From contig OZ242220.1 in NCBI GenBank assembly GCA_965206745.1, forward strand, positions 1,536,001 to 1,600,000: a DNA stretch of 64,000 nucleotides, written 5' to 3'. The translations under genes and the position numbers were made by a program. A model generated the notes under the pieces. That model saw nothing but the letters and a program-made list of their open reading frames with translations. It ran no database searches and was not told where the DNA came from. This document shows positions 1 to 64,000 of the stretch, in pieces; position 1 is the stretch's first letter; each line of letters begins with the position of its first letter. The DNA comes from Nitrosopumilus sp. Its GTDB lineage: Archaea > Thermoproteota > Nitrososphaeria > Nitrososphaerales > Nitrosopumilaceae.

Positions 1-2847
1 CGTCATGGCTTTTCCTCCACGGCTATCAGCTAGGACAATGTGAGCTATAACACGGGTATTGGCTTGGTCTTGGGTTGGAGTAAATGTGAATAATCCGGAG
101 TCCCTATCAATATCTGCACCATCAGGAGCATCATCTGGATTGTCAGGCGATATGCTCCATCTTAGTTGTTCATCACCATCAGGATCAGTACCAGTCAGGT
201 CAAGTCGTACGGTATCTCCAGGATTAGGTGGGATAAAACCAGGAATGTCACCTATTACAGGGTCTTGGTTGGTGTTGTTTACAGTTATCCTACTAGTCTG
301 CCTCACTGATTCCCCAGAGCCGTCTGTAAATGTCCAGCCAAACTCAAAGGTTGCAGAATCGAGTGCATTGTCTACTGTATCATGGGAGACAACACCATCA
401 AAGATACCAGTGGTCGTATCCAGAGAAGATGCTATGACCTCTGGGAGGTTTCCAGATTTGATTCTGTATGTGGATATGGGGTCTATTGGATCTTCTACAG
501 GATTGTCAACTGCAGTAGACAGTGAAAGAAGCGAGCCACCCTCTGCTACTGTTTGTGCGTATTCATCAAATGACGGTGGTGTGTTGCTGTGAAATACAAG
601 TATTGTACCAGGCATTACTTCTGGGACTTGGCCAGAATTATCTGTATATGCCCACATAAAGTCATAGCGTTCAGGCTCAACATTTCCAGTTGATGTCGTA
701 TCAAATGGGAACGTGGCTGAAAAGTCACCGGTTTTACGATCAAGGGATTCTGCAATGAGAGTAGGCAGGGTGCCAAATGTTCGGAGTTCATAGTCAATTG
801 CTGCATCTCCTCCAGTTTCCTCAGGGTCGCTAACGAAACTAGAAAGACTGGGAATTTCCTCTCTTTCTCGTACCCCAGCATTATAAGGTAACACGGTAGG
901 CACTTCGTTAAGTGGTGGTGGTGTTATAACTATCGGAGCTACATCAAACGCAATAGGCACAGTCGCTGATGCCCTTGAAGGATCAGTCAGGACAATCGTA
1001 AATGAAATTGGGGTACCGCCATGCTCCTCGCCTGGAATCCACAAAAATTCACCGGTGGTTGGATGAATGGTTGCACCGTCATCGTTGGGCAATAGACTCC
1101 ATGTTGGAGCAGGTTCATCGTCTCCAGTGTCAGGATCCGTGCCGTTTAGAGTAAATGATATGTTGTCAAACTCTACAACACTCCTAGAGATACTAGATGA
1201 GATTGGATCTATTATTGGCAGTTGGTTGTTATTCGTTATAAGCAGTCGGCCCATCTGTATACCTGATTCCCCTGTCTCATCAGTATACCTCCATGTAAAG
1301 GAGACGGATGGGGGATCTGTAAAGGTAGCAGTATAGTCAAATGGGAACTTGACTGGCGGATCAAATTTACCAGTGATCTCATTCAGATTATCCATAATGT
1401 CGTCATAGTCAGAGTCTAGGATCTCAAATGTGACAGGCGTGTCCGGAGACAGACCGGGATTTATAACAGAATCGATGAGATTTGGAATATTTACGTCTTC
1501 ACGCACGGTGTGGTCATAATCAGTAAAGGATAAAATTCTCTGACTCCTTTGAGGAACCACCTCATCTGTATCACGTACATCAAATGTGAGGGTTTGAATA
1601 TCTGTATCTCCTTCAGAATCAGTAAAGGTAAATTCAAATTCAACTGCTGAATCACCGTGCCTGTCATCAGGCCTCCAGAAAAAGCGTCCAGTCTCTTCAT
1701 TAATCGTTGCATCCGTAGGAGTCTCAGATGAGAAAGCCCACGTTGTAACATGATCGTCACCATCAATACCAGGCAGCATAAATTCTATGATATCTCCCTT
1801 GTCAAGGTCGGTATCAATAGATGAAAGGTCACCTATTTTCGGTTCTCTATTAAGTACGGTAAATGTATGTGATAGAGATAATAATGGATCCCCAGTCACA
1901 ACCTCACCAAATACGCGAAATTCAAACGTGACAATTCTACCGATGTCCTCTAGTCCCGGAGTCCAGCTGAAGCTTCCGGTCTCTGAATCAAACGTTGCAG
2001 TCTCATTAGTTGGAGATATGGTGTATGTTATAATACCAAAAACATTCTCGGGTTTCAGCTGAAATTCTATGAATTGATTTGCGTGAAGTGTGTCAGGGAC
2101 GTCATCTCGAATGTTTACCGTAAAAGAAAGGCCGCCATCATTGACCAATAGTGTACCACTTGACCTTTCCAGTACTCCTCCGAGGCCGTCATCATAACTC
2201 CAAATAAAATTATACCTAGTCTGGTCCTGCACGATAAATGGGAACTTGTCTGAAAAGTCACCAGTTATAGGATCCAGAGATTCTGCGACGTGGTCAGGCA
2301 AATCACCACTCTCATACGTGTACATAGGTGTGGCACCAGATGGTATTCCATCAAGATATGTAATTGCATTAGAGAGACCAGGGAGGGCATCATTCTCGTC
2401 TATCTCTTCGGAATACTCAACAAAGTCTGGCAGTCGGTGTTTTACAAACAAATCAAATTCCCTCATTGCAGTAACTCCCGCCTGAGTCGCAGTCAGAGTA
2501 ACATGACATGTCTTGCCGGCATCTGCAGAAGGTGGTCTCCAGGTGAGAACTCCACGTCCAAGAAGACTTAAAATGTTATCATCACTTATTGCACAGTTAT
2601 CACTTGAGACCCCCCAGCTAACAAATTGGAAGCTAAAGGTTGATGTGGTAAATACAAATCTAAACCGGTCTTCCACAATCCCTGTCCTGTCAGAATCGTC
2701 AAACTCATTTGGAAGGTCTATGGATAAGACAATTATTGGTTCTGTTATCACCTGATGCTCTTCTATAGGTGGGTCTGATTGGGCAAATACGGGAATCGTT
2801 GCCAAAGATAAAACTAGACAAAATCCAACTACAAGTGCAATATTCAA
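1..2847 (-). CDS. Giant secreted surface protein with cadherin-like/Ig-like repeats (partial, runs off the left edge); paralog of 30304-45960
   Basis: Absent from the ORF track because there is no stop in the window. I translated the two ends by hand; they are in the same frame. From TTG at 2847 it reads MNIALVVGFCLVLSLATIPVFAQ (signal peptide), then LPNEFDDSDRT...RFRFVF...LTWRPPSADAGKTCHVTLTA, matching LPSAFEDSDRTKSVDEPFRFVF...FRWTPAPTDGGAICQV in the 5218-aa protein. A TTATATATAA box lies at about 2867-2876. Confidence 0.85.
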   Translation of the reverse strand, partial: MNIALVVGFCLVLSLATIPVFAQSDPPIEEHQVITEPIIVLSIDLPNEFDDSDRTGIVEDRFRFVFTTSTFSFQFVSWGVSSDNCAISDDNILSLLGRGVLTWRPPSADAGKTCHVTLTATQAGVTAMREFDLFVKHRLPDFVEYSEEIDENDALPGLSNAITYLDGIPSGATPMYTYESGDLPDHVAESLDPITGDFSDKFPFIVQDQTRYNFIWSYDDGLGGVLERSSGTLLVNDGGLSFTVNIRDDVPDTLHANQFIEFQLKPENVFGIITYTISPTNETATFDSETGSFSWTPGLEDIGRIVTFEFRVFGEVVTGDPLLSLSHTFTVLNREPKIGDLSSIDTDLDKGDIIEFMLPGIDGDDHVTTWAFSSETPTDATINEETGRFFWRPDDRHGDSAVEFEFTFTDSEGDTDIQTLTFDVRDTDEVVPQRSQRILSFTDYDHTVREDVNIPNLIDSVINPGLSPDTPVTFEILDSDYDDIMDNLNEITGKFDPPVKFPFDYTATFTDPPSVSFTWRYTDETGESGIQMGRLLITNNNQLPIIDPISSSISRSVVEFDNISFTLNGTDPDTGDDEPAPTWSLLPNDDGATIHPTTGEFLWIPGEEHGGTPISFTIVLTDPSRASATVPIAFDVAPIVITPPPLNEVPTVLPYNAGVREREEIPSLSSFVSDPEETGGDAAIDYELRTFGTLPTLIAESLDRKTGDFSATFPFDTTSTGNVEPERYDFMWAYTDNSGQVPEVMPGTILVFHSNTPPSFDEYAQTVAEGGSLLSLSTAVDNPVEDPIDPISTYRIKSGNLPEVIASSLDTTTGIFDGVVSHDTVDNALDSATFEFGWTFTDGSGESVRQTSRITVNNTNQDPVIGDIPGFIPPNPGDTVRLDLTGTDPDGDEQLRWSISPDNPDDAPDGADIDRDSGLFTFTPTQDQANTRVIAHIVLADSRGGKAMT

Positions 2848-3208
2848 TGAGGATATTCAAATCTAATTATATATAACCTATTAGAAATTGTTTTGCATAT
2901 TCCCAGTTCATATTTTAAATATTCAATCCCATACGCAGTTTCTGACAGTCTCATTGAACAAATCAAGGCAGGCTGTATGATCATTTCAGAAATGTAACCA
3001 CAAAGGCCTGCGGCATGACAGATTCACCATATGACTTGGGCTCCAAGGAGGATACCAGATACACGTTGCAACATCTCAGGCTGTCTGAGATGTCACATAG
3101 CTGCAGATACCAAGGGTGCCAACAGTTTCGTGCTTGCCGGCAACAACCATGCAAGGACAGATTCACATCTGACACATTTCGGGCAGGAAAAAATTTAAAA
3201 TAAAAAAG

Positions 3209-3283
3209 CGCCCTCGGCGGGATTTGAACACGCGTCTCAGCCGTGACAGGGCCGAATTCTAGACCGGGCTATACTACAAGGGC
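3209..3283 (-). tRNA. tRNA-Asp (GTC)
   Basis: The reverse complement GCCCTTGTAGTATAGCCCGGTCTAGAATTCGGCCCTGTCACGGCTGAGACGCGTGTTCAAATCCCGCCGAGGGCG folds as a cloverleaf with anticodon GTC. CCA is not encoded. Confidence 0.95.
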
Positions 3284-3379
3284 ACAGATTCTTTGAATCA
3301 AAATGCCAGATTAAAAGTTTCTGCAACAACAAAATATTTTGTAAAAGGCTAAATTATACGCCAAAGGCATTTTTTACGA

Positions 3380-3453
3380 GGGTCTATGGCGCAGCCAGGT
3401 AGCGCACCGGACTTTTAATCCGGTTGTCGAGGGTCCGAATCCCTCTAGACCCG
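3380..3453 (+). tRNA. tRNA-Lys (TTT)
   Basis: GGGTCTATGGCGCAGCCAGGTAGCGCACCGGACTTTTAATCCGGTTGTCGAGGGTCCGAATCCCTCTAGACCCG. The acceptor stem is GGGTCTA/TAGACCC and the anticodon loop is CTTTTAA. Confidence 0.95.
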
Positions 3454-4026
3454 CCTTCCATACCTTCAAAGAGCATTCCCCTCATTCAGGCAACATCACA
3501 CAAAGTCCCAATATGCAGAAGACACTCCAAAGATTGCAAATAATCTCAAGACGGTACAACCACCAGTGGCAGTCCATAAAACATGCGATAAATTGCAATG
3601 AAATTTCCAATCCAGGGGATATCAAACTGCACAAGATTAGATTCCTGATAACCATTGGCATCAGATGGACTGATTTTGAATCATCTGGTCTGAGTGGACA
3701 AGTTCCAGATACTTTTAATCGTATTTAATGTTGTTCTAAGAGACGTGTGGGGAATCCACATCTCCAAGTGATCAAAGGCAATGACGTATGCATCTTTTGG
3801 CAACCATCAATGTTTACCATGCAACATTGCAGACAGGTACATTCTAAGACGTGCAAGGATCTGGCATGACTCAGGCTGCTTGATTCCTTGCCGGCACGAG
3901 TCTGTCCTGCCATTCCAAACATTGCGGTGCAATACAGTGTGTTTTGTGTGCAGTACTGCCAAAGGAGAGAGGTGTCGTGTCAGATAGACACCAGTGTTTT
4001 TTATATTTCAAAGAGAATCAAGCCAT

Positions 4027-4110
4027 ATGAGCCCAGAAGATGAAAGGATAACTGACGAACTCATTGAAAAGTACTCTGATCTTTTAGATGATCTTGCTCA
4101 TGATGGCTAG
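4027..4110 (+). CDS. 27-aa acidic micro-protein (MSPEDERITDELIEKYSDLLDDLAHDG)
   Basis: Below the ORF-track cutoff. A TTTTATAT TATA-like box lies about 20-28 bp upstream, and the peptide has an amphipathic helical pattern. Confidence 0.4.
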   Translation: MSPEDERITDELIEKYSDLLDDLAHDG

Positions 4111-4635
4111 ATTCTAAAACATGCAAGGCTGCATTTGCGGCACGTTTTGTAAAGCCCAACTGCATGGCAGATCACCAATAGATGGAGCCCAACTAAGATC
4201 CGACCCTTGCACATCTTTTTACACGGTGAATCAGACTGCAGTCATGACATTCATCAAATCCATGCAGATACTCTACTTAACAAGTACTTGGCACATGCAA
4301 GTTGCCAAAGATATAACATCAGACCATACATCAGGGTGCCAGGATCCCAGTACCTCCAATGGGATGATGTCTGGTTTGAAAAAGACATCACAGCAGAGAT
4401 CCAAGTATTCAGTTGCCACTCTCCAGTATCAGCGTGCCACTTTGAGGGATATCTCAAGACCATCCCCATACAACCATGCAAAGCCAAAGATCAGAGTCCT
4501 GCAGAGGGATATATTGCCAAGTCCACAGGTTCCCACATTCAAAATCTACAATCATGGCAGACTGCCGCATTCTGTATGGGAAACATCACACCAGGAACAT
4601 GCCCTCGCTTAATATGAAAAGGCCCTCACACAGTC

Positions 4636-5349
4636 ATGATCTATCTACTACTGATGGTATTGCTGCTTGCATTTGGAATACCAGACTATGCAGGTGCAGA
4701 TTCCTGGAGGATGGGACAGGGACTAGGTCAGGGGGATGCATTTGACTATCACATCTGCGATGAGCGATTCCATGACAGGTATACAGGGGATCGCAGCAGG
4801 TGTTACAACATTTCACTATACATTGCCAACGTCATTGACATCAGAGGCGGCACACTCCATCTTGTAACTGCAGCTACAAGTGATTATACAGGTACGGCAG
4901 AGAGGCTGTTTCTCATTAATCCTCAAAGGTGCGATGTGAAACACATATTCCCAGAGGATGCAGACTATGCCGACTCGCTGCAAGGTACCATACTCTGGAG
5001 GAATACCTGTGGAATACCAGTGGATACCGCACACGGATCCCAGTCTGTTCTGCTTGAGCGAGGCAACATGCAGTCGGCACTCACACTCTCAGATGTAATA
5101 GTTGCCAAAAACGGGGCTTTACAGTATACGGCAATACACGACTCTTTTGAGTCAAGCCACTTTACGATAAACGAGGCGCTGCCGCTGCCCGTATCATCGG
5201 AGATATTCACCTACGGCCCCACCGTACAGACTGCAAGGCACCTGTTCTCATTTGAGATGAGAGACTATTCCTCACCTCTCGAGGAGAACCAGGACAGCTC
5301 TGGCCTTCCGCAGATTCGCAACGGCCACTTTGAGGTGAACCGGGAATAA
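4636..5349 (+). CDS. Secreted hypothetical protein
   Basis: 237-aa ORF with a clear signal peptide (MIYLLLMVLLLAFGIPDYAGA). It ends 2 bp before the next gene. Confidence 0.8.
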   Translation: MIYLLLMVLLLAFGIPDYAGADSWRMGQGLGQGDAFDYHICDERFHDRYTGDRSRCYNISLYIANVIDIRGGTLHLVTAATSDYTGTAERLFLINPQRCDVKHIFPEDADYADSLQGTILWRNTCGIPVDTAHGSQSVLLERGNMQSALTLSDVIVAKNGALQYTAIHDSFESSHFTINEALPLPVSSEIFTYGPTVQTARHLFSFEMRDYSSPLEENQDSSGLPQIRNGHFEVNRE

Positions 5350-5351
5350 AT

Positions 5352-7862
5352 GTGGCACTTCCGCTGATCGTCTCAGCTGTTTTGCTGTCGATACTTGGCA
5401 TGTACGGTGCCGTCACGGATTCAGAGTATGCCATGACACAGAGATCACTTGGTGCAATAGAGCAGCTAGCAGAGAGGAGAGGCGAGGTTCTTGATGGTGC
5501 CGTCTCAGACGGACAGATAACACTTGAGAGTCACTCTGCAGCAGAGAGCAGGATATTTCTCATTGACTTTATTTTACATGACGGCAAAAGAAAGCGCGTC
5601 ATATACTCGGATCAGGATACATTTGATGATGCAACGCCGGCTTTGGAGATTCGCAAGAGTCCAAGAGATGCCCCGCAGATAAGCCCCGGAACAAGGGAGA
5701 CTGTCAGCCTGCACGGCATGGGAATTGATCCCGGCGAGGTCTCATCTGCATCCGTACTGACATACAACGGAAACAGGTTCCCCATAGACTGGGATGTGCA
5801 GGGGGGCAACGGCACATCAACTAACAGTGGGAGTGGCCAGTCCACAATTGACGGGATGGGGATAAACGCAAGGATAATCCAGGTTGACTTTGAGGAGTCA
5901 AGGGTCATGCACGGCTCGAATCTTGCAGGTACGTACCAATCAATCAAGCCGTACGTTACAGTGAGTCAGGATACAGACTTTATAGCACTGGTAAAAGAGT
6001 CAGAAGGGAGAATTGTCCTCCCCATTCCAGAGTTCTCAAAGTCATACGTGTATCACGCCGATTCCCTAGATGAGAGGATCACCGAGAGGTCAACTGTACT
6101 AAGACCGGAGAGGACATCGGCGTTAAATCAAGGCATCACATACGGGTATGACGGCAGTGCAGTTACACTCTCCGGCACCGGAAACATCTTTGTAAAGCCG
6201 CATGCCCTCACCGACGAGAACCTCGTCATGGAGGCAACACTGGAGAATGCACAGCTCAGGATTATCTCAAGTCCGCTTGATCTGACGTCACTAATCAAGG
6301 ATGAAAGAGGGTACGTCATATACCAGGATACAGCGCCGAGAAGGGAGACAGTATCAGACAGCCTTTGGAGTATAGTGTCGTATCCAGACCTGCTCGTGCC
6401 AGACGGTACTGAACTGTACGGCTCTTACAACATGTCACTTGAGTGCCTTGGCAGCGCAAGGTATTCAGAGTGCCACCAGTATCCCAAATTTCCGCCACTC
6501 CAGCCGCACCCCAAATGTATCGGGGGCCACTGCAGGACAGAGCACATCCACCTGTTCTCTGACTCTGGAGAGTCAGTGATTACTACATCTGATGCAGGCA
6601 GACAGATGTCAGTCTCCAAGATGACGACAGATGGAAACAAGAAATTCTCCTATGACAGAATACGCGGCAGCTACAACCATACGCTGTATGCCCCCACACC
6701 ATGGCATGAAGAGTACCACTTTGCAGAGTCCTTTGAGCGACAGATATCGCTGCCTACAGACTCGTACATTATGGTATCCCTCAACTCCGGCACTGCAGTA
6801 ATTGAGGGCAAGTCAGTATCCCATGATACAGAAACACACTTTCTCAGAGTCGAGGGACTGATACCACACGTGCCGTATCAGATTGCAAAGAATGGTTCTG
6901 TCATTGCAGGCGGAATGACTGATGAGTCAGGCAGGATCATAATTGATGACACGCTGCACGTCACAGACGGCCTGCTGTATCTGTATCCGGACTCGCTTGT
7001 TTACCGCGGCAGCTGGGACGGTCTGGCCATGGATATTCTAAATCGGGGCATCCTCAGGATGCCTGCCCTGCAGGATACGATATACATCACACATGCGTAT
7101 GCTGCCATTCCGGTAACTGGCGACATAACGGTGACACATGTGAGCCTTGATGGAACAATGCAGATAAAATACCTTGAGGGGTCGTACTCGGATGGTGACA
7201 CGATACATGTTCCGGTGGTTCCAGGGTACCACACCATACGCCTTGGGATCAACGGGGTGAATGCATCACTTGCATACGGCAACATACTTGGAGGAACAGG
7301 AATCACCATTGCAGAGCCAGAGTCATCGACCATACGCAAAAGTGCATCAGGGCCAATACACCATGCAGAGGCAGTCGCAGGTACAGTGGCATATGCCATT
7401 GCAGCCTCAGATGGAACCCTCAAGGCAGCAGTATCAGAAACCATATCTGGCACCGTACACATACAAAACACGTACCAGTTAGAAAAGAATCCGCCTCCAC
7501 CCCCGCCACCGCGCAGGGCAGACCCGCTGTCTGGATGGGTCGATATACATCTCAACGGCAAGCTCGTAGAACAGAGGCAGCTCGGAGTCAACCCGTATCC
7601 CGACTTTGATCAGGAGAGTTTCAGGGATGGCTCAAAGATAGTGCAGAGTGTGACGTATTCATATCCGGACTATACCCTCTCTGCTGCAATCTCAGTACCT
7701 GTAAAGGCAGGAGACTTGGTAGAGTTTTTCGTGTATGCCAGAATCTACGGGAAGATAGACAGGTACGACCCGCCCCAGGGATACCACGTAAGCTCAAGTG
7801 CAGGCCAGTCTGCTGCAACTGCAACAATCGGCTCGGCATACATCACTACAGACGGCAACTAG
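5352..7862 (+). CDS. Large membrane-anchored/secreted protein with an archaeal pilin-like N-terminus (putative minor pilin/adhesin)
   Basis: 836 aa. An N-terminal hydrophobic helix is followed by an amphipathic helix (EQLAERRGEVL) and beta-strands, with a poly-Pro linker near the C-terminus. It sits next to a TadC-like gene. The pilin call is inference. Confidence 0.65.
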   Translation: MALPLIVSAVLLSILGMYGAVTDSEYAMTQRSLGAIEQLAERRGEVLDGAVSDGQITLESHSAAESRIFLIDFILHDGKRKRVIYSDQDTFDDATPALEIRKSPRDAPQISPGTRETVSLHGMGIDPGEVSSASVLTYNGNRFPIDWDVQGGNGTSTNSGSGQSTIDGMGINARIIQVDFEESRVMHGSNLAGTYQSIKPYVTVSQDTDFIALVKESEGRIVLPIPEFSKSYVYHADSLDERITERSTVLRPERTSALNQGITYGYDGSAVTLSGTGNIFVKPHALTDENLVMEATLENAQLRIISSPLDLTSLIKDERGYVIYQDTAPRRETVSDSLWSIVSYPDLLVPDGTELYGSYNMSLECLGSARYSECHQYPKFPPLQPHPKCIGGHCRTEHIHLFSDSGESVITTSDAGRQMSVSKMTTDGNKKFSYDRIRGSYNHTLYAPTPWHEEYHFAESFERQISLPTDSYIMVSLNSGTAVIEGKSVSHDTETHFLRVEGLIPHVPYQIAKNGSVIAGGMTDESGRIIIDDTLHVTDGLLYLYPDSLVYRGSWDGLAMDILNRGILRMPALQDTIYITHAYAAIPVTGDITVTHVSLDGTMQIKYLEGSYSDGDTIHVPVVPGYHTIRLGINGVNASLAYGNILGGTGITIAEPESSTIRKSASGPIHHAEAVAGTVAYAIAASDGTLKAAVSETISGTVHIQNTYQLEKNPPPPPPPRRADPLSGWVDIHLNGKLVEQRQLGVNPYPDFDQESFRDGSKIVQSVTYSYPDYTLSAAISVPVKAGDLVEFFVYARIYGKIDRYDPPQGYHVSSSAGQSAATATIGSAYITTDGN

Positions 7863-7903
7863 CGCGGAAACCTGATTTTTAAGCCAATCATCCCACTTTA
7901 CAT

Positions 7904-9757
7904 GTGGGTGCGACACTTCTGCTCTTGGCATTTCTCATGATGCTTGCAGTTACTACACTATATCACGGCCATCTTGAGGCATTTGCCGCATTAGCAATTC
8001 TCTTTGGCATGTCTGTTACATTAAGGATATTCTCAAAGACTCCCCGCAAAAAACCCGAGTCTACAGACAAGTTTGTAGTTGATGTTACACAGAGAAGGAC
8101 AGGTACACTTTACAGGATGGGATTATACCTTGTCAGGCTTTATCCCATCTCTGCCCTCTTTGGATATGAGATGCAAAGAGTCGAAAAAAAGACGCCGTAT
8201 ACTGGCAGGACAGTCAACGCAAAGCGCTTTACGGTGCAGACAGGCATCGTGACTGTTCTCTGTATCATATCCCTCGGTATAGTCATCCCAATAGCTGCTA
8301 CACAACTTGAGATGCCATCACTGTATCTTCTGATGCCTGCCCCCCTTTTGATCCCGCTTGCAGCACCGCTGCTCTTGGATGTAATCATCAGCGAGAGGAG
8401 GACCAAATCCGCATCAGAGTTTCTTGCATTTGTCACGTATGCCGGAATCATGCATACGGTACAAAAGACAATGTTCTGGACCATGCAGTCAGTGTGCAGC
8501 TCTGCAATGTTCTGCCAGCTAAGCGATGACTCGCAGATCGTGCTGAGGTACGCCAAGGGTGGTGGGGAGGAGGAGGGATACTCTATAGTGCTGATGGCAA
8601 GGTACCATCCAAACCGCATGCTGCGTGAGTTTCTTGAAAAGTACGTCTCCTACATCCCTACAAACGCCACCCGGCTTGCAAACTATGTAGAGGCAGTCAG
8701 GGAGGAGTCGCTGCAAGGTACCATACAAAAGATAGCATCCTATGCAGACTCTGCAAACATGATATTCTTCATGGGAACCATGACAGTGTCAATACTGCCA
8801 ATCATGCTTACTGTGATGGCGTTTCTGCCGTCCTCCGGGTTTGACGGGGCGTCATTTATCGGAGTAATGTTTGTGCTTCCCCTGGCATTTGTGATATTTC
8901 CCGTGTTTCTCTCCGCAGGCAGCGTATTTTTGCAGTCTGCCAAAAGACTCTCAAGGGTGTCAGCAGTTGCCGGAGCAGCATCGTTTGTACTGTTACATAT
9001 CATGCTGCCAGAGCACCTGCTGGTATCTGCAAGTATCTCAGTTGCAGTATTTTCTGGCATCAACTGGGGGGCAAACGCAAGGGCAGACTGGGATGCCCTG
9101 CATGCAGACAGGGAACTGCCAGACATGCTTGACTATATCGCAGAGCAGAAAAAGTCAAACAGCGACATGATGCAGATATTCTCAGAGTATGCCGCACTGC
9201 CAAACACAGCCGGTGCCATAAGGGAGATACTATACAGCATCTCATCGGAGATTCTGCAGAGACAGTCAGGCGAGGCGTTTCTTGGGAGAAAGTTCCCAAG
9301 CAGGACAGTCCAGTTTGTCTTTTTTATGCTTCATGCAATATACGAGCACGGCGGGGGAACCTACGAGACTGTCGTATCCATGGCGCACTCGATGAGAAGG
9401 ATTGCAGAATTAAAGGAGGCCTTTGCCGCATCATCTCGACTCTCAGTGGGCATCGCAGTCCTCTCGCCTGCAGTCTTTATGTTCTGTGTAATGATGACAT
9501 CCTTTATGACGTTTGGCGTATCAGGGGATGACACGCTGCCAACTGCCATGACGGTAAGGTCCGATGACGTGGCAGGTATCGTGGAATCACTCAAGCCAGT
9601 CTCGCTGATCATCGCAGTTGCAGGCGGACTTGGAGTCTCGCGCGCAGTCTGCTACTCGTTTCTGCAGACACAGTATTTGTTCCTTGCAACCATAACGTCC
9701 ACTGCATGCCTTCTGCTCTGGGATACACTCTTTGATGCTTTGCAGGGACTGGTGTAG
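7904..9757 (+). CDS. Type II secretion system F / TadC / FlaJ-like membrane platform protein
   Basis: 617-aa polytopic membrane protein with two soluble segments (ERRTKSASEFLAF..., DRELPDMLDYIAE...) each followed by TM helices. It is adjacent to a secretion ATPase. Confidence 0.8.
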   Translation: MGATLLLLAFLMMLAVTTLYHGHLEAFAALAILFGMSVTLRIFSKTPRKKPESTDKFVVDVTQRRTGTLYRMGLYLVRLYPISALFGYEMQRVEKKTPYTGRTVNAKRFTVQTGIVTVLCIISLGIVIPIAATQLEMPSLYLLMPAPLLIPLAAPLLLDVIISERRTKSASEFLAFVTYAGIMHTVQKTMFWTMQSVCSSAMFCQLSDDSQIVLRYAKGGGEEEGYSIVLMARYHPNRMLREFLEKYVSYIPTNATRLANYVEAVREESLQGTIQKIASYADSANMIFFMGTMTVSILPIMLTVMAFLPSSGFDGASFIGVMFVLPLAFVIFPVFLSAGSVFLQSAKRLSRVSAVAGAASFVLLHIMLPEHLLVSASISVAVFSGINWGANARADWDALHADRELPDMLDYIAEQKKSNSDMMQIFSEYAALPNTAGAIREILYSISSEILQRQSGEAFLGRKFPSRTVQFVFFMLHAIYEHGGGTYETVVSMAHSMRRIAELKEAFAASSRLSVGIAVLSPAVFMFCVMMTSFMTFGVSGDDTLPTAMTVRSDDVAGIVESLKPVSLIIAVAGGLGVSRAVCYSFLQTQYLFLATITSTACLLLWDTLFDALQGLV

Positions 9758-9837
9758 ATATCATCATACATTTCAAAGGCAGCGGTTTTAGTGTCACCTG
9801 ATACTTTGCAGGTCCGACAAGTTTGGCTGCACGAGTA

Positions 9838-11349
9838 TCATTTGGCAGATAACTCCCCGTATGACCTGTGCAGCTGCTCCATTATACCGCGGTGGGTAGT
9901 CCCCTCAATATTCCGCATACACTGCACCTTTCTCTGCATGTCACCTTTGATGTCGGTGATTCCGTTTAGCGATGCGGCATGGTGTAACCTCTGACTCTTT
10001 TTTATCATCCCGTCTATTGCAGTACCTACAAACTTTCTGCCGGCAGGATCATAGGATATCAGCTCGACTTGTTGCAGCAGTCCTGACTCGTCAAGGTACG
10101 TCTCAGTCAGCGAGAGCATCCTCCTCTGAAATATTCCGTCTGCAAGCACGCGGCCCACATGCAGCAGAAACCACAGGTCGTCCTTCTGCGCTGCCATTAT
10201 CCTGATTGGTTCAGCCTCAAGCCGGGTCAGTGCCTTTGCAGGTGATGATGCATGAAACGTCGAGAGGGAGGCATGTCCTGTCTCATACACCTGGAATAGA
10301 ATCGGGACATCACAGAGCCTCACCTCGCCGACTGCCACAAACTGCGGCCGCTGCCGCAGCGAGTATGCAAGCAGATCGCCTATCCCAATGGAATAATCCT
10401 TGTTAAAGGAGTCAGTCGAGGCGCGGGTCTTTAGACGCAGCGCGTGCCTCTGCGGTACACGCACCTCTTCTGTATCCTCGATGAGTATCACCTTCCACCT
10501 CGGATTTACCAGGCAGAGCAGCGCATTGAGTATGGTAGTCTTTCCAGAGCCGGTATTTCCCACTATCATGCCAGTACCATTGCCTGCAAGAATACTCCAG
10601 ATGTATGCGGCAGCCTCTGCTGGAATGACAGAGTCATTAATCAGATCAAGCAGGGTTACTGGCTTTTGTGGGAACCTGCGTATCGTAAATGCCGGCCCGT
10701 CGGGGGTTATGCTGCTTGCGGCAAATGCTGACAGCCTGTCACGTCTTGCAGTGGAGCCCTCGACATACGGCGATACGGAGGTGGCATAGTTTCCCGTCAG
10801 CTGCATCAGTGTCTTGCAAAAGGTCTCCATGGAGTTTCTTGCATCACCGGATGCAAAGGAGATGTTTGTATCCATCACAAAGAATTCCGGATATTTTCTG
10901 TGGATAACCCCTACTGGGACACCGGGGTTCTCGCATGTTATATCCTCAATGTAGTCATCATTTATCAGCACGTCAATTATGCGAAACCCGACAGTGTCCC
11001 TCCTCAGATAGTACATCATTGCAGAATAGTTCTCCCCGAGCACTCTTGATAGTTCGAGGATCTCAGCTGACTCTTCAAAGGAGGAGATGACCTGCGACTC
11101 TGTCGCATCCTGATAGTTTATCGCACTTGCGTTCTTTGACATGTGCTGTAAAATGATCCCGTACGAGTCTGCCGCATCTGCATCCATGTACGGCTCGTTT
11201 ATCATGTATCTGCCGTCGACAGTTATGGCAACCCTCACACCGGAGACATCATATGACTCTAATGTGTGGTACTGCTTCACCTCTGAGACCAGCCTCCATA
11301 TGCGCGAGGGCTGCGACTGCACGTCAGGCCTTTTTCCAAACATTCTCAA
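9838..11349 (-). CDS. Type II/IV secretion system ATPase (VirB11/TadA/FlaI family)
   Basis: Walker A GNTGSGKT, Asp box IEDTEE, LRQRP, Walker B VAVGEVR, His box TGHASLSTFHA, plus the DDYIEDITC and FTIRRF motifs. Confidence 0.95.
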   Translation of the reverse strand: MRMFGKRPDVQSQPSRIWRLVSEVKQYHTLESYDVSGVRVAITVDGRYMINEPYMDADAADSYGIILQHMSKNASAINYQDATESQVISSFEESAEILELSRVLGENYSAMMYYLRRDTVGFRIIDVLINDDYIEDITCENPGVPVGVIHRKYPEFFVMDTNISFASGDARNSMETFCKTLMQLTGNYATSVSPYVEGSTARRDRLSAFAASSITPDGPAFTIRRFPQKPVTLLDLINDSVIPAEAAAYIWSILAGNGTGMIVGNTGSGKTTILNALLCLVNPRWKVILIEDTEEVRVPQRHALRLKTRASTDSFNKDYSIGIGDLLAYSLRQRPQFVAVGEVRLCDVPILFQVYETGHASLSTFHASSPAKALTRLEAEPIRIMAAQKDDLWFLLHVGRVLADGIFQRRMLSLTETYLDESGLLQQVELISYDPAGRKFVGTAIDGMIKKSQRLHHAASLNGITDIKGDMQRKVQCMRNIEGTTHRGIMEQLHRSYGELSAK

Positions 11350-11418
11350 ACATCACGGATATTTTTTGCCTTAAAGTACAGTATGTAGCAAATTAAAACC
11401 CAGTCAGAGTCTGCAGTC

Positions 11419-14400
11419 CTATCTGCGTGCAAACGTGACATACAGAAACACTACAGTAAACACCACAAGTACCATAATAACTGCAGGTCCCACTGCATCC
11501 ACGTATGCCATCACCACCTCATACTGCTCCCCCGTGCCGTTCCATTTTTGCTCCCGTATCTCAAGTGAGGCAGTGCCGCCCCAAATGTTCCTTGCATGTA
11601 TGGTACTGTTACCTTCCACCTGCAAAAAGCACTGCCTGGTGCATGCATCCCCGTATTTTATGCCGTCAACTGATATCTCCTCCATCGAGCCAAACCCCTC
11701 AGGCGACCTGACGTAGACTGTAGAGAGATATCTGATGTATTCAAGTGAGTTTCCGTCATCTGTATTGATCGTATAGTTGATCGGCGATGAAAACCCGTAA
11801 GGATAGTAGGGGATTGTGTTGCTTGCATTATCAGCAGTTATGTGCAGCTTGTATGATACGGGACTCGAATATGCAAACTCCTCACCGAGGCTTGCAACGG
11901 TATCATGACTTACTCCAAGCAGCCCCCACAGGTCAGAGTCAACATGTACTGCAGGAAGATTTATCGGAAACACGACAGAGCCTATCCCACTTGCGGCATT
12001 TGAGACATCATGCATGTCTCCGAGGTACATGTGTGCAAACTGCACCGGCAGCTGCCTGCCATGTACGTATGATGTAAAATATTCAGACAGATGTACGGTC
12101 CTGTTTGTATGTGCAATATCTGCCTCTAGTATGACACTTATCTTTACTGACTCGTCTGTAGTACCGTTAGAATTGATCGCAGTCACATTAAGCACCGAGG
12201 AGAGATGCGAGCCGGGATACCGGTAAGGATAAGAGTACAGGTATTTCACATCGTACCCTCCAAACTGCAGGGAGCCAATTGTATTATACGTGGTAATGTT
12301 TGCAATGCCAAACCTCTGAATCTCTGATATATCATCAAAGGAGAATGCCATGCGCCCAAACCCCTCCCTCTGAAATACTGCCGTGTCATTTATTGATAAA
12401 AGCGACTCGGCATATCCCGTATACTCTGCAATGCCGGATGTCTCTAGTACTGACGGATATGCAGAGTTTGCAATCTCTGCAATGTCACTGCCGCCCCTCA
12501 TCAGCAGGGTGGAGTTTAGCATGTACTGTGTGTGAAGCGTGCTTGCCACTGTAACATGGTGCGAGTCGTTTATCTTGGCCCGCCTGTCAGGATGTACCAT
12601 GCCGTCATCACCTGGTCCCGTACCGTTGCCCCCCAGGTAGTGCAGCGCCACGCCGTGCTGCTTTTCAAATGTTATCTCCCCCGGACTCTTCAATATTACA
12701 TACGGAAGATGCTCCCCTGAGAATACGGGGGCATAGTCTGCAATAAAGAGACTGGTCTGCTGCGATGTCACACCTATGCTTCTGCCTATGTTGTATGTAG
12801 TGGTGAGATATGGGAACAGGTGCAGGCCCCGCTCACCTAGCGACTCTGCCCTGAATGCCTCAAGCCTGTCCCCGTTGGTTGCAGCAACTGCAGTGTCTGT
12901 TACATATCTACCACTCACAGTTATGGTGCATACTCCATCAGTGCAGGATTTTGCAAACACCTCAGGTATCGGCGTTGCAGTCCTCTGCACCTCAAAGGAT
13001 ATGGTGCCGTTTCTCACTTCACGGAACGGCAGCTCAGGCTTGACGTGTATTGCGGGAACATCCCAGGTGTAGTAGGTAGAGTCCAGATTCTTCGAGTCAT
13101 ACCCGTCAAGATCCCTTATCGGGGGATTCTCAAAGGTTACAACAGGTACCGGCGTGCGCACAACAACTGCCATGCTGCCTGTCCTCTGTCTCTTTACGGT
13201 ACTGCACGAACGGTCCTCACCGTGGCTGCACACCAGCGCATGGCCGGTAACTATAACAGATACAAAGTGATCTGTCTGTCTGCAAAAGTCCCCGACATCC
13301 TTGTAATACTCCAACCCCAGGGTGTCAAGGCCCTGGTTATAGTATATCATTCTCACCCTGTCAGGATCAAGGTCATATGCCTCTCCCAGTTTATCCAGCA
13401 TCACCCCATTGTATGATATTCCGTGCCGGTCTACTCTTGCCTTGAGGCAGACCATATCTTGAAAGTCCACATCAACCTCCACATGTCCGAATATGCATCC
13501 AGAGTTTGGCTTCTGACTGCCGCACTTGCTGTCAAGGATTCCAGGCATGCCGCACGTTGCAGGTTTATCCAAACCGTCACAGCGCCTGTCAAATGTACCA
13601 TCAAAGGATGCCCGGGATGACTCATCCTCTAACGGATGCCTGTCTGCATCATGTGAGTGGGCAGTGCCGGCAAGGGTGATTCCCCACGCATATGCTGGCC
13701 TGTTTGTGACGTTGTCGCGCAGCGAGGAGCATGTCATACTGGACCTCTGCCCCGTGCACACAAAGACTGTCCTCTTCTGCGAGGGTGTCATCTCCGAGTC
13801 TTCCCTGATTGAGAGAAACGGCTCTTCACTTACCGACTTGTCTTGGCAGATTCTCCCGCTGCTGACTTTTTGGCATTTCTCATACTGTACTTTGTGATAG
13901 TTGTCAGTTTTCAGATACTTTGCTGCAAGCTTGGCAGAGCCGTGGTTCTGGTATATCTCCGAGTCTGCACTGTTACCTGCAATGATATCATGGGATACCA
14001 CCCCAAGTGATCCCCCGGATTTCAATCCCTTCGGACCGACATCAAGGCACGTCTCACTAGCCGAAAAATAAAAAATATAATGAAACCCGTCACCAGGATA
14101 TACCGTACTGTCAGGGTTGCTCCTCTTCTGCGAGTCGTATGTGACGGGGAACAAGAGCGGCCGCACGCTTATGCTGCACGGCCTGTCATGGTCTGCATAG
14201 ACACTATCAGATGCAAAGGATATGCATGATATGAACACTGCAAGCAGCAGGATATGCATCGTCCTGCTCCCTGCCTTACTTTGTGTATTCTTCTGCGAGT
14301 CCCTGCCATCATGGTTCTTGCTGCCACTCCCCAGTCGAACAATTACGGCAAGCCTCAGGACGGCATTCCAAATAAAATCCACACCCTGCAGCACCCTGAG

Positions 14401-17178
14401 ACGGTACGGCTGGTCTGTGCGAAAAGAGACTGCAGTTAACAGTACTGCCATCACGCCAAACACGGCTGCAGCTCCGGCATAGTCAGTCCTGTATATGGGA
14501 GTCAGGGTGAGATCTTTTGTTGCCACAAACCTTACAGTATCAGAGGTAGCATCAATTCCCTGCCAGGACTCCACCACCTCCCGAACAAGGAATGCAAGGA
14601 CGTACCTCTCAGGGGCAGAGACTGTCACGGTATCACCTGCACTGTACAGGCCGCCACCACTACCACCAATCACGTCAACTAGTATGACCCTCTCATAGTG
14701 TGCAAGTACAGAGTACCCGTGGTCGGGTGCAAAGGTGACGGCATCCGTCTCATATACCACCGCATCTGTGCCGTCATCAACTGATATCCCGACAAGCCTA
14801 TACCCAGAATCCCCGTGCCTTGCAGACTGGGGATACTGTACTGTCACACTCGACCTTGGAACCTCAACTGTATAGTCAGTCATCTCAGAGTGATTGATAG
14901 CCCCCAACAGTGTGACATCAACTCCCAGTGCCATCCCATTCTGGTCCTGCGCAGCTACTGCCACATTCACAGAGTCATCGACTGTAACGTATACTGACTC
15001 TGTGTGACTCTTCATTCCAGGCCGTGATACTATTACTGTCACCTCAAATTTGCCTGCCATTGCAGGACTTAGCACTATGGTATTACCATCAACCTCACTT
15101 GGAATCGCAGTGTCTGCAGATATCTGCGAGCCCTCAGGTGCTGCTACGCTTACAATGTATCTCTTCCCTACAGACATTTCACCATCAAAGGAATACTCTA
15201 TGGTAACTGCAAGATCTGTACTGTACGGGGATATCAGCACCTGCTGCGAGCCGGTCTCTGAAAAGACAGACAGCGTTCCCTGGCGCGTACAGTGGAATAT
15301 CGCCCCACCCTCGCTCCGGCATCCACCAGATGCCTCAATCATACCAGTAAGGTCAGATATTACCTGCATGTGATCAATGAGATGCGCAGATGCGGCAAAC
15401 GGCTCGTGTGAGTGAACCAGTCTCGGAACCTCAATTATTACATCACCTATTATACCTGCAGTATCTGCCCCCACCCGGTGTGCAGTCCTTCCAAGTGAGT
15501 CGGCATGTGTAACTATCTCCTGCGGTCCCCCGTCAACGTATGCGCCGCCAATTATCCCAACTGGGTCGTTTAAATCCACAAAGCTGCTGCTAAGGGATAC
15601 AGAGTCTGATGCAAGGTGGATTGTAACCCCTCTGCCAAATGCCTCCTTTGGATCAACTACCATCCCGCCTGAATCTGCAATGTATACCATTGCTAAATCC
15701 TGTATGTGGCCGGGGATGGATGGAAGTGCTACTGTCCTTATACCGTACATCTGCGAGTCCCCAGTTATGAGAAATTCCTCTGATGAGGATGAGCGGACCT
15801 GCGGGGATGAGACATCGATGTTATACCTGCCGGGAGTCCCTGCAACCTCGTAGAGATTGGCATGAGTCGGGATCTCAAAAGTATCAAGGATTGCCGAATC
15901 CTCATGGTCTGCCCCGTCTGATGTTATGTAGACTGCCCTCCTGTCTGCAAGAATCGGATATACTGCAGCAGTCTCCTTGAAAATTGCAATGCCGTCTTCT
16001 CCTATATCCACTGACTCTCTGCCGACTGTATGGTATAGTCCTGCAACTATGTATCCGCCATATACTGTCCTTGGAGGAATGACATCAAAGAGGATCTCGT
16101 TTGCCTCGACAAAGCCATCACGCTCCAGGGGACTCGGGGCATCAACTATGCGGACTAAATCAGTCATATTTCCAACTGATGCAGTCGCATTGGCAATCTC
16201 CGATATCCCGATGGCAGCAGGCCCCACCACAAACTCTGATGTGACACTGCCGTATCCCGGTACTGATGCCGTAACTGATGCAGGTCCGGGAGTACCTGTA
16301 AATATCCTGCCATATGTGACCCCATCTGAGAATGTGTTTGTTGTCTGCGATGTCGCATCGGCAGTTATTTTGACATGCATCCTTGCAACATCACTCTCTG
16401 AGGAGTGTATGGCAGCAGTGGTTATTTGACCCGGGATGCGTGGGTTTCCATCCTCATCCTCAAACCATAAAATGTAGTATCCAAAAGAGTTCTCATGCAT
16501 TATCTCCGGATAGACATCCATTGCAAGGTGTAATCTCTGTGATTCCACTGTAACATTTGCAGTGTCATACATTGCACCGCTTGATGCAGATATGGAGCCA
16601 GACGATCCTGCACGCACCTCAAAGGTCGCACCCGTGCTTGCCTCAGATATTACAACTGACTCTGGAACGGTGATGCCTGGACTGCCGCGGAGCGATACTG
16701 TAACATTCTTCTCTGCCACCACGGGACTGCCTGCAGAGTCCACCAGGTATACGGCACCGAGAATCCGCTCTGTCCCCGTATACTCGGGGACCAGAAGTAA
16801 TAGCGAGTCAGTATCCATACCATCAGATATCGTGACACTCCTCTCAAGTGTGATGCCCTCAACCCTTACAGATACATTGAATACTCCCGCATGGGTCGGG
16901 GTGATCCCAAAGATGGCATGATCCGCATATGGTGGAATGCTTGTGCTGTTTTGTACCAGGAGCGCATCACTGTTTGTTATGATTGTGCCGACGAGTGTTC
17001 CATTGCCGTGGTTCTGATATGTGACCATTGCCAGATATTCTGATCCGACAATCATGTATTCCGGTACATAGAGATCCACCACCGGCATGCCAGTCTGTAT
17101 ATCGTCCTGCATCTCTGCATCACTTGGGTATATGATGAGTGATATGAAAATTAGAAAAACTGCCAGTGCAATTTTCAT
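11419..17178 (-). CDS. 1919-aa membrane-anchored surface protein (Ig-like N-half, Cys-rich C-half, internal TM plus signal-like segment)
   Basis: N-terminal signal peptide and a C-terminal TM ending FARR. Internal hydrophobic segments lie at about aa 900-920 and 974-995. Confidence 0.8.
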   Translation of the reverse strand: MKIALAVFLIFISLIIYPSDAEMQDDIQTGMPVVDLYVPEYMIVGSEYLAMVTYQNHGNGTLVGTIITNSDALLVQNSTSIPPYADHAIFGITPTHAGVFNVSVRVEGITLERSVTISDGMDTDSLLLLVPEYTGTERILGAVYLVDSAGSPVVAEKNVTVSLRGSPGITVPESVVISEASTGATFEVRAGSSGSISASSGAMYDTANVTVESQRLHLAMDVYPEIMHENSFGYYILWFEDEDGNPRIPGQITTAAIHSSESDVARMHVKITADATSQTTNTFSDGVTYGRIFTGTPGPASVTASVPGYGSVTSEFVVGPAAIGISEIANATASVGNMTDLVRIVDAPSPLERDGFVEANEILFDVIPPRTVYGGYIVAGLYHTVGRESVDIGEDGIAIFKETAAVYPILADRRAVYITSDGADHEDSAILDTFEIPTHANLYEVAGTPGRYNIDVSSPQVRSSSSEEFLITGDSQMYGIRTVALPSIPGHIQDLAMVYIADSGGMVVDPKEAFGRGVTIHLASDSVSLSSSFVDLNDPVGIIGGAYVDGGPQEIVTHADSLGRTAHRVGADTAGIIGDVIIEVPRLVHSHEPFAASAHLIDHMQVISDLTGMIEASGGCRSEGGAIFHCTRQGTLSVFSETGSQQVLISPYSTDLAVTIEYSFDGEMSVGKRYIVSVAAPEGSQISADTAIPSEVDGNTIVLSPAMAGKFEVTVIVSRPGMKSHTESVYVTVDDSVNVAVAAQDQNGMALGVDVTLLGAINHSEMTDYTVEVPRSSVTVQYPQSARHGDSGYRLVGISVDDGTDAVVYETDAVTFAPDHGYSVLAHYERVILVDVIGGSGGGLYSAGDTVTVSAPERYVLAFLVREVVESWQGIDATSDTVRFVATKDLTLTPIYRTDYAGAAAVFGVMAVLLTAVSFRTDQPYRLRVLQGVDFIWNAVLRLAVIVRLGSGSKNHDGRDSQKNTQSKAGSRTMHILLLAVFISCISFASDSVYADHDRPCSISVRPLLFPVTYDSQKRSNPDSTVYPGDGFHYIFYFSASETCLDVGPKGLKSGGSLGVVSHDIIAGNSADSEIYQNHGSAKLAAKYLKTDNYHKVQYEKCQKVSSGRICQDKSVSEEPFLSIREDSEMTPSQKRTVFVCTGQRSSMTCSSLRDNVTNRPAYAWGITLAGTAHSHDADRHPLEDESSRASFDGTFDRRCDGLDKPATCGMPGILDSKCGSQKPNSGCIFGHVEVDVDFQDMVCLKARVDRHGISYNGVMLDKLGEAYDLDPDRVRMIYYNQGLDTLGLEYYKDVGDFCRQTDHFVSVIVTGHALVCSHGEDRSCSTVKRQRTGSMAVVVRTPVPVVTFENPPIRDLDGYDSKNLDSTYYTWDVPAIHVKPELPFREVRNGTISFEVQRTATPIPEVFAKSCTDGVCTITVSGRYVTDTAVAATNGDRLEAFRAESLGERGLHLFPYLTTTYNIGRSIGVTSQQTSLFIADYAPVFSGEHLPYVILKSPGEITFEKQHGVALHYLGGNGTGPGDDGMVHPDRRAKINDSHHVTVASTLHTQYMLNSTLLMRGGSDIAEIANSAYPSVLETSGIAEYTGYAESLLSINDTAVFQREGFGRMAFSFDDISEIQRFGIANITTYNTIGSLQFGGYDVKYLYSYPYRYPGSHLSSVLNVTAINSNGTTDESVKISVILEADIAHTNRTVHLSEYFTSYVHGRQLPVQFAHMYLGDMHDVSNAASGIGSVVFPINLPAVHVDSDLWGLLGVSHDTVASLGEEFAYSSPVSYKLHITADNASNTIPYYPYGFSSPINYTINTDDGNSLEYIRYLSTVYVRSPEGFGSMEEISVDGIKYGDACTRQCFLQVEGNSTIHARNIWGGTASLEIREQKWNGTGEQYEVVMAYVDAVGPAVIMVLVVFTVVFLYVTFARR

Positions 17179-17245
17179 GTAGAGTCATGGGGAAATTGCC
17201 TTTAAGTTGGCACCGTGCTTTTATTGAAATGTATCCGGTACCATC

Positions 17246-17563
17246 ATGAAGCTTGTGCCAGTGGGCCTGAACTCAGACGGGATCAAAATCTGCAAGACAT
17301 CGCTTACTGATATCTCAATGTATGAAAAATATGAAAAGGAGTCGCGTGGTCATGCCGCGGCAGTTGCAAGGAGCATATACAGGTGGTACCAAGAGAAGAT
17401 GATATCTGCAAAGCACGAGTATGACGTGATGGTATCCAGCGGAATCTGCAATCCGGCAGTAAGGCATGCCCTCAAGAAGACTGGTCTGCGCTTTAGGGTG
17501 CCTGATGATCCGCTGTACTCAAACGCGCTTGGCCACTATATGAGGGCGCAGAAGAATTGCTAA
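17246..17563 (+). CDS. Short protein resembling the C-terminus of a ParM/StbA actin-like ATPase (probable truncated remnant)
   Basis: DVMVSSG...PDDPLYSNALGHYMRA resembles the C-terminal adenosine/connect-2 region (P-x-x-x-N-A-x-G) of ParM-like proteins. It is only 105 aa and lacks the N-terminal DxG motif. Confidence 0.4.
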   Translation: MKLVPVGLNSDGIKICKTSLTDISMYEKYEKESRGHAAAVARSIYRWYQEKMISAKHEYDVMVSSGICNPAVRHALKKTGLRFRVPDDPLYSNALGHYMRAQKNC

Positions 17564-17865
17564 GTGTCAAGGAGAGGAGGTTTGTCAGATCACCTCTTAC
17601 GTTTTCAGGCAGCTATCGCAGGGCGCTAAAGATGAGGGTCAGAAGAAAGATAGAAAAAACAACATCGGACATGCTGCTGTGTGCAGAGAACATTGAGAGG
17701 TTTGACCAAAAGACAGTGTCAGTCATCTCAGAGATGGCAGACGAGATTCTGCAAAGGGTAGGGGGTCAGGCAGGGCCTGGTGTTACAGGTGACAAAGTGC
17801 AGGAGGCTGCCTCTGATGCAGAACCCAGGCCGGGGTATGCCGATGACGGCGAGCCAGAGTTTTAA
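17557..17865 (+). CDS. Small basic protein, putative DNA-binding
   Basis: Overlaps the upstream stop. Arg/Lys-rich N-terminal helices (LSVKERRF...YRRALKMRVRRKI) and an acidic disordered tail. Confidence 0.6.
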   Translation: MLSVKERRFVRSPLTFSGSYRRALKMRVRRKIEKTTSDMLLCAENIERFDQKTVSVISEMADEILQRVGGQAGPGVTGDKVQEAASDAEPRPGYADDGEPEF

Positions 17866-17898
17866 TTGCTCTAGTTTGCCATATGGGGTCCTTTGTAT

Positions 17899-18396
17899 AT
17901 TGGTAAAATCAAGAGGAATGACTTTTAGTTTTGTTTGGGGACATGCCGTGCAGGCCAAAGAATGCTTGGCATGTGATCGGACTATATACAAGGATGACGC
18001 ATATCAAGTCACAGCTGCCGTCTCTTCTGTATCTATTTGGGTTGGTACGAGCTTGGCTAAAAGGCAGGAATGGCATCATGTGAATTGATTTGCCAATACT
18101 TATGAGTGTGAGAGACAATTATCAGTCATGTGCAAAAAGAAAGCAAGGTCAGCTAGTGACACAGCTCCCAGAGATACAGAAAAAAATACCAGTATCCCCA
18201 GACAGCAGAGGGGAAGTCAGGAGGCCCCATCAATGCTGGGACGGCCAAACATAACTCAGTCAAAAGGTCGTTCAACATCCTAGTCAGCTCAGATCCAAAT
18301 TCTATCTTTATGCATTTGATGTTTTGCTGCTTGAGTTGCATTGGTAAAATCAAAAGAGATGACTTTACAGTTTTTTTGTTTGGGACACCTCATGCA
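17899..18396. repeat. Imperfect direct repeat of about 55 bp (17899-17951 and 18340-18396)
   Basis: Both copies read attggtaaaatcaa..ag..atgacttt..agtttt..gtttggg.ac. A short partial copy (ttgtttgggaca) lies at about 18867. Confidence 0.7.
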
Positions 18397-18628
18397 ACTA
18401 GAGCAGACCAATTACGTTGATTCAGAATACGAGTCAGTTGCAAAAAGACTCTAGCAATGCATCATTATCAGACAATAAAATACAATCATTATACATGACT
18501 TGGCGTGGTCCATCATTGATGGATTCCATGATTCTGTGAGAATAATTTTGCGGTTTGTTTATTACAAATTACAGGGGATTTACGACTGTAAAATTGCATG
18601 GCAGTATACGAGTTTCACCGGGCAGGGA

Positions 18629-18862
18629 TTAGCCTAAAGATTGTTTGGCAAAACTAAACGGTACTGCCTTTAGTTTGTCCTTTAGGAATTCGTCTACCAG
18701 GATGTCGTTTCTGACTTTATCATAGTCCTCCCCGAGTTTGATCATGTCCTCAACTGTAAAGAGTCTGTCTGTCTTGAGATTTAGCGCCAAGCCGCTAGAC
18801 CTGCCCCTCTCACAGGCTGCTGTATCTTTTGGCCTCCAACTAGTAGTCTCTGTATTGTCCAT
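18629..18862 (-). CDS. Small hypothetical protein
   Basis: 77-aa ORF with a TTTAAA box about 23-28 bp upstream and protein-like composition. Confidence 0.55.
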   Translation of the reverse strand: MDNTETTSWRPKDTAACERGRSSGLALNLKTDRLFTVEDMIKLGEDYDKVRNDILVDEFLKDKLKAVPFSFAKQSLG

Positions 18863-19266
18863 GGCATTGTTTGGGACAAGTATGATTTAAAGATCAGCTT
18901 GCCACCCCGGTCACAAATTCCGACCCATACTATCACAGATGGAGTATTGCAGTGGATTTGATACAGTATTTTATCAAGTCACCTATTTGACAAATGCGGC
19001 ACAAATAAGGGCCTGCAGATTTGCTGATAAATTCAGACCCACTACATGGCATCTTGTCTGTGAAATCTTTTGTACTCTTGCAATTCTTGACGTGTGTTCT
19101 GAGGGTATTATTTCAGTATTTTTTTTATAACACAGGATGCATTCGCATACCTGGGAGAAATCATTTGGATTGGCATGTCACACAGATACATTGGCAGGAT
19201 ACGAATAGAAACTACACATTGATGCCAGGATCTTGATTCGGGTGTGACTTTTTTGCCGCCATTACA

Positions 19267-19773
19267 ATGTTAAAATACAGTTTGGGCCAACTATCCAAAG
19301 TCTTGACTGCAAATGCACTCTATAAATCAGATACGAGGAGCCTTACAACAGCTAGCCTGCATCCCAACGAGGACTATTATCAAGAGCTGCTGCAGGCAAC
19401 TGATGTGAACTATCAAAATATAACATACTGGAAGCACGGAAAGTTTGAGAGCGTCTCTGCCCTTGCATTTGTTACAATAGACCTGCAAAGGGCGCAAGCT
19501 GAGACCAAAAAGCTGCTTTGGATGCACAGGGAACTGATAGGATTCAGCAACGGGAGAAGCAAGGACGCAGTCAACATTCAGAGAACAGGGGAGGAAAAGT
19601 GGCGTGTTACAGTGCCGATATTTACACGGGACCAATGGGATGGCTACTTTTGGAGGGCAGACTCTGACACAGTTATTCTACTTGACATGATCAGGCTCTT
19701 CTTTGATGAGTTGGAATGGTTTGGCATGCTTGACTTTGTGATGGACAGGGATGAGCGGTACGCCCAGCAGTGA
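19267..19773 (+). CDS. Hypothetical protein (true start probably downstream)
   Basis: 168-aa ORF with a globular-looking C-terminal 130 aa. A TATAAA box at about 19321, inside the ORF, suggests a later start. Confidence 0.6.
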   Translation: MLKYSLGQLSKVLTANALYKSDTRSLTTASLHPNEDYYQELLQATDVNYQNITYWKHGKFESVSALAFVTIDLQRAQAETKKLLWMHRELIGFSNGRSKDAVNIQRTGEEKWRVTVPIFTRDQWDGYFWRADSDTVILLDMIRLFFDELEWFGMLDFVMDRDERYAQQ

Positions 19774-20172
19774 AGAGTCCTTGGAGGTGCCAGGGGAATC
19801 TGAGATTCGTTGGACTGATATCTGACCAATGTGACTGATTGCAGGTATTTGAAATATCCATTGTTGTTGATTGTTTGGCACCAAAAGGTATCTTTGAGAA
19901 TCTCCGCAGAGGTGCAGGTTTGATTCTGCAAGAATCAGACATGTCAGATGCGTGGATTGTGAAATACAAAAAACTGGCAAAGCATGGCAGAGTTGTATGA
20001 GGATATGGGATTCACCTGAGGAATTAAAAGCGATTACATGAAAAAACAGGCGTGTTTTGTTTTGACTATACATAGATGTCAGATAAATACAGGAATATTC
20101 CAAATGATCACATTATAAAATCAGTAAAAAGATCAGGCAAAGTAGACCCGAATCCTGACTTGGGCGTATCTA

Positions 20173-20345
20173 TCAGCAGGTAGACATGTTGTATGCGCGT
20201 ATCAGGTATAGCGTATCAGCATACACATCTGAGGACTCGTCAAGTGACTCAATGAATCCGCATATCTGTGTCTGGTTGTATTGTGAGATTTGCAGGAACA
20301 GTTCTTGGAGAGATCAGCTATATGTCGGTATCATCGCCGATATTT
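20173..20345 (-). pseudogene. Decayed C-terminal tail of the 20346-25217 gene
   Basis: Out-of-frame sequence still encodes LQELFLQISQYNQTQICGFIESLDESSDVYADTLYLIRAYNMSTC, homologous to the intact tails of the three paralogs. Confidence 0.85.
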
Positions 20346-23300
20346 CTAGGTGGGGGGAGGATCCACACCGAGATAAAAGTTGTCAAAGAACGCTCTTTGG
20401 TTCCAGTCATCAATCCAAGTATCAATAAGGTAAAGTTGTACCCTTATATCATCTTGTTCTGATACGTGCTGTGAAATATCGGTACTAAATGTGCGCCATC
20501 CAGAATCAAATGTGGCGCCTTCAAACAGGATTATTCTATGCAGGGAGTTACCTGCAGTATCTTGTACTTCTATCACGGCATTAGTTATGTTTGAATAACG
20601 ATTGTCTGAGAGTGCCCTGTAATCGATGCCCAAGTACAGCGGATCAAGGGGATTATAGTTCTCAAGGGAAAGATCTCTTTGAATTCCGACATTGATTCCA
20701 ATCCCTTGGCCTCTGATCAGGACAGCTGATCCGAAGCTATCTGAACCTACAGGGAATATAACTCTGTCATTGGTGGAGGACAAGGATGCTTCCGACTTGG
20801 GGGTTGCTGATTTGAAAGACTCCCATGAATTAAGATTGTTAAAGCCATCAGTTATCGTTTCAAATCCAGAGGGGAGATAAACCGTTATTGAGAAGGAGTC
20901 CTGTACAAAGTTGTTGCTTGTATCAGTTGCAGTACATGTGACTAGCGTGGTGCCAATAAAAAATAAATCGCCTGAATTGTGATTACACTGTATCGTTGCT
21001 GGGTGGAGGTCTGTCGCAGTAGGACTTGCAAACTCTACAAAAGTGTCATTTGTAGATCTCACAGCGATATCATCGGGAAAGCTGGTAAAGACGGGATTTG
21101 TCGTATCCCGGAGGGTAGTAGTGTCAAGTATTGCGTTACCGGCACTGGAACCACTATCTGTTCTTGCCTGAACTCTAAAAGAATAATCCGTATCTGGGGT
21201 CAGGTCTGTCACATCAAAGAACGGTTCAGCAGTCAAGCCTACAAACGTCTGAGGGTCACCGTGGGGTGTAGTCATGACAAGCCGATAGGTCTGGAATGTG
21301 CCGCCGTTTAGGTCCGGCTGTATCCATTCCAATCTTAGGGAATTTGAAGCGATGTTAGTTGCAGACAGATCAAGAACCGGATCAGGGGGTGGCACCGGTA
21401 GAGTTCTTGTGTCAAGTATTGCGTTACCGGCACTGTAACCACTATTGGTTCTTGCCTGAACTCTAAAAGAATAATCCGTATCGGGAGTCAAGCCAGCTAC
21501 CTCAAAGAACGGCTCAGTAGTCAAGCCTACAAATGTCTGAGGGTCACCGTGGGGTGTAGTCATGACAAGCCGATAGGTCTGGAATGTGCCACCGTTTAGG
21601 TCCGGCTGTGTCCACTCCAATATGAGGGAAATTGAAGTGATGTTAGTTGCAGACAGATCAAGAACCGGATCAGGTAGTGGTAATGTTCTTGTGTCAAGTA
21701 CTGCGTTGCCACCACTGAAACCATTATCTGTTCTTGCCTGAACCCTAAAAGAGTAGTCAGTGTCAGGGGTCAGGCCTGTCACCTCATAGAACGGTTCAGC
21801 AGTCAAGCCTACAAACGTCTGAGGGTCTCCGTGGGGTGTAGTCATAACAAGCCGATAGGTCTGGAATGTGCCACCGTTTAGGTCCGGCTGTGTCCAAAAG
21901 AGAGTTAGTGAATCAGAGGTTATGTTAGTTGCAGACAGATCAAGAACCGGATCAGGTAGTGGTAATGTTCTTGTGTCAAGTACTGCGTTGCCACCACTGA
22001 AACCATTATCTGTTCTTGCCTGAACTCTAAAAGAATAATCCGTGTCGGGAGTTAGGTCTGTCACATCAAAGAACGGTTCAGCAGTCAAGCCTACAAACGT
22101 CTGAGGGTCTCCGTGGGGTGTAGTCATGACAAGCCGATAGGTCTGGAATGTGCCACCGTTTAGGTCCGGCTGTGTCCAAAAGAGAGTTAGTGAATCAGAG
22201 GTTATGTTAGTTGCAGACAGATCAAGAATCGGATCAGGGAGGGGTGCGATAACTGGAGGCATAACTATAACCGAAAAGGAATCCCGTGCAGAGTTGCTGT
22301 TTGCATCAGTTGCCATACATGTGACTAGAGTGCTGCCGGCAGGAAAGGAGTCTCCAGAATCATGACTGCACAATATGATTACCGGAAAGATGTCTGTCGC
22401 AGTCGGATTTTCAAACTCTACAGCATCACGATTCAGAAACGTCACGGTGATATCCTCTGGAAAACTGGTAAAGACAGGTTCTGTCGTATCCTGAATCCTC
22501 ACAGTCTGGGTATCACTAGCCGTATTGCCTGAATCATCAGTGGCAGTCCATGTAATTACAGTCGAGCCTACTGGGAAGGAATCAGGTGAATCATTTGTAA
22601 CTGTAACATCAGAATCTGCAATGTCACTGGCAGTAGCACTGCCAATATCCACAGGGGTCAGTTCATCTGTAGCTTCTGCAATTATACTGTCAGGGACTGT
22701 AATGGTTGGCTGTGTCGTGTCCCGAATTATGACTGTCTGTATTCCAGTTACCTCATTTTCAGTACTATCCTTGGCAGTCCACGTAACTCTAGTCTCACCT
22801 ACTGGAAAAGAGTCAGGTGCGTCATTTATCACAGTTATGGTATCAATATTGTCTGTGACTGTAGCAGTTCCTATATCTACGGGAGTCAGCACGCCTGTGG
22901 CCTCGGCTATAATGTCTGATGGTAGAATCAGCACAGGTCCTGCCGTACCCTGTACCGTCACTTTCTGGGTATCAGTTGCAGAATTAAAAGAGTTGTCAGT
23001 TGCAGTGTATGTTATAATGGTGATGCCGATTGGGAATGAGGTCGGGGCATCACTGGTGATAAGAGGTGCCCGATCAATCAGATCAGTTGCAGTTGCCACA
23101 CCGAGTTCAATCATGGTAAGCAAGCCGGTAGCCTCGATGGTAATATCATCAGGGGCTGTAATGGTTGGACTGGTCCTATCATTAACGATTACAAGCTGTG
23201 TATACAGAGCCGTATTTCCCGAGCTGTCCTTTGCAGTCCAAATGACAAAGGTTGAGCCGAGTCGGAAAGAGTCAGGTGAATTATTTGTAACTACAACATC

Positions 23301-25217
23301 TGGATCTGCAATGTCACGTGCAGTTACAGTATCAATCTCAACTGGGGTCAATAGTCCTGTGGCTTCTGCAAAGATGAGATTGGACTCTGGAGTATCAAAG
23401 TACGGATTTGTCGTATCCTGAATGGTGACTTTTTGTACTGCAGACACCTCATTCTCAGAGCTGTCCTTTGCAGTCCATGTCACCCTGGTCTCACCTAATG
23501 GAAAAGAGTCAGGTGCGTCATTTATCGCAGTTATGGTATCAATATTGTCTGTGACTGTGGCAGTTCCTATATCTACTGTAGTCAGCACGCCTGTGGCCTC
23601 AGCTGTAACATCAGATGGTAGAATCAGCTTGGGTCCCGTATCCCGTATCGTTATTTTCTGTGTGGCAGTTGCAGAGTTGCCAGAATCATCAGTTGCAGTG
23701 TATGTTATAATGGTGATGCCGATTGGAAACGAGGTCGGGGCATCGCTGGTAATAGTTGGCATTGGATCCACGGTATCAGTTGCAGTTGCCACGCCAAGTT
23801 GAATCATGGATATTAGACTGGTAGCCTCATGTATGATATCATCTGGTGGTATAATTACAGGATCAGTCGTATCCTGTATGGTGATAATTTGCGTATCATT
23901 TGCCATATCACCTTTGTCGTCCTGGGCAGTCCATGTTATGACAGTACTGCCAAGTGTAAACAAGTCCGGTGCATCATTTGTGATTGCAGCATCCCGATTA
24001 ATAGAGGCAGTACCCAGATCAACTAGGGTCAGCTCTCCTGTGGCCTCCAGAGTCAGGTCATCAGGGGCGGTAATCTCCAAGGGTATGAATCGGTTTAGCG
24101 TTACATCAAATGAGGCACTTGCCGTGTTGCCGACTGAATCTCGGGATATGCAAGTTACAGTGGTGGTACCAAATGGATAAACCACCCTTCCCGGCGGATC
24201 ACATATTACTGCAACTATACCGTCCACATTATCAACTGCAGTAGGCAGGGTAAAGGTGACAAGTGATGGGCGGGAGACATCCAGAATTATATCGTTAGGC
24301 ACATTTGAGATTACAGGCTTTACATCATCCCTTAGCTTTGCAATTAGTTGTATCGCATCAATCTGGATGATACTATTGTCATTCTCAAGTATTGGCATGA
24401 ATCTAAAGAAAAAGTCATCTCCTGCAAACTCGTCAAAGTTTATTGTAACTGGAAACCATTGCTCATATGCTGACTCACTCACAGTTACCATGTGATGGTC
24501 CTCCCAGTTATCAGCAGTTCGGGCCTGAACCATCATGACTTCTGTATTCAACGAATCCGTATCTAAAATCTGATCTCCAAACCAGACCCAAAAGACAAGG
24601 TCTGCACCATCATATGTGGACAGTTTGATTTCATCTGCTGCTTGTAACGGACAGGAACCGTCACACTCTCCGATGCTGATAACACGGTTGTTGGTATCGG
24701 CAAGCAGTGTGTCCATTGGACTCTCAATGCCCCACTGACTGTCTAGCGTCCATCCGTCGGTACTATCCCACTGTTGCTCAAAGAGTACAGTCTCTACAAA
24801 TCCAGAGGGTGATTCTGGCGGGGGCAGGACTATTGGGGGCTTGACTCTCAATGTCACTGGAACATCAATGGTTTCTGTGGCACTATCCTGCCCATCAGTG
24901 ACGTGAACTGAGAATGACATAGTGACAGTCTGCTCCATCACTGCAAAAGGTATTCTAAAAGAGGCTATTGCCTTTTCTGCATTTTGCAGTCTTACTGCAG
25001 GAGCTTCATTATCTATCTGAGACCATGAAAAGCCTAGAGAGTTATCATCAGTGTTTGCACTGGCAGTCAATGTTACTCTACCATCACTTTGGGTGACAGG
25101 TGCAATTGAGACAACAAGGTCTGCACCTGAACCATCAGGTGTTGCCACCTGTGCCTCAGAGAGGCCGACTGGAACTAGCATGAGGGTAAATAATAAGAGA
25201 AAAAGGGTTTTATTCAT
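20346..25217 (-). CDS. HYR-repeat surface protein P1 (signal peptide, PKD-like domain, jelly-roll domain, HYR repeats, 4 FN3, variable tip domain)
   Basis: Repeated DTTxP.I..P.D...EATG...FP.G.T.V.WTA.D.SGN HYR units, and four FN3 units (W.QPDLNGG...Y.L...L.PDTDYSFRVQA). Confidence 0.9.
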   Translation of the reverse strand: MNKTLFLLLFTLMLVPVGLSEAQVATPDGSGADLVVSIAPVTQSDGRVTLTASANTDDNSLGFSWSQIDNEAPAVRLQNAEKAIASFRIPFAVMEQTVTMSFSVHVTDGQDSATETIDVPVTLRVKPPIVLPPPESPSGFVETVLFEQQWDSTDGWTLDSQWGIESPMDTLLADTNNRVISIGECDGSCPLQAADEIKLSTYDGADLVFWVWFGDQILDTDSLNTEVMMVQARTADNWEDHHMVTVSESAYEQWFPVTINFDEFAGDDFFFRFMPILENDNSIIQIDAIQLIAKLRDDVKPVISNVPNDIILDVSRPSLVTFTLPTAVDNVDGIVAVICDPPGRVVYPFGTTTVTCISRDSVGNTASASFDVTLNRFIPLEITAPDDLTLEATGELTLVDLGTASINRDAAITNDAPDLFTLGSTVITWTAQDDKGDMANDTQIITIQDTTDPVIIPPDDIIHEATSLISMIQLGVATATDTVDPMPTITSDAPTSFPIGITIITYTATDDSGNSATATQKITIRDTGPKLILPSDVTAEATGVLTTVDIGTATVTDNIDTITAINDAPDSFPLGETRVTWTAKDSSENEVSAVQKVTIQDTTNPYFDTPESNLIFAEATGLLTPVEIDTVTARDIADPDVVVTNNSPDSFRLGSTFVIWTAKDSSGNTALYTQLVIVNDRTSPTITAPDDITIEATGLLTMIELGVATATDLIDRAPLITSDAPTSFPIGITIITYTATDNSFNSATDTQKVTVQGTAGPVLILPSDIIAEATGVLTPVDIGTATVTDNIDTITVINDAPDSFPVGETRVTWTAKDSTENEVTGIQTVIIRDTTQPTITVPDSIIAEATDELTPVDIGSATASDIADSDVTVTNDSPDSFPVGSTVITWTATDDSGNTASDTQTVRIQDTTEPVFTSFPEDITVTFLNRDAVEFENPTATDIFPVIILCSHDSGDSFPAGSTLVTCMATDANSNSARDSFSVIVMPPVIAPLPDPILDLSATNITSDSLTLFWTQPDLNGGTFQTYRLVMTTPHGDPQTFVGLTAEPFFDVTDLTPDTDYSFRVQARTDNGFSGGNAVLDTRTLPLPDPVLDLSATNITSDSLTLFWTQPDLNGGTFQTYRLVMTTPHGDPQTFVGLTAEPFYEVTGLTPDTDYSFRVQARTDNGFSGGNAVLDTRTLPLPDPVLDLSATNITSISLILEWTQPDLNGGTFQTYRLVMTTPHGDPQTFVGLTTEPFFEVAGLTPDTDYSFRVQARTNSGYSAGNAILDTRTLPVPPPDPVLDLSATNIASNSLRLEWIQPDLNGGTFQTYRLVMTTPHGDPQTFVGLTAEPFFDVTDLTPDTDYSFRVQARTDSGSSAGNAILDTTTLRDTTNPVFTSFPDDIAVRSTNDTFVEFASPTATDLHPATIQCNHNSGDLFFIGTTLVTCTATDTSNNFVQDSFSITVYLPSGFETITDGFNNLNSWESFKSATPKSEASLSSTNDRVIFPVGSDSFGSAVLIRGQGIGINVGIQRDLSLENYNPLDPLYLGIDYRALSDNRYSNITNAVIEVQDTAGNSLHRIILFEGATFDSGWRTFSTDISQHVSEQDDIRVQLYLIDTWIDDWNQRAFFDNFYLGVDPPPT
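21120..22240 (-). repeat. Four near-identical tandem FN3-coding repeats (period 282-288 bp)
   Basis: The anchor gcagacagatcaagaa occurs at 21361, 21649, 21931 and 22213. Confidence 0.9.
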
Positions 25218-25679
25218 TGATCAACTTGGATGGTGTGGTATATACATAGTTCTAATCAGCTGCGATCTGCAAACTATGGAGATAAAATGTGAAATACTTA
25301 CCAAATATAGTGCAATTTCTTGAATTTTTCAATCCGTATCAGTTACTCTGATGATGCAAAAATGGATTTTTGACAGTTATCGAGTATTGTACAAATCAAT
25401 TTGTAACTAGATAAGATCATGATATGATCGTATGAATTTCAGATATACTTGGAACACAATCAATACAGTAAGAGACCTATGAGAGTATTACATTGATCTG
25501 AGGGATCAAAAGCAGTGACACAAAACAGGCATGACTTGTTTTGACTGTGCATAAAAAATGTCATGAGGCATGTCAGATAAATACAGGAACAATCCAGATG
25601 ATCACATTATAAAATTAGTGAAAAAGATCAGACAAAGTACAAATCCAAAGATTAAATCATGACTTGATGAATGTGTTGA
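25218..25679. repeat. Intergenic region duplicated at 56325-56751; its promoter part recurs at about 29880-30060 and 60405-60495
   Basis: Shared blocks include ggtatata.at.gttct.a.cag.tgcgatctgcaa, gatgatgcaaaa.tgg.tttttgacagttatc, tatgagagtattacattgatctgagggatcaaaag and gatgatcacattataaaatt. Confidence 0.9.
25230..25275 (-). promoter_or_regulatory. Conserved archaeal promoter of the HYR gene family
   Basis: On the minus strand, ...gattagaactat(g/c)tatataccac contains a TATATA box about 20-28 bp before the start. It is conserved upstream of all four paralogs. Confidence 0.6.
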
Positions 25680-28600
25680 TCAGCAGATCGTAGTCATGTT
25701 GTATGCGTGTATCAGTTCCTGTGTATCGATATACATATCAGAGGACTCGTCAAGTGATTCAATCAATTTGCATGCCTGTGTCTGATCGTATTGTGAGATT
25801 TGCAGAGACAGTTCTTGGAGTGATGTCAGTTGTATATCTGCCTCACCACTGATATTTCCAGATGGAGGAGGATCCGTACCGAGATATAAGTTGTCAATGG
25901 ACAACCTATGATACCAGTTTCCCCCTGAGCCATCCCAGAAATATAATCGTACCGCGACATCAGCTCGTTTTGCTATGTACTGTGAAATATCGGTACTAAA
26001 TGTGCGCCATCCTGAATCCGATGTACCACCGTGAATCAGTCTTGTCTGGTACAGGTGGTGGCCATGTGTATCTGTTAGTTGAAGCTTAACATTGGTTGCT
26101 CCGTAACGAGTCATCGATGATTGTGCCCTATAATCAACGCTGAGGTATAATGGATCATCTGGATTATGATTCTCAAGGGAGATGTATCTAGTAATTCCAG
26201 TAAAGGTGCCATGCCCATCACCTCTCATTAGGGCAGATGGTGCGGGGTTGCCGTCAGTTGCAGTGAGTTCAAGTATGTAATTGTTAAAGAAAACGGTGCT
26301 CACACCTGTTGATTTGCCAAGATTCCAAGAATCAAGATTTGCAAAGTCATCTGTTATGGTTTCAAATACAGGGACAGTAACCGTTACTGAAAAGGAGTCC
26401 TGTACAAAGTTGTCGTTTGCATCAGTTGCAATGCATATGACTAGCGTGCTGCCGACATGGAACGAATCGCCTGAATTATTACTACACAGTACGGTTACCG
26501 GAAAGATGTCAGTTGCAGTAGGAGTTTCAAACTCTACAGAAATACTATTTTTAGATTTCACAGTGATATCATCGGGGAAACTGGTAAAGACGGGCTTTGT
26601 CGTATCCTGGAGGGTTGTAGTGTCAAGTATTACATTACCGCCACTGTAACCGACGTCTGTTCTTGCCTGAACTCGGAAAGAATAATCTGTATTGTGGGTC
26701 AAACCAATTACCTCAAAGAACGGTTCGGCAGTCAAACCCACAAGTGTCTGTGGATCTCCGTGAGGCGATGTCATGACAAGCCGATAAGTCTGGAGTGTGC
26801 CACCGTTTAGGTCTGGTTCTGTCCATTCCAATCTTAGTGAACTAGACGTTATGTCAGTTGCAGACAGATCAAGAACAGGATCAGGTGGAGTTATCAGCGT
26901 AATAACTTGAGGCATAACTATAACCGAAAAGGAATCCAATACAGAGTTATCGTTTGCATCAGTTGCAGTACATGTAACTAGCGTGCTGCCGGCAGGGAAG
27001 GAATCACCTGAATCATAATCACACAGTACAGTTACTGTAAAGATGTCTGCCGCAGTAGGAGTTTCAAACTCTACAGTATCACGATTCAGATATGTCACAG
27101 TGATATCCTCTGGAAAACTGGTAAAGATAGGCCTTGTCGTATCCTGAATCCTCACAGTCTGGGTATCACTAGCCGTGTTCCCTGAATCATCAGTTGCAGT
27201 CCATGTAATCACAGTCGAGCCTACTGGGAAGGAGTCAGGTGAATCATTTGTAACTGTAACATCGAGGTCTGCAATGTCACTGGCAGTAGCACTGCCGATA
27301 TCCACAGAGGTTAATTCATCTGTAGCCTCTGCAATTATACTGTCAGGGACTGTAATGGTTGGCTGTGTAGTATCCCGAATTATAACTGTCTGTATGCCAG
27401 TTACCACATTTTCTGCATTATCCTTGGCAGTCCACGTAACTCTAGTCTCACCTACCGGGAAGGAGTCAGGTGCGTCATTAATTGCAGTTAGGGAGTCAAC
27501 ATTGTCTGTAACTGTGGCAGTTCCTATATCCAACGGAGTCAGCACGCCTGTGGCTTCAGATGTAACATCAGATGGCAGAATCAGCATAGGTCCTGTCGTA
27601 TCCTGTACCGTCACTCTCTGGGTATCAGTTGCAGAATTGTAAGAGATATCAGTTGCAGTATAAGTTATTATAGTGACACCGATTGGGAACGAAGTCGGAG
27701 CATCACTAGTAATGAGGGGTGCCCGATCAACCAGATCAGTTGCAGTTGCCACACCAAGTTGAATCATGGTAAGCAGGCTGTCAGCCTCGATGATAATATC
27801 ATCAGGAGCTGTAATGATTGGACTGGTCCTATCATTAATGATTACAACTTGGTCATATCGAGCCGTATTTCCCGAGCTGTCCTTGGCCATCCAAATGACA
27901 GGGGTTGAGCCGAGTCGGAAAGAGTCAGGTGCGTCATTGGTAACTACAACATCTGGGTCTGCAATATCATTTGCAGGTATGGGATCAAGTTCAAGTGGGG
28001 TCAATATTCCTGTGGCTTCAGCATAAAAGTTGTAGGATTCCGGAGTATCAAAGTACGGATTTGTAGTATCATGAATGGTGACTTTTTGTACTGCAGACAC
28101 CTCATTCTCAGAGCTGTCCTTTGCAGTCCATGTCACCATGGTCTCACCTACTGGGAAAGAGTCAGGTGCGTCATTAATTGCAGTTAGGGAGTCAATATTG
28201 TCTGTAACTGTGGCAGTTCCTATATCTACTGTAGTCAGCACACCTGTGGCCTCTGCTGTAACATCAGATGGCAGAACCAGCATAGGTCCTGTATCCCGTA
28301 TCGTTATGTTCTGTATGGCAGTTGCAGAGTTACCAGAGTCATCAGTTGCAGTATATGTTATAATGGTGACACCGATTGGGAACGAGGTTGGAGCATCGCT
28401 GGTGATGGTGGGCATTGCATCGACAGTATCTGTTGCAGTTGCAGTACCCAGTTGAATCATGGATATTAGACTGGTAGCCTCATGTATGATATCATTTGGT
28501 GGTATAATTACAGGATCAGTCGTATCCTGTATGGTGATAATTTGCGTATCATTTGCCACATCACCTTTGTCGTCCTGGGCAGTCCATGTTATGACAGTGC

Positions 28601-29864
28601 TGCCAAGTGGAAACAAGTCAGGTGCATCATTTGTGATTGTGGCATCCCGATTAATAGAAGCAGTACCCATATCAACTAGGGTCAGTTCCCCTGTGGCCTC
28701 TAGAATCAGGTCATCAGGGGCGGTAATCTCCAAGGGGACAAATTTGTTTAGCGTAATGTCAAATGAGGCACTTGCCGTGTTGCCGACTGAATCTTGGGAT
28801 ATGCAAGTTACAGTAGTGGTACCAAATGGATAGATCACCCTTCTTGGCGGATCACATATTACTGGAACTGTGCCGTCCACATCATCAACTGCAGTAGGCA
28901 GGGTAAAGGTGACAATTGATGGGCGGAAGACATCCAGAATTATATCGTTAGGAACATTTGAGATTACAGGCTTTACATCATCCCTTATCTTTGCAATTAG
29001 TTGTATCGCGTCAATCTGGATTATGCTATTGTCATTCTCAAGTATTGGCATGAATCTAAAGAAAAATTCATCTCCTGCAAATTCGTCAAAGTTTATTGAA
29101 ACTGGAAACCATTGCTCATATACTGACTCACCGACAGTTATCATGTACTTGTCCACCCAGTTATCAGCAGTTCGTGCCTGAACCATTACGACCTCGGTAT
29201 TCAACGAGTCCGTATCTAAAATCTGATCTCCAAACCAGACCCAGAAGACAAGGTCTGCACCATCATATGCGGACAGTTTGATTTCATCTGCTGCTTGTAA
29301 CGAACAGGAGCCGTCACACTCTCCGATGCTGATAACACGGTTGTTGGTATCGGCAAACAGTGTATCCATTGGACTCTCAATGCTCCACTGGCCATCAGGT
29401 GTCCATCCATCGGTATTATCCCACTGTTGCTCAAAGAGTACAGTCTCTACAAATCCAGAGGGTGATTCTGGTGGGGGTATGGCCATTGAGGGCTTGACTG
29501 GCAATGTTACTGGGACATCAATTGTTTCTGTGGCACTATCTTGTCCATCAGTGACGCTGACTGAAAACGACATAGTGACAGTCTGCTCCATCACTGCAAA
29601 AGGTATTCTAAAAGAGGCTATTGCCTTTTCTGCATTTTGCAGTCTTACTGCAGGAGCTTCATTATCTATCTGAGACCATGAAAAACCTAGAGAATTATCA
29701 TCAGCGTTTGTACTAGCAGTCAATGTTACTCTACCATTACTTTGGGTGACAGGTGCAATGGAGACACTCAGATCTGAACTATCAGGTGTTGCCACCTGTG
29801 CCTCAGAGAGGCCGACTGGAACTAGCATGAAGATAAACAATAGTAGAAATGGAATTTTGTTCAT
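25680..29864 (-). CDS. HYR-repeat surface protein P2 (1 FN3, variable tip domain, intact Cys-containing tail)
   Basis: 1394 aa, colinear with P1 but with a single FN3 domain. Confidence 0.9.
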   Translation of the reverse strand: MNKIPFLLLFIFMLVPVGLSEAQVATPDSSDLSVSIAPVTQSNGRVTLTASTNADDNSLGFSWSQIDNEAPAVRLQNAEKAIASFRIPFAVMEQTVTMSFSVSVTDGQDSATETIDVPVTLPVKPSMAIPPPESPSGFVETVLFEQQWDNTDGWTPDGQWSIESPMDTLFADTNNRVISIGECDGSCSLQAADEIKLSAYDGADLVFWVWFGDQILDTDSLNTEVVMVQARTADNWVDKYMITVGESVYEQWFPVSINFDEFAGDEFFFRFMPILENDNSIIQIDAIQLIAKIRDDVKPVISNVPNDIILDVFRPSIVTFTLPTAVDDVDGTVPVICDPPRRVIYPFGTTTVTCISQDSVGNTASASFDITLNKFVPLEITAPDDLILEATGELTLVDMGTASINRDATITNDAPDLFPLGSTVITWTAQDDKGDVANDTQIITIQDTTDPVIIPPNDIIHEATSLISMIQLGTATATDTVDAMPTITSDAPTSFPIGVTIITYTATDDSGNSATAIQNITIRDTGPMLVLPSDVTAEATGVLTTVDIGTATVTDNIDSLTAINDAPDSFPVGETMVTWTAKDSSENEVSAVQKVTIHDTTNPYFDTPESYNFYAEATGILTPLELDPIPANDIADPDVVVTNDAPDSFRLGSTPVIWMAKDSSGNTARYDQVVIINDRTSPIITAPDDIIIEADSLLTMIQLGVATATDLVDRAPLITSDAPTSFPIGVTIITYTATDISYNSATDTQRVTVQDTTGPMLILPSDVTSEATGVLTPLDIGTATVTDNVDSLTAINDAPDSFPVGETRVTWTAKDNAENVVTGIQTVIIRDTTQPTITVPDSIIAEATDELTSVDIGSATASDIADLDVTVTNDSPDSFPVGSTVITWTATDDSGNTASDTQTVRIQDTTRPIFTSFPEDITVTYLNRDTVEFETPTAADIFTVTVLCDYDSGDSFPAGSTLVTCTATDANDNSVLDSFSVIVMPQVITLITPPDPVLDLSATDITSSSLRLEWTEPDLNGGTLQTYRLVMTSPHGDPQTLVGLTAEPFFEVIGLTHNTDYSFRVQARTDVGYSGGNVILDTTTLQDTTKPVFTSFPDDITVKSKNSISVEFETPTATDIFPVTVLCSNNSGDSFHVGSTLVICIATDANDNFVQDSFSVTVTVPVFETITDDFANLDSWNLGKSTGVSTVFFNNYILELTATDGNPAPSALMRGDGHGTFTGITRYISLENHNPDDPLYLSVDYRAQSSMTRYGATNVKLQLTDTHGHHLYQTRLIHGGTSDSGWRTFSTDISQYIAKRADVAVRLYFWDGSGGNWYHRLSIDNLYLGTDPPPSGNISGEADIQLTSLQELSLQISQYDQTQACKLIESLDESSDMYIDTQELIHAYNMTTIC

Positions 29865-30303
29865 ACATAAGCTTGAATTCCGTGGTATATAGATAGTTCT
29901 AATCAGCTGCGATCTGCAAACTATTTGGATAAAACATGAAATAATTACAAAATAAAGTGTAATTTTTTGAATTTTTCAACCCACGTCGGTTACTCTGATG
30001 ATGCAAAACTGGGTTTTTGACAGTTATCAGTAACTGTACAGACGGATCTGCAACTAGCTAATTTCATAACGGGATAAAACTGGCAGAGATACAAGGCAGC
30101 ATCTGACCCAACTGTTTGGAATCGGCCATCCTACACAGAATCATACCACAATGTCTGAAGAGACAGACTTCAGTGTCCAACTTTGTGACTTGCATTAGGA
30201 CATGGAAGATATCACAGGCAAGGTTGTGACAGGTAACATCAGACTTTTGAAATTAAATATCTGTCTTGGGGTACTCACCATTCATCATGGAACCTGCAAG
30301 GAA

Positions 30304-33300
30304 CTATTTCAGCAGTTCCATTATCTTTTGTGCCTTGCCCTGCTCGATGTGGAGTTCTTCTGCAAGCTTTACCATCTTTGAGATCTCGTCCTTTTCACCC
30401 AAATAGTCATAGCTGAATGTCTGGCCTGGTACAGATACCAGCTTGCTTGCGTTAAATATTGCAGTGGCCTTTTGCTCCTCATGGTCCATGAGTTTTCCAA
30501 AGTTTGAGTGCATCCTAGTCATCACGTTGACTGCACCGTCTGTGAATCGCTCCATGTCCGGTGCGGTAATTGAGAACCAGCTGCCGTGATCATTTTGGGT
30601 CCAGAGGTATCCCGAATCATCCTCCCAGATGTTGTAGCGCCTGTCCTGCTGGGTGAGTGTGACTATCTCTGCTGGTCCCTGGTTTGTCTTTTTCTGCACG
30701 ATAGAGTATGTGCTTGGTGCAAGTAGGGAGTCGCCTGTAAACTCTACGCCCTCGTTGACGTACGTTACGGTGCTGCGTCGCTTGGAATCGACTGCCGATA
30801 TTGCCATCACGTCGGACTTTAGCGGCGCATTAACCTTGAAATCTATGCCAAATGAGTGGCAATCGAGTTTGGAGCCCGGACTGCATTCCACCTTGCTGAC
30901 GGTAGCAGTCGTCTTGCTCTCATCAACTAGCGATTCCTTTTGCTCGTGAATAATCTCAGTAATGTCATAGTCATTCGGATTGTCATAGTTTCGATTCAGC
31001 ATCAGTATGATGTCAGTCTCGGCATCTGATGCCGCACCAATCTCCGGCACTCCAAGGGATAGCGTCACATACCTGAATCCGTCAGCTGCATATGCCTTCA
31101 TGGCGACACTGTTTGTCTCACCAATTATTGATGATGTCCTTGTAAAGTCAGTGTGCCAGTTGTCAGTGATGTCAAGTGTGTAGCCATTGAATGTAAATCC
31201 GTCAGTGACTAGCTGCGATGATGATATCTCCCATGACTGGCCAAAGGTTGGCTTTTTCTTCCACTCATTTGAGCTGCCACCAGATCCATAAGCTACCAAA
31301 ACCCTGCCAATTTCGAAATCAATGTTCAAGCCATTGTCTACAACATCGCAGGCGATATAGTTGTAACCAAGTGGCAGGAAATCACCGTTACTTATTACCG
31401 TACCATCAATGTCCATAACCATGCCTGAACTGCGTTCACGCTGTAGGGCATCTATATAGGTAGTGGCATTAAGTCGAATACAGTCCATTTTGATAGGAGG
31501 GTTTGGATTGGCATCGACTACACTAACAAATGGACTATCGGTTCCTACAGGATTATCATCAGATTGGAGTTCATCAGGGAACATTAAGGTATTGGGTTGC
31601 AGTCGTGAAGCAAACTTGAGTTTTGGCTCTAGATTATCAACAACAGTGACAAATAGAATCGCATCTAGGACTTCGCCAGATGCATCATCTGTTACACGGA
31701 TTTGTATCTCAAATGATTCACCAGACAGTGAATGTGGAGGGGTTGGCCAAGACAGGACACCAAAGACCTCATCGGCAAACCCTAATCCAATAGGAAGTTC
31801 AAGGTCTGAGAGCGACGCTGCAGATGGTGAGATCGTTATTCCAGGACTTGGAATGGATACTCCAAGACGTGGAACAGTTGTATCAGGATTCAGAGGTGGC
31901 GTACCAAAATTATCAATTATCATGCCATCGTGTACGACACTGATAATCTCAAAGCTCACATCGTCTGCATTGAGGGATACGTCAGTATCAGTATTCATGA
32001 CTGGTACCAGTTGTATGTTGAACTCCCCATTGCTAGAGTCGTAATTGCGTGGTGGACATAGTGTAGCGCTGGAAGGTTCGCATGCTTCAAACTGAAACTC
32101 GACGACATTCAAAAGAATGTCACGCACCAAGACTGGGTTGTCATCAGGCCCCATGGCTCTTGCAGTATTAAAAGCAGGCAAACCAGGTGGAAGCTCTTCT
32201 GCACTGAGTGGAAGGTGCAGTAGACCGTCACCTGCAACATTAGTTACACCAAGTACCAATGGATTTGTTTGAGCGGCACTATCAGTAGGGGGGACCATTA
32301 TGTTAAAGTCTACTGCAATATTACGTGATCGTTCCGTAAATTCTGGACTGCCTACAATCTGGTCTTGACACTGGTCAGCAAAACTCTCCTCTATAGTCAC
32401 ACACTGTTCTCTAATAGTATATGGTGATTGTGGGACTCCATCAATAAGAGTTCCTTCGATTACATCCGTACATATCTCAACTGTCTTGAAAGACACATCA
32501 CGACATATTGGCTCACTTAGGACTGCATCGACTCGTATTTTACATGATTCAGACGAATCATAAGATGCACCATTACATCGTTGTTCAGCTAAGACTGCTC
32601 TTGTGTCAGTTGTATTCTGTATTATTTCACAACTTTCTCTTACCCTATCGTTCGGATCCACACATGCTCTTAGAACTGATGTATCGACACTCAGGTCATC
32701 ATATAGAACCAGAGTGATATGGCATATTTTGCCTTCATCTTCTACAGTTGGAATCCACGAGAATTTACCACCCAGAATATTGGCAGTATCTATGTTACAG
32801 TCATCATTTTCTAGGAACCACTGAGCGTCACGGGTAATGGTGTTGACAGGTGTAAATGTAAAATTAAAGGGATCTCCTACGTTAGCTTGCCTCTCCAATG
32901 TAAATCTAAATGGATCTGGCAACAATATGGCCAGGTCATTTGTACCAGTCACCAAGTCATCGTCACTATCAATTACTGTTATTATACCAGACTGGGTTGA
33001 TATCTCAGGCGCTCTTACTCCAGGTAATTGTCTAGGTACGTCGCTAGGGGATTCTATATTGTCACAGAGGCCGCTGCGGGTGTCGAACGTTTGGCATGTA
33101 CGGTCGGGAAGATCTGTTGTAAATGCAGTTCTTAGTCTTGTTACTGGATTACCTTCTTCATCTAGTACTGGATTAAGTACTGGATTAAGTACTGGATTAC
33201 CTTCTTCATCTAGTACTGGATTACCTTCTTCATCTAGTACTGGATTATCTTCATCTAGTACTGGATTACCTTCTTCATCTAGTACTGGATTATCTTCATC

Positions 33301-36300
33301 TAGTAGGATATCGGATATGATATCACCGTTTTCATCTAGTACGTAGACTATGCCGGGGTTGCCAACAGTATACGTAAAGGTGTATGTTTTAGGACCTACT
33401 GGATTCGTTTTAGAACCTTCTGGATTCGTAGTGTCGTGTCGGAAGGTGGCTGAGAAATCACCGCTTGCCGTATCAAAAGAGTCTGTGATGTATGTAGGCA
33501 GATTGCCACCAATGATGTCGTATACGTACAAATCATCTCCAACATCTGCTGCTGCTCTTGAAAGACTAGGAAGGTCTGCACCCTCTGAGACTGTCAGTTC
33601 GTATGGGGAAAATGGTATGTGTGGATTGACAAATAATGCAAAGATCCTTGTTGCTACAAATGACGTCTCAGGGTCGTTTGGATCAGTTGATGGCGCAGTT
33701 AGGGAGATGGCGACCTGACATATTGCGCCTCCATCAGTAGGAGCTGGGGTCCATCTGAATGTTCCATTGTCTGCATCAATTCCGCTTGCACCCACTTGAT
33801 CACAGCTATTAGTCAAGAGTCCAAACTTGAAACCTGTGGGATCTGCAACGATGGGTTCAAATACAAATCGGAATGGCTCATCTACGCTCTTTGTTCTGTC
33901 CGAGTCCTCAAATGCAGATGGCAGTTTTATGAGATGTGGTACCGTGAAATTCTGAGATATGGTAGTAAATATTGATGATGTAAAATTCTGTATTCTTGAG
34001 GGATCATCAGAATAAGTTCTGGAATCTGTCACTCCAAATTTGAATTGTAATATAGTGTCATGATCTTGCAGACGAGGAGTCCAAGAGAATGCTTGAGTGC
34101 CTTCATCAAATGTTGCACCCGAATCATCGACTCCAAGACTTGCGAATACTCCAGCTAGACGGATGATGATGTCAGAATTATCAGGTAGCGTAATAGTTGT
34201 TCCTGCAGCATACACGACTTGGTCTATACCTCGTCCGTTGTACAGAGCTGAATCGGCATTGTAGGATAATATGTATTGGTATAGTGATTCTTTTTCTGCT
34301 GCTGATAGGAAAAAGCCCCCTATGTCTCGAGGTGTGGGATTTGTTATAATGACTGCACTATCGCCTGGAGCAGAAGGAGGTTGAATAAGTAATACTGATT
34401 TTTCAGCAAGTTGAGTAGCGCTTCTGATATCTCCGATGCGCCATGTTAGCTCATCGCCATCAGGATCAGAGCCTCTCAGGGTGAATGCTACGAGTTCACC
34501 CACGCGAGGTTCTGTATTGACAGTATCTGAAATAGGATCTATTGTTGGAGCCCTGTTAGGAGTGGTAAATTCATGATATACTGGGTCTGATTCCACTCCA
34601 TACTGATCAGTTAGTAGAAATTCAAACCTGACGCCATTGTTGATATCAGCTTGAGTTGGGGTCCAACTGAATCGTCCGCTGTCTGCATCAATTGTTCCAT
34701 CCGTAGGAGGATCAGATGTCACACTCCACGTGAGAGTATGGCCGTCAAGATCAGAGCCACTCAGGGTGAATGCTACTAGTTCATTTGCGTTAAGCATGTC
34801 AGGGAGAACGTCTGGGCCAATTACTTGGATTTTTGTAGGCCCTTCTACGAATGTACCGATCTCTGTTGTACATACACCGCTGGGGTCACGGTCTCCGTTT
34901 TCTAGTGTTGGACAGGTAAGAACATCTCGTGGTACTGAAACGGTCTCTGTTGTACATACACTGCTGGGGTCACGGTCTCCGTTTTCTAGTGTTGGACAGA
35001 CAAGGACATCTTGTGTTATTGAAACGGCCTTTGTTTCACATTCACCGCGGGGGTCACGGGCTCCGTTTTCTAGTGTTTCACAGACAAGAATATTTCGTGT
35101 TACTGATATATTATCACTTGAAACGGTCTCTGTTGTACATACACCGCTGGGGTCACGGTCTCCGTTTTGTAGTGTTGGACAGACAAGGACATCTTGTGTT
35201 ATTAATGCAGGATCATTTGAAACAGTCTCTGTTGTACATACACCGCTGGGGTCACGCTCTTCGTCTTGTAGTGCTGGACAGACAAGGACATCTCGTGTTA
35301 TTGATACACTTGAAACGGTATCTATTACCGGTGCCCTGTTAGGTATGACAAACGCAACAGATACTGGTTCAGACCTTGCTCCTCCATCGGGACATTGTCT
35401 GCTAGTACTGGCAGGTGGTAAAGTATCTGTAGTATCAGGAGGACTAAGTGTACAATCCGCTTCAGGATCTACACCGGCAGGTATGTTTCTGGGCTCACTT
35501 AGGTAGAAGGTGAACGTGATAGCGGCATTGCGATGCTCAAATAGACCATTATCGACAGGCATTGTCCTTTGGACGTGCTCTGGACCTGGCATCCATGTGA
35601 ATACTCCGCTGTTCTGATCAATCCTTGCACCCACATCATCAACAGTACTAAACCACCTAGCGTTCACATTGTCAATACCATCATTTCCGATATTAGCATC
35701 ATCAATGAAGCTTGTGACGTTAGTTTCTACACTCCATTCCAGATCAGCATTGTTATCAGGATCAAAGCCTTCCAGGGTGAATGATACAGTTTCACCTGCG
35801 GAAAAATTCCCAGGGATGTATGAAAAACTCTTCACAGTTCCATCTGGTAGAGTGACTGTAGAAGGTTCGAGTTGAATGGACGTTAGATCTTCACCCACCA
35901 CGAATGTTGGATTATCAAGAAGGATAGAAGGTGCAGGACGAACCCTACCAGTATCAGGGTTTACACGTGTACCTGGTTCATTGAACCTTAGATCAAATGT
36001 TGAAGTGACGAGGTTGAGAGCCTCTATGAGTTGAGTTAGGCGTTCCTCGGTAAGGGTTTCCGTAGGGATGTCTATTACCGGTCGTTCGTTTCTATGCAAT
36101 ACTGTGATGAATGCAGGCTGACCTCTTGACACGCCACCATGTTCATCACTATACTCCCAAATAAAGAAAAAGACCTTGGCCGCATCTCTAACGGTCTCAC
36201 CAGGGCCAGGAGGATCCACGGTATCAAGTGGGAATGGGACTGCAAAGTGACCGGTATCATCCAGGCCATCTATAACATCACTCCTATCATCCCTAGTCAG

Positions 36301-39300
36301 ATTTGCAATGATGGCAAAAGCTGTAGGATCTGAATCCAGAACAGCCTGCTGTTCACGAGTGAGCTCTACGGGTGGAAGTATTCGGTATTGAACACCGGTT
36401 GGTATGGGGTTTTCAGGACGGTTTGTAACTGCATCAGAAAGGGGCGGAATAGCAGAAATGATTCCACCATCAGGAGCCCTAACATAAGGAAGGACTGTAC
36501 CATCAAGACTGAATGATTGAGGATCAACGATCACACTATCAGGATGCGGGATGAATCTGCCATCAGAATCTGTGAAGGGTGTATTAGGAGGATACGTGAT
36601 GTATGTGCCATCACGAAGCATGATGATTCTACCAGTAGAATCTGTGAAGAGTGTGCCGTCAGGCAGTGTAACGAGAAAAACGACTTCATCAACATCAGAC
36701 TCGAATACAGTTGCGCGGTATTCTCCAAATTCTGGCAGACGTGGATTTGGACCAACATACTCTGGATCATCAGGATGTGCAAATACAGAGCCGTCATCAT
36801 TGCTCACCCTTACCTGGGAAGGGCGATCATAGAAGGTATCGCCAATATGGTACCTGAAAGTAAAATCAAAGATCTCTATTTCTTTAGGGGTGTCAAATAC
36901 TGCAACAGTATTATTCCTTCCAAATTCATCACGAGTGGTTACTATAGTGAAATCTCCCTTGGTGTTGTCAGCTATGGTAGTAACTGGGAATGTGTTTGCA
37001 AGTGAACCACCCAGTACATTTGTATCTATATTTCCAAACGAACCATTGTTTGCATATAGAGAATTTCTGATATGGTCAGGCAGGGTTCCACCAGATCGGA
37101 TTTCAAATCTGAGATCGAAACTCGTTGGCTCTAGTCCGAAAGGATACGATACAGCTTCGCCAAGGGATGGAACTATCTGTCCCTCAACTACCGCCATATC
37201 ATATATGGTGAAAACCGGGTCAAATACCGTTAATGCATGGGACAGGGTGGAGCTCAAAAGGTCAGAATCAGTGGCAGTAAATGTAAAGTCAACTAGTGCA
37301 TTGCTATGCTCTGAACCCGGAGTCCAGGTGAATACTCCAGTGTCTGGAGCAATTACTGCATCTACAGGAATGTCATTACGAATTGTAGGTATGGCTCCAA
37401 GTACCTGTTCGGTTATGATCGTGCCATTTGGATGGCGGGCTGGAACATTTCGATCATCACTAGTATCACCAGGAGTGCCATTATCATCAAGTGTGAAAAC
37501 TGTCTTCTCAATCAAGCCTTCTGTAAAGGTAGTCACAACATAGTCCAGACTCCATGTTACACCCCGATCCTCAGGATCATTGGCCACCAGGTCAAGCTGT
37601 ATTGGTTGACCCACAAAAGTTTCACTGAGTTCAATAAGTCTAGTGGTGTCACTTGAAAGTGGCTCTATTATCGGAGGATCGTTTCTTTCTAGTATATTAA
37701 ATACATAAGATACGAAATCAGTCCCAGTTACACCGCGTATGGTACTCCCAGGTATCAAATCCCCATTTGTATCACGTGTGCCAAATCCAGGTAGAAGACC
37801 AGGGAGGTCATTTAGTTCAAACTCAAATATGAAAGTCCTGTCAATCATATCTATTGTGGGCGTCCATGTGAATGTCGTGGTTGCTCCGATAGTCGGATCA
37901 AGGGTTGCACCCAAGTAATCATCATCATGACGGACTATTTCAAGATCAAGATTATGTGCAGTGACGATAGCAGGATCATTTGCAGGATTTGTACTAGGCC
38001 TCCCCTCTCCAATGTTGGCGATAACCTCGGTGGTGTTACTTATACGCCATGATAAATCACTATCACTACCGTCAGGATCAGAAGCTGTCAGGGTGAAGGT
38101 TATCGGTTCAATAGGTGTAACCTCATTTATGAAGTGATCACCAGCAATAACTTGCGTAGGAATACCTTCTACTATTTCAGGAATATCTTCTACTGTTTCA
38201 CATACAGAGTCTACAAGAGTTAAATCACTCCTTTCTACAGTCGAGAATGTAATCACAATTTCGCCATTTACTGTCTCTTCAGTCCGCTTTATGAATACAA
38301 TTTGGTCGTCTATGATTTGAAGGCAGGCATCAGTGAAAGTATTTGAAGGCTCTATTACAGGAGGCTCGTTGCCGTTACGTACTATTAATCTGCCAGTATA
38401 GTTGACTAGTGGCTCGTTTGGATCAAGGGATCCTCTTGTATTATCATCCTCATACGTCCAAGCAAAGAGATATGTTATTACATCATTTTCATCCACATCT
38501 CCATCTCCATCTGCATCTGCATCCCCTATCAGATCATATGGGAATGAGACTGTTGTGTCAAAGTAACCATTTGATGAATTCAGGGAATCAATGATGTAAT
38601 CAGGCAATACTCGGGTGTTGGGGGGTAATGGTATTGCCGGATTGGGTAAGGTAAAGTCAGGTAGGATTTGAATGTCGACATTCAAATCACGGATCTCCTC
38701 TAGCAGGATATCAGGATCGGAATTAAGAGGAGGATTGTATCTAATCAAGGGATCAGCTGGATTAAAGAAACTAGGAATTAGCGCACCCTCGCTTGTTACT
38801 TCATTGTATAGCCTGATTTCTGGCAGGCCGCTATCATGTACTGTTAGTGTGGCAGTAAGAGGAACTGATGTTGCATTGGCACTAATATGCCTCCAAGTAA
38901 AGGTATAGTCTACAGGATTCCCTCCAAGTGGTACTGTGTCATGTGGGACTAGGAAAGATCCAATTGTCGGATTAAAGCGGGCTGCGAAACTAGGAGGAAG
39001 GCCTCCAATATCTACGAGCTCATAGCTGACATCAAACAGGTCTGCATACGAGGTCACATTGTCTATTCTATCAAACCCACTCTCGCTCAGCAGGAATATA
39101 GGATTTTGGACTGGTGGTCCATCTGGATTAAGAACCTCATCAGCAGATCTTGGTGTATAATCATCACCTGTTGGTATCAGTGTAGGAGGAGTAACTAAGC
39201 TAGAAAAGAATACAGTTTGGTTTCCTTCGATTATATCCTCATCGTATGAGTCAAATGTTGGAAGGATTTCAGAGCTGGAAAATATTGGCAAGTCGTAAAA

Positions 39301-42300
39301 TATGTTCGAATCTGCACCCCTAGCATCAGTCGCGTTAAATTGGAATCTCATCGATTTGGCGATATCACCATTACCGGCATCGCCATCATTTGGAGTCCAT
39401 CTGAATGTTCCATTGTCTGGATTAAGATTTGATTGCAAGGCAGCAGTTCGATCATCATACGTAATTATGAAATTTCTCATTCTTTCTTCGGTTATGGTTG
39501 TGCTGACTGTGTTTGTGGTTATGCCGTTTATGACTGTGGTTGTAGTTGTGACTGTGGTTGTGGTTCTGGCTATGTCGTCTCTGGTTGTTGTAGTTGTGAT
39601 GCTTGGGGTTGCAGTTGCACCGTTTATGGCTACAGTTGTACCGTCTAGGGTTATGATTGTGCCGTCTATGGTTACAGTTGAACCGTCTTTAGCTATGGTT
39701 TTGCCGTTTATGGTTGCAGTTGTGCCGTCTATGAGTGTGGTTGAGCCGTCTATGACTGTGGTTGAGCCAGTTGTGGTTATCGTTGTGCCGTCTATGACTG
39801 TGGTTGTGACGTTCAGATGGTGTGTAGTTACATTCCTAATATTAGCCGGATCGGTATTAGGTGTGAATGTGAACAGGGTGGCATTTAAGAGCTCCCACTC
39901 TAGAAGAGGATCACCATCATCATCACTATATTCCAAATTAATTGATAATGATGTATCAAAGCTCAAGGTATCTGGTTCAAATAATGCAGGTATATCGTAA
40001 AGTGCTGCAGGGGCATCATCTGGAACTGCTATTGTTGGGGGGGTGTTTGGCTCGCTTATGACAAACTGGTGCGATACAGTAGAGGCAGAAGATACTGTAA
40101 ACAGACTCTCATCAATGTTAGGAGTGTCAAGATCATTAGGTACAGGATCATCAGGTACATTGTCTGTCAAGTCAGTACCAAATGGGTATCTCAAAGTCTC
40201 ATTAAGAACAGTCGTAGGATCATCCTGACGAATGGTATATGCTGCAAACTCAAATGTGTAAATTTCATCAACGTGCTCTGCTTGTGGGGTCCAAGTGAAT
40301 ACACCACTCGATTGACCAAGTGTCACACCCAAGTCGGTAAGCATTTCATTCAATCGGGTAGTGTTTTGAGGATATACAATCTCATGATCAAACGCAGTAA
40401 TATCAAGCGGATTCTCATTATTTACATCAAGCGCACTCGGCCCTATCTCTCCAAGTATACGCGCCACAGAGCTATTGGTTATATGCCACATTATATCATC
40501 ATCATCATCAGCATCCGTGCCGTTGAGGGTAAATCGTACTTGTTCACTCGAGTCAATTTGTGTACGGAAATTAATTGGGCCTATTACTGGGGGTTGGTCA
40601 GTGTTTACTACTGTAATTGTGGCATCAAAGTCACCATAAGTGGTAACGCCATCAGTGTACCTCCAAGTAAAGGTAAATACCCTATCATCCCCGTTAGTGG
40701 TGTCAAATGGGAATTGAATTGCTGAATGGCCTGAAGTAGTTCCAATACCAAAGCTACCATCTGTAGAGTTAAACCTGGCATCCCTAGCGTTAAAATCATT
40801 ATCAGTACCAGGAACTCCATATAGGGCATCTAGGATATTCTGAGGCAGGTTTCCATTAGATACGATGCGGTATCGAGAATCAGTTTGTGGGGAGTGGTCA
40901 TTAGGTAAATTAGCTACACTAGAAAGACTGGGAATTTCGCGCTGCTCAAATACCACCACATTGTATGGATCAAAGGTTACTGTAGTAGGTGATGATGCAT
41001 CAGGGTCTGGACGATCACGCACTAGCAAGTGAGCACCGAATTGCACCAGATCATTGTTATCATCCTGATATGTCCAAGTGAATGCATAAGCTTGACCATT
41101 TGATCCAGGATCTGTGGTATCAAATGGGAATGTTACTCCAAATTCACCAGTCGAATGATCCAGAGAATTTATGATGGTCTGAGGCAGATATGCAGTCCTG
41201 TTGATGCGACCTGGCTCTGGAGCCATAATGTCATATCTGATACCACTTGGAAGAGCTCCAGAATGATCAACTTCAAGGGAGAGAGGAGGAATTGTAGAAC
41301 CCTCATTTACATCTCTGTTGTATGGGTTGATATCTGGGAGAGTGATTGAGTTTACCACCGTAATCTCAAGAGTTGTCGTACCTGTCCTACCGGTACTATC
41401 AGTTACAGTAAATGTAAAGTCATGAACACGTATATGGTCTTCCGTAGGAGTCCATCTGAATATTCCATCTGAATCAATGCTGGCACCCAGAGCAGTATCA
41501 GGATCCACACTAAATGTTAAGACCTCGTTATCATCAGGATCAGAGGCAATCAAACGAACGGATACCGCAGTACCGTTAGTAACTTGTATAGTAGCAGGAG
41601 ATAAAAGGGTAATTGTTGGATCGTTTGGAGTGTCAGATATAGTTAGTCTGGCAGTCTGTTCTGTCTCTATTCCATCAATCGTATAACTCCAGGTATAGTC
41701 ATAGACTACATTGGGTGCTCCAGATTCTATGACATCAGATGGGACAGCGTTGACAAGAAGTTCCGGAATTATCAAATTAACAGCATCAGAGCCAAGATAT
41801 GCAAAGTTTCTAAACGTACCATTGTTTGTATACAGGGAATCTTGGAGGTATCGGGTCAGATTAAAGTCGCCTCGAAGAGTGCCTGTAGTCACTTCACCAG
41901 ACACTATGCGGAATGTGAGGTCTGAAGGAACGAAGGAAAATACGCTAGATAAATCAGTAAGTGAATCGCCCTCAGATACTGTGCTATCCAATGACGATGG
42001 GGGAATAGTTACAAAGATGCTATGAGGTGCCATAGCTGTCGTACTGGAACTATCAGTTACAGTGAATGTAAACTCGTGGAGGCCGATATCCATTGCAGTT
42101 GGGGTCCATGTGAATACTCCACTTGAATCAATGGCGGCATTGCTCGGTTTAGGGTCCACATCATACGCCAAGGTATCACCAGTGCCTCTCAAAGTAATGG
42201 TTACCATCGAACCGATATTAATTTCTGAAAGAGCATCAGATGGAACGGTAACTGTTGGAACGGTAGCTGTTGGACCGACTGGAGTGTCAGATATAGTTAG

Positions 42301-45300
42301 TATGGCAGTCTGTTCTGTCTCTATTCCATCAATCGTATAACCCCAGACAAATTCATAGACTAGACTGCCTGTTCCAGCATCACTTAGAATATTAAATGGA
42401 ATGCCTACAGTACCATCTGGAAGCGCAGCGAGACTAAAACTACCATCGCTTGTAGATAGGGAATCTATGAGATACTGGGTCAGATTGAAGCTGCCCTCAA
42501 GATTACCTGTAGTCACTTCGCCAGATATTATCCTGTATGTGAGGCCTGAAACAGAATGGGAAAATACGCTAGATAAATCAGTAAGTGGCTGGCCCTCAGA
42601 GACTGTGTGAACAAATGGCGTTACATCGACTACAGTAATCTCATGAGTTACCGAGTCTGTATTATCAGTATTATCAGTTACAGTAAATGTAAATTCAAGT
42701 GGACCTGGCGACTGCGTTGAATCAGGTGTCCATGTGAATACCCCAGTGGTAGGATCAATTGCGGCATTGCCCGGAGTACGGTCCACACTATACTCCAAAG
42801 TACCACCATCAATATCAGAGGCGTCCACATCAATGGTTATCGGGGAATCAACTATGACAGTCATAGGGGCATTAGATGGAACGGTGATTGTTGGAGGGGC
42901 TGGAGCGTCAGCTATACTTAGTCTGCTAGACACTTCTGTCTCTATTCCATCAATCGTATAACTCCAGATATATCCATACTCCACTGTGTTACGAATTCCA
43001 CGATCATCTATTCCAGATTCTACGACATCAAATGGGATAGCATTGACAAAAAGTTCCGGATTTATCAAAGGATCACGCTCTAAATTTGCAAAGTTTCTAA
43101 ACGTACCATTGTTTGTATACAGGGAATCTATGAGGTACTGGGTCAGATTAAAGTTACCTAGAGTATTGCCTCTAGTCACTTCACCAGACACTATGCGGAA
43201 TGTGACGTCTGCAAGGGATGATTCAGAGAATGCTTGAGATAAAGGAGGAATTTCGAAGCCCTCTGCTAGTATGTGAGACATACTCGTATCAAAAGGGGGA
43301 AGAGTTACAAAGATGCTATGAGGTGCCGTAGCTGTCTGACCGGCACTATCAGTTACAGTGAATGTAAACTCGTGGAGGCCTATATCATCTGGACTTGGAG
43401 CCCATGTGAATACCCCAGTGGTAGGATCAATTGCGGCATTGCCCGGACGAGGATCCACCTCATACGAGACAATAAAACTACCATCACCATCAGTGCCTAC
43501 CACTTCAATGGTTATCGTGGAATCAGTGGTACATAAACTGGTACACTCAGGAATGGAACTAGATATGACAGTTGAAGGAGCATCAGATGGAACGGTAACT
43601 GTTGGAACGACGTCAAGGTTGTTTATAGTTATTGTGTCAGTATACTGTCCGATCATTTGAGCACCAATATCAAAAATTTGCCATTCAAGGTCAAAGACTA
43701 TGCGATCGTCTGCAGAATTTACGATAACAGGTGGAATGAGGCTAGTATCGCCTGCAGGATTTACGGGAAATGCAATGCCGTTAGTACCTCTTGGAAGCTG
43801 ATCGAAATTAAAACTACCATCACTTGGAACTAGGGAACCTGTGAGGTACTGTAGCAGATTAAAGCTGTTTTGAGTCGAGCCTTCAGTTATGGTAACACTT
43901 CTTATATTGGGCGAACCCGAGAGTGGAGTAAATAGAGACAAATCAATAAATGGACCACCCTCTGATACTTCGAAATTCAATGACGGTCGTTGGGGGTTGT
44001 TCTTTACTATCAGTGTGCTCGATATTGGATCAGATTCACCATCGGAATTAGTATACTGCCACTGAAAATTGAGTGTTCTACTAGTTGATGCATCACCGAC
44101 AAAGTTAAAGCCAAACGGAATACCAAATTCACCACTGTCCCCATTCAAACCATCCTCAACATATCCAGGGATGCCACCGCGATCAATTATGGTGTATTGG
44201 ATGCTTCCATCTGATATATCTCCAATATCACTAACTATAGAGGAGAGGCTTGGGATTGGCTCACCCTCAAATATTGAATGTGAGTAATCAGCAAGAACAA
44301 AATCAGCAAATCGATCAGAGCCGGTACGTACTACTGTCATGTCATTTATTTCAAAGTTGACTGTCAGAGGAACGTCGCTTGCTTGTCCATTGGTGTCAGT
44401 TGCAGTAAAATTAAATTGGACTGTAGTACCGCCATCCTCCGAGTCTGGAATCCACACAAATAATCCAGAATCTGGATTAAGCGTTGCATCAGCAGTACCG
44501 GTGGAGTTATCGACGAAACTCCATACTAGAACCTCATTTGCATCATCAGCATCCGTGCCGTTGAGGGTAAATGTTATGATCTCATATTCATCATATGCTT
44601 TGATAAATCTGTCTAAAAGTGGATCTACTACAGGGTGGTTGTTTGCACCATCTGTCTGTCCGGATACTGCCCTTTCTTCAGCTACCAACGGCAATGTTTT
44701 AGTATCCAAGACCACGTTTCCTCCACTGAAACCAGCATCTGTCCTTGCTGCAACTCTGTACGAATATTCCGTATCAGGGTTCAAACCATCAACTTCATAG
44801 AAAGTGCTACTTGTAATATCAAGTAACGATCCTCCTGGAGGAGGGCCATGCGGTGTCGTGGATGTTATTCGGTATAATCCGAGTGCCGAACCGTGAAGGT
44901 CTGGCTGTGTCCATTCTAATCTTAGTGTGGTTTGTCCTATATTTGTCGCAGTTAAATCATCAACTGAGCTTGGCTTTACAGCAGTTGTTGTAATACCGAT
45001 GATGCCACCTAGTGGGCTTGCAGCACCATTATCAGTTATTGTTCTTACTGCAAAGAAATAATCAATGCCAGGGTTCAAACCTGTAACGGTATAGGTGGTC
45101 TCTGACGTTCTGCTAGTATCTACAACTGTACCGTCTGATAGAGTAGATACGACTTCATAAGCATCAAGGGTTTGACCGTGTAGTTCTGGCACAGTCCATG
45201 AAAGGGTCAGTCCAGTGTTTGTAATAGCAGTGGCTGCCAAATCATCAATTGGATCAGCTGTTACCAGGGATGCTGTGCTAGTTCTGAGGAGATTACTTGG

Positions 45301-45960
45301 TAGACTTTTACCGCCAGTAGTTACTGTTTGTACTGCAAAGACATAAGCAGTATCAGGGTCCAAATTTTGAACAGTAAGTTCGGTGGCTGACGTTCTGTGA
45401 ACAAGCGTACCCTGTATGATTTCATAAGTGTTCAAGGTTCCACCGTTCAGGTTTGGTTGTGTCCACGATAAGGTTAATGAATTGCTTGTAACATCAGAGA
45501 CGGATAAATCAGTAATTGGTTCAGATGGTACACCGACAGTAATATCTGGCAGTGGCAGTGGAGGGTTAACAATCCTAAGTTTCACCTCTGGGAATCCTGA
45601 TGTGAGATGATTAGAATCAAGCTTCTCCACTATGTCGAATTCTAGCACATACGACCCAGTGTCAAAACCCGTAGGATCCCAAGCCAGAACACCATTATCG
45701 TCAATGGTTATTGTGAAACCATCATCATAAAAAAAAAGAGAACCATCATCATTATCGAGTAGCCGATAAGGCGACCATAAATAATCAGAGGCGGTACCGC
45801 TACCGGCAAATTCTAACTGATGTGTGGTGGTTCCACCTAGTACGAACTCGAGGGGTTCATCGGGAGTGGTATAACTATGGTCAGCAAACGCAGAAGGAGC
45901 CACAACGACAAGCGAAAATACAACAAATAGTGCAAAAAGCAACACCAATGCATTGTTCAT
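30304..45960 (-). CDS. Giant 5218-aa secreted surface protein (FN3 x3, many cadherin-like/putative-Ig repeats, low-complexity inserts, distinct C-terminal domain)
   Basis: Signal peptide ending APSAFA. Repeated N..P.I...D.DG....W...A.ID..TG.F.WTP....FTV.D units. A TTATATA box lies at about 45982-45988. Confidence 0.9.
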   Translation of the reverse strand: MNNALVLLFALFVVFSLVVVAPSAFADHSYTTPDEPLEFVLGGTTTHQLEFAGSGTASDYLWSPYRLLDNDDGSLFFYDDGFTITIDDNGVLAWDPTGFDTGSYVLEFDIVEKLDSNHLTSGFPEVKLRIVNPPLPLPDITVGVPSEPITDLSVSDVTSNSLTLSWTQPNLNGGTLNTYEIIQGTLVHRTSATELTVQNLDPDTAYVFAVQTVTTGGKSLPSNLLRTSTASLVTADPIDDLAATAITNTGLTLSWTVPELHGQTLDAYEVVSTLSDGTVVDTSRTSETTYTVTGLNPGIDYFFAVRTITDNGAASPLGGIIGITTTAVKPSSVDDLTATNIGQTTLRLEWTQPDLHGSALGLYRITSTTPHGPPPGGSLLDITSSTFYEVDGLNPDTEYSYRVAARTDAGFSGGNVVLDTKTLPLVAEERAVSGQTDGANNHPVVDPLLDRFIKAYDEYEIITFTLNGTDADDANEVLVWSFVDNSTGTADATLNPDSGLFVWIPDSEDGGTTVQFNFTATDTNGQASDVPLTVNFEINDMTVVRTGSDRFADFVLADYSHSIFEGEPIPSLSSIVSDIGDISDGSIQYTIIDRGGIPGYVEDGLNGDSGEFGIPFGFNFVGDASTSRTLNFQWQYTNSDGESDPISSTLIVKNNPQRPSLNFEVSEGGPFIDLSLFTPLSGSPNIRSVTITEGSTQNSFNLLQYLTGSLVPSDGSFNFDQLPRGTNGIAFPVNPAGDTSLIPPVIVNSADDRIVFDLEWQIFDIGAQMIGQYTDTITINNLDVVPTVTVPSDAPSTVISSSIPECTSLCTTDSTITIEVVGTDGDGSFIVSYEVDPRPGNAAIDPTTGVFTWAPSPDDIGLHEFTFTVTDSAGQTATAPHSIFVTLPPFDTSMSHILAEGFEIPPLSQAFSESSLADVTFRIVSGEVTRGNTLGNFNLTQYLIDSLYTNNGTFRNFANLERDPLINPELFVNAIPFDVVESGIDDRGIRNTVEYGYIWSYTIDGIETEVSSRLSIADAPAPPTITVPSNAPMTVIVDSPITIDVDASDIDGGTLEYSVDRTPGNAAIDPTTGVFTWTPDSTQSPGPLEFTFTVTDNTDNTDSVTHEITVVDVTPFVHTVSEGQPLTDLSSVFSHSVSGLTYRIISGEVTTGNLEGSFNLTQYLIDSLSTSDGSFSLAALPDGTVGIPFNILSDAGTGSLVYEFVWGYTIDGIETEQTAILTISDTPVGPTATVPTVTVPSDALSEINIGSMVTITLRGTGDTLAYDVDPKPSNAAIDSSGVFTWTPTAMDIGLHEFTFTVTDSSSTTAMAPHSIFVTIPPSSLDSTVSEGDSLTDLSSVFSFVPSDLTFRIVSGEVTTGTLRGDFNLTRYLQDSLYTNNGTFRNFAYLGSDAVNLIIPELLVNAVPSDVIESGAPNVVYDYTWSYTIDGIETEQTARLTISDTPNDPTITLLSPATIQVTNGTAVSVRLIASDPDDNEVLTFSVDPDTALGASIDSDGIFRWTPTEDHIRVHDFTFTVTDSTGRTGTTTLEITVVNSITLPDINPYNRDVNEGSTIPPLSLEVDHSGALPSGIRYDIMAPEPGRINRTAYLPQTIINSLDHSTGEFGVTFPFDTTDPGSNGQAYAFTWTYQDDNNDLVQFGAHLLVRDRPDPDASSPTTVTFDPYNVVVFEQREIPSLSSVANLPNDHSPQTDSRYRIVSNGNLPQNILDALYGVPGTDNDFNARDARFNSTDGSFGIGTTSGHSAIQFPFDTTNGDDRVFTFTWRYTDGVTTYGDFDATITVVNTDQPPVIGPINFRTQIDSSEQVRFTLNGTDADDDDDIMWHITNSSVARILGEIGPSALDVNNENPLDITAFDHEIVYPQNTTRLNEMLTDLGVTLGQSSGVFTWTPQAEHVDEIYTFEFAAYTIRQDDPTTVLNETLRYPFGTDLTDNVPDDPVPNDLDTPNIDESLFTVSSASTVSHQFVISEPNTPPTIAVPDDAPAALYDIPALFEPDTLSFDTSLSINLEYSDDDGDPLLEWELLNATLFTFTPNTDPANIRNVTTHHLNVTTTVIDGTTITTTGSTTVIDGSTTLIDGTTATINGKTIAKDGSTVTIDGTIITLDGTTVAINGATATPSITTTTTRDDIARTTTTVTTTTTVINGITTNTVSTTITEERMRNFIITYDDRTAALQSNLNPDNGTFRWTPNDGDAGNGDIAKSMRFQFNATDARGADSNIFYDLPIFSSSEILPTFDSYDEDIIEGNQTVFFSSLVTPPTLIPTGDDYTPRSADEVLNPDGPPVQNPIFLLSESGFDRIDNVTSYADLFDVSYELVDIGGLPPSFAARFNPTIGSFLVPHDTVPLGGNPVDYTFTWRHISANATSVPLTATLTVHDSGLPEIRLYNEVTSEGALIPSFFNPADPLIRYNPPLNSDPDILLEEIRDLNVDIQILPDFTLPNPAIPLPPNTRVLPDYIIDSLNSSNGYFDTTVSFPYDLIGDADADGDGDVDENDVITYLFAWTYEDDNTRGSLDPNEPLVNYTGRLIVRNGNEPPVIEPSNTFTDACLQIIDDQIVFIKRTEETVNGEIVITFSTVERSDLTLVDSVCETVEDIPEIVEGIPTQVIAGDHFINEVTPIEPITFTLTASDPDGSDSDLSWRISNTTEVIANIGEGRPSTNPANDPAIVTAHNLDLEIVRHDDDYLGATLDPTIGATTTFTWTPTIDMIDRTFIFEFELNDLPGLLPGFGTRDTNGDLIPGSTIRGVTGTDFVSYVFNILERNDPPIIEPLSSDTTRLIELSETFVGQPIQLDLVANDPEDRGVTWSLDYVVTTFTEGLIEKTVFTLDDNGTPGDTSDDRNVPARHPNGTIITEQVLGAIPTIRNDIPVDAVIAPDTGVFTWTPGSEHSNALVDFTFTATDSDLLSSTLSHALTVFDPVFTIYDMAVVEGQIVPSLGEAVSYPFGLEPTSFDLRFEIRSGGTLPDHIRNSLYANNGSFGNIDTNVLGGSLANTFPVTTIADNTKGDFTIVTTRDEFGRNNTVAVFDTPKEIEIFDFTFRYHIGDTFYDRPSQVRVSNDDGSVFAHPDDPEYVGPNPRLPEFGEYRATVFESDVDEVVFLVTLPDGTLFTDSTGRIIMLRDGTYITYPPNTPFTDSDGRFIPHPDSVIVDPQSFSLDGTVLPYVRAPDGGIISAIPPLSDAVTNRPENPIPTGVQYRILPPVELTREQQAVLDSDPTAFAIIANLTRDDRSDVIDGLDDTGHFAVPFPLDTVDPPGPGETVRDAAKVFFFIWEYSDEHGGVSRGQPAFITVLHRNERPVIDIPTETLTEERLTQLIEALNLVTSTFDLRFNEPGTRVNPDTGRVRPAPSILLDNPTFVVGEDLTSIQLEPSTVTLPDGTVKSFSYIPGNFSAGETVSFTLEGFDPDNNADLEWSVETNVTSFIDDANIGNDGIDNVNARWFSTVDDVGARIDQNSGVFTWMPGPEHVQRTMPVDNGLFEHRNAAITFTFYLSEPRNIPAGVDPEADCTLSPPDTTDTLPPASTSRQCPDGGARSEPVSVAFVIPNRAPVIDTVSSVSITRDVLVCPALQDEERDPSGVCTTETVSNDPALITQDVLVCPTLQNGDRDPSGVCTTETVSSDNISVTRNILVCETLENGARDPRGECETKAVSITQDVLVCPTLENGDRDPSSVCTTETVSVPRDVLTCPTLENGDRDPSGVCTTEIGTFVEGPTKIQVIGPDVLPDMLNANELVAFTLSGSDLDGHTLTWSVTSDPPTDGTIDADSGRFSWTPTQADINNGVRFEFLLTDQYGVESDPVYHEFTTPNRAPTIDPISDTVNTEPRVGELVAFTLRGSDPDGDELTWRIGDIRSATQLAEKSVLLIQPPSAPGDSAVIITNPTPRDIGGFFLSAAEKESLYQYILSYNADSALYNGRGIDQVVYAAGTTITLPDNSDIIIRLAGVFASLGVDDSGATFDEGTQAFSWTPRLQDHDTILQFKFGVTDSRTYSDDPSRIQNFTSSIFTTISQNFTVPHLIKLPSAFEDSDRTKSVDEPFRFVFEPIVADPTGFKFGLLTNSCDQVGASGIDADNGTFRWTPAPTDGGAICQVAISLTAPSTDPNDPETSFVATRIFALFVNPHIPFSPYELTVSEGADLPSLSRAAADVGDDLYVYDIIGGNLPTYITDSFDTASGDFSATFRHDTTNPEGSKTNPVGPKTYTFTYTVGNPGIVYVLDENGDIISDILLDEDNPVLDEEGNPVLDEDNPVLDEEGNPVLDEEGNPVLNPVLNPVLDEEGNPVTRLRTAFTTDLPDRTCQTFDTRSGLCDNIESPSDVPRQLPGVRAPEISTQSGIITVIDSDDDLVTGTNDLAILLPDPFRFTLERQANVGDPFNFTFTPVNTITRDAQWFLENDDCNIDTANILGGKFSWIPTVEDEGKICHITLVLYDDLSVDTSVLRACVDPNDRVRESCEIIQNTTDTRAVLAEQRCNGASYDSSESCKIRVDAVLSEPICRDVSFKTVEICTDVIEGTLIDGVPQSPYTIREQCVTIEESFADQCQDQIVGSPEFTERSRNIAVDFNIMVPPTDSAAQTNPLVLGVTNVAGDGLLHLPLSAEELPPGLPAFNTARAMGPDDNPVLVRDILLNVVEFQFEACEPSSATLCPPRNYDSSNGEFNIQLVPVMNTDTDVSLNADDVSFEIISVVHDGMIIDNFGTPPLNPDTTVPRLGVSIPSPGITISPSAASLSDLELPIGLGFADEVFGVLSWPTPPHSLSGESFEIQIRVTDDASGEVLDAILFVTVVDNLEPKLKFASRLQPNTLMFPDELQSDDNPVGTDSPFVSVVDANPNPPIKMDCIRLNATTYIDALQRERSSGMVMDIDGTVISNGDFLPLGYNYIACDVVDNGLNIDFEIGRVLVAYGSGGSSNEWKKKPTFGQSWEISSSQLVTDGFTFNGYTLDITDNWHTDFTRTSSIIGETNSVAMKAYAADGFRYVTLSLGVPEIGAASDAETDIILMLNRNYDNPNDYDITEIIHEQKESLVDESKTTATVSKVECSPGSKLDCHSFGIDFKVNAPLKSDVMAISAVDSKRRSTVTYVNEGVEFTGDSLLAPSTYSIVQKKTNQGPAEIVTLTQQDRRYNIWEDDSGYLWTQNDHGSWFSITAPDMERFTDGAVNVMTRMHSNFGKLMDHEEQKATAIFNASKLVSVPGQTFSYDYLGEKDEISKMVKLAEELHIEQGKAQKIMELLK
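33143..33305 (-). repeat. Coding minisatellite of 24/21/12-bp units encoding (LDEEGNPV)/(LDEDNPV)/(LNPV)
   Basis: tagtactggattaccttcttcatc and deletion variants occur in tandem. Confidence 0.9.
34860..35320 (-). repeat. Five two-Cys repeats VLVCPTLENGDRDPSGVCTTETVS
   Basis: Visible in both protein and DNA (recurring ggggtcacgg and tctgttgtacatacac). Confidence 0.9.
39490..39810 (-). repeat. Thr-rich low-complexity region with T(T/V)IDG repeats
   Basis: Recurring gccgtctatgactgtggttg-like units. The protein reads TTTVIDGTTITTTGSTTVIDGSTTLIDG... Confidence 0.8.
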
Positions 45961-46580
45961 ACAATTAACGCAATGTATCTCTATATAAGCTATTTGTGAG
46001 AATTACACCCAAAAAACGGTTTAAAAAAATAGGCATACACACCCCAACACTATTTGATCTGTACATCATGCCTAAAATCAGAAAAATCAAGACACCCATG
46101 TCTGAAAATCGCACCACCTCACAAAAAACCCTCTGGGATCCATCCACAATATGGGATCAATCTCCCAAAAAAAGCCACATCTCCCGATCAAAATTGTACA
46201 ATTCCACAAAAAAAGGGGCGTTACAGAATCCCTCCACGCCTATCCCATAAAAGAGACCTGCCTTTGCAAAAAAACCCCTTAATACAGAACCTTCAGCGCA
46301 GGCAGTCACCATACAAAAAAACACAAAAACAGCATTGAAACAAAGAGATCCCTAAACCTCACCCGACACAAGAACCAACACCTACAGTGACAAAATTACA
46401 CAACAGACCCATGATGCAGTTTCTGAGACACCAGAGCATAATATTTTAAAAAAATCTCAAAACAGATTCAAGTACAAAAAAACCAAGGGTGACAAATCAC
46501 TCAAGATACCAGAACATTACAAAGCCGGCAAAGAACATCAGAGAACCAAAAGACACCAGAGCAAAAAATACGTGACCTGA

Positions 46581-46644
46581 CAATCCTACCAAACCCGGCA
46601 GCAGTGAGACTACTCACCTGACAGGCAGGCCGGTGTGGGAAAGG
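46581..46644. promoter_or_regulatory. Fold-back element A upstream of the leading-region-like genes
   Basis: An outer stem ccggc/gccgg, imperfectly extendable, encloses the hairpin gtgag-acta-ctcac. It shares ccaaacccg...gcagcagtg...actca...ggtgtg with element B. Function is inferred. Confidence 0.4.
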
Positions 46645-46886
46645 AAGAATTTTTCCAGACGCAACATACCGCAGATTACCACTGCGTCCGCACAGCTATA
46701 TCACTTGCAACATCGTAAAAAGGATGGGGCAAAAGCAGGATTTCTCGACATGGATGATGAAGATTGCCTGCACACCGCGATGAAATTTGTTAACATTCTG
46801 GCACATGCCGGAGATCCGGTGACGACATCGACTATTCACGGACAGGACAAACAACATGAAAAGAGTTCGGCGTTTGGAGAGAGACC

Positions 46887-47639
46887 TTGCGAGGTATAAA
46901 AAATATGAACAGAAAAACTCAAAGCAAAAAGATCCAAAAAACCACAATTCATACAGTACGAAACTACCTTGAGCAGATGCTTGAGACCCGGGGCAAAAGA
47001 TGCAACATAAGATACGTCACAGCAGACTCTAAAACAGCATTCAGGCTGCAGGACGGATTCGTAGGTACCATGCACAAAGACAGGCTCTCATTTTGGAGCA
47101 GGCCCATCAAAAGACTCGGACACAAAAAGCCGCAGAACACCAAAAGGATACGTGTCAATTCCATCCGGATCCAAGAGGCCACCTGCTGCAAAAAATGTCA
47201 CACATGGAGGAGTCCGGCAGCGATAAGCAGGTGCAGCTGCGGAGGATACCTTGTCCCAAGAAAGAGGTTTCACACCGGAACACTAGAGTCCTGGGATGCA
47301 GAGTATCTCGAGGTCCGGTCGGCACAGAGGGATGCTAAAATGGCAAGGAGAATAGAGGGCACCCCAAGAAAGCAGAGATATTCCCCAAGGGGAATATCAG
47401 GCATGCTTGCAGGAATCTCATCAGAGCAGACAGAAACAGACTGCACCGGAGTGGCCCTTGTGCCAAGGGGCAACAGGATAGTGAAGGTCCCAGAAAAAGA
47501 GGATGTAAAGAGATGCAGCCTCTTCTTCAAGGCTACAATGTATCGCAAAGGCAGGAGACTTGCAGCAGCAGAGATACGGGAGATTCTCAGTCCTGACCAA
47601 GGGAGGACAGATCAGATGCAGGGACTCATCCCCAGGTGA
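46887..47639 (+). CDS. Basic hypothetical protein with a Zn-ribbon (CKKC...CSCGG)
   Basis: 250-aa ORF, likely starting at the ATG near 46905. It has two Cys pairs. Confidence 0.65.
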   Translation: MRGIKNMNRKTQSKKIQKTTIHTVRNYLEQMLETRGKRCNIRYVTADSKTAFRLQDGFVGTMHKDRLSFWSRPIKRLGHKKPQNTKRIRVNSIRIQEATCCKKCHTWRSPAAISRCSCGGYLVPRKRFHTGTLESWDAEYLEVRSAQRDAKMARRIEGTPRKQRYSPRGISGMLAGISSEQTETDCTGVALVPRGNRIVKVPEKEDVKRCSLFFKATMYRKGRRLAAAEIREILSPDQGRTDQMQGLIPR

Positions 47640-47761
47640 TTAATACCAGAAATTCGAGTCCCCAAAACCCTGCAAAGAACCAAGATTTGCCTGAAACCCA
47701 TCAGATATAACAGACCAGCACCGAATACAAGGCAGACCAGGCAAATTTGACTGAGCCCAGG

Positions 47762-47820
47762 CAATCCAAACCCGCAATACTGCAGCAGTGCAGCCGACTC
47801 AGCGGACGGGTGTGAGATTG
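47762..47820. promoter_or_regulatory. Fold-back element B upstream of the ArdC-like operon
   Basis: caatccaaacccg pairs imperfectly with cgggtgtgagattg and encloses the hairpins ctgca/tgcag and ccg/cgg. A 10-bp inverted repeat follows: ccagctgtac (47846-47855) and gtacagctgg (47902-47911). Confidence 0.4.
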
Positions 47821-48007
47821 ACAGATCACAGGATCAAGTTCCCAGCCAGCTGTACAGTGTCATTCAAAGAGTTTCACAGGACAGATGGCAGCAGGGGAAT
47901 CGTACAGCTGGAGACGTTACTACCAGTATCAAGGAGGTTGATGCCCAAATGGCACAACAAAACACAGACACCGCACCGCGTGCGGATTATACAGGGACAG
48001 GACTGTA

Positions 48008-48967
48008 ATGGGATACACCCACTACTATTACGTCTCAGGAGAGTTTGACGCAGAAGCATTTGGCAGGGTGACATCTGATTTTATAAAGATGCTCCCACCG
48101 CTAAGGCACCTCGGCGTGAGACTGGCTGACGGACTGGGCATGGGGGATCCCACCATATCCCAGACTGAGATAAGGTTCAACGGACCAGAAAAATGCGGAC
48201 ACCAAAAGCGGCAGCTTGGGATCACGTGGCCTGCAAAGTCAGCATCAGGGATTGCTAAAAACAGCATCCGGTGTACACTAGAGGAGCTGACAAGCTCGTC
48301 ATGGTTTGCAGGCGCAGAACTACAAAGCAGGGCGTGCGGAGGGGACTGCTCGCATGAGACCTTTGCACTTGAGCAGAAACTTGACACCCTCATGCAGAGA
48401 TACGACGGCAGCACCTACGAACTGCAGGCGCAGGGCAAATACAGGGGATATGCAGACCCTGACGGGACCCACCAGAGGAATCCTGCAGACGAGGTGGGAA
48501 AGTACTTTCAGTGCACAAAGACGGCATACAAGCCCTATGACCTGGCAGTTACGGTATGCCTTGTGATTGCAAAGTACCACCTAAAAGAGTCGATTGTTAT
48601 CCACTCTGATGGCACCATGGAGAACTGGGAAGAGGCAATGCAGCTGTGCCAGCACTTTCTGGGGTACGGCAGGGACTTTTCCCTGGATGAGGACCCTCCA
48701 GATGAGCAGTACATCCTCTACTCTGATCCGGAAAAATCATGGCTGAGGGTGACGTATCAGGAACTGAAATCACTGGGAATAGCAGATGCCATCTCAGGGA
48801 ATAGTCACCGCAAAGAAGAGTACGCATACCTTGCAGGGGACTGCGATGCGAGACTCTTCATTGCAGCAAAGGCCAGGGCAGATGCCTCATTTGATCCGGC
48901 AAGGCACATTACAGGGTCTCACACCGATTCAGAATCTGCAATCAGGGGATACAGGGGATACAGATGA
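48008..48967 (+). CDS. Two-domain mobile-element protein (MGYTHY...CKTxxKPYD domain fused to a DP..SWL...YL..DCDA domain)
   Basis: Both motif sets resemble small uncharacterised phage/plasmid proteins (recognised by eye). ATGA overlap with the next gene. Confidence 0.7.
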   Translation: MGYTHYYYVSGEFDAEAFGRVTSDFIKMLPPLRHLGVRLADGLGMGDPTISQTEIRFNGPEKCGHQKRQLGITWPAKSASGIAKNSIRCTLEELTSSSWFAGAELQSRACGGDCSHETFALEQKLDTLMQRYDGSTYELQAQGKYRGYADPDGTHQRNPADEVGKYFQCTKTAYKPYDLAVTVCLVIAKYHLKESIVIHSDGTMENWEEAMQLCQHFLGYGRDFSLDEDPPDEQYILYSDPEKSWLRVTYQELKSLGIADAISGNSHRKEEYAYLAGDCDARLFIAAKARADASFDPARHITGSHTDSESAIRGYRGYR

Positions 48968-49755
48968 ACTCCAAAAAGGCAGAGGAGGTTCTAAGGGGAG
49001 TAATACGCCTCTTCTCAGAGAAGCAGTTCCCAGAGACGTGCGCCAAGGCATTCATTGCAGCCCCGGAGGTGCCCTCGTCATCCTGGTCGCTTGGAAACCA
49101 GATACTGATGCTCTCATCTGGAACATCAGATGCTCGGGGGTACCGCCAGTGGAATAAGGTGTACAGGAACGTCAGGAGGGGTGCCAAGGCAGTCTACATC
49201 CTGGTTCCAATGAGAAGGAGAACAACGGATGAAAAGACAGGGGAAGAAAAGACGATAACTGTCGGGTTTGGCGCAGTGCCTGTATTCCGCTACGAGGACA
49301 CAGAGGGAATGCCACTTGAGCAGTACCGGCCCAAGAGGCTTCCCCCGCTGTTTGGACTTGCAGAGAGAAACGGCATCAGCGTGCAGTGGGCAAACTCGCG
49401 CCACGGGGAGTACGGCTCTATAGACCTTGCAGGGGATGCGATAACCCTCTCAACGGAGTCCGCTGACACGTACCTGCACGAGCTGGTACACTGGTATGAC
49501 AACAAAAACCAAAAGCTAAAGGCAGGACAGGATTCCAAGCAGGAGACGGTGGCGCAGCTCGGCGCATGCGTCCTTGCCAGCATGTACGGGCATGACGCAA
49601 GGGAATACACGTGGAGTTATATCTCCTCGTACTCTGGCACGGACTCGCCTCAAAAGATAGGACAGACGTGCATGAGGGTCCTCTCAAGGGTGCAAAAGGT
49701 GATCAATGCAATCATTGCAGATGCCCAGGAACTGGAGGGGCAAAATGCGACATGA
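48964..49755 (+). CDS. ardC: ArdC-like anti-restriction protein (ssDNA-binding N-domain plus zincin HExxH domain)
   Basis: WSLGNQIL...ARGYRQWNKVYRNVRRGAKAVYILVP...VFRYEDTEG is an ArdC-N pattern. TYLHELVHW...QETVAQLGACVL is the zincin part. Confidence 0.8.
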   Translation: MNSKKAEEVLRGVIRLFSEKQFPETCAKAFIAAPEVPSSSWSLGNQILMLSSGTSDARGYRQWNKVYRNVRRGAKAVYILVPMRRRTTDEKTGEEKTITVGFGAVPVFRYEDTEGMPLEQYRPKRLPPLFGLAERNGISVQWANSRHGEYGSIDLAGDAITLSTESADTYLHELVHWYDNKNQKLKAGQDSKQETVAQLGACVLASMYGHDAREYTWSYISSYSGTDSPQKIGQTCMRVLSRVQKVINAIIADAQELEGQNAT

Positions 49756-49864
49756 CTGCGGCAACTGCCGGCATGACAGGCACATGCACATACTTGGCAT
49801 CGGCGGGTGCCTGCAAAAGGGGTTCGAGGGCAGATACTGCAGGTGCGAGAAATTTGAGGCATGA
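49745..49864 (+). CDS. 39-aa Cys/His micro-protein (MRHDCGNCRHDRHMHILGIGGCLQKGFEGRYCRCEKFEA), putative Zn-binding
   Basis: Not in the ORF track. GGAGGGG lies upstream, it overlaps the ardC stop, and it has a CxxCxH...H...C...CxC pattern. Confidence 0.65.
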   Translation: MRHDCGNCRHDRHMHILGIGGCLQKGFEGRYCRCEKFEA

Positions 49865-50064
49865 TGTGTATCAGGACAGATGGTGCAGGATGGCCGGGCA
49901 TCTCACATGTCATCAGGGGATATCTGCGCTTTCTGCAGAATCATTCCTTGGGAACCATGACGTCTCATCTGGATCTGTCCCCGGTATCAGAATGGTACAG
50001 CAGGGCATGTCACCTCATATGGTTGATGCCGATGGTGCGACACGATACAGATGAATGCAGATGA
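49861..50064 (+). CDS. Possible small hypothetical protein
   Basis: ATGA-coupled to the 39-aa ORF and overlapping the next start. No recognisable motif. Confidence 0.3.
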   Translation: MMCIRTDGAGWPGISHVIRGYLRFLQNHSLGTMTSHLDLSPVSEWYSRACHLIWLMPMVRHDTDECR

Positions 50065-50467
50065 CCGAGGGGATATTCCCCGTCTAGGCCAGACAGACGG
50101 AGTCCCCTTTGATGAGAAGACAATCCACCAGATATGGACAATCCCGTCTGTCGGATTCATCTGGTGTGTTGCAGAACTGGACCATGAAACCGGCAGGGCA
50201 TTTGGGTATGCCAACCTGGGTGATGACCAGATGGCAGAGTGGGGGTATATTGACACAGGCGAGATCAGGGAATGCGGGGCAGAGAGGGTACCTGCAGACC
50301 CCATGCCATTTGGAAAGGTACGGAGAATAGTCAGACCAAGCGATGGGTGCCCCAGATGCGGATCCTGGCAGTACGGATTCCAGAGTATGACAGAGTCCGA
50401 GAATACACCAAGGTCGTGGGTCTGCAGAAACTGCCGACACACTCCACTGAAGGACACCGGATCCTAG
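50051..50467 (+). CDS. DUF2958-like protein with a C-terminal Zn-ribbon
   Basis: W.VAELD....AFGYANLGD...AEWGYI...EI pattern, then CPRC...CRNC. Confidence 0.7.
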   Translation: MNADDRGDIPRLGQTDGVPFDEKTIHQIWTIPSVGFIWCVAELDHETGRAFGYANLGDDQMAEWGYIDTGEIRECGAERVPADPMPFGKVRRIVRPSDGCPRCGSWQYGFQSMTESENTPRSWVCRNCRHTPLKDTGS

Positions 50468-50486
50468 ATCAACCATTCAGAGATCA

Positions 50487-50517
50487 GAGTCGGGGGATCA
50501 TGACCCCCGGCTGACTC
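50487..50517. terminator. GC-rich hairpin at the end of the operon
   Basis: gtcggggg-atcatga-cccccggc, about 20 bp after the stop of 50051-50467. Confidence 0.4.
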
Positions 50518-51345
50518 TATGACATGGAGCATGATACCATTGATGAGAAAAAAGGTCCAAATACACCCCCCAGTGTATTTCCATCTGAAGCATTTGATGA
50601 AAAGGCTTCAATCTGAGCCATCCTTTGCGCTATTTTAATTTTTAATAGGGCGCAGATGGGCAATTTTTGAATCAGGGCAGGAAACGTATCCCAGGTCTCT
50701 CCGACTAAACTCGAAGACCAGTCAGATATGGTAGGATAACCTCCAATGATACTTGAAATGCCAACATTACACCAGTTGATGCATGCAGCAGGGTTTGGCA
50801 GTGTACCCGCAGTACGCTGCCGGCATCTTTTATCTGAGATGGGAGACAGATACAGCAGGTGGCAGCAGACCTTTGGATGCCTCATATTCTGAAGATTCAG
50901 CAGGACAAGGGATTACACCTGCCGGTTCCCTTACTGTATATCTTTTACACCAGGAAATCCCCTGAGGCACCCTGCCAGCAGTCAGATAGTGATTAAAGGT
51001 ATCATGCGCAGCCGATCAGAATAGTGCAACTGCAGGCATCTCAAAGGATAAAACAAGAACACAGTGTGACGATTCATTATCAGTGTGAGAATGCCTCTGA
51101 TATTATCTTGCAGGTTTTGTACAGTTGGCTTGGTGAGAGTATATCATGGAACAGGTGAGGGGATTCTTTGGGTGCCGTCTCCCAGTTGTATGGTGCATCC
51201 GGTTCGGGTCAAATGTTGCAAGCAGAATCATCATGTGTGGACAGAACAATATTCAAAATGGCAAATGACGGATTCTCTAATTTTATTGGTTTGAGATATA
51301 GAAGAGATTCAAAATCAATAAATGCTAGTATTACAATAATAAAAT

Positions 51346-51564
51346 ATGGAATCTGACAATAATCGAAAATTTACTATTATAGTTGAAAATGAGGATGATT
51401 GCTGGTATAGTGGTCAATGCTTGGAAGTTCGAGAAGCTACAAGTCAGGGCAGTTCATTAGATGAGTTAAAAAAGAATATGAAAGAGGCTATACAATTATC
51501 TTTAGAATATTTAGAAGACAAAGCCAGAAAAGAAAACAAAGAGATCATCGAGATCTCGGCATAG
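51346..51564 (+). CDS. hicB: HicB-family antitoxin
   Basis: FTIIVE.EDD..Y...C.E......QG..LDEL..NMKEAI.L.LE is the HicB pattern. Confidence 0.85.
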   Translation: MESDNNRKFTIIVENEDDCWYSGQCLEVREATSQGSSLDELKKNMKEAIQLSLEYLEDKARKENKEIIEISA

Positions 51565-51682
51565 CCAAACCTTGAAAATCATAACTGGCGTGTTTGGTGA
51601 GAATTCGGGTCAAATGTTGTAATGAGAATCATCATCTGTAGAGCCTCAATTTCTTATATGGCACCAGAACAATAATGCAAAC

Positions 51683-52183
51683 ATGACAAAGATTACGGCA
51701 TACATTGCATCTAGTCTGGACGGATTTGTTGCAAGAGAGGACGGCAGTGTCGACTGGCTCCCAGATACAGCCGGAACAGGATATGACGCATTTTACAAGT
51801 CAGTGGATACCGTGATTATGGGCAGGGTCACATATGAGCAGATTCTTACATTTGGAAAATACCCATACAAGGACAAAAAGTTACTTGTTTTTACCAAGAC
51901 CAGTCAGAGTAAAGAGGGTGTGGAGTTTGTCTCAGACGTTGAAAGTTTTGTGAGGACAGGCTTTCCCAATGCGGGGGAGAATATCTGGCTGGTTGGAGGG
52001 GCACAACTCTTCTCATCCTTTCTCAAGGAAGAGGCAGTCGATGAGATAATCATATCAGTCATTCCAGTCATCTTGGGCAAGGGAGTGCCCCTGTTTACTG
52101 GTATGAAAGAGATAGAGCTTGAACTGGTCAAGACCAAAGAATACGGGCAGCTGGCAGAGATACATTACAGGGTTTTAAGGTGA
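51683..52183 (+). CDS. Dihydrofolate reductase / RibD C-terminal domain family protein
   Basis: YIASSLDGFVA..DG..DWL, VIMGRVTYE, IWLVGGAQL and DEIIISVIPVILGKGVPLF motifs. Confidence 0.9.
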   Translation: MTKITAYIASSLDGFVAREDGSVDWLPDTAGTGYDAFYKSVDTVIMGRVTYEQILTFGKYPYKDKKLLVFTKTSQSKEGVEFVSDVESFVRTGFPNAGENIWLVGGAQLFSSFLKEEAVDEIIISVIPVILGKGVPLFTGMKEIELELVKTKEYGQLAEIHYRVLR

Positions 52184-52661
52184 TGTTTGATTTCAGAGAT
52201 CATTGGCAGAGTTCAGCTCAGGTGGCTTGAGTCAGATATGGTGATCAGAATCACCATCTGTACGCAGAAGGGTTATTTCACAGAGAATTGATCAATGCCA
52301 CACAGGTTCAATGAATTTGAGGAGAACTGAAACTTTGGCATATGCATCGGAGAAACCCGTGCCAGTATGACTGAGTAAAAAAATATAGGTGAGGCTTTTG
52401 TCTATTCGCCCTGATATTCATCATTGTTTGGATTCAATTGATCACTATGATTGTCGTTATCGGATTGTTTATCCATGATTTGCATTGGTTGGTTTAACTT
52501 AAAATGATTACGATCCAAAGCTCTGTCAATGTGAATCTATAAAGATGATCCAGACAGTATCTGGCAATCACAGCAGTTAATTTTCTGAGCACCATTTTGC
52601 TGCAAATAGAAAATATCTGTCAGAGTCACCAAGATACAAACCCGAATCCTGACTTGGCCTA

Positions 52662-55600
52662 TCAGCAGGTAGTAGTCATGTTGTATGCGCGTATCAGGTC
52701 CAGCGTATCGGCATACGAATCTGAGGACTCGTCAAGGGACTCGATTAATCCGCACACCTGCACCTGGTCGTACTGGGATATTTGCAGTGAGAGCTCCTGA
52801 AGCGGTGTCAGCTGTGCATCTGCCTCGATGATACTTCTAGATGGCAAAGGTTCCGTACCGAGATAAAAGTTGTCAAAGGACGTCTTTTTGCCCCAAGGGT
52901 ATATCCAGGGATCAGAAAGGTAGAGTTGTACCGTGATATCGTCTTGTCCTGATACGTACTGTGAAATGTCTTTACTAAATGTGCGCCATCCAGAATCAAG
53001 TGTGCCACCTGCAATCATGTATGTATTGTACAGGGAGTTGCCGTCAGTATCCGTTATTTGCAGTATGGCATTAGTTACTGTTGAAATAGTACCTAGTGAG
53101 GTTGCCCTGTAATCGACGCTGAGGTGCAGTGAATCATCCGGATCATGGTTCTCAAGGGAGATGTCTCTATTAATTCCGGCATCTGCTCCAAACCCGTTGC
53201 CTCTAATCAGGGCAGATGATGCGGGATTGCCGTCAGTTGCAGAGAGTTCAAGTATGTAATTGTTGTAACGCACGTGGCCTTGCCATGTGGGGGGACTGTG
53301 TATTGATTTGACAAACTCCCAGGAATCAAGGTTTGCAAAGTCATCAGTTATGCTTGCAAATATAGCGGCATCAATTGTAACTGAGAAGGAGTCCTGTACA
53401 AAGTTGTCGTTTGCATCAGTTGCAGTGCATGTGACTAGAGTGCTGCCGACAGGGAAAGAATCTCCCGAATCATGACTACACAGTATGGTGACTGGGAAGA
53501 CGTCAGTTACAGTCGGAGTTTCAAACTCGACAACATCACGATTCGCATGCGTCAGGGCGATATCATCTGGGAAACTGGTAAAGACGGGCTTTGTCGTATC
53601 CTGAACCCTCACAGTCTGGGTATCATTGGTAACATTATCTGAATCATCAGTTGCAGACCATGTAATAGTAGTCGAGCCTAGAGGGAAGGAGTCAGGGGCA
53701 TCATTGGTAACTGTAACATCAGAATCTACAATATCGCTGGCAGTCGCACTGCCAATATCCACGGGGGTTAATTCATCTGTAGCCTCTACAATGAGACTGT
53801 GAGGTACTGTAACTATTGGGCTTGTCGTGTCCCGTATGGTGACTGTCTGTATGGCAGTTGCCGTATTTCCAGAGATGTCCATGGCAGTCCACGTAACTCT
53901 AGTCTCACCTAGTGGAAAAGAGTCGGGGGAATCATTTGTTGCAGTTATGGTATCAATATTGTCTGTGACTGCTGCAGTTCCTATATCAACAAGAGTCAGC
54001 GCACCTGTGGCCTCGGCTATAACATCAGATGGCAGAATCAGCATGGGTTCTGTCGTATCCTGTATCGTCACTTTCTGGGTATCAGTTGCAGAATTATCAA
54101 AGAAATCAGTTGCAGTGTAGGTTACTATGGTGACACCAATTGGGAAGGAGGTCGGGGCATCGCTGGTGATGCGGGGTGTAGGATCAACTAGGTCAGTTGC
54201 AGTTGCGACACCCAGATCAATCATGGTAAGCAGGGTGTCAGTCTCGATGGTAATATCATCAGGGGCTGTAATGGTTGGATTTGTGCTATCATCAATGACT
54301 ACAATTTGGTCATATCGAGCCGTATTTCCGGAACTGTCTCGGGCAGTCCAGATGACAAAGGTTGCAGCAATTGGAAAAGAGTCAGGTGCGTTATTGGTAA
54401 CTGCAACATCAGGGTCTGCAATATCATGTGCAGTTACAGTGTCAATCTCAAGGGGGGTAAATCTTCCTGTGGCCTCTGCAAAGACGATGTTGGATGCCGG
54501 AATGTCAAAGTACGGGTCTGTAGTATCCCGTATGGTGACTGTCTGTATGGCAGTTACCGTGTTCTCAGAGATGTCAGTTGCAGTCCACGTCACCAGAGTG
54601 TCACCTACGGGGAAGGAGTCAGGCGCGTCATTTGTTGCAGTCAGGGTATCAATATTGTCTGTAACTGTCGCAGTTCCTATATCCACAGGGGTCTGTACAC
54701 CTGTGGCCTCTACGGTAACATCAGATGGCAGAACCAGCACAGGCTCTGTATCATTTATGGTTATCGTTTGCGTGGCAGTAACAGAGTTGCCAGAGTCATC
54801 AGTTGCAGTGTATGTCACTATGGTTATGCCGATTGGAAATGAGTTTGGGGCATTACTGGTAATAGTTGGCATTGCATCTACTGTATCTGTTGCAGTGGCT
54901 GCTCCCAGATGAATCATCGATATCAGGCTGGTGGCCTCAAGTGTGACATCACCTGGTGCCGTAATTACGGGATCTGTCGTATCCTGTATGAGAATGGTTT
55001 GCGTGTCATTTATGATGCCTCCTTTGTCGTCCCGGGCAGTCCATGTTATGATGGTGGTGCCAAGTGGAAACAGACCAGGTGCGTCATTTGTGACTGTGGC
55101 ATTACGGTTGATGGAGGCAGTGCCCAGATCAACTAGGGTCAGCTCCCCTGTAGCCTCCAGAGTCAGGCCATCAGGGGCGGTAATCTCCAGGGGTATGAAT
55201 TTGGTTATCGTAATGTCAAATGAGGCACTTGCCACATTGCCTGCCATATCCTGAGTTGTGCAAGTTACAATAGTGGTACCAAATGGGTGAATCACGCCGC
55301 TTGGAACATTGCATTCCACTGCAATTTGACCATCCAAGTTGTCAACTGCTGCCGGTCTGGTAAAAGGGACAACTGATGGACGGAGTAGATCCAGCACTAT
55401 ATCCTCAGGTACCTCTGATATTACAGGCTTTGCATCGTCCATTGTCTTTGCAATTAGTTGTACTGCATCAATCTGGATGGTGCCTTTATCCCCCTCAAGT
55501 AGCGGTGTTAATCTGAAGAAAAAGTCATTGCCTGCAAACTCGTCCAAGTTTACCGTAACTTGGAACCATCGCTGGTATGTCGACTGGCCCACGATTATAG

Positions 55601-56324
55601 CGTGCTTGTTCTCCCAGGTGCCATCTGGAGTCGCTGCGACCTCGAGGTTCAGCGAGTCCGTACTTGCAATCTGATCTCCAAACCAGACCCAGAAGACAAG
55701 GTCTGCACCGTCATATGTGGATAGATCCACCATGTCTGTAAAGTGCAGGGGACAGGAACCGTTGCACTCTTTGATGCTGATGATGCGGTTGTTGGTATCG
55801 ACAGGCAACATGTCTGTGGATCTCTGTATATTCCACTGGCTGGATAATATCCATCCGTCAGTACCATCCCACTGCTGCTCAAAGAATATCATCTCTTCAA
55901 CTCCAGGTGTCGGTTCCCGTGTGGGTATGACTATGGGGGACTTTGTAGTAAGTGTCACTGGAACATCAATTGTCTTGCCGGCATTGTTATCTCCATCAGT
56001 GACGTTCACTGAGAAGGCAAGGGTTGTGGCCAGCTCCCTTACTATATAGGGCACCCGAAAAGATGCCGTACTACTGTCTGCATTTTGCAGCATCACAGCA
56101 GGTGCATCACCGTCTGTCTGGGACCATGAGAATGTCAAGGGATTATCACTAGTTGCACTGGCAGTCAGTGTCACTATGTCATCGCTCTGGTAACTTTGGC
56201 TGACAGGTGCAATGGAGAGATTCAGATCTGCATCTGAACTGTCAGGTGTTCCAACTTGAGCTTCTGCGAGGCCGACTGGGACTAGCATGAAAATAAATAA
56301 TAAGAACAGTGTTTTGTTCATCAA
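52662..56324 (-). CDS. HYR-repeat surface protein P3 (no FN3, variable tip domain, intact tail)
   Basis: 1220 aa, colinear with P1 and P2. Confidence 0.9.
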   Translation of the reverse strand: MMNKTLFLLFIFMLVPVGLAEAQVGTPDSSDADLNLSIAPVSQSYQSDDIVTLTASATSDNPLTFSWSQTDGDAPAVMLQNADSSTASFRVPYIVRELATTLAFSVNVTDGDNNAGKTIDVPVTLTTKSPIVIPTREPTPGVEEMIFFEQQWDGTDGWILSSQWNIQRSTDMLPVDTNNRIISIKECNGSCPLHFTDMVDLSTYDGADLVFWVWFGDQIASTDSLNLEVAATPDGTWENKHAIIVGQSTYQRWFQVTVNLDEFAGNDFFFRLTPLLEGDKGTIQIDAVQLIAKTMDDAKPVISEVPEDIVLDLLRPSVVPFTRPAAVDNLDGQIAVECNVPSGVIHPFGTTIVTCTTQDMAGNVASASFDITITKFIPLEITAPDGLTLEATGELTLVDLGTASINRNATVTNDAPGLFPLGTTIITWTARDDKGGIINDTQTILIQDTTDPVITAPGDVTLEATSLISMIHLGAATATDTVDAMPTITSNAPNSFPIGITIVTYTATDDSGNSVTATQTITINDTEPVLVLPSDVTVEATGVQTPVDIGTATVTDNIDTLTATNDAPDSFPVGDTLVTWTATDISENTVTAIQTVTIRDTTDPYFDIPASNIVFAEATGRFTPLEIDTVTAHDIADPDVAVTNNAPDSFPIAATFVIWTARDSSGNTARYDQIVVIDDSTNPTITAPDDITIETDTLLTMIDLGVATATDLVDPTPRITSDAPTSFPIGVTIVTYTATDFFDNSATDTQKVTIQDTTEPMLILPSDVIAEATGALTLVDIGTAAVTDNIDTITATNDSPDSFPLGETRVTWTAMDISGNTATAIQTVTIRDTTSPIVTVPHSLIVEATDELTPVDIGSATASDIVDSDVTVTNDAPDSFPLGSTTITWSATDDSDNVTNDTQTVRVQDTTKPVFTSFPDDIALTHANRDVVEFETPTVTDVFPVTILCSHDSGDSFPVGSTLVTCTATDANDNFVQDSFSVTIDAAIFASITDDFANLDSWEFVKSIHSPPTWQGHVRYNNYILELSATDGNPASSALIRGNGFGADAGINRDISLENHDPDDSLHLSVDYRATSLGTISTVTNAILQITDTDGNSLYNTYMIAGGTLDSGWRTFSKDISQYVSGQDDITVQLYLSDPWIYPWGKKTSFDNFYLGTEPLPSRSIIEADAQLTPLQELSLQISQYDQVQVCGLIESLDESSDSYADTLDLIRAYNMTTTC

Positions 56325-56751
56325 TTAATTAGGATCACGTGGTATATAGATAATTCTAACCAGTTGCGATCTGCAAACTATTGGGATAAAATGTGAAATA
56401 ATTACCAAATAAAGTGCAATTTTTTGAATTTTTCAATCCACAGTTGTCGCTCAGATGATGCAAAAATGGATTTTTGACAGTTATCGGTGCTGTACAAATC
56501 AATTTGGAGCTAGATAGGGTGATAATATGATCGTATGAATTTTAGATATACTTGGACTGCAATCAATAGGAAGAGACGTATGAGAGTATTACATTGATCT
56601 GAGGGATCAAAAGGTGACACAAAACAGGCATGTCTTTTGACTATCCATAGATGTCATAAGACATGTCAGATGAATGCAGGAATTCCAGATGATCACATTA
56701 TAAAATTAATAAAAAGATCAGCCCAAGTGCAAATCCTGACTTGCGTATCTA

Positions 56752-59700
56752 TCAGCAGGCAGTGGTCATGTTGTATGCGCGTATCAGTTTTAACGTATCG
56801 GCATAGATATCTGCAGACTCGTCAAGTGACTCGATTAATCCGCATACCTGTGCCTGATTATATTGTGAGATTTGCAGGGACAGTTCTTGGAGTGGTGTCA
56901 GCTGCATATCGGTATCACTGCTGATGTTTCCAAATGGAGGAGGATTCACACCGAGATAAAAGTTGTCAAAGAATGCTCTCTGCTGCCAGTCTTGATTCCA
57001 GGAATCATAGAGGTATAGTCGTACCCTGATACTATCTTGTCCTGATACGGACTGGGAAATATCAGTACCAAGTGTGCGCCATCCCGAATCCAATGTGCCG
57101 CCTTCAACTAGGATTATCCGGTCCAGGAAATAGCCATCTGCATCTATTATCTCAAGCCCGGCATTGGTTATGGTTGAACTACTAGACAGTGATTGTGCCT
57201 TGTAATCTACGCCGAGGTATAGCGGACCACCTGAGGTATAGTTTACAAGGGAAAAGTCTCTAATAATTCCGGCAATGGCTCCAAACCCGTCACCACTAAT
57301 CAGGGCAGATGATGTAGAGTTGCCGTCAGTTGCTGCGAGTTCAAGTGTGTAGTTGTTAAAGTGTTTAAATTCCACAGGGGTGGGTAGTAGTTTGACAAGC
57401 TCCCAGGAATCAAGGTCTGCAAAGTCATCAGTTATGGTTTCAAATATAGAGGAACCAACTGTTACTGAGAAAGAGTCCCGCACAGAGTTGTCGTTTGCAT
57501 CAGTTGCGATACATGTGACTAGCGTGCTGCCAATAAAAAATAAACCGCCTGAGTCATGACTACACAGCACGGTTACTGGAAAGATGTCAGTTGCAGTCGG
57601 AGTTTCAAACCTTACAAAAGTGTCATTTCCAGATATCACGGTGATATCATCTGGAAAGCTGGTAAAGACCGGCCTTGTCGTATCCTCAATGGTGACTGTC
57701 TGTATGGCAGTTGCCGTATTTCCAAAGATGTCCATGGCAGTCCACGTTACACGAGTCTCACCTACTGGAAACGAGTCAGGTGAGTCATTTGTTGCATTTA
57801 TGGTATCAACATTGTCTGTAACTGTGGCAGTTCCAATATCCAACGTGGTCAGCACGCCTGTGGCCTCAGATAGGATGTTTAATGGCAGAATCAGCACAGG
57901 TTCTGTCGTATCCTGTACCGTCACCCTCTGGATATCAGTTGCAGAATTGTTAAGGAAATCAGTTGCAATGTATGTTACTATGGTCGTACCGATTGGAAAG
58001 GAGGTTGGGGCATCGCTGATGATGCGGGGTGAAGGATCAACTAGATCAGTTGCAGTTGCAACACCCAGATCAATCATGGTAAGCAGGCCGTCAGCCTCGA
58101 TGGTAATATCATCAGGGGCTGTAATGGTTGGACTGGTATTATCACTAAGAACTATAACTTGGTCATACCGAGCCGTATTTCCAGAGTCATCCTCAGCTAT
58201 CCAAGTGACAAAGGTCGCACCAAGTGGGAAGGAGTCAGGTGAATCATTTGTGACTGTGACATCTGGGTCTGCAGTATCATTTGCAGGTATGGGGTCAAGC
58301 TCAAGGGAAGTCAATATTCCTGTGGCATTTACAAAGAGGACATTGGACTCTGGGATATCAAAGTATGGATTTGTAGTATCCTGAATCCTTACAGTCTGGG
58401 TATCACTGGCAGTATTGTTTGAGTCATCCCTTGCAGTCCATGTAATAATAGTCTCGCCTACTGGGAAGGAGCCAGGTGAATCATTTGTGACTGTGACATC
58501 AGGGTCTGCAATATCACTGGCAGTGGCATTGCCAATATCTACGGGAGTCAGCACGCCTGTGGCCTCTACTGTAACATCAGATGGTAAAATCAGTGTAGGA
58601 TTTGTCGTATCCTGTACCGTTACTCTCTGAATATCAGTTGCAGAATTGTTAAAGCTATCAATTGCAGTGTATGTCACTATGGTCGTACCGATTGGAAAGG
58701 AGGTTGGGGCATCGCTGGTGATGAAAAGTGCCGGATCAGCCAGATCAGTTGCATTTGCGACACCCAGATCAATCATGGTAAGCAGGCCGGTAGCCTCGAT
58801 GGTGATATCATCAGGGGCTGTAATGACTGGATTTATGATATCATTAATGACTACAATTTGGTCATATCTAGCCGTATTTCCAGAATCGTCCTCGGCTATC
58901 CAAGTGACAAAGGTTGGGCCAATTGGGAAAGAGTCAGGTGCGTTATTTGTAACTGTGACATTAGAATCTGCAATATCATTTGCAGGTATGGGGTCAAGCT
59001 CAAGTGGGGTAAATACTCCTGTGGCATTTGCAAAGATGAGATTGGACTCTGGGGTATCAAAGACAGGGGCTGTCGTATCCTGAATGGTGACTGTCTGTAT
59101 GCCAGTTGCCGTATTTCCAGAATTGTCCCTTGCAGTCCATGTTACTATAGTATCACCTACTGGAAACGAGTCAGGTGCGTCATTTGTTGCATTTATGGTA
59201 CCAGCATTGTCTGTAACTGTGGCAGTTCCTATATCTACAGGAGTCAGGACGCCTGTAGCCTCTGCTGTAACATCAGATGGCAGAACCAGCATGGGTCCTG
59301 CCGTATCCAGTACCGTTACTCTCTGGGTATCTGTTGCAGAGTTGCCAGAGTCATCAGTTGCAGTGTAGGTTATTGTAGTTGTACCAATTGGGAAGAAGGC
59401 CGGAGCATTACTGGTAACAGTCGGCATTGCATCTACGGTATCTGTTGCAGTTGCAGTACCCAGATCAATCATGGTAAGCAGACCCGTAGCCTCAAGTGTG
59501 AGATCAGCTGGTGCCACAATTACGGGATCAGTCGTATCCTGTATGGTGATAATTTGCGTATCATTTGCTATGCCTCCTATGTCATCCTGGGCAGTCCATG
59601 TTATGGTGGTGTTGCCAAGTGCAAACAGGCCAAGTGCATCATTTGTGATTGTGGCATCTCTGTTGGTAGTGGCATTGCCCGGATCAACTGGGGTCAGCTC

Positions 59701-60393
59701 CCCTGTAGCCTCCAGAATCAGGTCATCAGGGGCGGTAATCTCCAAGATGAATGAGTTTAGCGTTACATCAAATGAGGCACTTGCCGTATTGCCTGCAGAA
59801 TCTTGGGCCATGCAAGTTACAGTAGTGGTACCAAATGGATAAGTCGCCCCACTTGGCGGATCACACATCACTGCAACTGTACCGTCCACATTGTCAACTG
59901 CAGTAGGCTGGGCAAAGAAGAGAAGTAACGGGCGGGAGCTAATCCGTATTATGTCTTGAGGCACATTTGAGATTACAGGCTTTACATCATCCCCTGTATC
60001 GGGAGTCAGTGTTACTGGAACATCAATAGTACCTATGACATTATTCTGTCCATCAGTGATGCTGACTGAGAATGACAGAGTTGCATTATGCACACTCGTT
60101 GCAAAAGGTACATTAAAAGAGGCCACATGCATGTCTGCATTTCGCAGGGTTACTAGGGGAGCTCCGTTGGATATCTGGGACCATGAGAACATCAAAGGAC
60201 CAGTATTACTGAATGCACTGGCATTGAGACGTACTAGTTCACCACTTTGAAAAGTTGGGTTGTTAGTAGATAAAAAAAAGGCAATCAAGTCTGCATCTGT
60301 ACCATTGCCAGGTGTTGCCTCCTGTGCCTCTGCGAGGCCGACTGGAACTAGCATGAAGATAAATAATAATAGAAAAGGTGTTTTGCTCATCAA
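56752..60393 (-). CDS. HYR-repeat surface protein P4 (lacks the N-terminal jelly-roll domain, no FN3, sequon-rich)
   Basis: 1213 aa. It goes directly from the PKD-like domain to DDVKPVISNVP. Confidence 0.9.
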   Translation of the reverse strand: MMSKTPFLLLFIFMLVPVGLAEAQEATPGNGTDADLIAFFLSTNNPTFQSGELVRLNASAFSNTGPLMFSWSQISNGAPLVTLRNADMHVASFNVPFATSVHNATLSFSVSITDGQNNVIGTIDVPVTLTPDTGDDVKPVISNVPQDIIRISSRPLLLFFAQPTAVDNVDGTVAVMCDPPSGATYPFGTTTVTCMAQDSAGNTASASFDVTLNSFILEITAPDDLILEATGELTPVDPGNATTNRDATITNDALGLFALGNTTITWTAQDDIGGIANDTQIITIQDTTDPVIVAPADLTLEATGLLTMIDLGTATATDTVDAMPTVTSNAPAFFPIGTTTITYTATDDSGNSATDTQRVTVLDTAGPMLVLPSDVTAEATGVLTPVDIGTATVTDNAGTINATNDAPDSFPVGDTIVTWTARDNSGNTATGIQTVTIQDTTAPVFDTPESNLIFANATGVFTPLELDPIPANDIADSNVTVTNNAPDSFPIGPTFVTWIAEDDSGNTARYDQIVVINDIINPVITAPDDITIEATGLLTMIDLGVANATDLADPALFITSDAPTSFPIGTTIVTYTAIDSFNNSATDIQRVTVQDTTNPTLILPSDVTVEATGVLTPVDIGNATASDIADPDVTVTNDSPGSFPVGETIITWTARDDSNNTASDTQTVRIQDTTNPYFDIPESNVLFVNATGILTSLELDPIPANDTADPDVTVTNDSPDSFPLGATFVTWIAEDDSGNTARYDQVIVLSDNTSPTITAPDDITIEADGLLTMIDLGVATATDLVDPSPRIISDAPTSFPIGTTIVTYIATDFLNNSATDIQRVTVQDTTEPVLILPLNILSEATGVLTTLDIGTATVTDNVDTINATNDSPDSFPVGETRVTWTAMDIFGNTATAIQTVTIEDTTRPVFTSFPDDITVISGNDTFVRFETPTATDIFPVTVLCSHDSGGLFFIGSTLVTCIATDANDNSVRDSFSVTVGSSIFETITDDFADLDSWELVKLLPTPVEFKHFNNYTLELAATDGNSTSSALISGDGFGAIAGIIRDFSLVNYTSGGPLYLGVDYKAQSLSSSSTITNAGLEIIDADGYFLDRIILVEGGTLDSGWRTLGTDISQSVSGQDSIRVRLYLYDSWNQDWQQRAFFDNFYLGVNPPPFGNISSDTDMQLTPLQELSLQISQYNQAQVCGLIESLDESADIYADTLKLIRAYNMTTAC

Positions 60394-60771
60394 TTAATTA
60401 GGATTACATGGTATATAGATAGTTCTGATCAGCTGCGATCTGCAAGTTATCGGGGTAAAATGTGAAATAATTACAAGATAAAATATAATTTTTTGCCAGT
60501 TACTCAGATGGTACACCATTCAGGAGGCAGACTGATTTTGGGCCAGGCATAAGTTTCCAAAAATTTGCATGTTTCGCTGAAAGAATTATCGGCATTATAC
60601 AGATAGTATTGTGACAAAACAGAGCAGATGCTTGCATTCTCCAGATCGGCACACTACAAAACTCAACAGGATGATATGTCATATCTGACACCCAAACCAG
60701 GCACAAAGACACCCCGGATGGCAACTTGCATGACCCCATACCTTGTATAGTGTGACACGAAATACAATCAG

Positions 60772-61665
60772 TTGAACTATGAGGAACTCGAGCATTTCAT
60801 TTCAGAAAAGATGTCAATGACGCACGTCTACCAGCCAGTCATGATAAAGACCCTCCTAGAGTCAGATAACTGTGCCACAGTGGATGATATTGCAAAAGAG
60901 TTTATCAACTGGGACTACTCGCTGCTGGAATACTACAAGAGGAGGGTCATGGTATGGCCAAAGAGGACGCTGACAGGACACAAGATAGTCAGTTACAGCA
61001 AGAATGTCTTTACTTTACTACTTGATGATGACGTCACACCAGAGCAGAAGAGACACCTAGTCGAGATATGTGACGGCAGAACAGACCAGTACGTTGAGAA
61101 CTATCCTGACCGCCTTGGTACAAAGGCCAACAGGGATGCAACACTCCAGATACAGCGGTATGATATAATGGCCAGGGCAAAGGGGATATGTGCGGCATGC
61201 GGATGCAGAGACAAGGCCCTTGATGTCGACCACATCCTTCCGGTGAACAAGGGCGGGACAGATGAGGCCTCCAACCTGCAGGCCCTGTGCTTTACGTGCA
61301 ACAGGCAGAAGAGGGATCGTGACAAAACGGACTTTGTCATGTGGGCAAAGCGGCTCAAAGACAGGGATTCTGAATGTGCGCTGTGTAACGTGGAACCGAT
61401 AAAATCAAATGAGCTGACATCTACTGTTCGTGCCGTGCAGCCACGCTCCAAGCTGCACTCGCTGGTATTTCCAAAGAGGCATGTGGGTACATTCTTTGAT
61501 ATGATTCCTGCAGAAAGGAACCACTGCCTTGAGATGGTATCTGAAGTGAGGGAGGAGATCATGGAGAGGGACAATACAGTCAGGGGATTCTGCGTAAACT
61601 TTGACTCTGGAAACATTGCAGGCAAGCACCAGCACTGTCATATCCATGTCGTTCCAAGCTACTAG
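60772..61665 (+). CDS. HNH endonuclease - HIT hydrolase fusion
   Basis: HNH part: CAAC...DVDHILP...GG....NLQALCFTCN. HIT part: CALC...HSLVFPKRHV...HCHIHVVP (HxHxH triad). There is an additional N-terminal domain (MTHVYQPVMIKTLL). Confidence 0.9.
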   Translation: MNYEELEHFISEKMSMTHVYQPVMIKTLLESDNCATVDDIAKEFINWDYSLLEYYKRRVMVWPKRTLTGHKIVSYSKNVFTLLLDDDVTPEQKRHLVEICDGRTDQYVENYPDRLGTKANRDATLQIQRYDIMARAKGICAACGCRDKALDVDHILPVNKGGTDEASNLQALCFTCNRQKRDRDKTDFVMWAKRLKDRDSECALCNVEPIKSNELTSTVRAVQPRSKLHSLVFPKRHVGTFFDMIPAERNHCLEMVSEVREEIMERDNTVRGFCVNFDSGNIAGKHQHCHIHVVPSY

Positions 61666-61777
61666 AGGTACGGGTTGGGTCTTTGGATTTTTGAGTGTCA
61701 TTAATGGAGGATAGATTTCATCTGCAAGGATATTCCGGGGAAATTAGCTTGTATGATTAGGATTGATATCAGGGGTT

Positions 61778-62251
61778 TTAGAAATTTTGAGGCTTGCTAG
61801 AGCCAAGAACTGCAAGTGCGGGTTCAATGTCATCACTAGAGTGCCATGCCTCAAAGATATCCCTGTATACCACCATGTTGCCTGGTAATTCGGCTAGTTC
61901 CTCCACATCCTGGGATTTGTTCTCTGGAGTGTCCTTTGACAAATCAAAGAATACCCTCATCACGCTGTGTGGAATGGCAGGATATTTTTGCCCTAGCCGC
62001 TCAAGGTTTTTTGGTGCACTCCATTTTTGCATGAATGCGAGGATTTTGGAATTTCTCCCTGACTTGAGGGTGCTCACCTCAATTATGAACAGGCAGTCCT
62101 CAAATGTAAACAACAGGTCAATTTCACGGGCAGGTTCTGCAACTGACTTTTTAAATTGGGATCTAGAGTCCACAAAGGAGAAACCGATCCTCTCAAGGAA
62201 GACTGCAACCTTGCGCTCATTCTCGTCATTTATTGCAGATGTTTCCAACAT
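61778..62251 (-). CDS. PD-(D/E)XK-fold nuclease-like protein
   Basis: ERKVAVFLERIGF...EIDLLF....LFIIEVS. The catalytic Lys position is Ser. Confidence 0.65.
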   Translation of the reverse strand: MLETSAINDENERKVAVFLERIGFSFVDSRSQFKKSVAEPAREIDLLFTFEDCLFIIEVSTLKSGRNSKILAFMQKWSAPKNLERLGQKYPAIPHSVMRVFFDLSKDTPENKSQDVEELAELPGNMVVYRDIFEAWHSSDDIEPALAVLGSSKPQNF

Positions 62252-62716
62252 CAGAGTTTGGTGTGAGGTGTGTTAAATTACTTTATAATTTGAGAATTTT
62301 TCTTTGATCGGCGTTTTTCTTTAGCGTATAGAATTATCGATGCATCTTTGATTAAACATGAATGAGTATTATTACAAAAATTTGTGCTTAGTTTTTTAAA
62401 TGTCTGATGTTATATCGAATTTTGTCGTAAAATACAAAAAAATCCACACATCCCTATCTGACAACATAGCGATCAGGATTATTTTCGGTTCTGTAACATT
62501 AACGGGGGCTAGGCACAAGTAGAAATATGGATCTTATTCCGATTCGCTGAGACCCAGTTACTGCATGTAAAACACCAAATACGGATCTTCGAATTCAAAA
62601 AAAACCCTTCAAATTTGAGATTTTATCAAGTTATCGAGTGTTTAGCACGAAATACGGATATGACTTCTCATAAAATCAGTAAAGTCTAAATCAGGCTAAT
62701 AAAACACATTTGACAC

Positions 62717-64000
62717 ATGCAAGCAAATTATGCAAATATAGCAAAAAAAGGATTAGAGAAAAATCCATCTGAAGGTCAAGTAGAAAAAGATGTGTTATTA
62801 CCATTATTGGAATTAATAGGATATTCCAACATCAAATCCAAACCAACAATAACAACACAGGCAGGTAGAAAAAAACATAAAGGAACCCAAGCTGATTTGG
62901 TTGCATATCAAACTATTGATAAATTACCTACATTGGTAATAGATGCAAAATCACCTAAAGAAGGAATATCTCGGGCAGATCTGCCACAAGTGCAATCGTA
63001 TGCAATAAGTCCAGATATCAAACCTCGTGCAAAATTTGTAATGCTGTCCAGTGGATATGCAACACAAATTTATCCAATAAATTCTGAAGATCCTCTTTTT
63101 ACATCTGATTTACTCTCATTATTTGATAAAATTGAAGAAATTAGAAATATTTTGACTGGAAAAATTTCAACTACTTTAAAACTTGAACAAATTGATATAG
63201 ATAATTTTTTTAGAAATACTCATGATCTAATGTATAGTCAAGATACGATCAAACCTACCCAAGCTCTAATAATTATGACTAAACTAATGTTAATTAAAAT
63301 ACAAGAAGAAAAAGGATTAACAATATCTAGACTGGGATCTATTTTAGATCATAAAAAAAATTATTTTGATTCTACAAAATCATTAAAAGAAAGGAAAGAA
63401 ATTGAAGATAAAATACGAAGTTATGTTAACAACTTACTAACGCATATCAGTACAGATTTACTTCCTAAAGATGATAGATCTATAGGTAGTCACATCAGTA
63501 TGCCCGTTTTGTTTGAAATTGTTGATGGATTATCAAAACATCATATTGGTTCTGTAAAAGCAGATGTTCAAGGTCGTGCTTTTGAGGTATATCTTGGTAA
63601 AACAATGAAGGGAAGAGAACTTGGTCAATATTTTACGCCTAGACAAATTGTAGATTTTATGGTTGATGTAATAAATCCAAACTACAATGATTTAGTAATT
63701 GATCCTTCATGTGGAACAGGTGGTTTTTTAAAACAGGCTTTTTTAAAAATTAGTGATAATCTAGAAAAAGAAAAAATGATTATAGGAAAAGATGCATATA
63801 TAAAGAAAAGAGATTTTTTGCATAAGGAACAGATCTATGGAATAGATAAAGATCCTTTGGGTGTACAATTATCAATGATCAATATGTTCATGTGGGGCGA
63901 CAGTCATTCTCACATTCATAAACATGATGGGTTAATAGACAAAGACAATGAAATTGTTGAAGAGAAATTTAGCATAGTGTTAACTAATCCTCCGTTTGGA
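62717..64000 (+). CDS. Restriction-modification enzyme: HsdR-N-like nuclease domain fused to an N6-adenine methyltransferase (type IIG/HsdM-like); partial, runs off the right edge
   Basis: Not in the ORF track. Manual translation gives SEGQVEKDVLLPLLELIGY...ADLV...LVIDAK...QVQSYA, then GQYFTPRQIVDFMV, DPSCGTGGFL (motif I) and LTNPPFG (motif IV). The DNA is strongly AT-rich. Confidence 0.9.
   Translation, partial: MQANYANIAKKGLEKNPSEGQVEKDVLLPLLELIGYSNIKSKPTITTQAGRKKHKGTQADLVAYQTIDKLPTLVIDAKSPKEGISRADLPQVQSYAISPDIKPRAKFVMLSSGYATQIYPINSEDPLFTSDLLSLFDKIEEIRNILTGKISTTLKLEQIDIDNFFRNTHDLMYSQDTIKPTQALIIMTKLMLIKIQEEKGLTISRLGSILDHKKNYFDSTKSLKERKEIEDKIRSYVNNLLTHISTDLLPKDDRSIGSHISMPVLFEIVDGLSKHHIGSVKADVQGRAFEVYLGKTMKGRELGQYFTPRQIVDFMVDVINPNYNDLVIDPSCGTGGFLKQAFLKISDNLEKEKMIIGKDAYIKKRDFLHKEQIYGIDKDPLGVQLSMINMFMWGDSHSHIHKHDGLIDKDNEIVEEKFSIVLTNPPFG

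Follow-up and report, generated by a model that had tools for sequence, protein, structure and literature searches.

P4, a predicted surface protein with HYR repeats encoded in the window (the whole stretch of 64,000 nucleotides that was analysed), carries 27 N-x-S/T sequons, where 15.0 ± 3.4 are expected (z 3.57, p 0.0004; 5,000 whole-protein shuffles). It is rather probable, judging from the sequence record, that selection in the P4 lineage favoured substitutions that create such sites; AglB glycans on them would give a glycan-coated P4. Selection on the sequon as such is statistically supported by three results taken together: the density lies above the shuffled expectation, new Asn residues were gained preferentially in sequon context and the sequon-rich state appears to be derived. 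These results bear out the original prediction, according to which P4 exceeds its shuffled sequon density, gained Asn preferentially where a sequon results and did not inherit this state from the family's ancestor.

Domain organisation of P4 and its paralogs

P4 is a complete open reading frame on the minus strand (56752..60393), as are all features of the window described below, with 1,213 codons from a TTG. Codon 2 is ATG and is probably the true start; the identical database copy P0005 (1,212 aa) begins at ATG. Two contig sets, X1 and X2, contain exact pieces of P4 with breaks at the repeats and support its sequence. The translation begins with a signal-peptide-like hydrophobic segment (MSKTPFLLLFIFMLVPVGLAEA/Q; 60322..60393), which ends in AEA/Q and is conserved family-wide as seen by eye in translation and alignment. 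It is followed by an N-terminal domain of ∼110 aa with three sequons (59992..60321; alignment and outgroup comparison), of which NGT and NAT are clade-specific and the NAS site also occurs in 6 of 17 outgroups. In paralog P1w, this domain is weakly PKD-like (PF22352 with 24 bits against a cut-off of 27 bits, in P0004).

The central part is an array of 11 HYR units of types 1-2-3-4-5-6-8-5-6-7-9 (57454..59991), assigned with Pfam and a family-derived HMM, which carries 19 of the 27 sequons. Pfam HYR (PF02494) matched eight stretches with 211 bits (cut-off 21.7 bits), and the family-derived HMM gave the 11 units of ∼77 aa each. The C-terminal region of ∼233 aa (56752..57453; alignment and Pfam) consists of an all-beta-looking domain and a conserved tail of ∼55 aa ending in N-M-T-T-x-C. 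GNST is the sole clade-specific one of its five sequons. Neither this C-terminal domain nor the terminal domains in general had a Pfam match. The tail was considered as a shared sorting signal, which was rejected as it occurs in P4's family alone.

In the AF2 model, units 4-6 form an all-beta string of beta-sandwiches (mean pLDDT 95.5). Foldseek matched them, with probability 1.00 each, to cadherin tandem repeats, to a repeat of an Aeromonas RTX adhesin (6xi1) and to SraP (4m00); the TM-scores were low (0.27–0.45) because the inter-domain geometry differs between the P4 units and the matches. As modelled, P4 shares its tandem beta-sandwiches with HYR proteins (PF02494) and with Ig-like adhesin stalks such as cadherin, RTX extender repeats and SraP, and this fold resemblance makes it a putative adhesin.

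The HYR family has eight members in this genome, namely P4 and seven paralogs. Three of the paralogs were identified in the window: the tandem neighbour P3w (52662..56324; 1,220 aa, 11 sequons, z −0.3), P2w (25680..29864; 1,394 aa, 6 sequons, z −2.2) and P1w (20346..25217; 1,623 aa, 9 sequons, z −1.9), the last with four fn3 repeats. The region of the family also contains restriction-modification and HNH genes. According to the alignment, ∼165 aa of the paralog N-terminal region are absent from P4 and both of its orthologs; in P3w they correspond to a domain of ∼168 aa (55440..55943). The loss of an N-terminal jelly-roll domain had been proposed, and the absence was confirmed, while the jelly-roll label is unproven. 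A Pfam search at E ≤ 5 gave nothing for the domain, its AF2 model reached a pLDDT of 50.2 and its language-model neighbours (Cleaved_Adhesin, DUF5017, MAM and CBM_4_9) scored 0.84–0.89, under the lead level of 0.9.

Sequon density and distribution

The enrichment in P4 was very similar when blocks of 77 or 25 aa were shuffled (z 3.6–3.7), and the density amounts to ∼1 sequon per 45 residues or 2.2 per 100 aa. With x not being Pro, 26 of the 27 sequons lie downstream of residue 30. The seven other paralogs in the genome had z values between −2.2 and +0.2, and P4 has roughly double their number of sequons. Genome-wide, P4 ranked third among 1,085 ORFs of at least 200 aa (Poisson p 0.0033), a level at which simple arithmetic gives ∼3.6 ORFs by chance. 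The mean z of 99 matches outside the family was −1.3, and four of them reached z ≥ 3, including P0019 and P0046, which are assigned to Ruminiclostridium, a genus that is not known for N-x-S/T N-glycosylation. Given the rank of P4 and z values of ≥ 3 in bacterial HYR proteins as well, the composition shuffle was discarded as insufficient if used as the sole test. The reverse motif [ST]-x-N had a z of ∼2 in P4, indicating mild structural periodicity.

A structural preference might explain the excess without any glycans: Asn-x-Thr turns would stabilise the loop/strand boundaries of HYR units, or a family-wide avoidance of sequons would have been lifted, and the motif would never be glycosylated. 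This explanation is considered unlikely. It agrees with the mild enrichment of [ST]-x-N, with the z values of 2.9–3.7 in bacterial HYR proteins, which have no known N-glycosylation, and with the position of gained Asn at loop/strand boundaries. In the AF2 model, the 13 sequon columns of the HYR units fall in loops (6), at strand termini (5) and within strands (2), both of the latter being family-shared sites. However, the bacterial excess stems from a single conserved column, GN.[ST], repeated in 10–13 of ∼20 units, and not from many new sites, whereas the HYR sequons of P4 occupy 15 relative positions. Lifted avoidance would furthermore bring the density to expectation and not to a z of +3.5.

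Substitution routes and sequence context

Each site was compared with 17 to 30 outgroup units: of the 27 sequons in P4, 12 occurred in none of the outgroups, 8 rarely (<25%) and 5 commonly, and the other 2 were conserved. P4 contains the block of unit types 5-6-7 twice, and the 12 clade-specific sequons therefore represent 9 distinct sites and 3 copies. The proposed systematic gain of sequons stands as an enrichment over the shuffle, but the sites absent from all outgroups are limited to these 12. All pairs of P4 and paralog motifs that had been cited for it were located in the alignments, namely RLNAS/TLTAS, GNAT/GTAS, GNTT/GSTV-GTTI, TINAT/TITAI-TLTAT (twice), FANAT and FVNAT/FAEAT, SNVT/PDVV, VANAT/VATAT, GNATAS/GSATAS, SNNT/SGNT, ANDT/ANDI, NNYT/NNYI, GNST/GNPA and VNYT/ENHD-ENYN. 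As P4-specific examples, they had to be reduced: GNTT, TNDS, NNYT, VNYT, the RLNAS site and SNVT are polymorphic across the wider family. The earlier comparison had been made with the three paralogs in the window, which are among the sequon-poorest of the family.

The diversity of substitution routes was confirmed at the codon level, where varied changes were found, some of two nucleotides. Sequons arose by Asn two positions ahead of an existing Ser/Thr, by Ser/Thr after an existing Asn and by one removal of Pro. ACT>AAT makes the sequon Asn at five distinct sites, and GAR>AAT, GGC>AAC and AGG>AAT create it by two-nucleotide changes. Further changes were GAT>AAT, AGT>AAT, CAT>AAT with ATT>ACT and GCA>TCA, besides the multi-codon changes CCC-GCA>TCT-ACA and CAT-GAT>TAT-ACC.

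With duplicates merged, the P4-derived substitutions had led to Asn at 12 of 49 sequon-competent sites, as against 12 of 194 for the remaining sites (OR 4.9, p 5e-4); with duplicated units counted separately, the values were 15/53 and 13/206. For the union of the P4 clade, 18/81 competent and 19/294 other sites had gained Asn (OR 4.1, p 1e-4). Ser/Thr gains were likewise more frequent at +2 of Asn, with 10/25 compared to 51/350 (OR 3.9, p 0.003, de-duplicated). Eleven pooled control clades gave 47/533 and 152/1,978 for Asn (OR 1.16, p 0.22) and 25/148 and 378/2,363 for Ser/Thr (OR 1.07). The P4 clade exceeded the controls at competent sites (p 7e-4) and did not differ from them elsewhere (p 0.55). 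That paralogs of the same fold have no such context bias speaks against the structural explanation.

Orthologs, polarity and rate of gain

The sequon-rich trait is not confined to P4, but characterises an orthologous clade across three genomes. The orthologs P0006 and P0008 from two other genomes have 26 (z 3.1) and 19 sequons (z 3.0), and the z values of 18 further members of the family lie between −3.4 and +1.2. In the tree, the P4 clade has the two sequon-poor proteins P0041 and P0047 as its sister group and is nested among sequon-poor paralogs, which points to a derived state. Representative genomes contained matches in 20 of 41 cases (G000 included), none of them above 55% identity outside G000. 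As these genomes provided no useful orthologs, polarity was taken from the paralogs and from three ENA genomes found by protein search. The polarity method was simple, with ancestors defined by majority consensus or parsimony and with midpoint-rooted FastTree topologies of short units.

Nine distinct clade-specific sites were counted per protein of the P4 clade and 0 to 3 per protein in the other 11 clades. On the unit, N-terminal and C-terminal trees, parsimony assigned 29 sequon gains and 6 losses to the P4-only branches, for which ∼481 substitutions are expected, and 78 gains and 25 losses to the rest of the family with ∼4,150 substitutions. The gain rate was accordingly 3.2 times higher on P4-only branches (binomial p 1e-6). 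Control motifs in the same count had ratios of 1.35 ([ST]-x-N, p 0.16) and 0.68 (D-x-[ST]). Altogether, the clade has 32 distinct sequon sites, 15 of them clade-specific and many restricted to a single ortholog or to two of the three. Sequon turnover thus seems to be continuing on separate sub-branches.

Chance combined with selected examples would mean that one of ∼12 paralog clades simply happens to be sequon-rich and that shared ancestry, duplication within the gene and gene conversion make the signal look stronger than it is. P4 is just third of 1,085 ORFs by composition, 3 of its 12 specific sequons are duplicates, its sequence is mosaic between two types of ortholog, and the three orthologs are non-independent, as most gains are common to them. 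All this would fit, yet such an origin is quite improbable, since the de-duplicated tests (p 5e-4 to 1e-4) and the branch test (p 1e-6) both survive a 12-fold correction. Moreover, the creation of Asn and that of Ser/Thr are separate routes and both biased, the control motifs are flat, and an unrelated HYR family shows the same pattern (p 3e-7).

The mosaic, in which units 3-6 are nearest to P0008 and units 8-11 nearest to P0006, would also be compatible with recombination, i.e. an import of segments from a donor, a diverged allele or species, that was already sequon-rich, with no selection in this lineage. The restriction-modification and HNH genes in the same region would suit such an import. 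Its probability is nevertheless very small. No donor was found in 40 related genomes, where the best matches outside the family had ≤52% identity over short stretches and longer ones 29–43%. The clade-specific sites are single-codon differences from the paralogs within otherwise conserved units, and an import would merely shift the selection to the donor.

A second HYR family

A separate thaumarchaeal HYR family, unrelated to that of P4, appears to repeat the sequon switch in one lineage. P0063 contains 53 sequons, or 3.0 per 100 aa, and P0086 has a density of 2.0 per 100 aa, compared to mostly 0.3–0.9 per 100 aa in 23 collinear relatives, three of which have 1.2–1.3. The context OR was 3.9 for P0063 (p 3e-7) and 2.35 for P0086 (p 0.005). 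In the 23 relatives, Ser/Thr is avoided two residues after Asn (46/295 vs 1,224/4,608 sites; OR 0.51, p 1.5e-5), which is hard to explain by a structural preference unless the sequon itself is recognised. Judging from their named relatives, P0063, P0086, P0006 and P0008 are probably archaeal.

On account of this avoidance and the mean z of −1.3 outside P4's family, HYR proteins of ammonia-oxidising archaea may be purged of N-x-S/T by default. Sequon content could then, as a tentative reading, be a switchable selected trait that flipped independently at least twice (P4 clade and P0063/P0086), with naked and glycan-coated rods in one cell. Viruses or proteases that target HYR proteins would plausibly drive the switch.

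AglB and known glycosylated proteins

The expected aglB gene is present in the genome as one STT3/AglB ORF of 710 aa that contains WWDYG (PF02516, 94.8 bits; G000:C1:1852229-1852942). In the proposed explanation, P4 comes from a lineage-specific protein family of an ammonia-oxidising archaeon, whose rod-like HYR-repeat members would be secreted to the cell surface. Selection in its lineage (P4, P0006 and P0008) would favour substitutions creating Asn-x-Ser/Thr, so that sequons come to lie in loops or where the strands of the beta-sandwiches end. Once P4 has been exported by Sec, AglB, the membrane oligosaccharyltransferase with the WWDYG motif, would move a lipid-linked glycan to the sequon Asn. 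P4 would be displayed heavily glycan-coated and the paralogs sparsely glycosylated or unglycosylated. Occupancy of these sequons, and the glycan as the trait under selection, are inferred. Speculatively, the coat could serve virus or protease protection, hydration or altered binding after the loss of the N-terminal domain. The glycan-shielded adhesin of the original prediction is supported with regard to selection on the sequon; its role as a shield is unproven, and the term adhesin reflects fold resemblance only.

Published evidence for N-glycosylation in close relatives of the archaeon is mixed. The S-layer protein of N. maritimus (NmSLP) has 17 glycan densities on Asn with Ser/Thr at +2, for which the authors proposed phage protection (PMC11153153). 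In Nitrosopumilus piranensis, which has aglB and eight S-layer sequons, N-glycosylation is described as undetected and the abundance of AglB as low (PMC12153357); the negative result on N-glycosylation favours the structural explanation.

Work on the N-glycosylation of archaeal surface proteins mostly treats one protein at a time and has scarcely addressed how it evolves. New here are the contrast between paralogs and the inferred recent gain of sequons, archaeal glycosylation itself being known. The sequence record suggests opposing selection among sister proteins, in which sites are avoided in most and accumulated in few. If the sequons of P4 are occupied, matched glycan-poor and glycan-rich scaffolds would exist in one organism for studying the function of N-glycans outside the S-layer, and the simple context-bias statistic on gains of Asn and of Ser/Thr at +2, with paralog controls, could be transferred to uncultured archaea to detect proteins with selection on their glycosylation. 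Occupancy would also be indirect evidence as to whether AglB works in ammonia oxidisers of the Nitrosopumilaceae type, on which the literature is divided. If they are not occupied, P4 would be a warning that strong sequon statistics arise without glycans.

The glycan shields of viral envelope glycoproteins evolve by stepwise sequon gain. P4 resembles them in its lineage-wise point gains of N-x-S/T by several routes in exposed loops, and its lineage-specific accumulation likewise goes beyond neutral expectation (ratio 3.2; OR 4.1–4.9). In contrast, P4 is a cellular archaeal protein and faces no immune system, and the likeness is a pattern analogy only. If sequon content is indeed switchable, archaeal cells would have a counterpart to the evolution of viral glycan shields.

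Archaeal S-layer N-glycoproteins such as NmSLP (PMC11153153) and that of Nitrososphaera viennensis (PMC12153357) are exported, as is predicted for P4, and are, like P4, rich in Ig-like beta-sandwiches and from the same phylum. They also share Asn-x-Ser/Thr on outward-facing domains and AglB-type machinery in the genome. Unlike NmSLP, P4 is an HYR-repeat paralog and not an S-layer lattice protein. Its 2.2 sequons per 100 aa are arithmetically ∼2 times the density of the 17 glycans of NmSLP, sequons being compared here with observed glycans; Ig-like domains one to eight of NmSLP alone comprise residues 37-1499 (PMC11153153). In the S-layer protein of Ns. viennensis, the density of one site in every ∼240 residues (PMC12153357) is far below that of P4.

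Architecture of P4 and its paralog family

The HYR-repeat protein P4 is encoded by an intact ORF of 1,213 codons on the minus strand (window 56752-60393). TTG is its first codon and ATG the second, at which the database copy P0005 begins. Pfam HYR matched P4 with 211 bits in 8 stretches, and a profile made from its own repeats delimited 11 units of ~77 aa. They are preceded by a signal-like hydrophobic N-terminus with a ~110-aa domain and followed by a ~233-aa region without Pfam match. The AlphaFold2 model of units 4-6 (pLDDT 95.5) is a chain of beta-sandwiches, and its closest solved structures were tandem cadherin repeats, an RTX-adhesin extender and SraP. Judged by this model and its structural neighbours, P4 looks like a rod-shaped surface protein.

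The genome contains eight large paralogs, four of these inside the window, plus fragments. No close family matches were found in 40 related genomes. A protein search located members of the family on three further long contigs, including the P4 orthologs P0006 (1,288 aa) and P0008 (832 aa). Both have P4's N-terminus, the same missing domain and many of its N-x-S/T sequons. The missing part, ~165 aa between the N-terminal domain and unit 1, is present in all other members, so that the predicted loss of an N-terminal segment from P4 was confirmed and applies to both orthologs as well.

The usual unit order of the family is 1-2-3-(4/7)-5-6-(4/7)-8-9; that of P4 is 1-2-3-4-5-6-8-5-6-7-9. By tree distances, its HYR array (window 57454-59991, minus strand) is a mosaic: units 3-6 were closest to P0008 units (0.00-0.07) and units 8-11 to P0006 units (0.03-0.12). 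The 12 units of P0006 follow the order 1-2-3-7-5-6-7-8-5-6-7-9. Together, these affinities and the additional unit would imply recombination or conversion among alleles and the loss of one unit in P4. P4 and paralogs end with a family C-terminal tail of ~55 aa (window 56752-56920, minus strand) terminating in N-M-T-T-x-Cys. Its N-M-T sequon, five residues before the C-terminal Cys, occurred in 12 out of 12 outgroup members having the tail. The tail is missing in P0008, the in-window paralog P1w and the family members P0017, P0031 and P0047, and it was not found in other ORFs of the genome.

Sequon density compared with chance

P4 contains 27 sequons versus 15.0 ± 3.4 in shuffled sequences (z 3.57, p 0.0004), an excess that agrees with the sequon gain of the original prediction. 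Shuffling inside blocks of 77 or 25 aa left the outcome unchanged (z 3.6-3.7). In the same shuffle test, the seven other paralogs of the genome gave z -2.2 to +0.2. The orthologs P0006 and P0008 reached 3.1 and 3.0, and 18 other family members ranged from -3.4 to +1.2. As controls, D-x-[ST], Q-x-[ST], N-[ST] and N-x-x-[ST] stayed flat in P4, and the reverse motif [ST]-x-N was mildly elevated (z~2).

Genome-wide, P4 ranked 3rd among 1,085 ORFs of at least 200 aa (Poisson p 0.0033), a level at which ~3.6 ORFs are expected by chance according to our own arithmetic. Furthermore, 4 out of 99 non-family HYR hits, including proteins named Ruminiclostridium, had a z of at least 3. Composition z-scores are therefore not specific, and the case must rest on comparison within the family. 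In the bacterial-type HYR proteins P0019, P0020, P0032 and P0046, 10-13 of 16-21 units share a single conserved G-N-x-[ST] column (profile position 64-65), which inflates their composition-based z without a link to N-glycosylation. The 19 HYR sequons of P4 occupy 15 relative positions.

Polarity and rate of sequon gain

In a family tree built from the collinear parts, the P4 clade (P4, P0006 and P0008) was sister to the sequon-poor members P0041/P0047 and nested among the remaining paralogs. Twelve of P4's 27 sequons occurred in no outgroup unit; of the others, 8 were rare, 5 were common and 2 conserved. Duplication of the 5-6-7 block within P4 reduces the 12 specific sequons to 9 distinct sites. 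Among the clade-specific ones are N-A-T in units 4, 5, 6, 8 and 10 and G-N-S-T in the C-terminal domain. Each of the three P4-clade proteins has 9 clade-specific sites, compared with 0-3 per protein in the other 11 clades. Altogether, the clade has 32 distinct sequon sites (15 clade-specific), many of them not shared by all three orthologs, so that turnover is still going on.

Parsimony on the trees assigned 29 gains and 6 losses per ~481 expected substitutions to P4-only branches; in the rest of the family the respective numbers were 78 and 25 per ~4,150. The resulting gain ratio was 3.2 (binomial p 1e-6), in a count whose N-terminal scaling understates the substitutions of the other paralogs and acts against the claim of a P4 excess. 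Counted in this way, the reverse motif had a ratio of 1.35 (p 0.16) and D-x-[ST] one of 0.68. With this ratio and the nested position, the sequon-rich state is derived and not ancestral.

Sequence context and placement of the gains

With all units counted, P4-derived changes to Asn were found at 15 of 53 sequon-competent positions, i.e. two residues before Ser/Thr, versus 13 of 206 others (OR 5.9, p 3.6e-5). The values were 12/49 versus 12/194 with duplicated units collapsed (OR 4.9, p 5e-4) and 18/81 versus 19/294 for the P4-clade union (OR 4.1, p 1e-4). New Asn residues thus fell preferentially into a sequon context, as predicted. Ser/Thr gains two residues after Asn amounted to 10/25 versus 51/350 (p 0.003). 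No bias was seen in the 11 other clades pooled, neither for Asn (47/533 versus 152/1,978; OR 1.16) nor for Ser/Thr (25/148 versus 378/2,363; OR 1.07). The P4 clade exceeded these controls in Asn gains at competent sites alone (p 7e-4; other sites p 0.55), so that sequon positions explain its higher Asn content. The enrichment in P4 is specific to the forward sequon and arose by both possible routes.

A single mutational bias was considered as the cause. Codon comparison with the genome's paralogs revealed many routes to sequons, several via two nucleotide changes, which speaks against such a bias and bears out the differing substitutions noted originally. The HYR units of the clade have 13 columns with sequons. 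On the structural model, 6 of these lie in loops, 5 on a strand's first or last residue and 2 inside strands, the latter both being family-shared sites. One gain in type-5 units replaced the Glu of E-A-T-G, a nearly invariant residue located at a strand end.

A second HYR family

A distantly related thaumarchaeal HYR family of NHL/SGL-type proteins (~1,600-1,750 aa) showed a comparable pattern. P0063 (1,761 aa) contains 53 sequons (z 4.2), a density of 3.0 per 100 aa; in P0086, which is 63% identical to it, the density is 2.0. It is 0.3-0.9 in most of their 23 collinear relatives and 1.2-1.3 in three. The context bias was 37/156 versus 33/442 for P0063 (OR 3.9, p 3e-7) and OR 2.35 (p 0.005) for P0086. 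In the pooled relatives, Ser/Thr at +2 of Asn was shunned (46/295 versus 1,224/4,608; OR 0.51, p 1.5e-5). The relatives are named Nitrosotenuis, Nitrosopumilaceae or Thaumarchaeota, labels that are also carried by the named relatives of the genome's HYR proteins. From these alignments, P0063/P0086 appear to be an independent replicate of the P4-clade pattern.

Host and N-glycosylation

The genome (1.86 Mb, G+C 41%) encodes archaeal AmoA, and the source organism is an ammonia-oxidising archaeon. The expected aglB was present as one STT3/AglB homolog with WWDYG in a 710-aa ORF. The cited studies describe 17 glycan densities on each N. maritimus S-layer protein, on Asn with Ser/Thr at +2, with phage protection suggested by the authors (PMC11153153), and glycosylated N-x-S/T on the S-layer protein and multicopper oxidases of Ns. 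viennensis (PMC12153357). In Np. piranensis, according to the latter study, N-glycosylation was not seen despite aglB, and AglB abundance was low. One glycosite per 30-40 residues is quoted there for Sulfolobales S-layers, a density approached by P4's potential one sequon per 45 residues (PMC12153357). Among the papers listed by full-text literature searches, none described an accumulation of sequons in particular archaeal paralogs.

The predicted sequon gain of P4 was upheld and extended: it is derived, proceeds by both routes, is not found in same-fold paralogs and recurs in another family. Selection for N-glycosylation sites in the P4 lineage is the most likely explanation, and we regard it as fairly probable; substitutions creating candidate sites would then have been favoured. 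A protective glycan shield, an adhesin function of P4 and a jelly-roll fold of its missing domain are hypothetical.

Genomic surroundings and sequon content of other proteins

The paralog cluster is flanked by an HNH endonuclease-HIT fusion ORF (window 60772-61665) and, at window 62717-64000, by the beginning of a type I restriction-modification methylase. The final 2 kb have a G+C of just 32%, a drop that suggests a variable genomic island.

Rank 1 of 1,085 in the composition test was taken by a 1,919-aa ORF without Pfam match (window 11419-17178, minus strand; 22 sequons versus 9.5 expected, Poisson p 0.0004), adjoined by a T2SSE/FlaI-like ATPase gene (window 9838-11349). A giant ORF of 5,218 aa (window 30304-45960, minus strand) was slightly under expectation with 41 versus 51.8. 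Sequon content varies widely among the genome's surface proteins. Several very large repeat proteins with Big_9, He_PIG, MORN/RHS or no Pfam match were strongly depleted (G000:C1:109261-114144, 618649-630573, 196652-199735, 329450-332587 and 372633-381551), for example with 4 observed versus 16.8 expected or 23 versus 44.9. A subtilase (C1:303325-307194) was enriched with 26 sequons versus 13.6.
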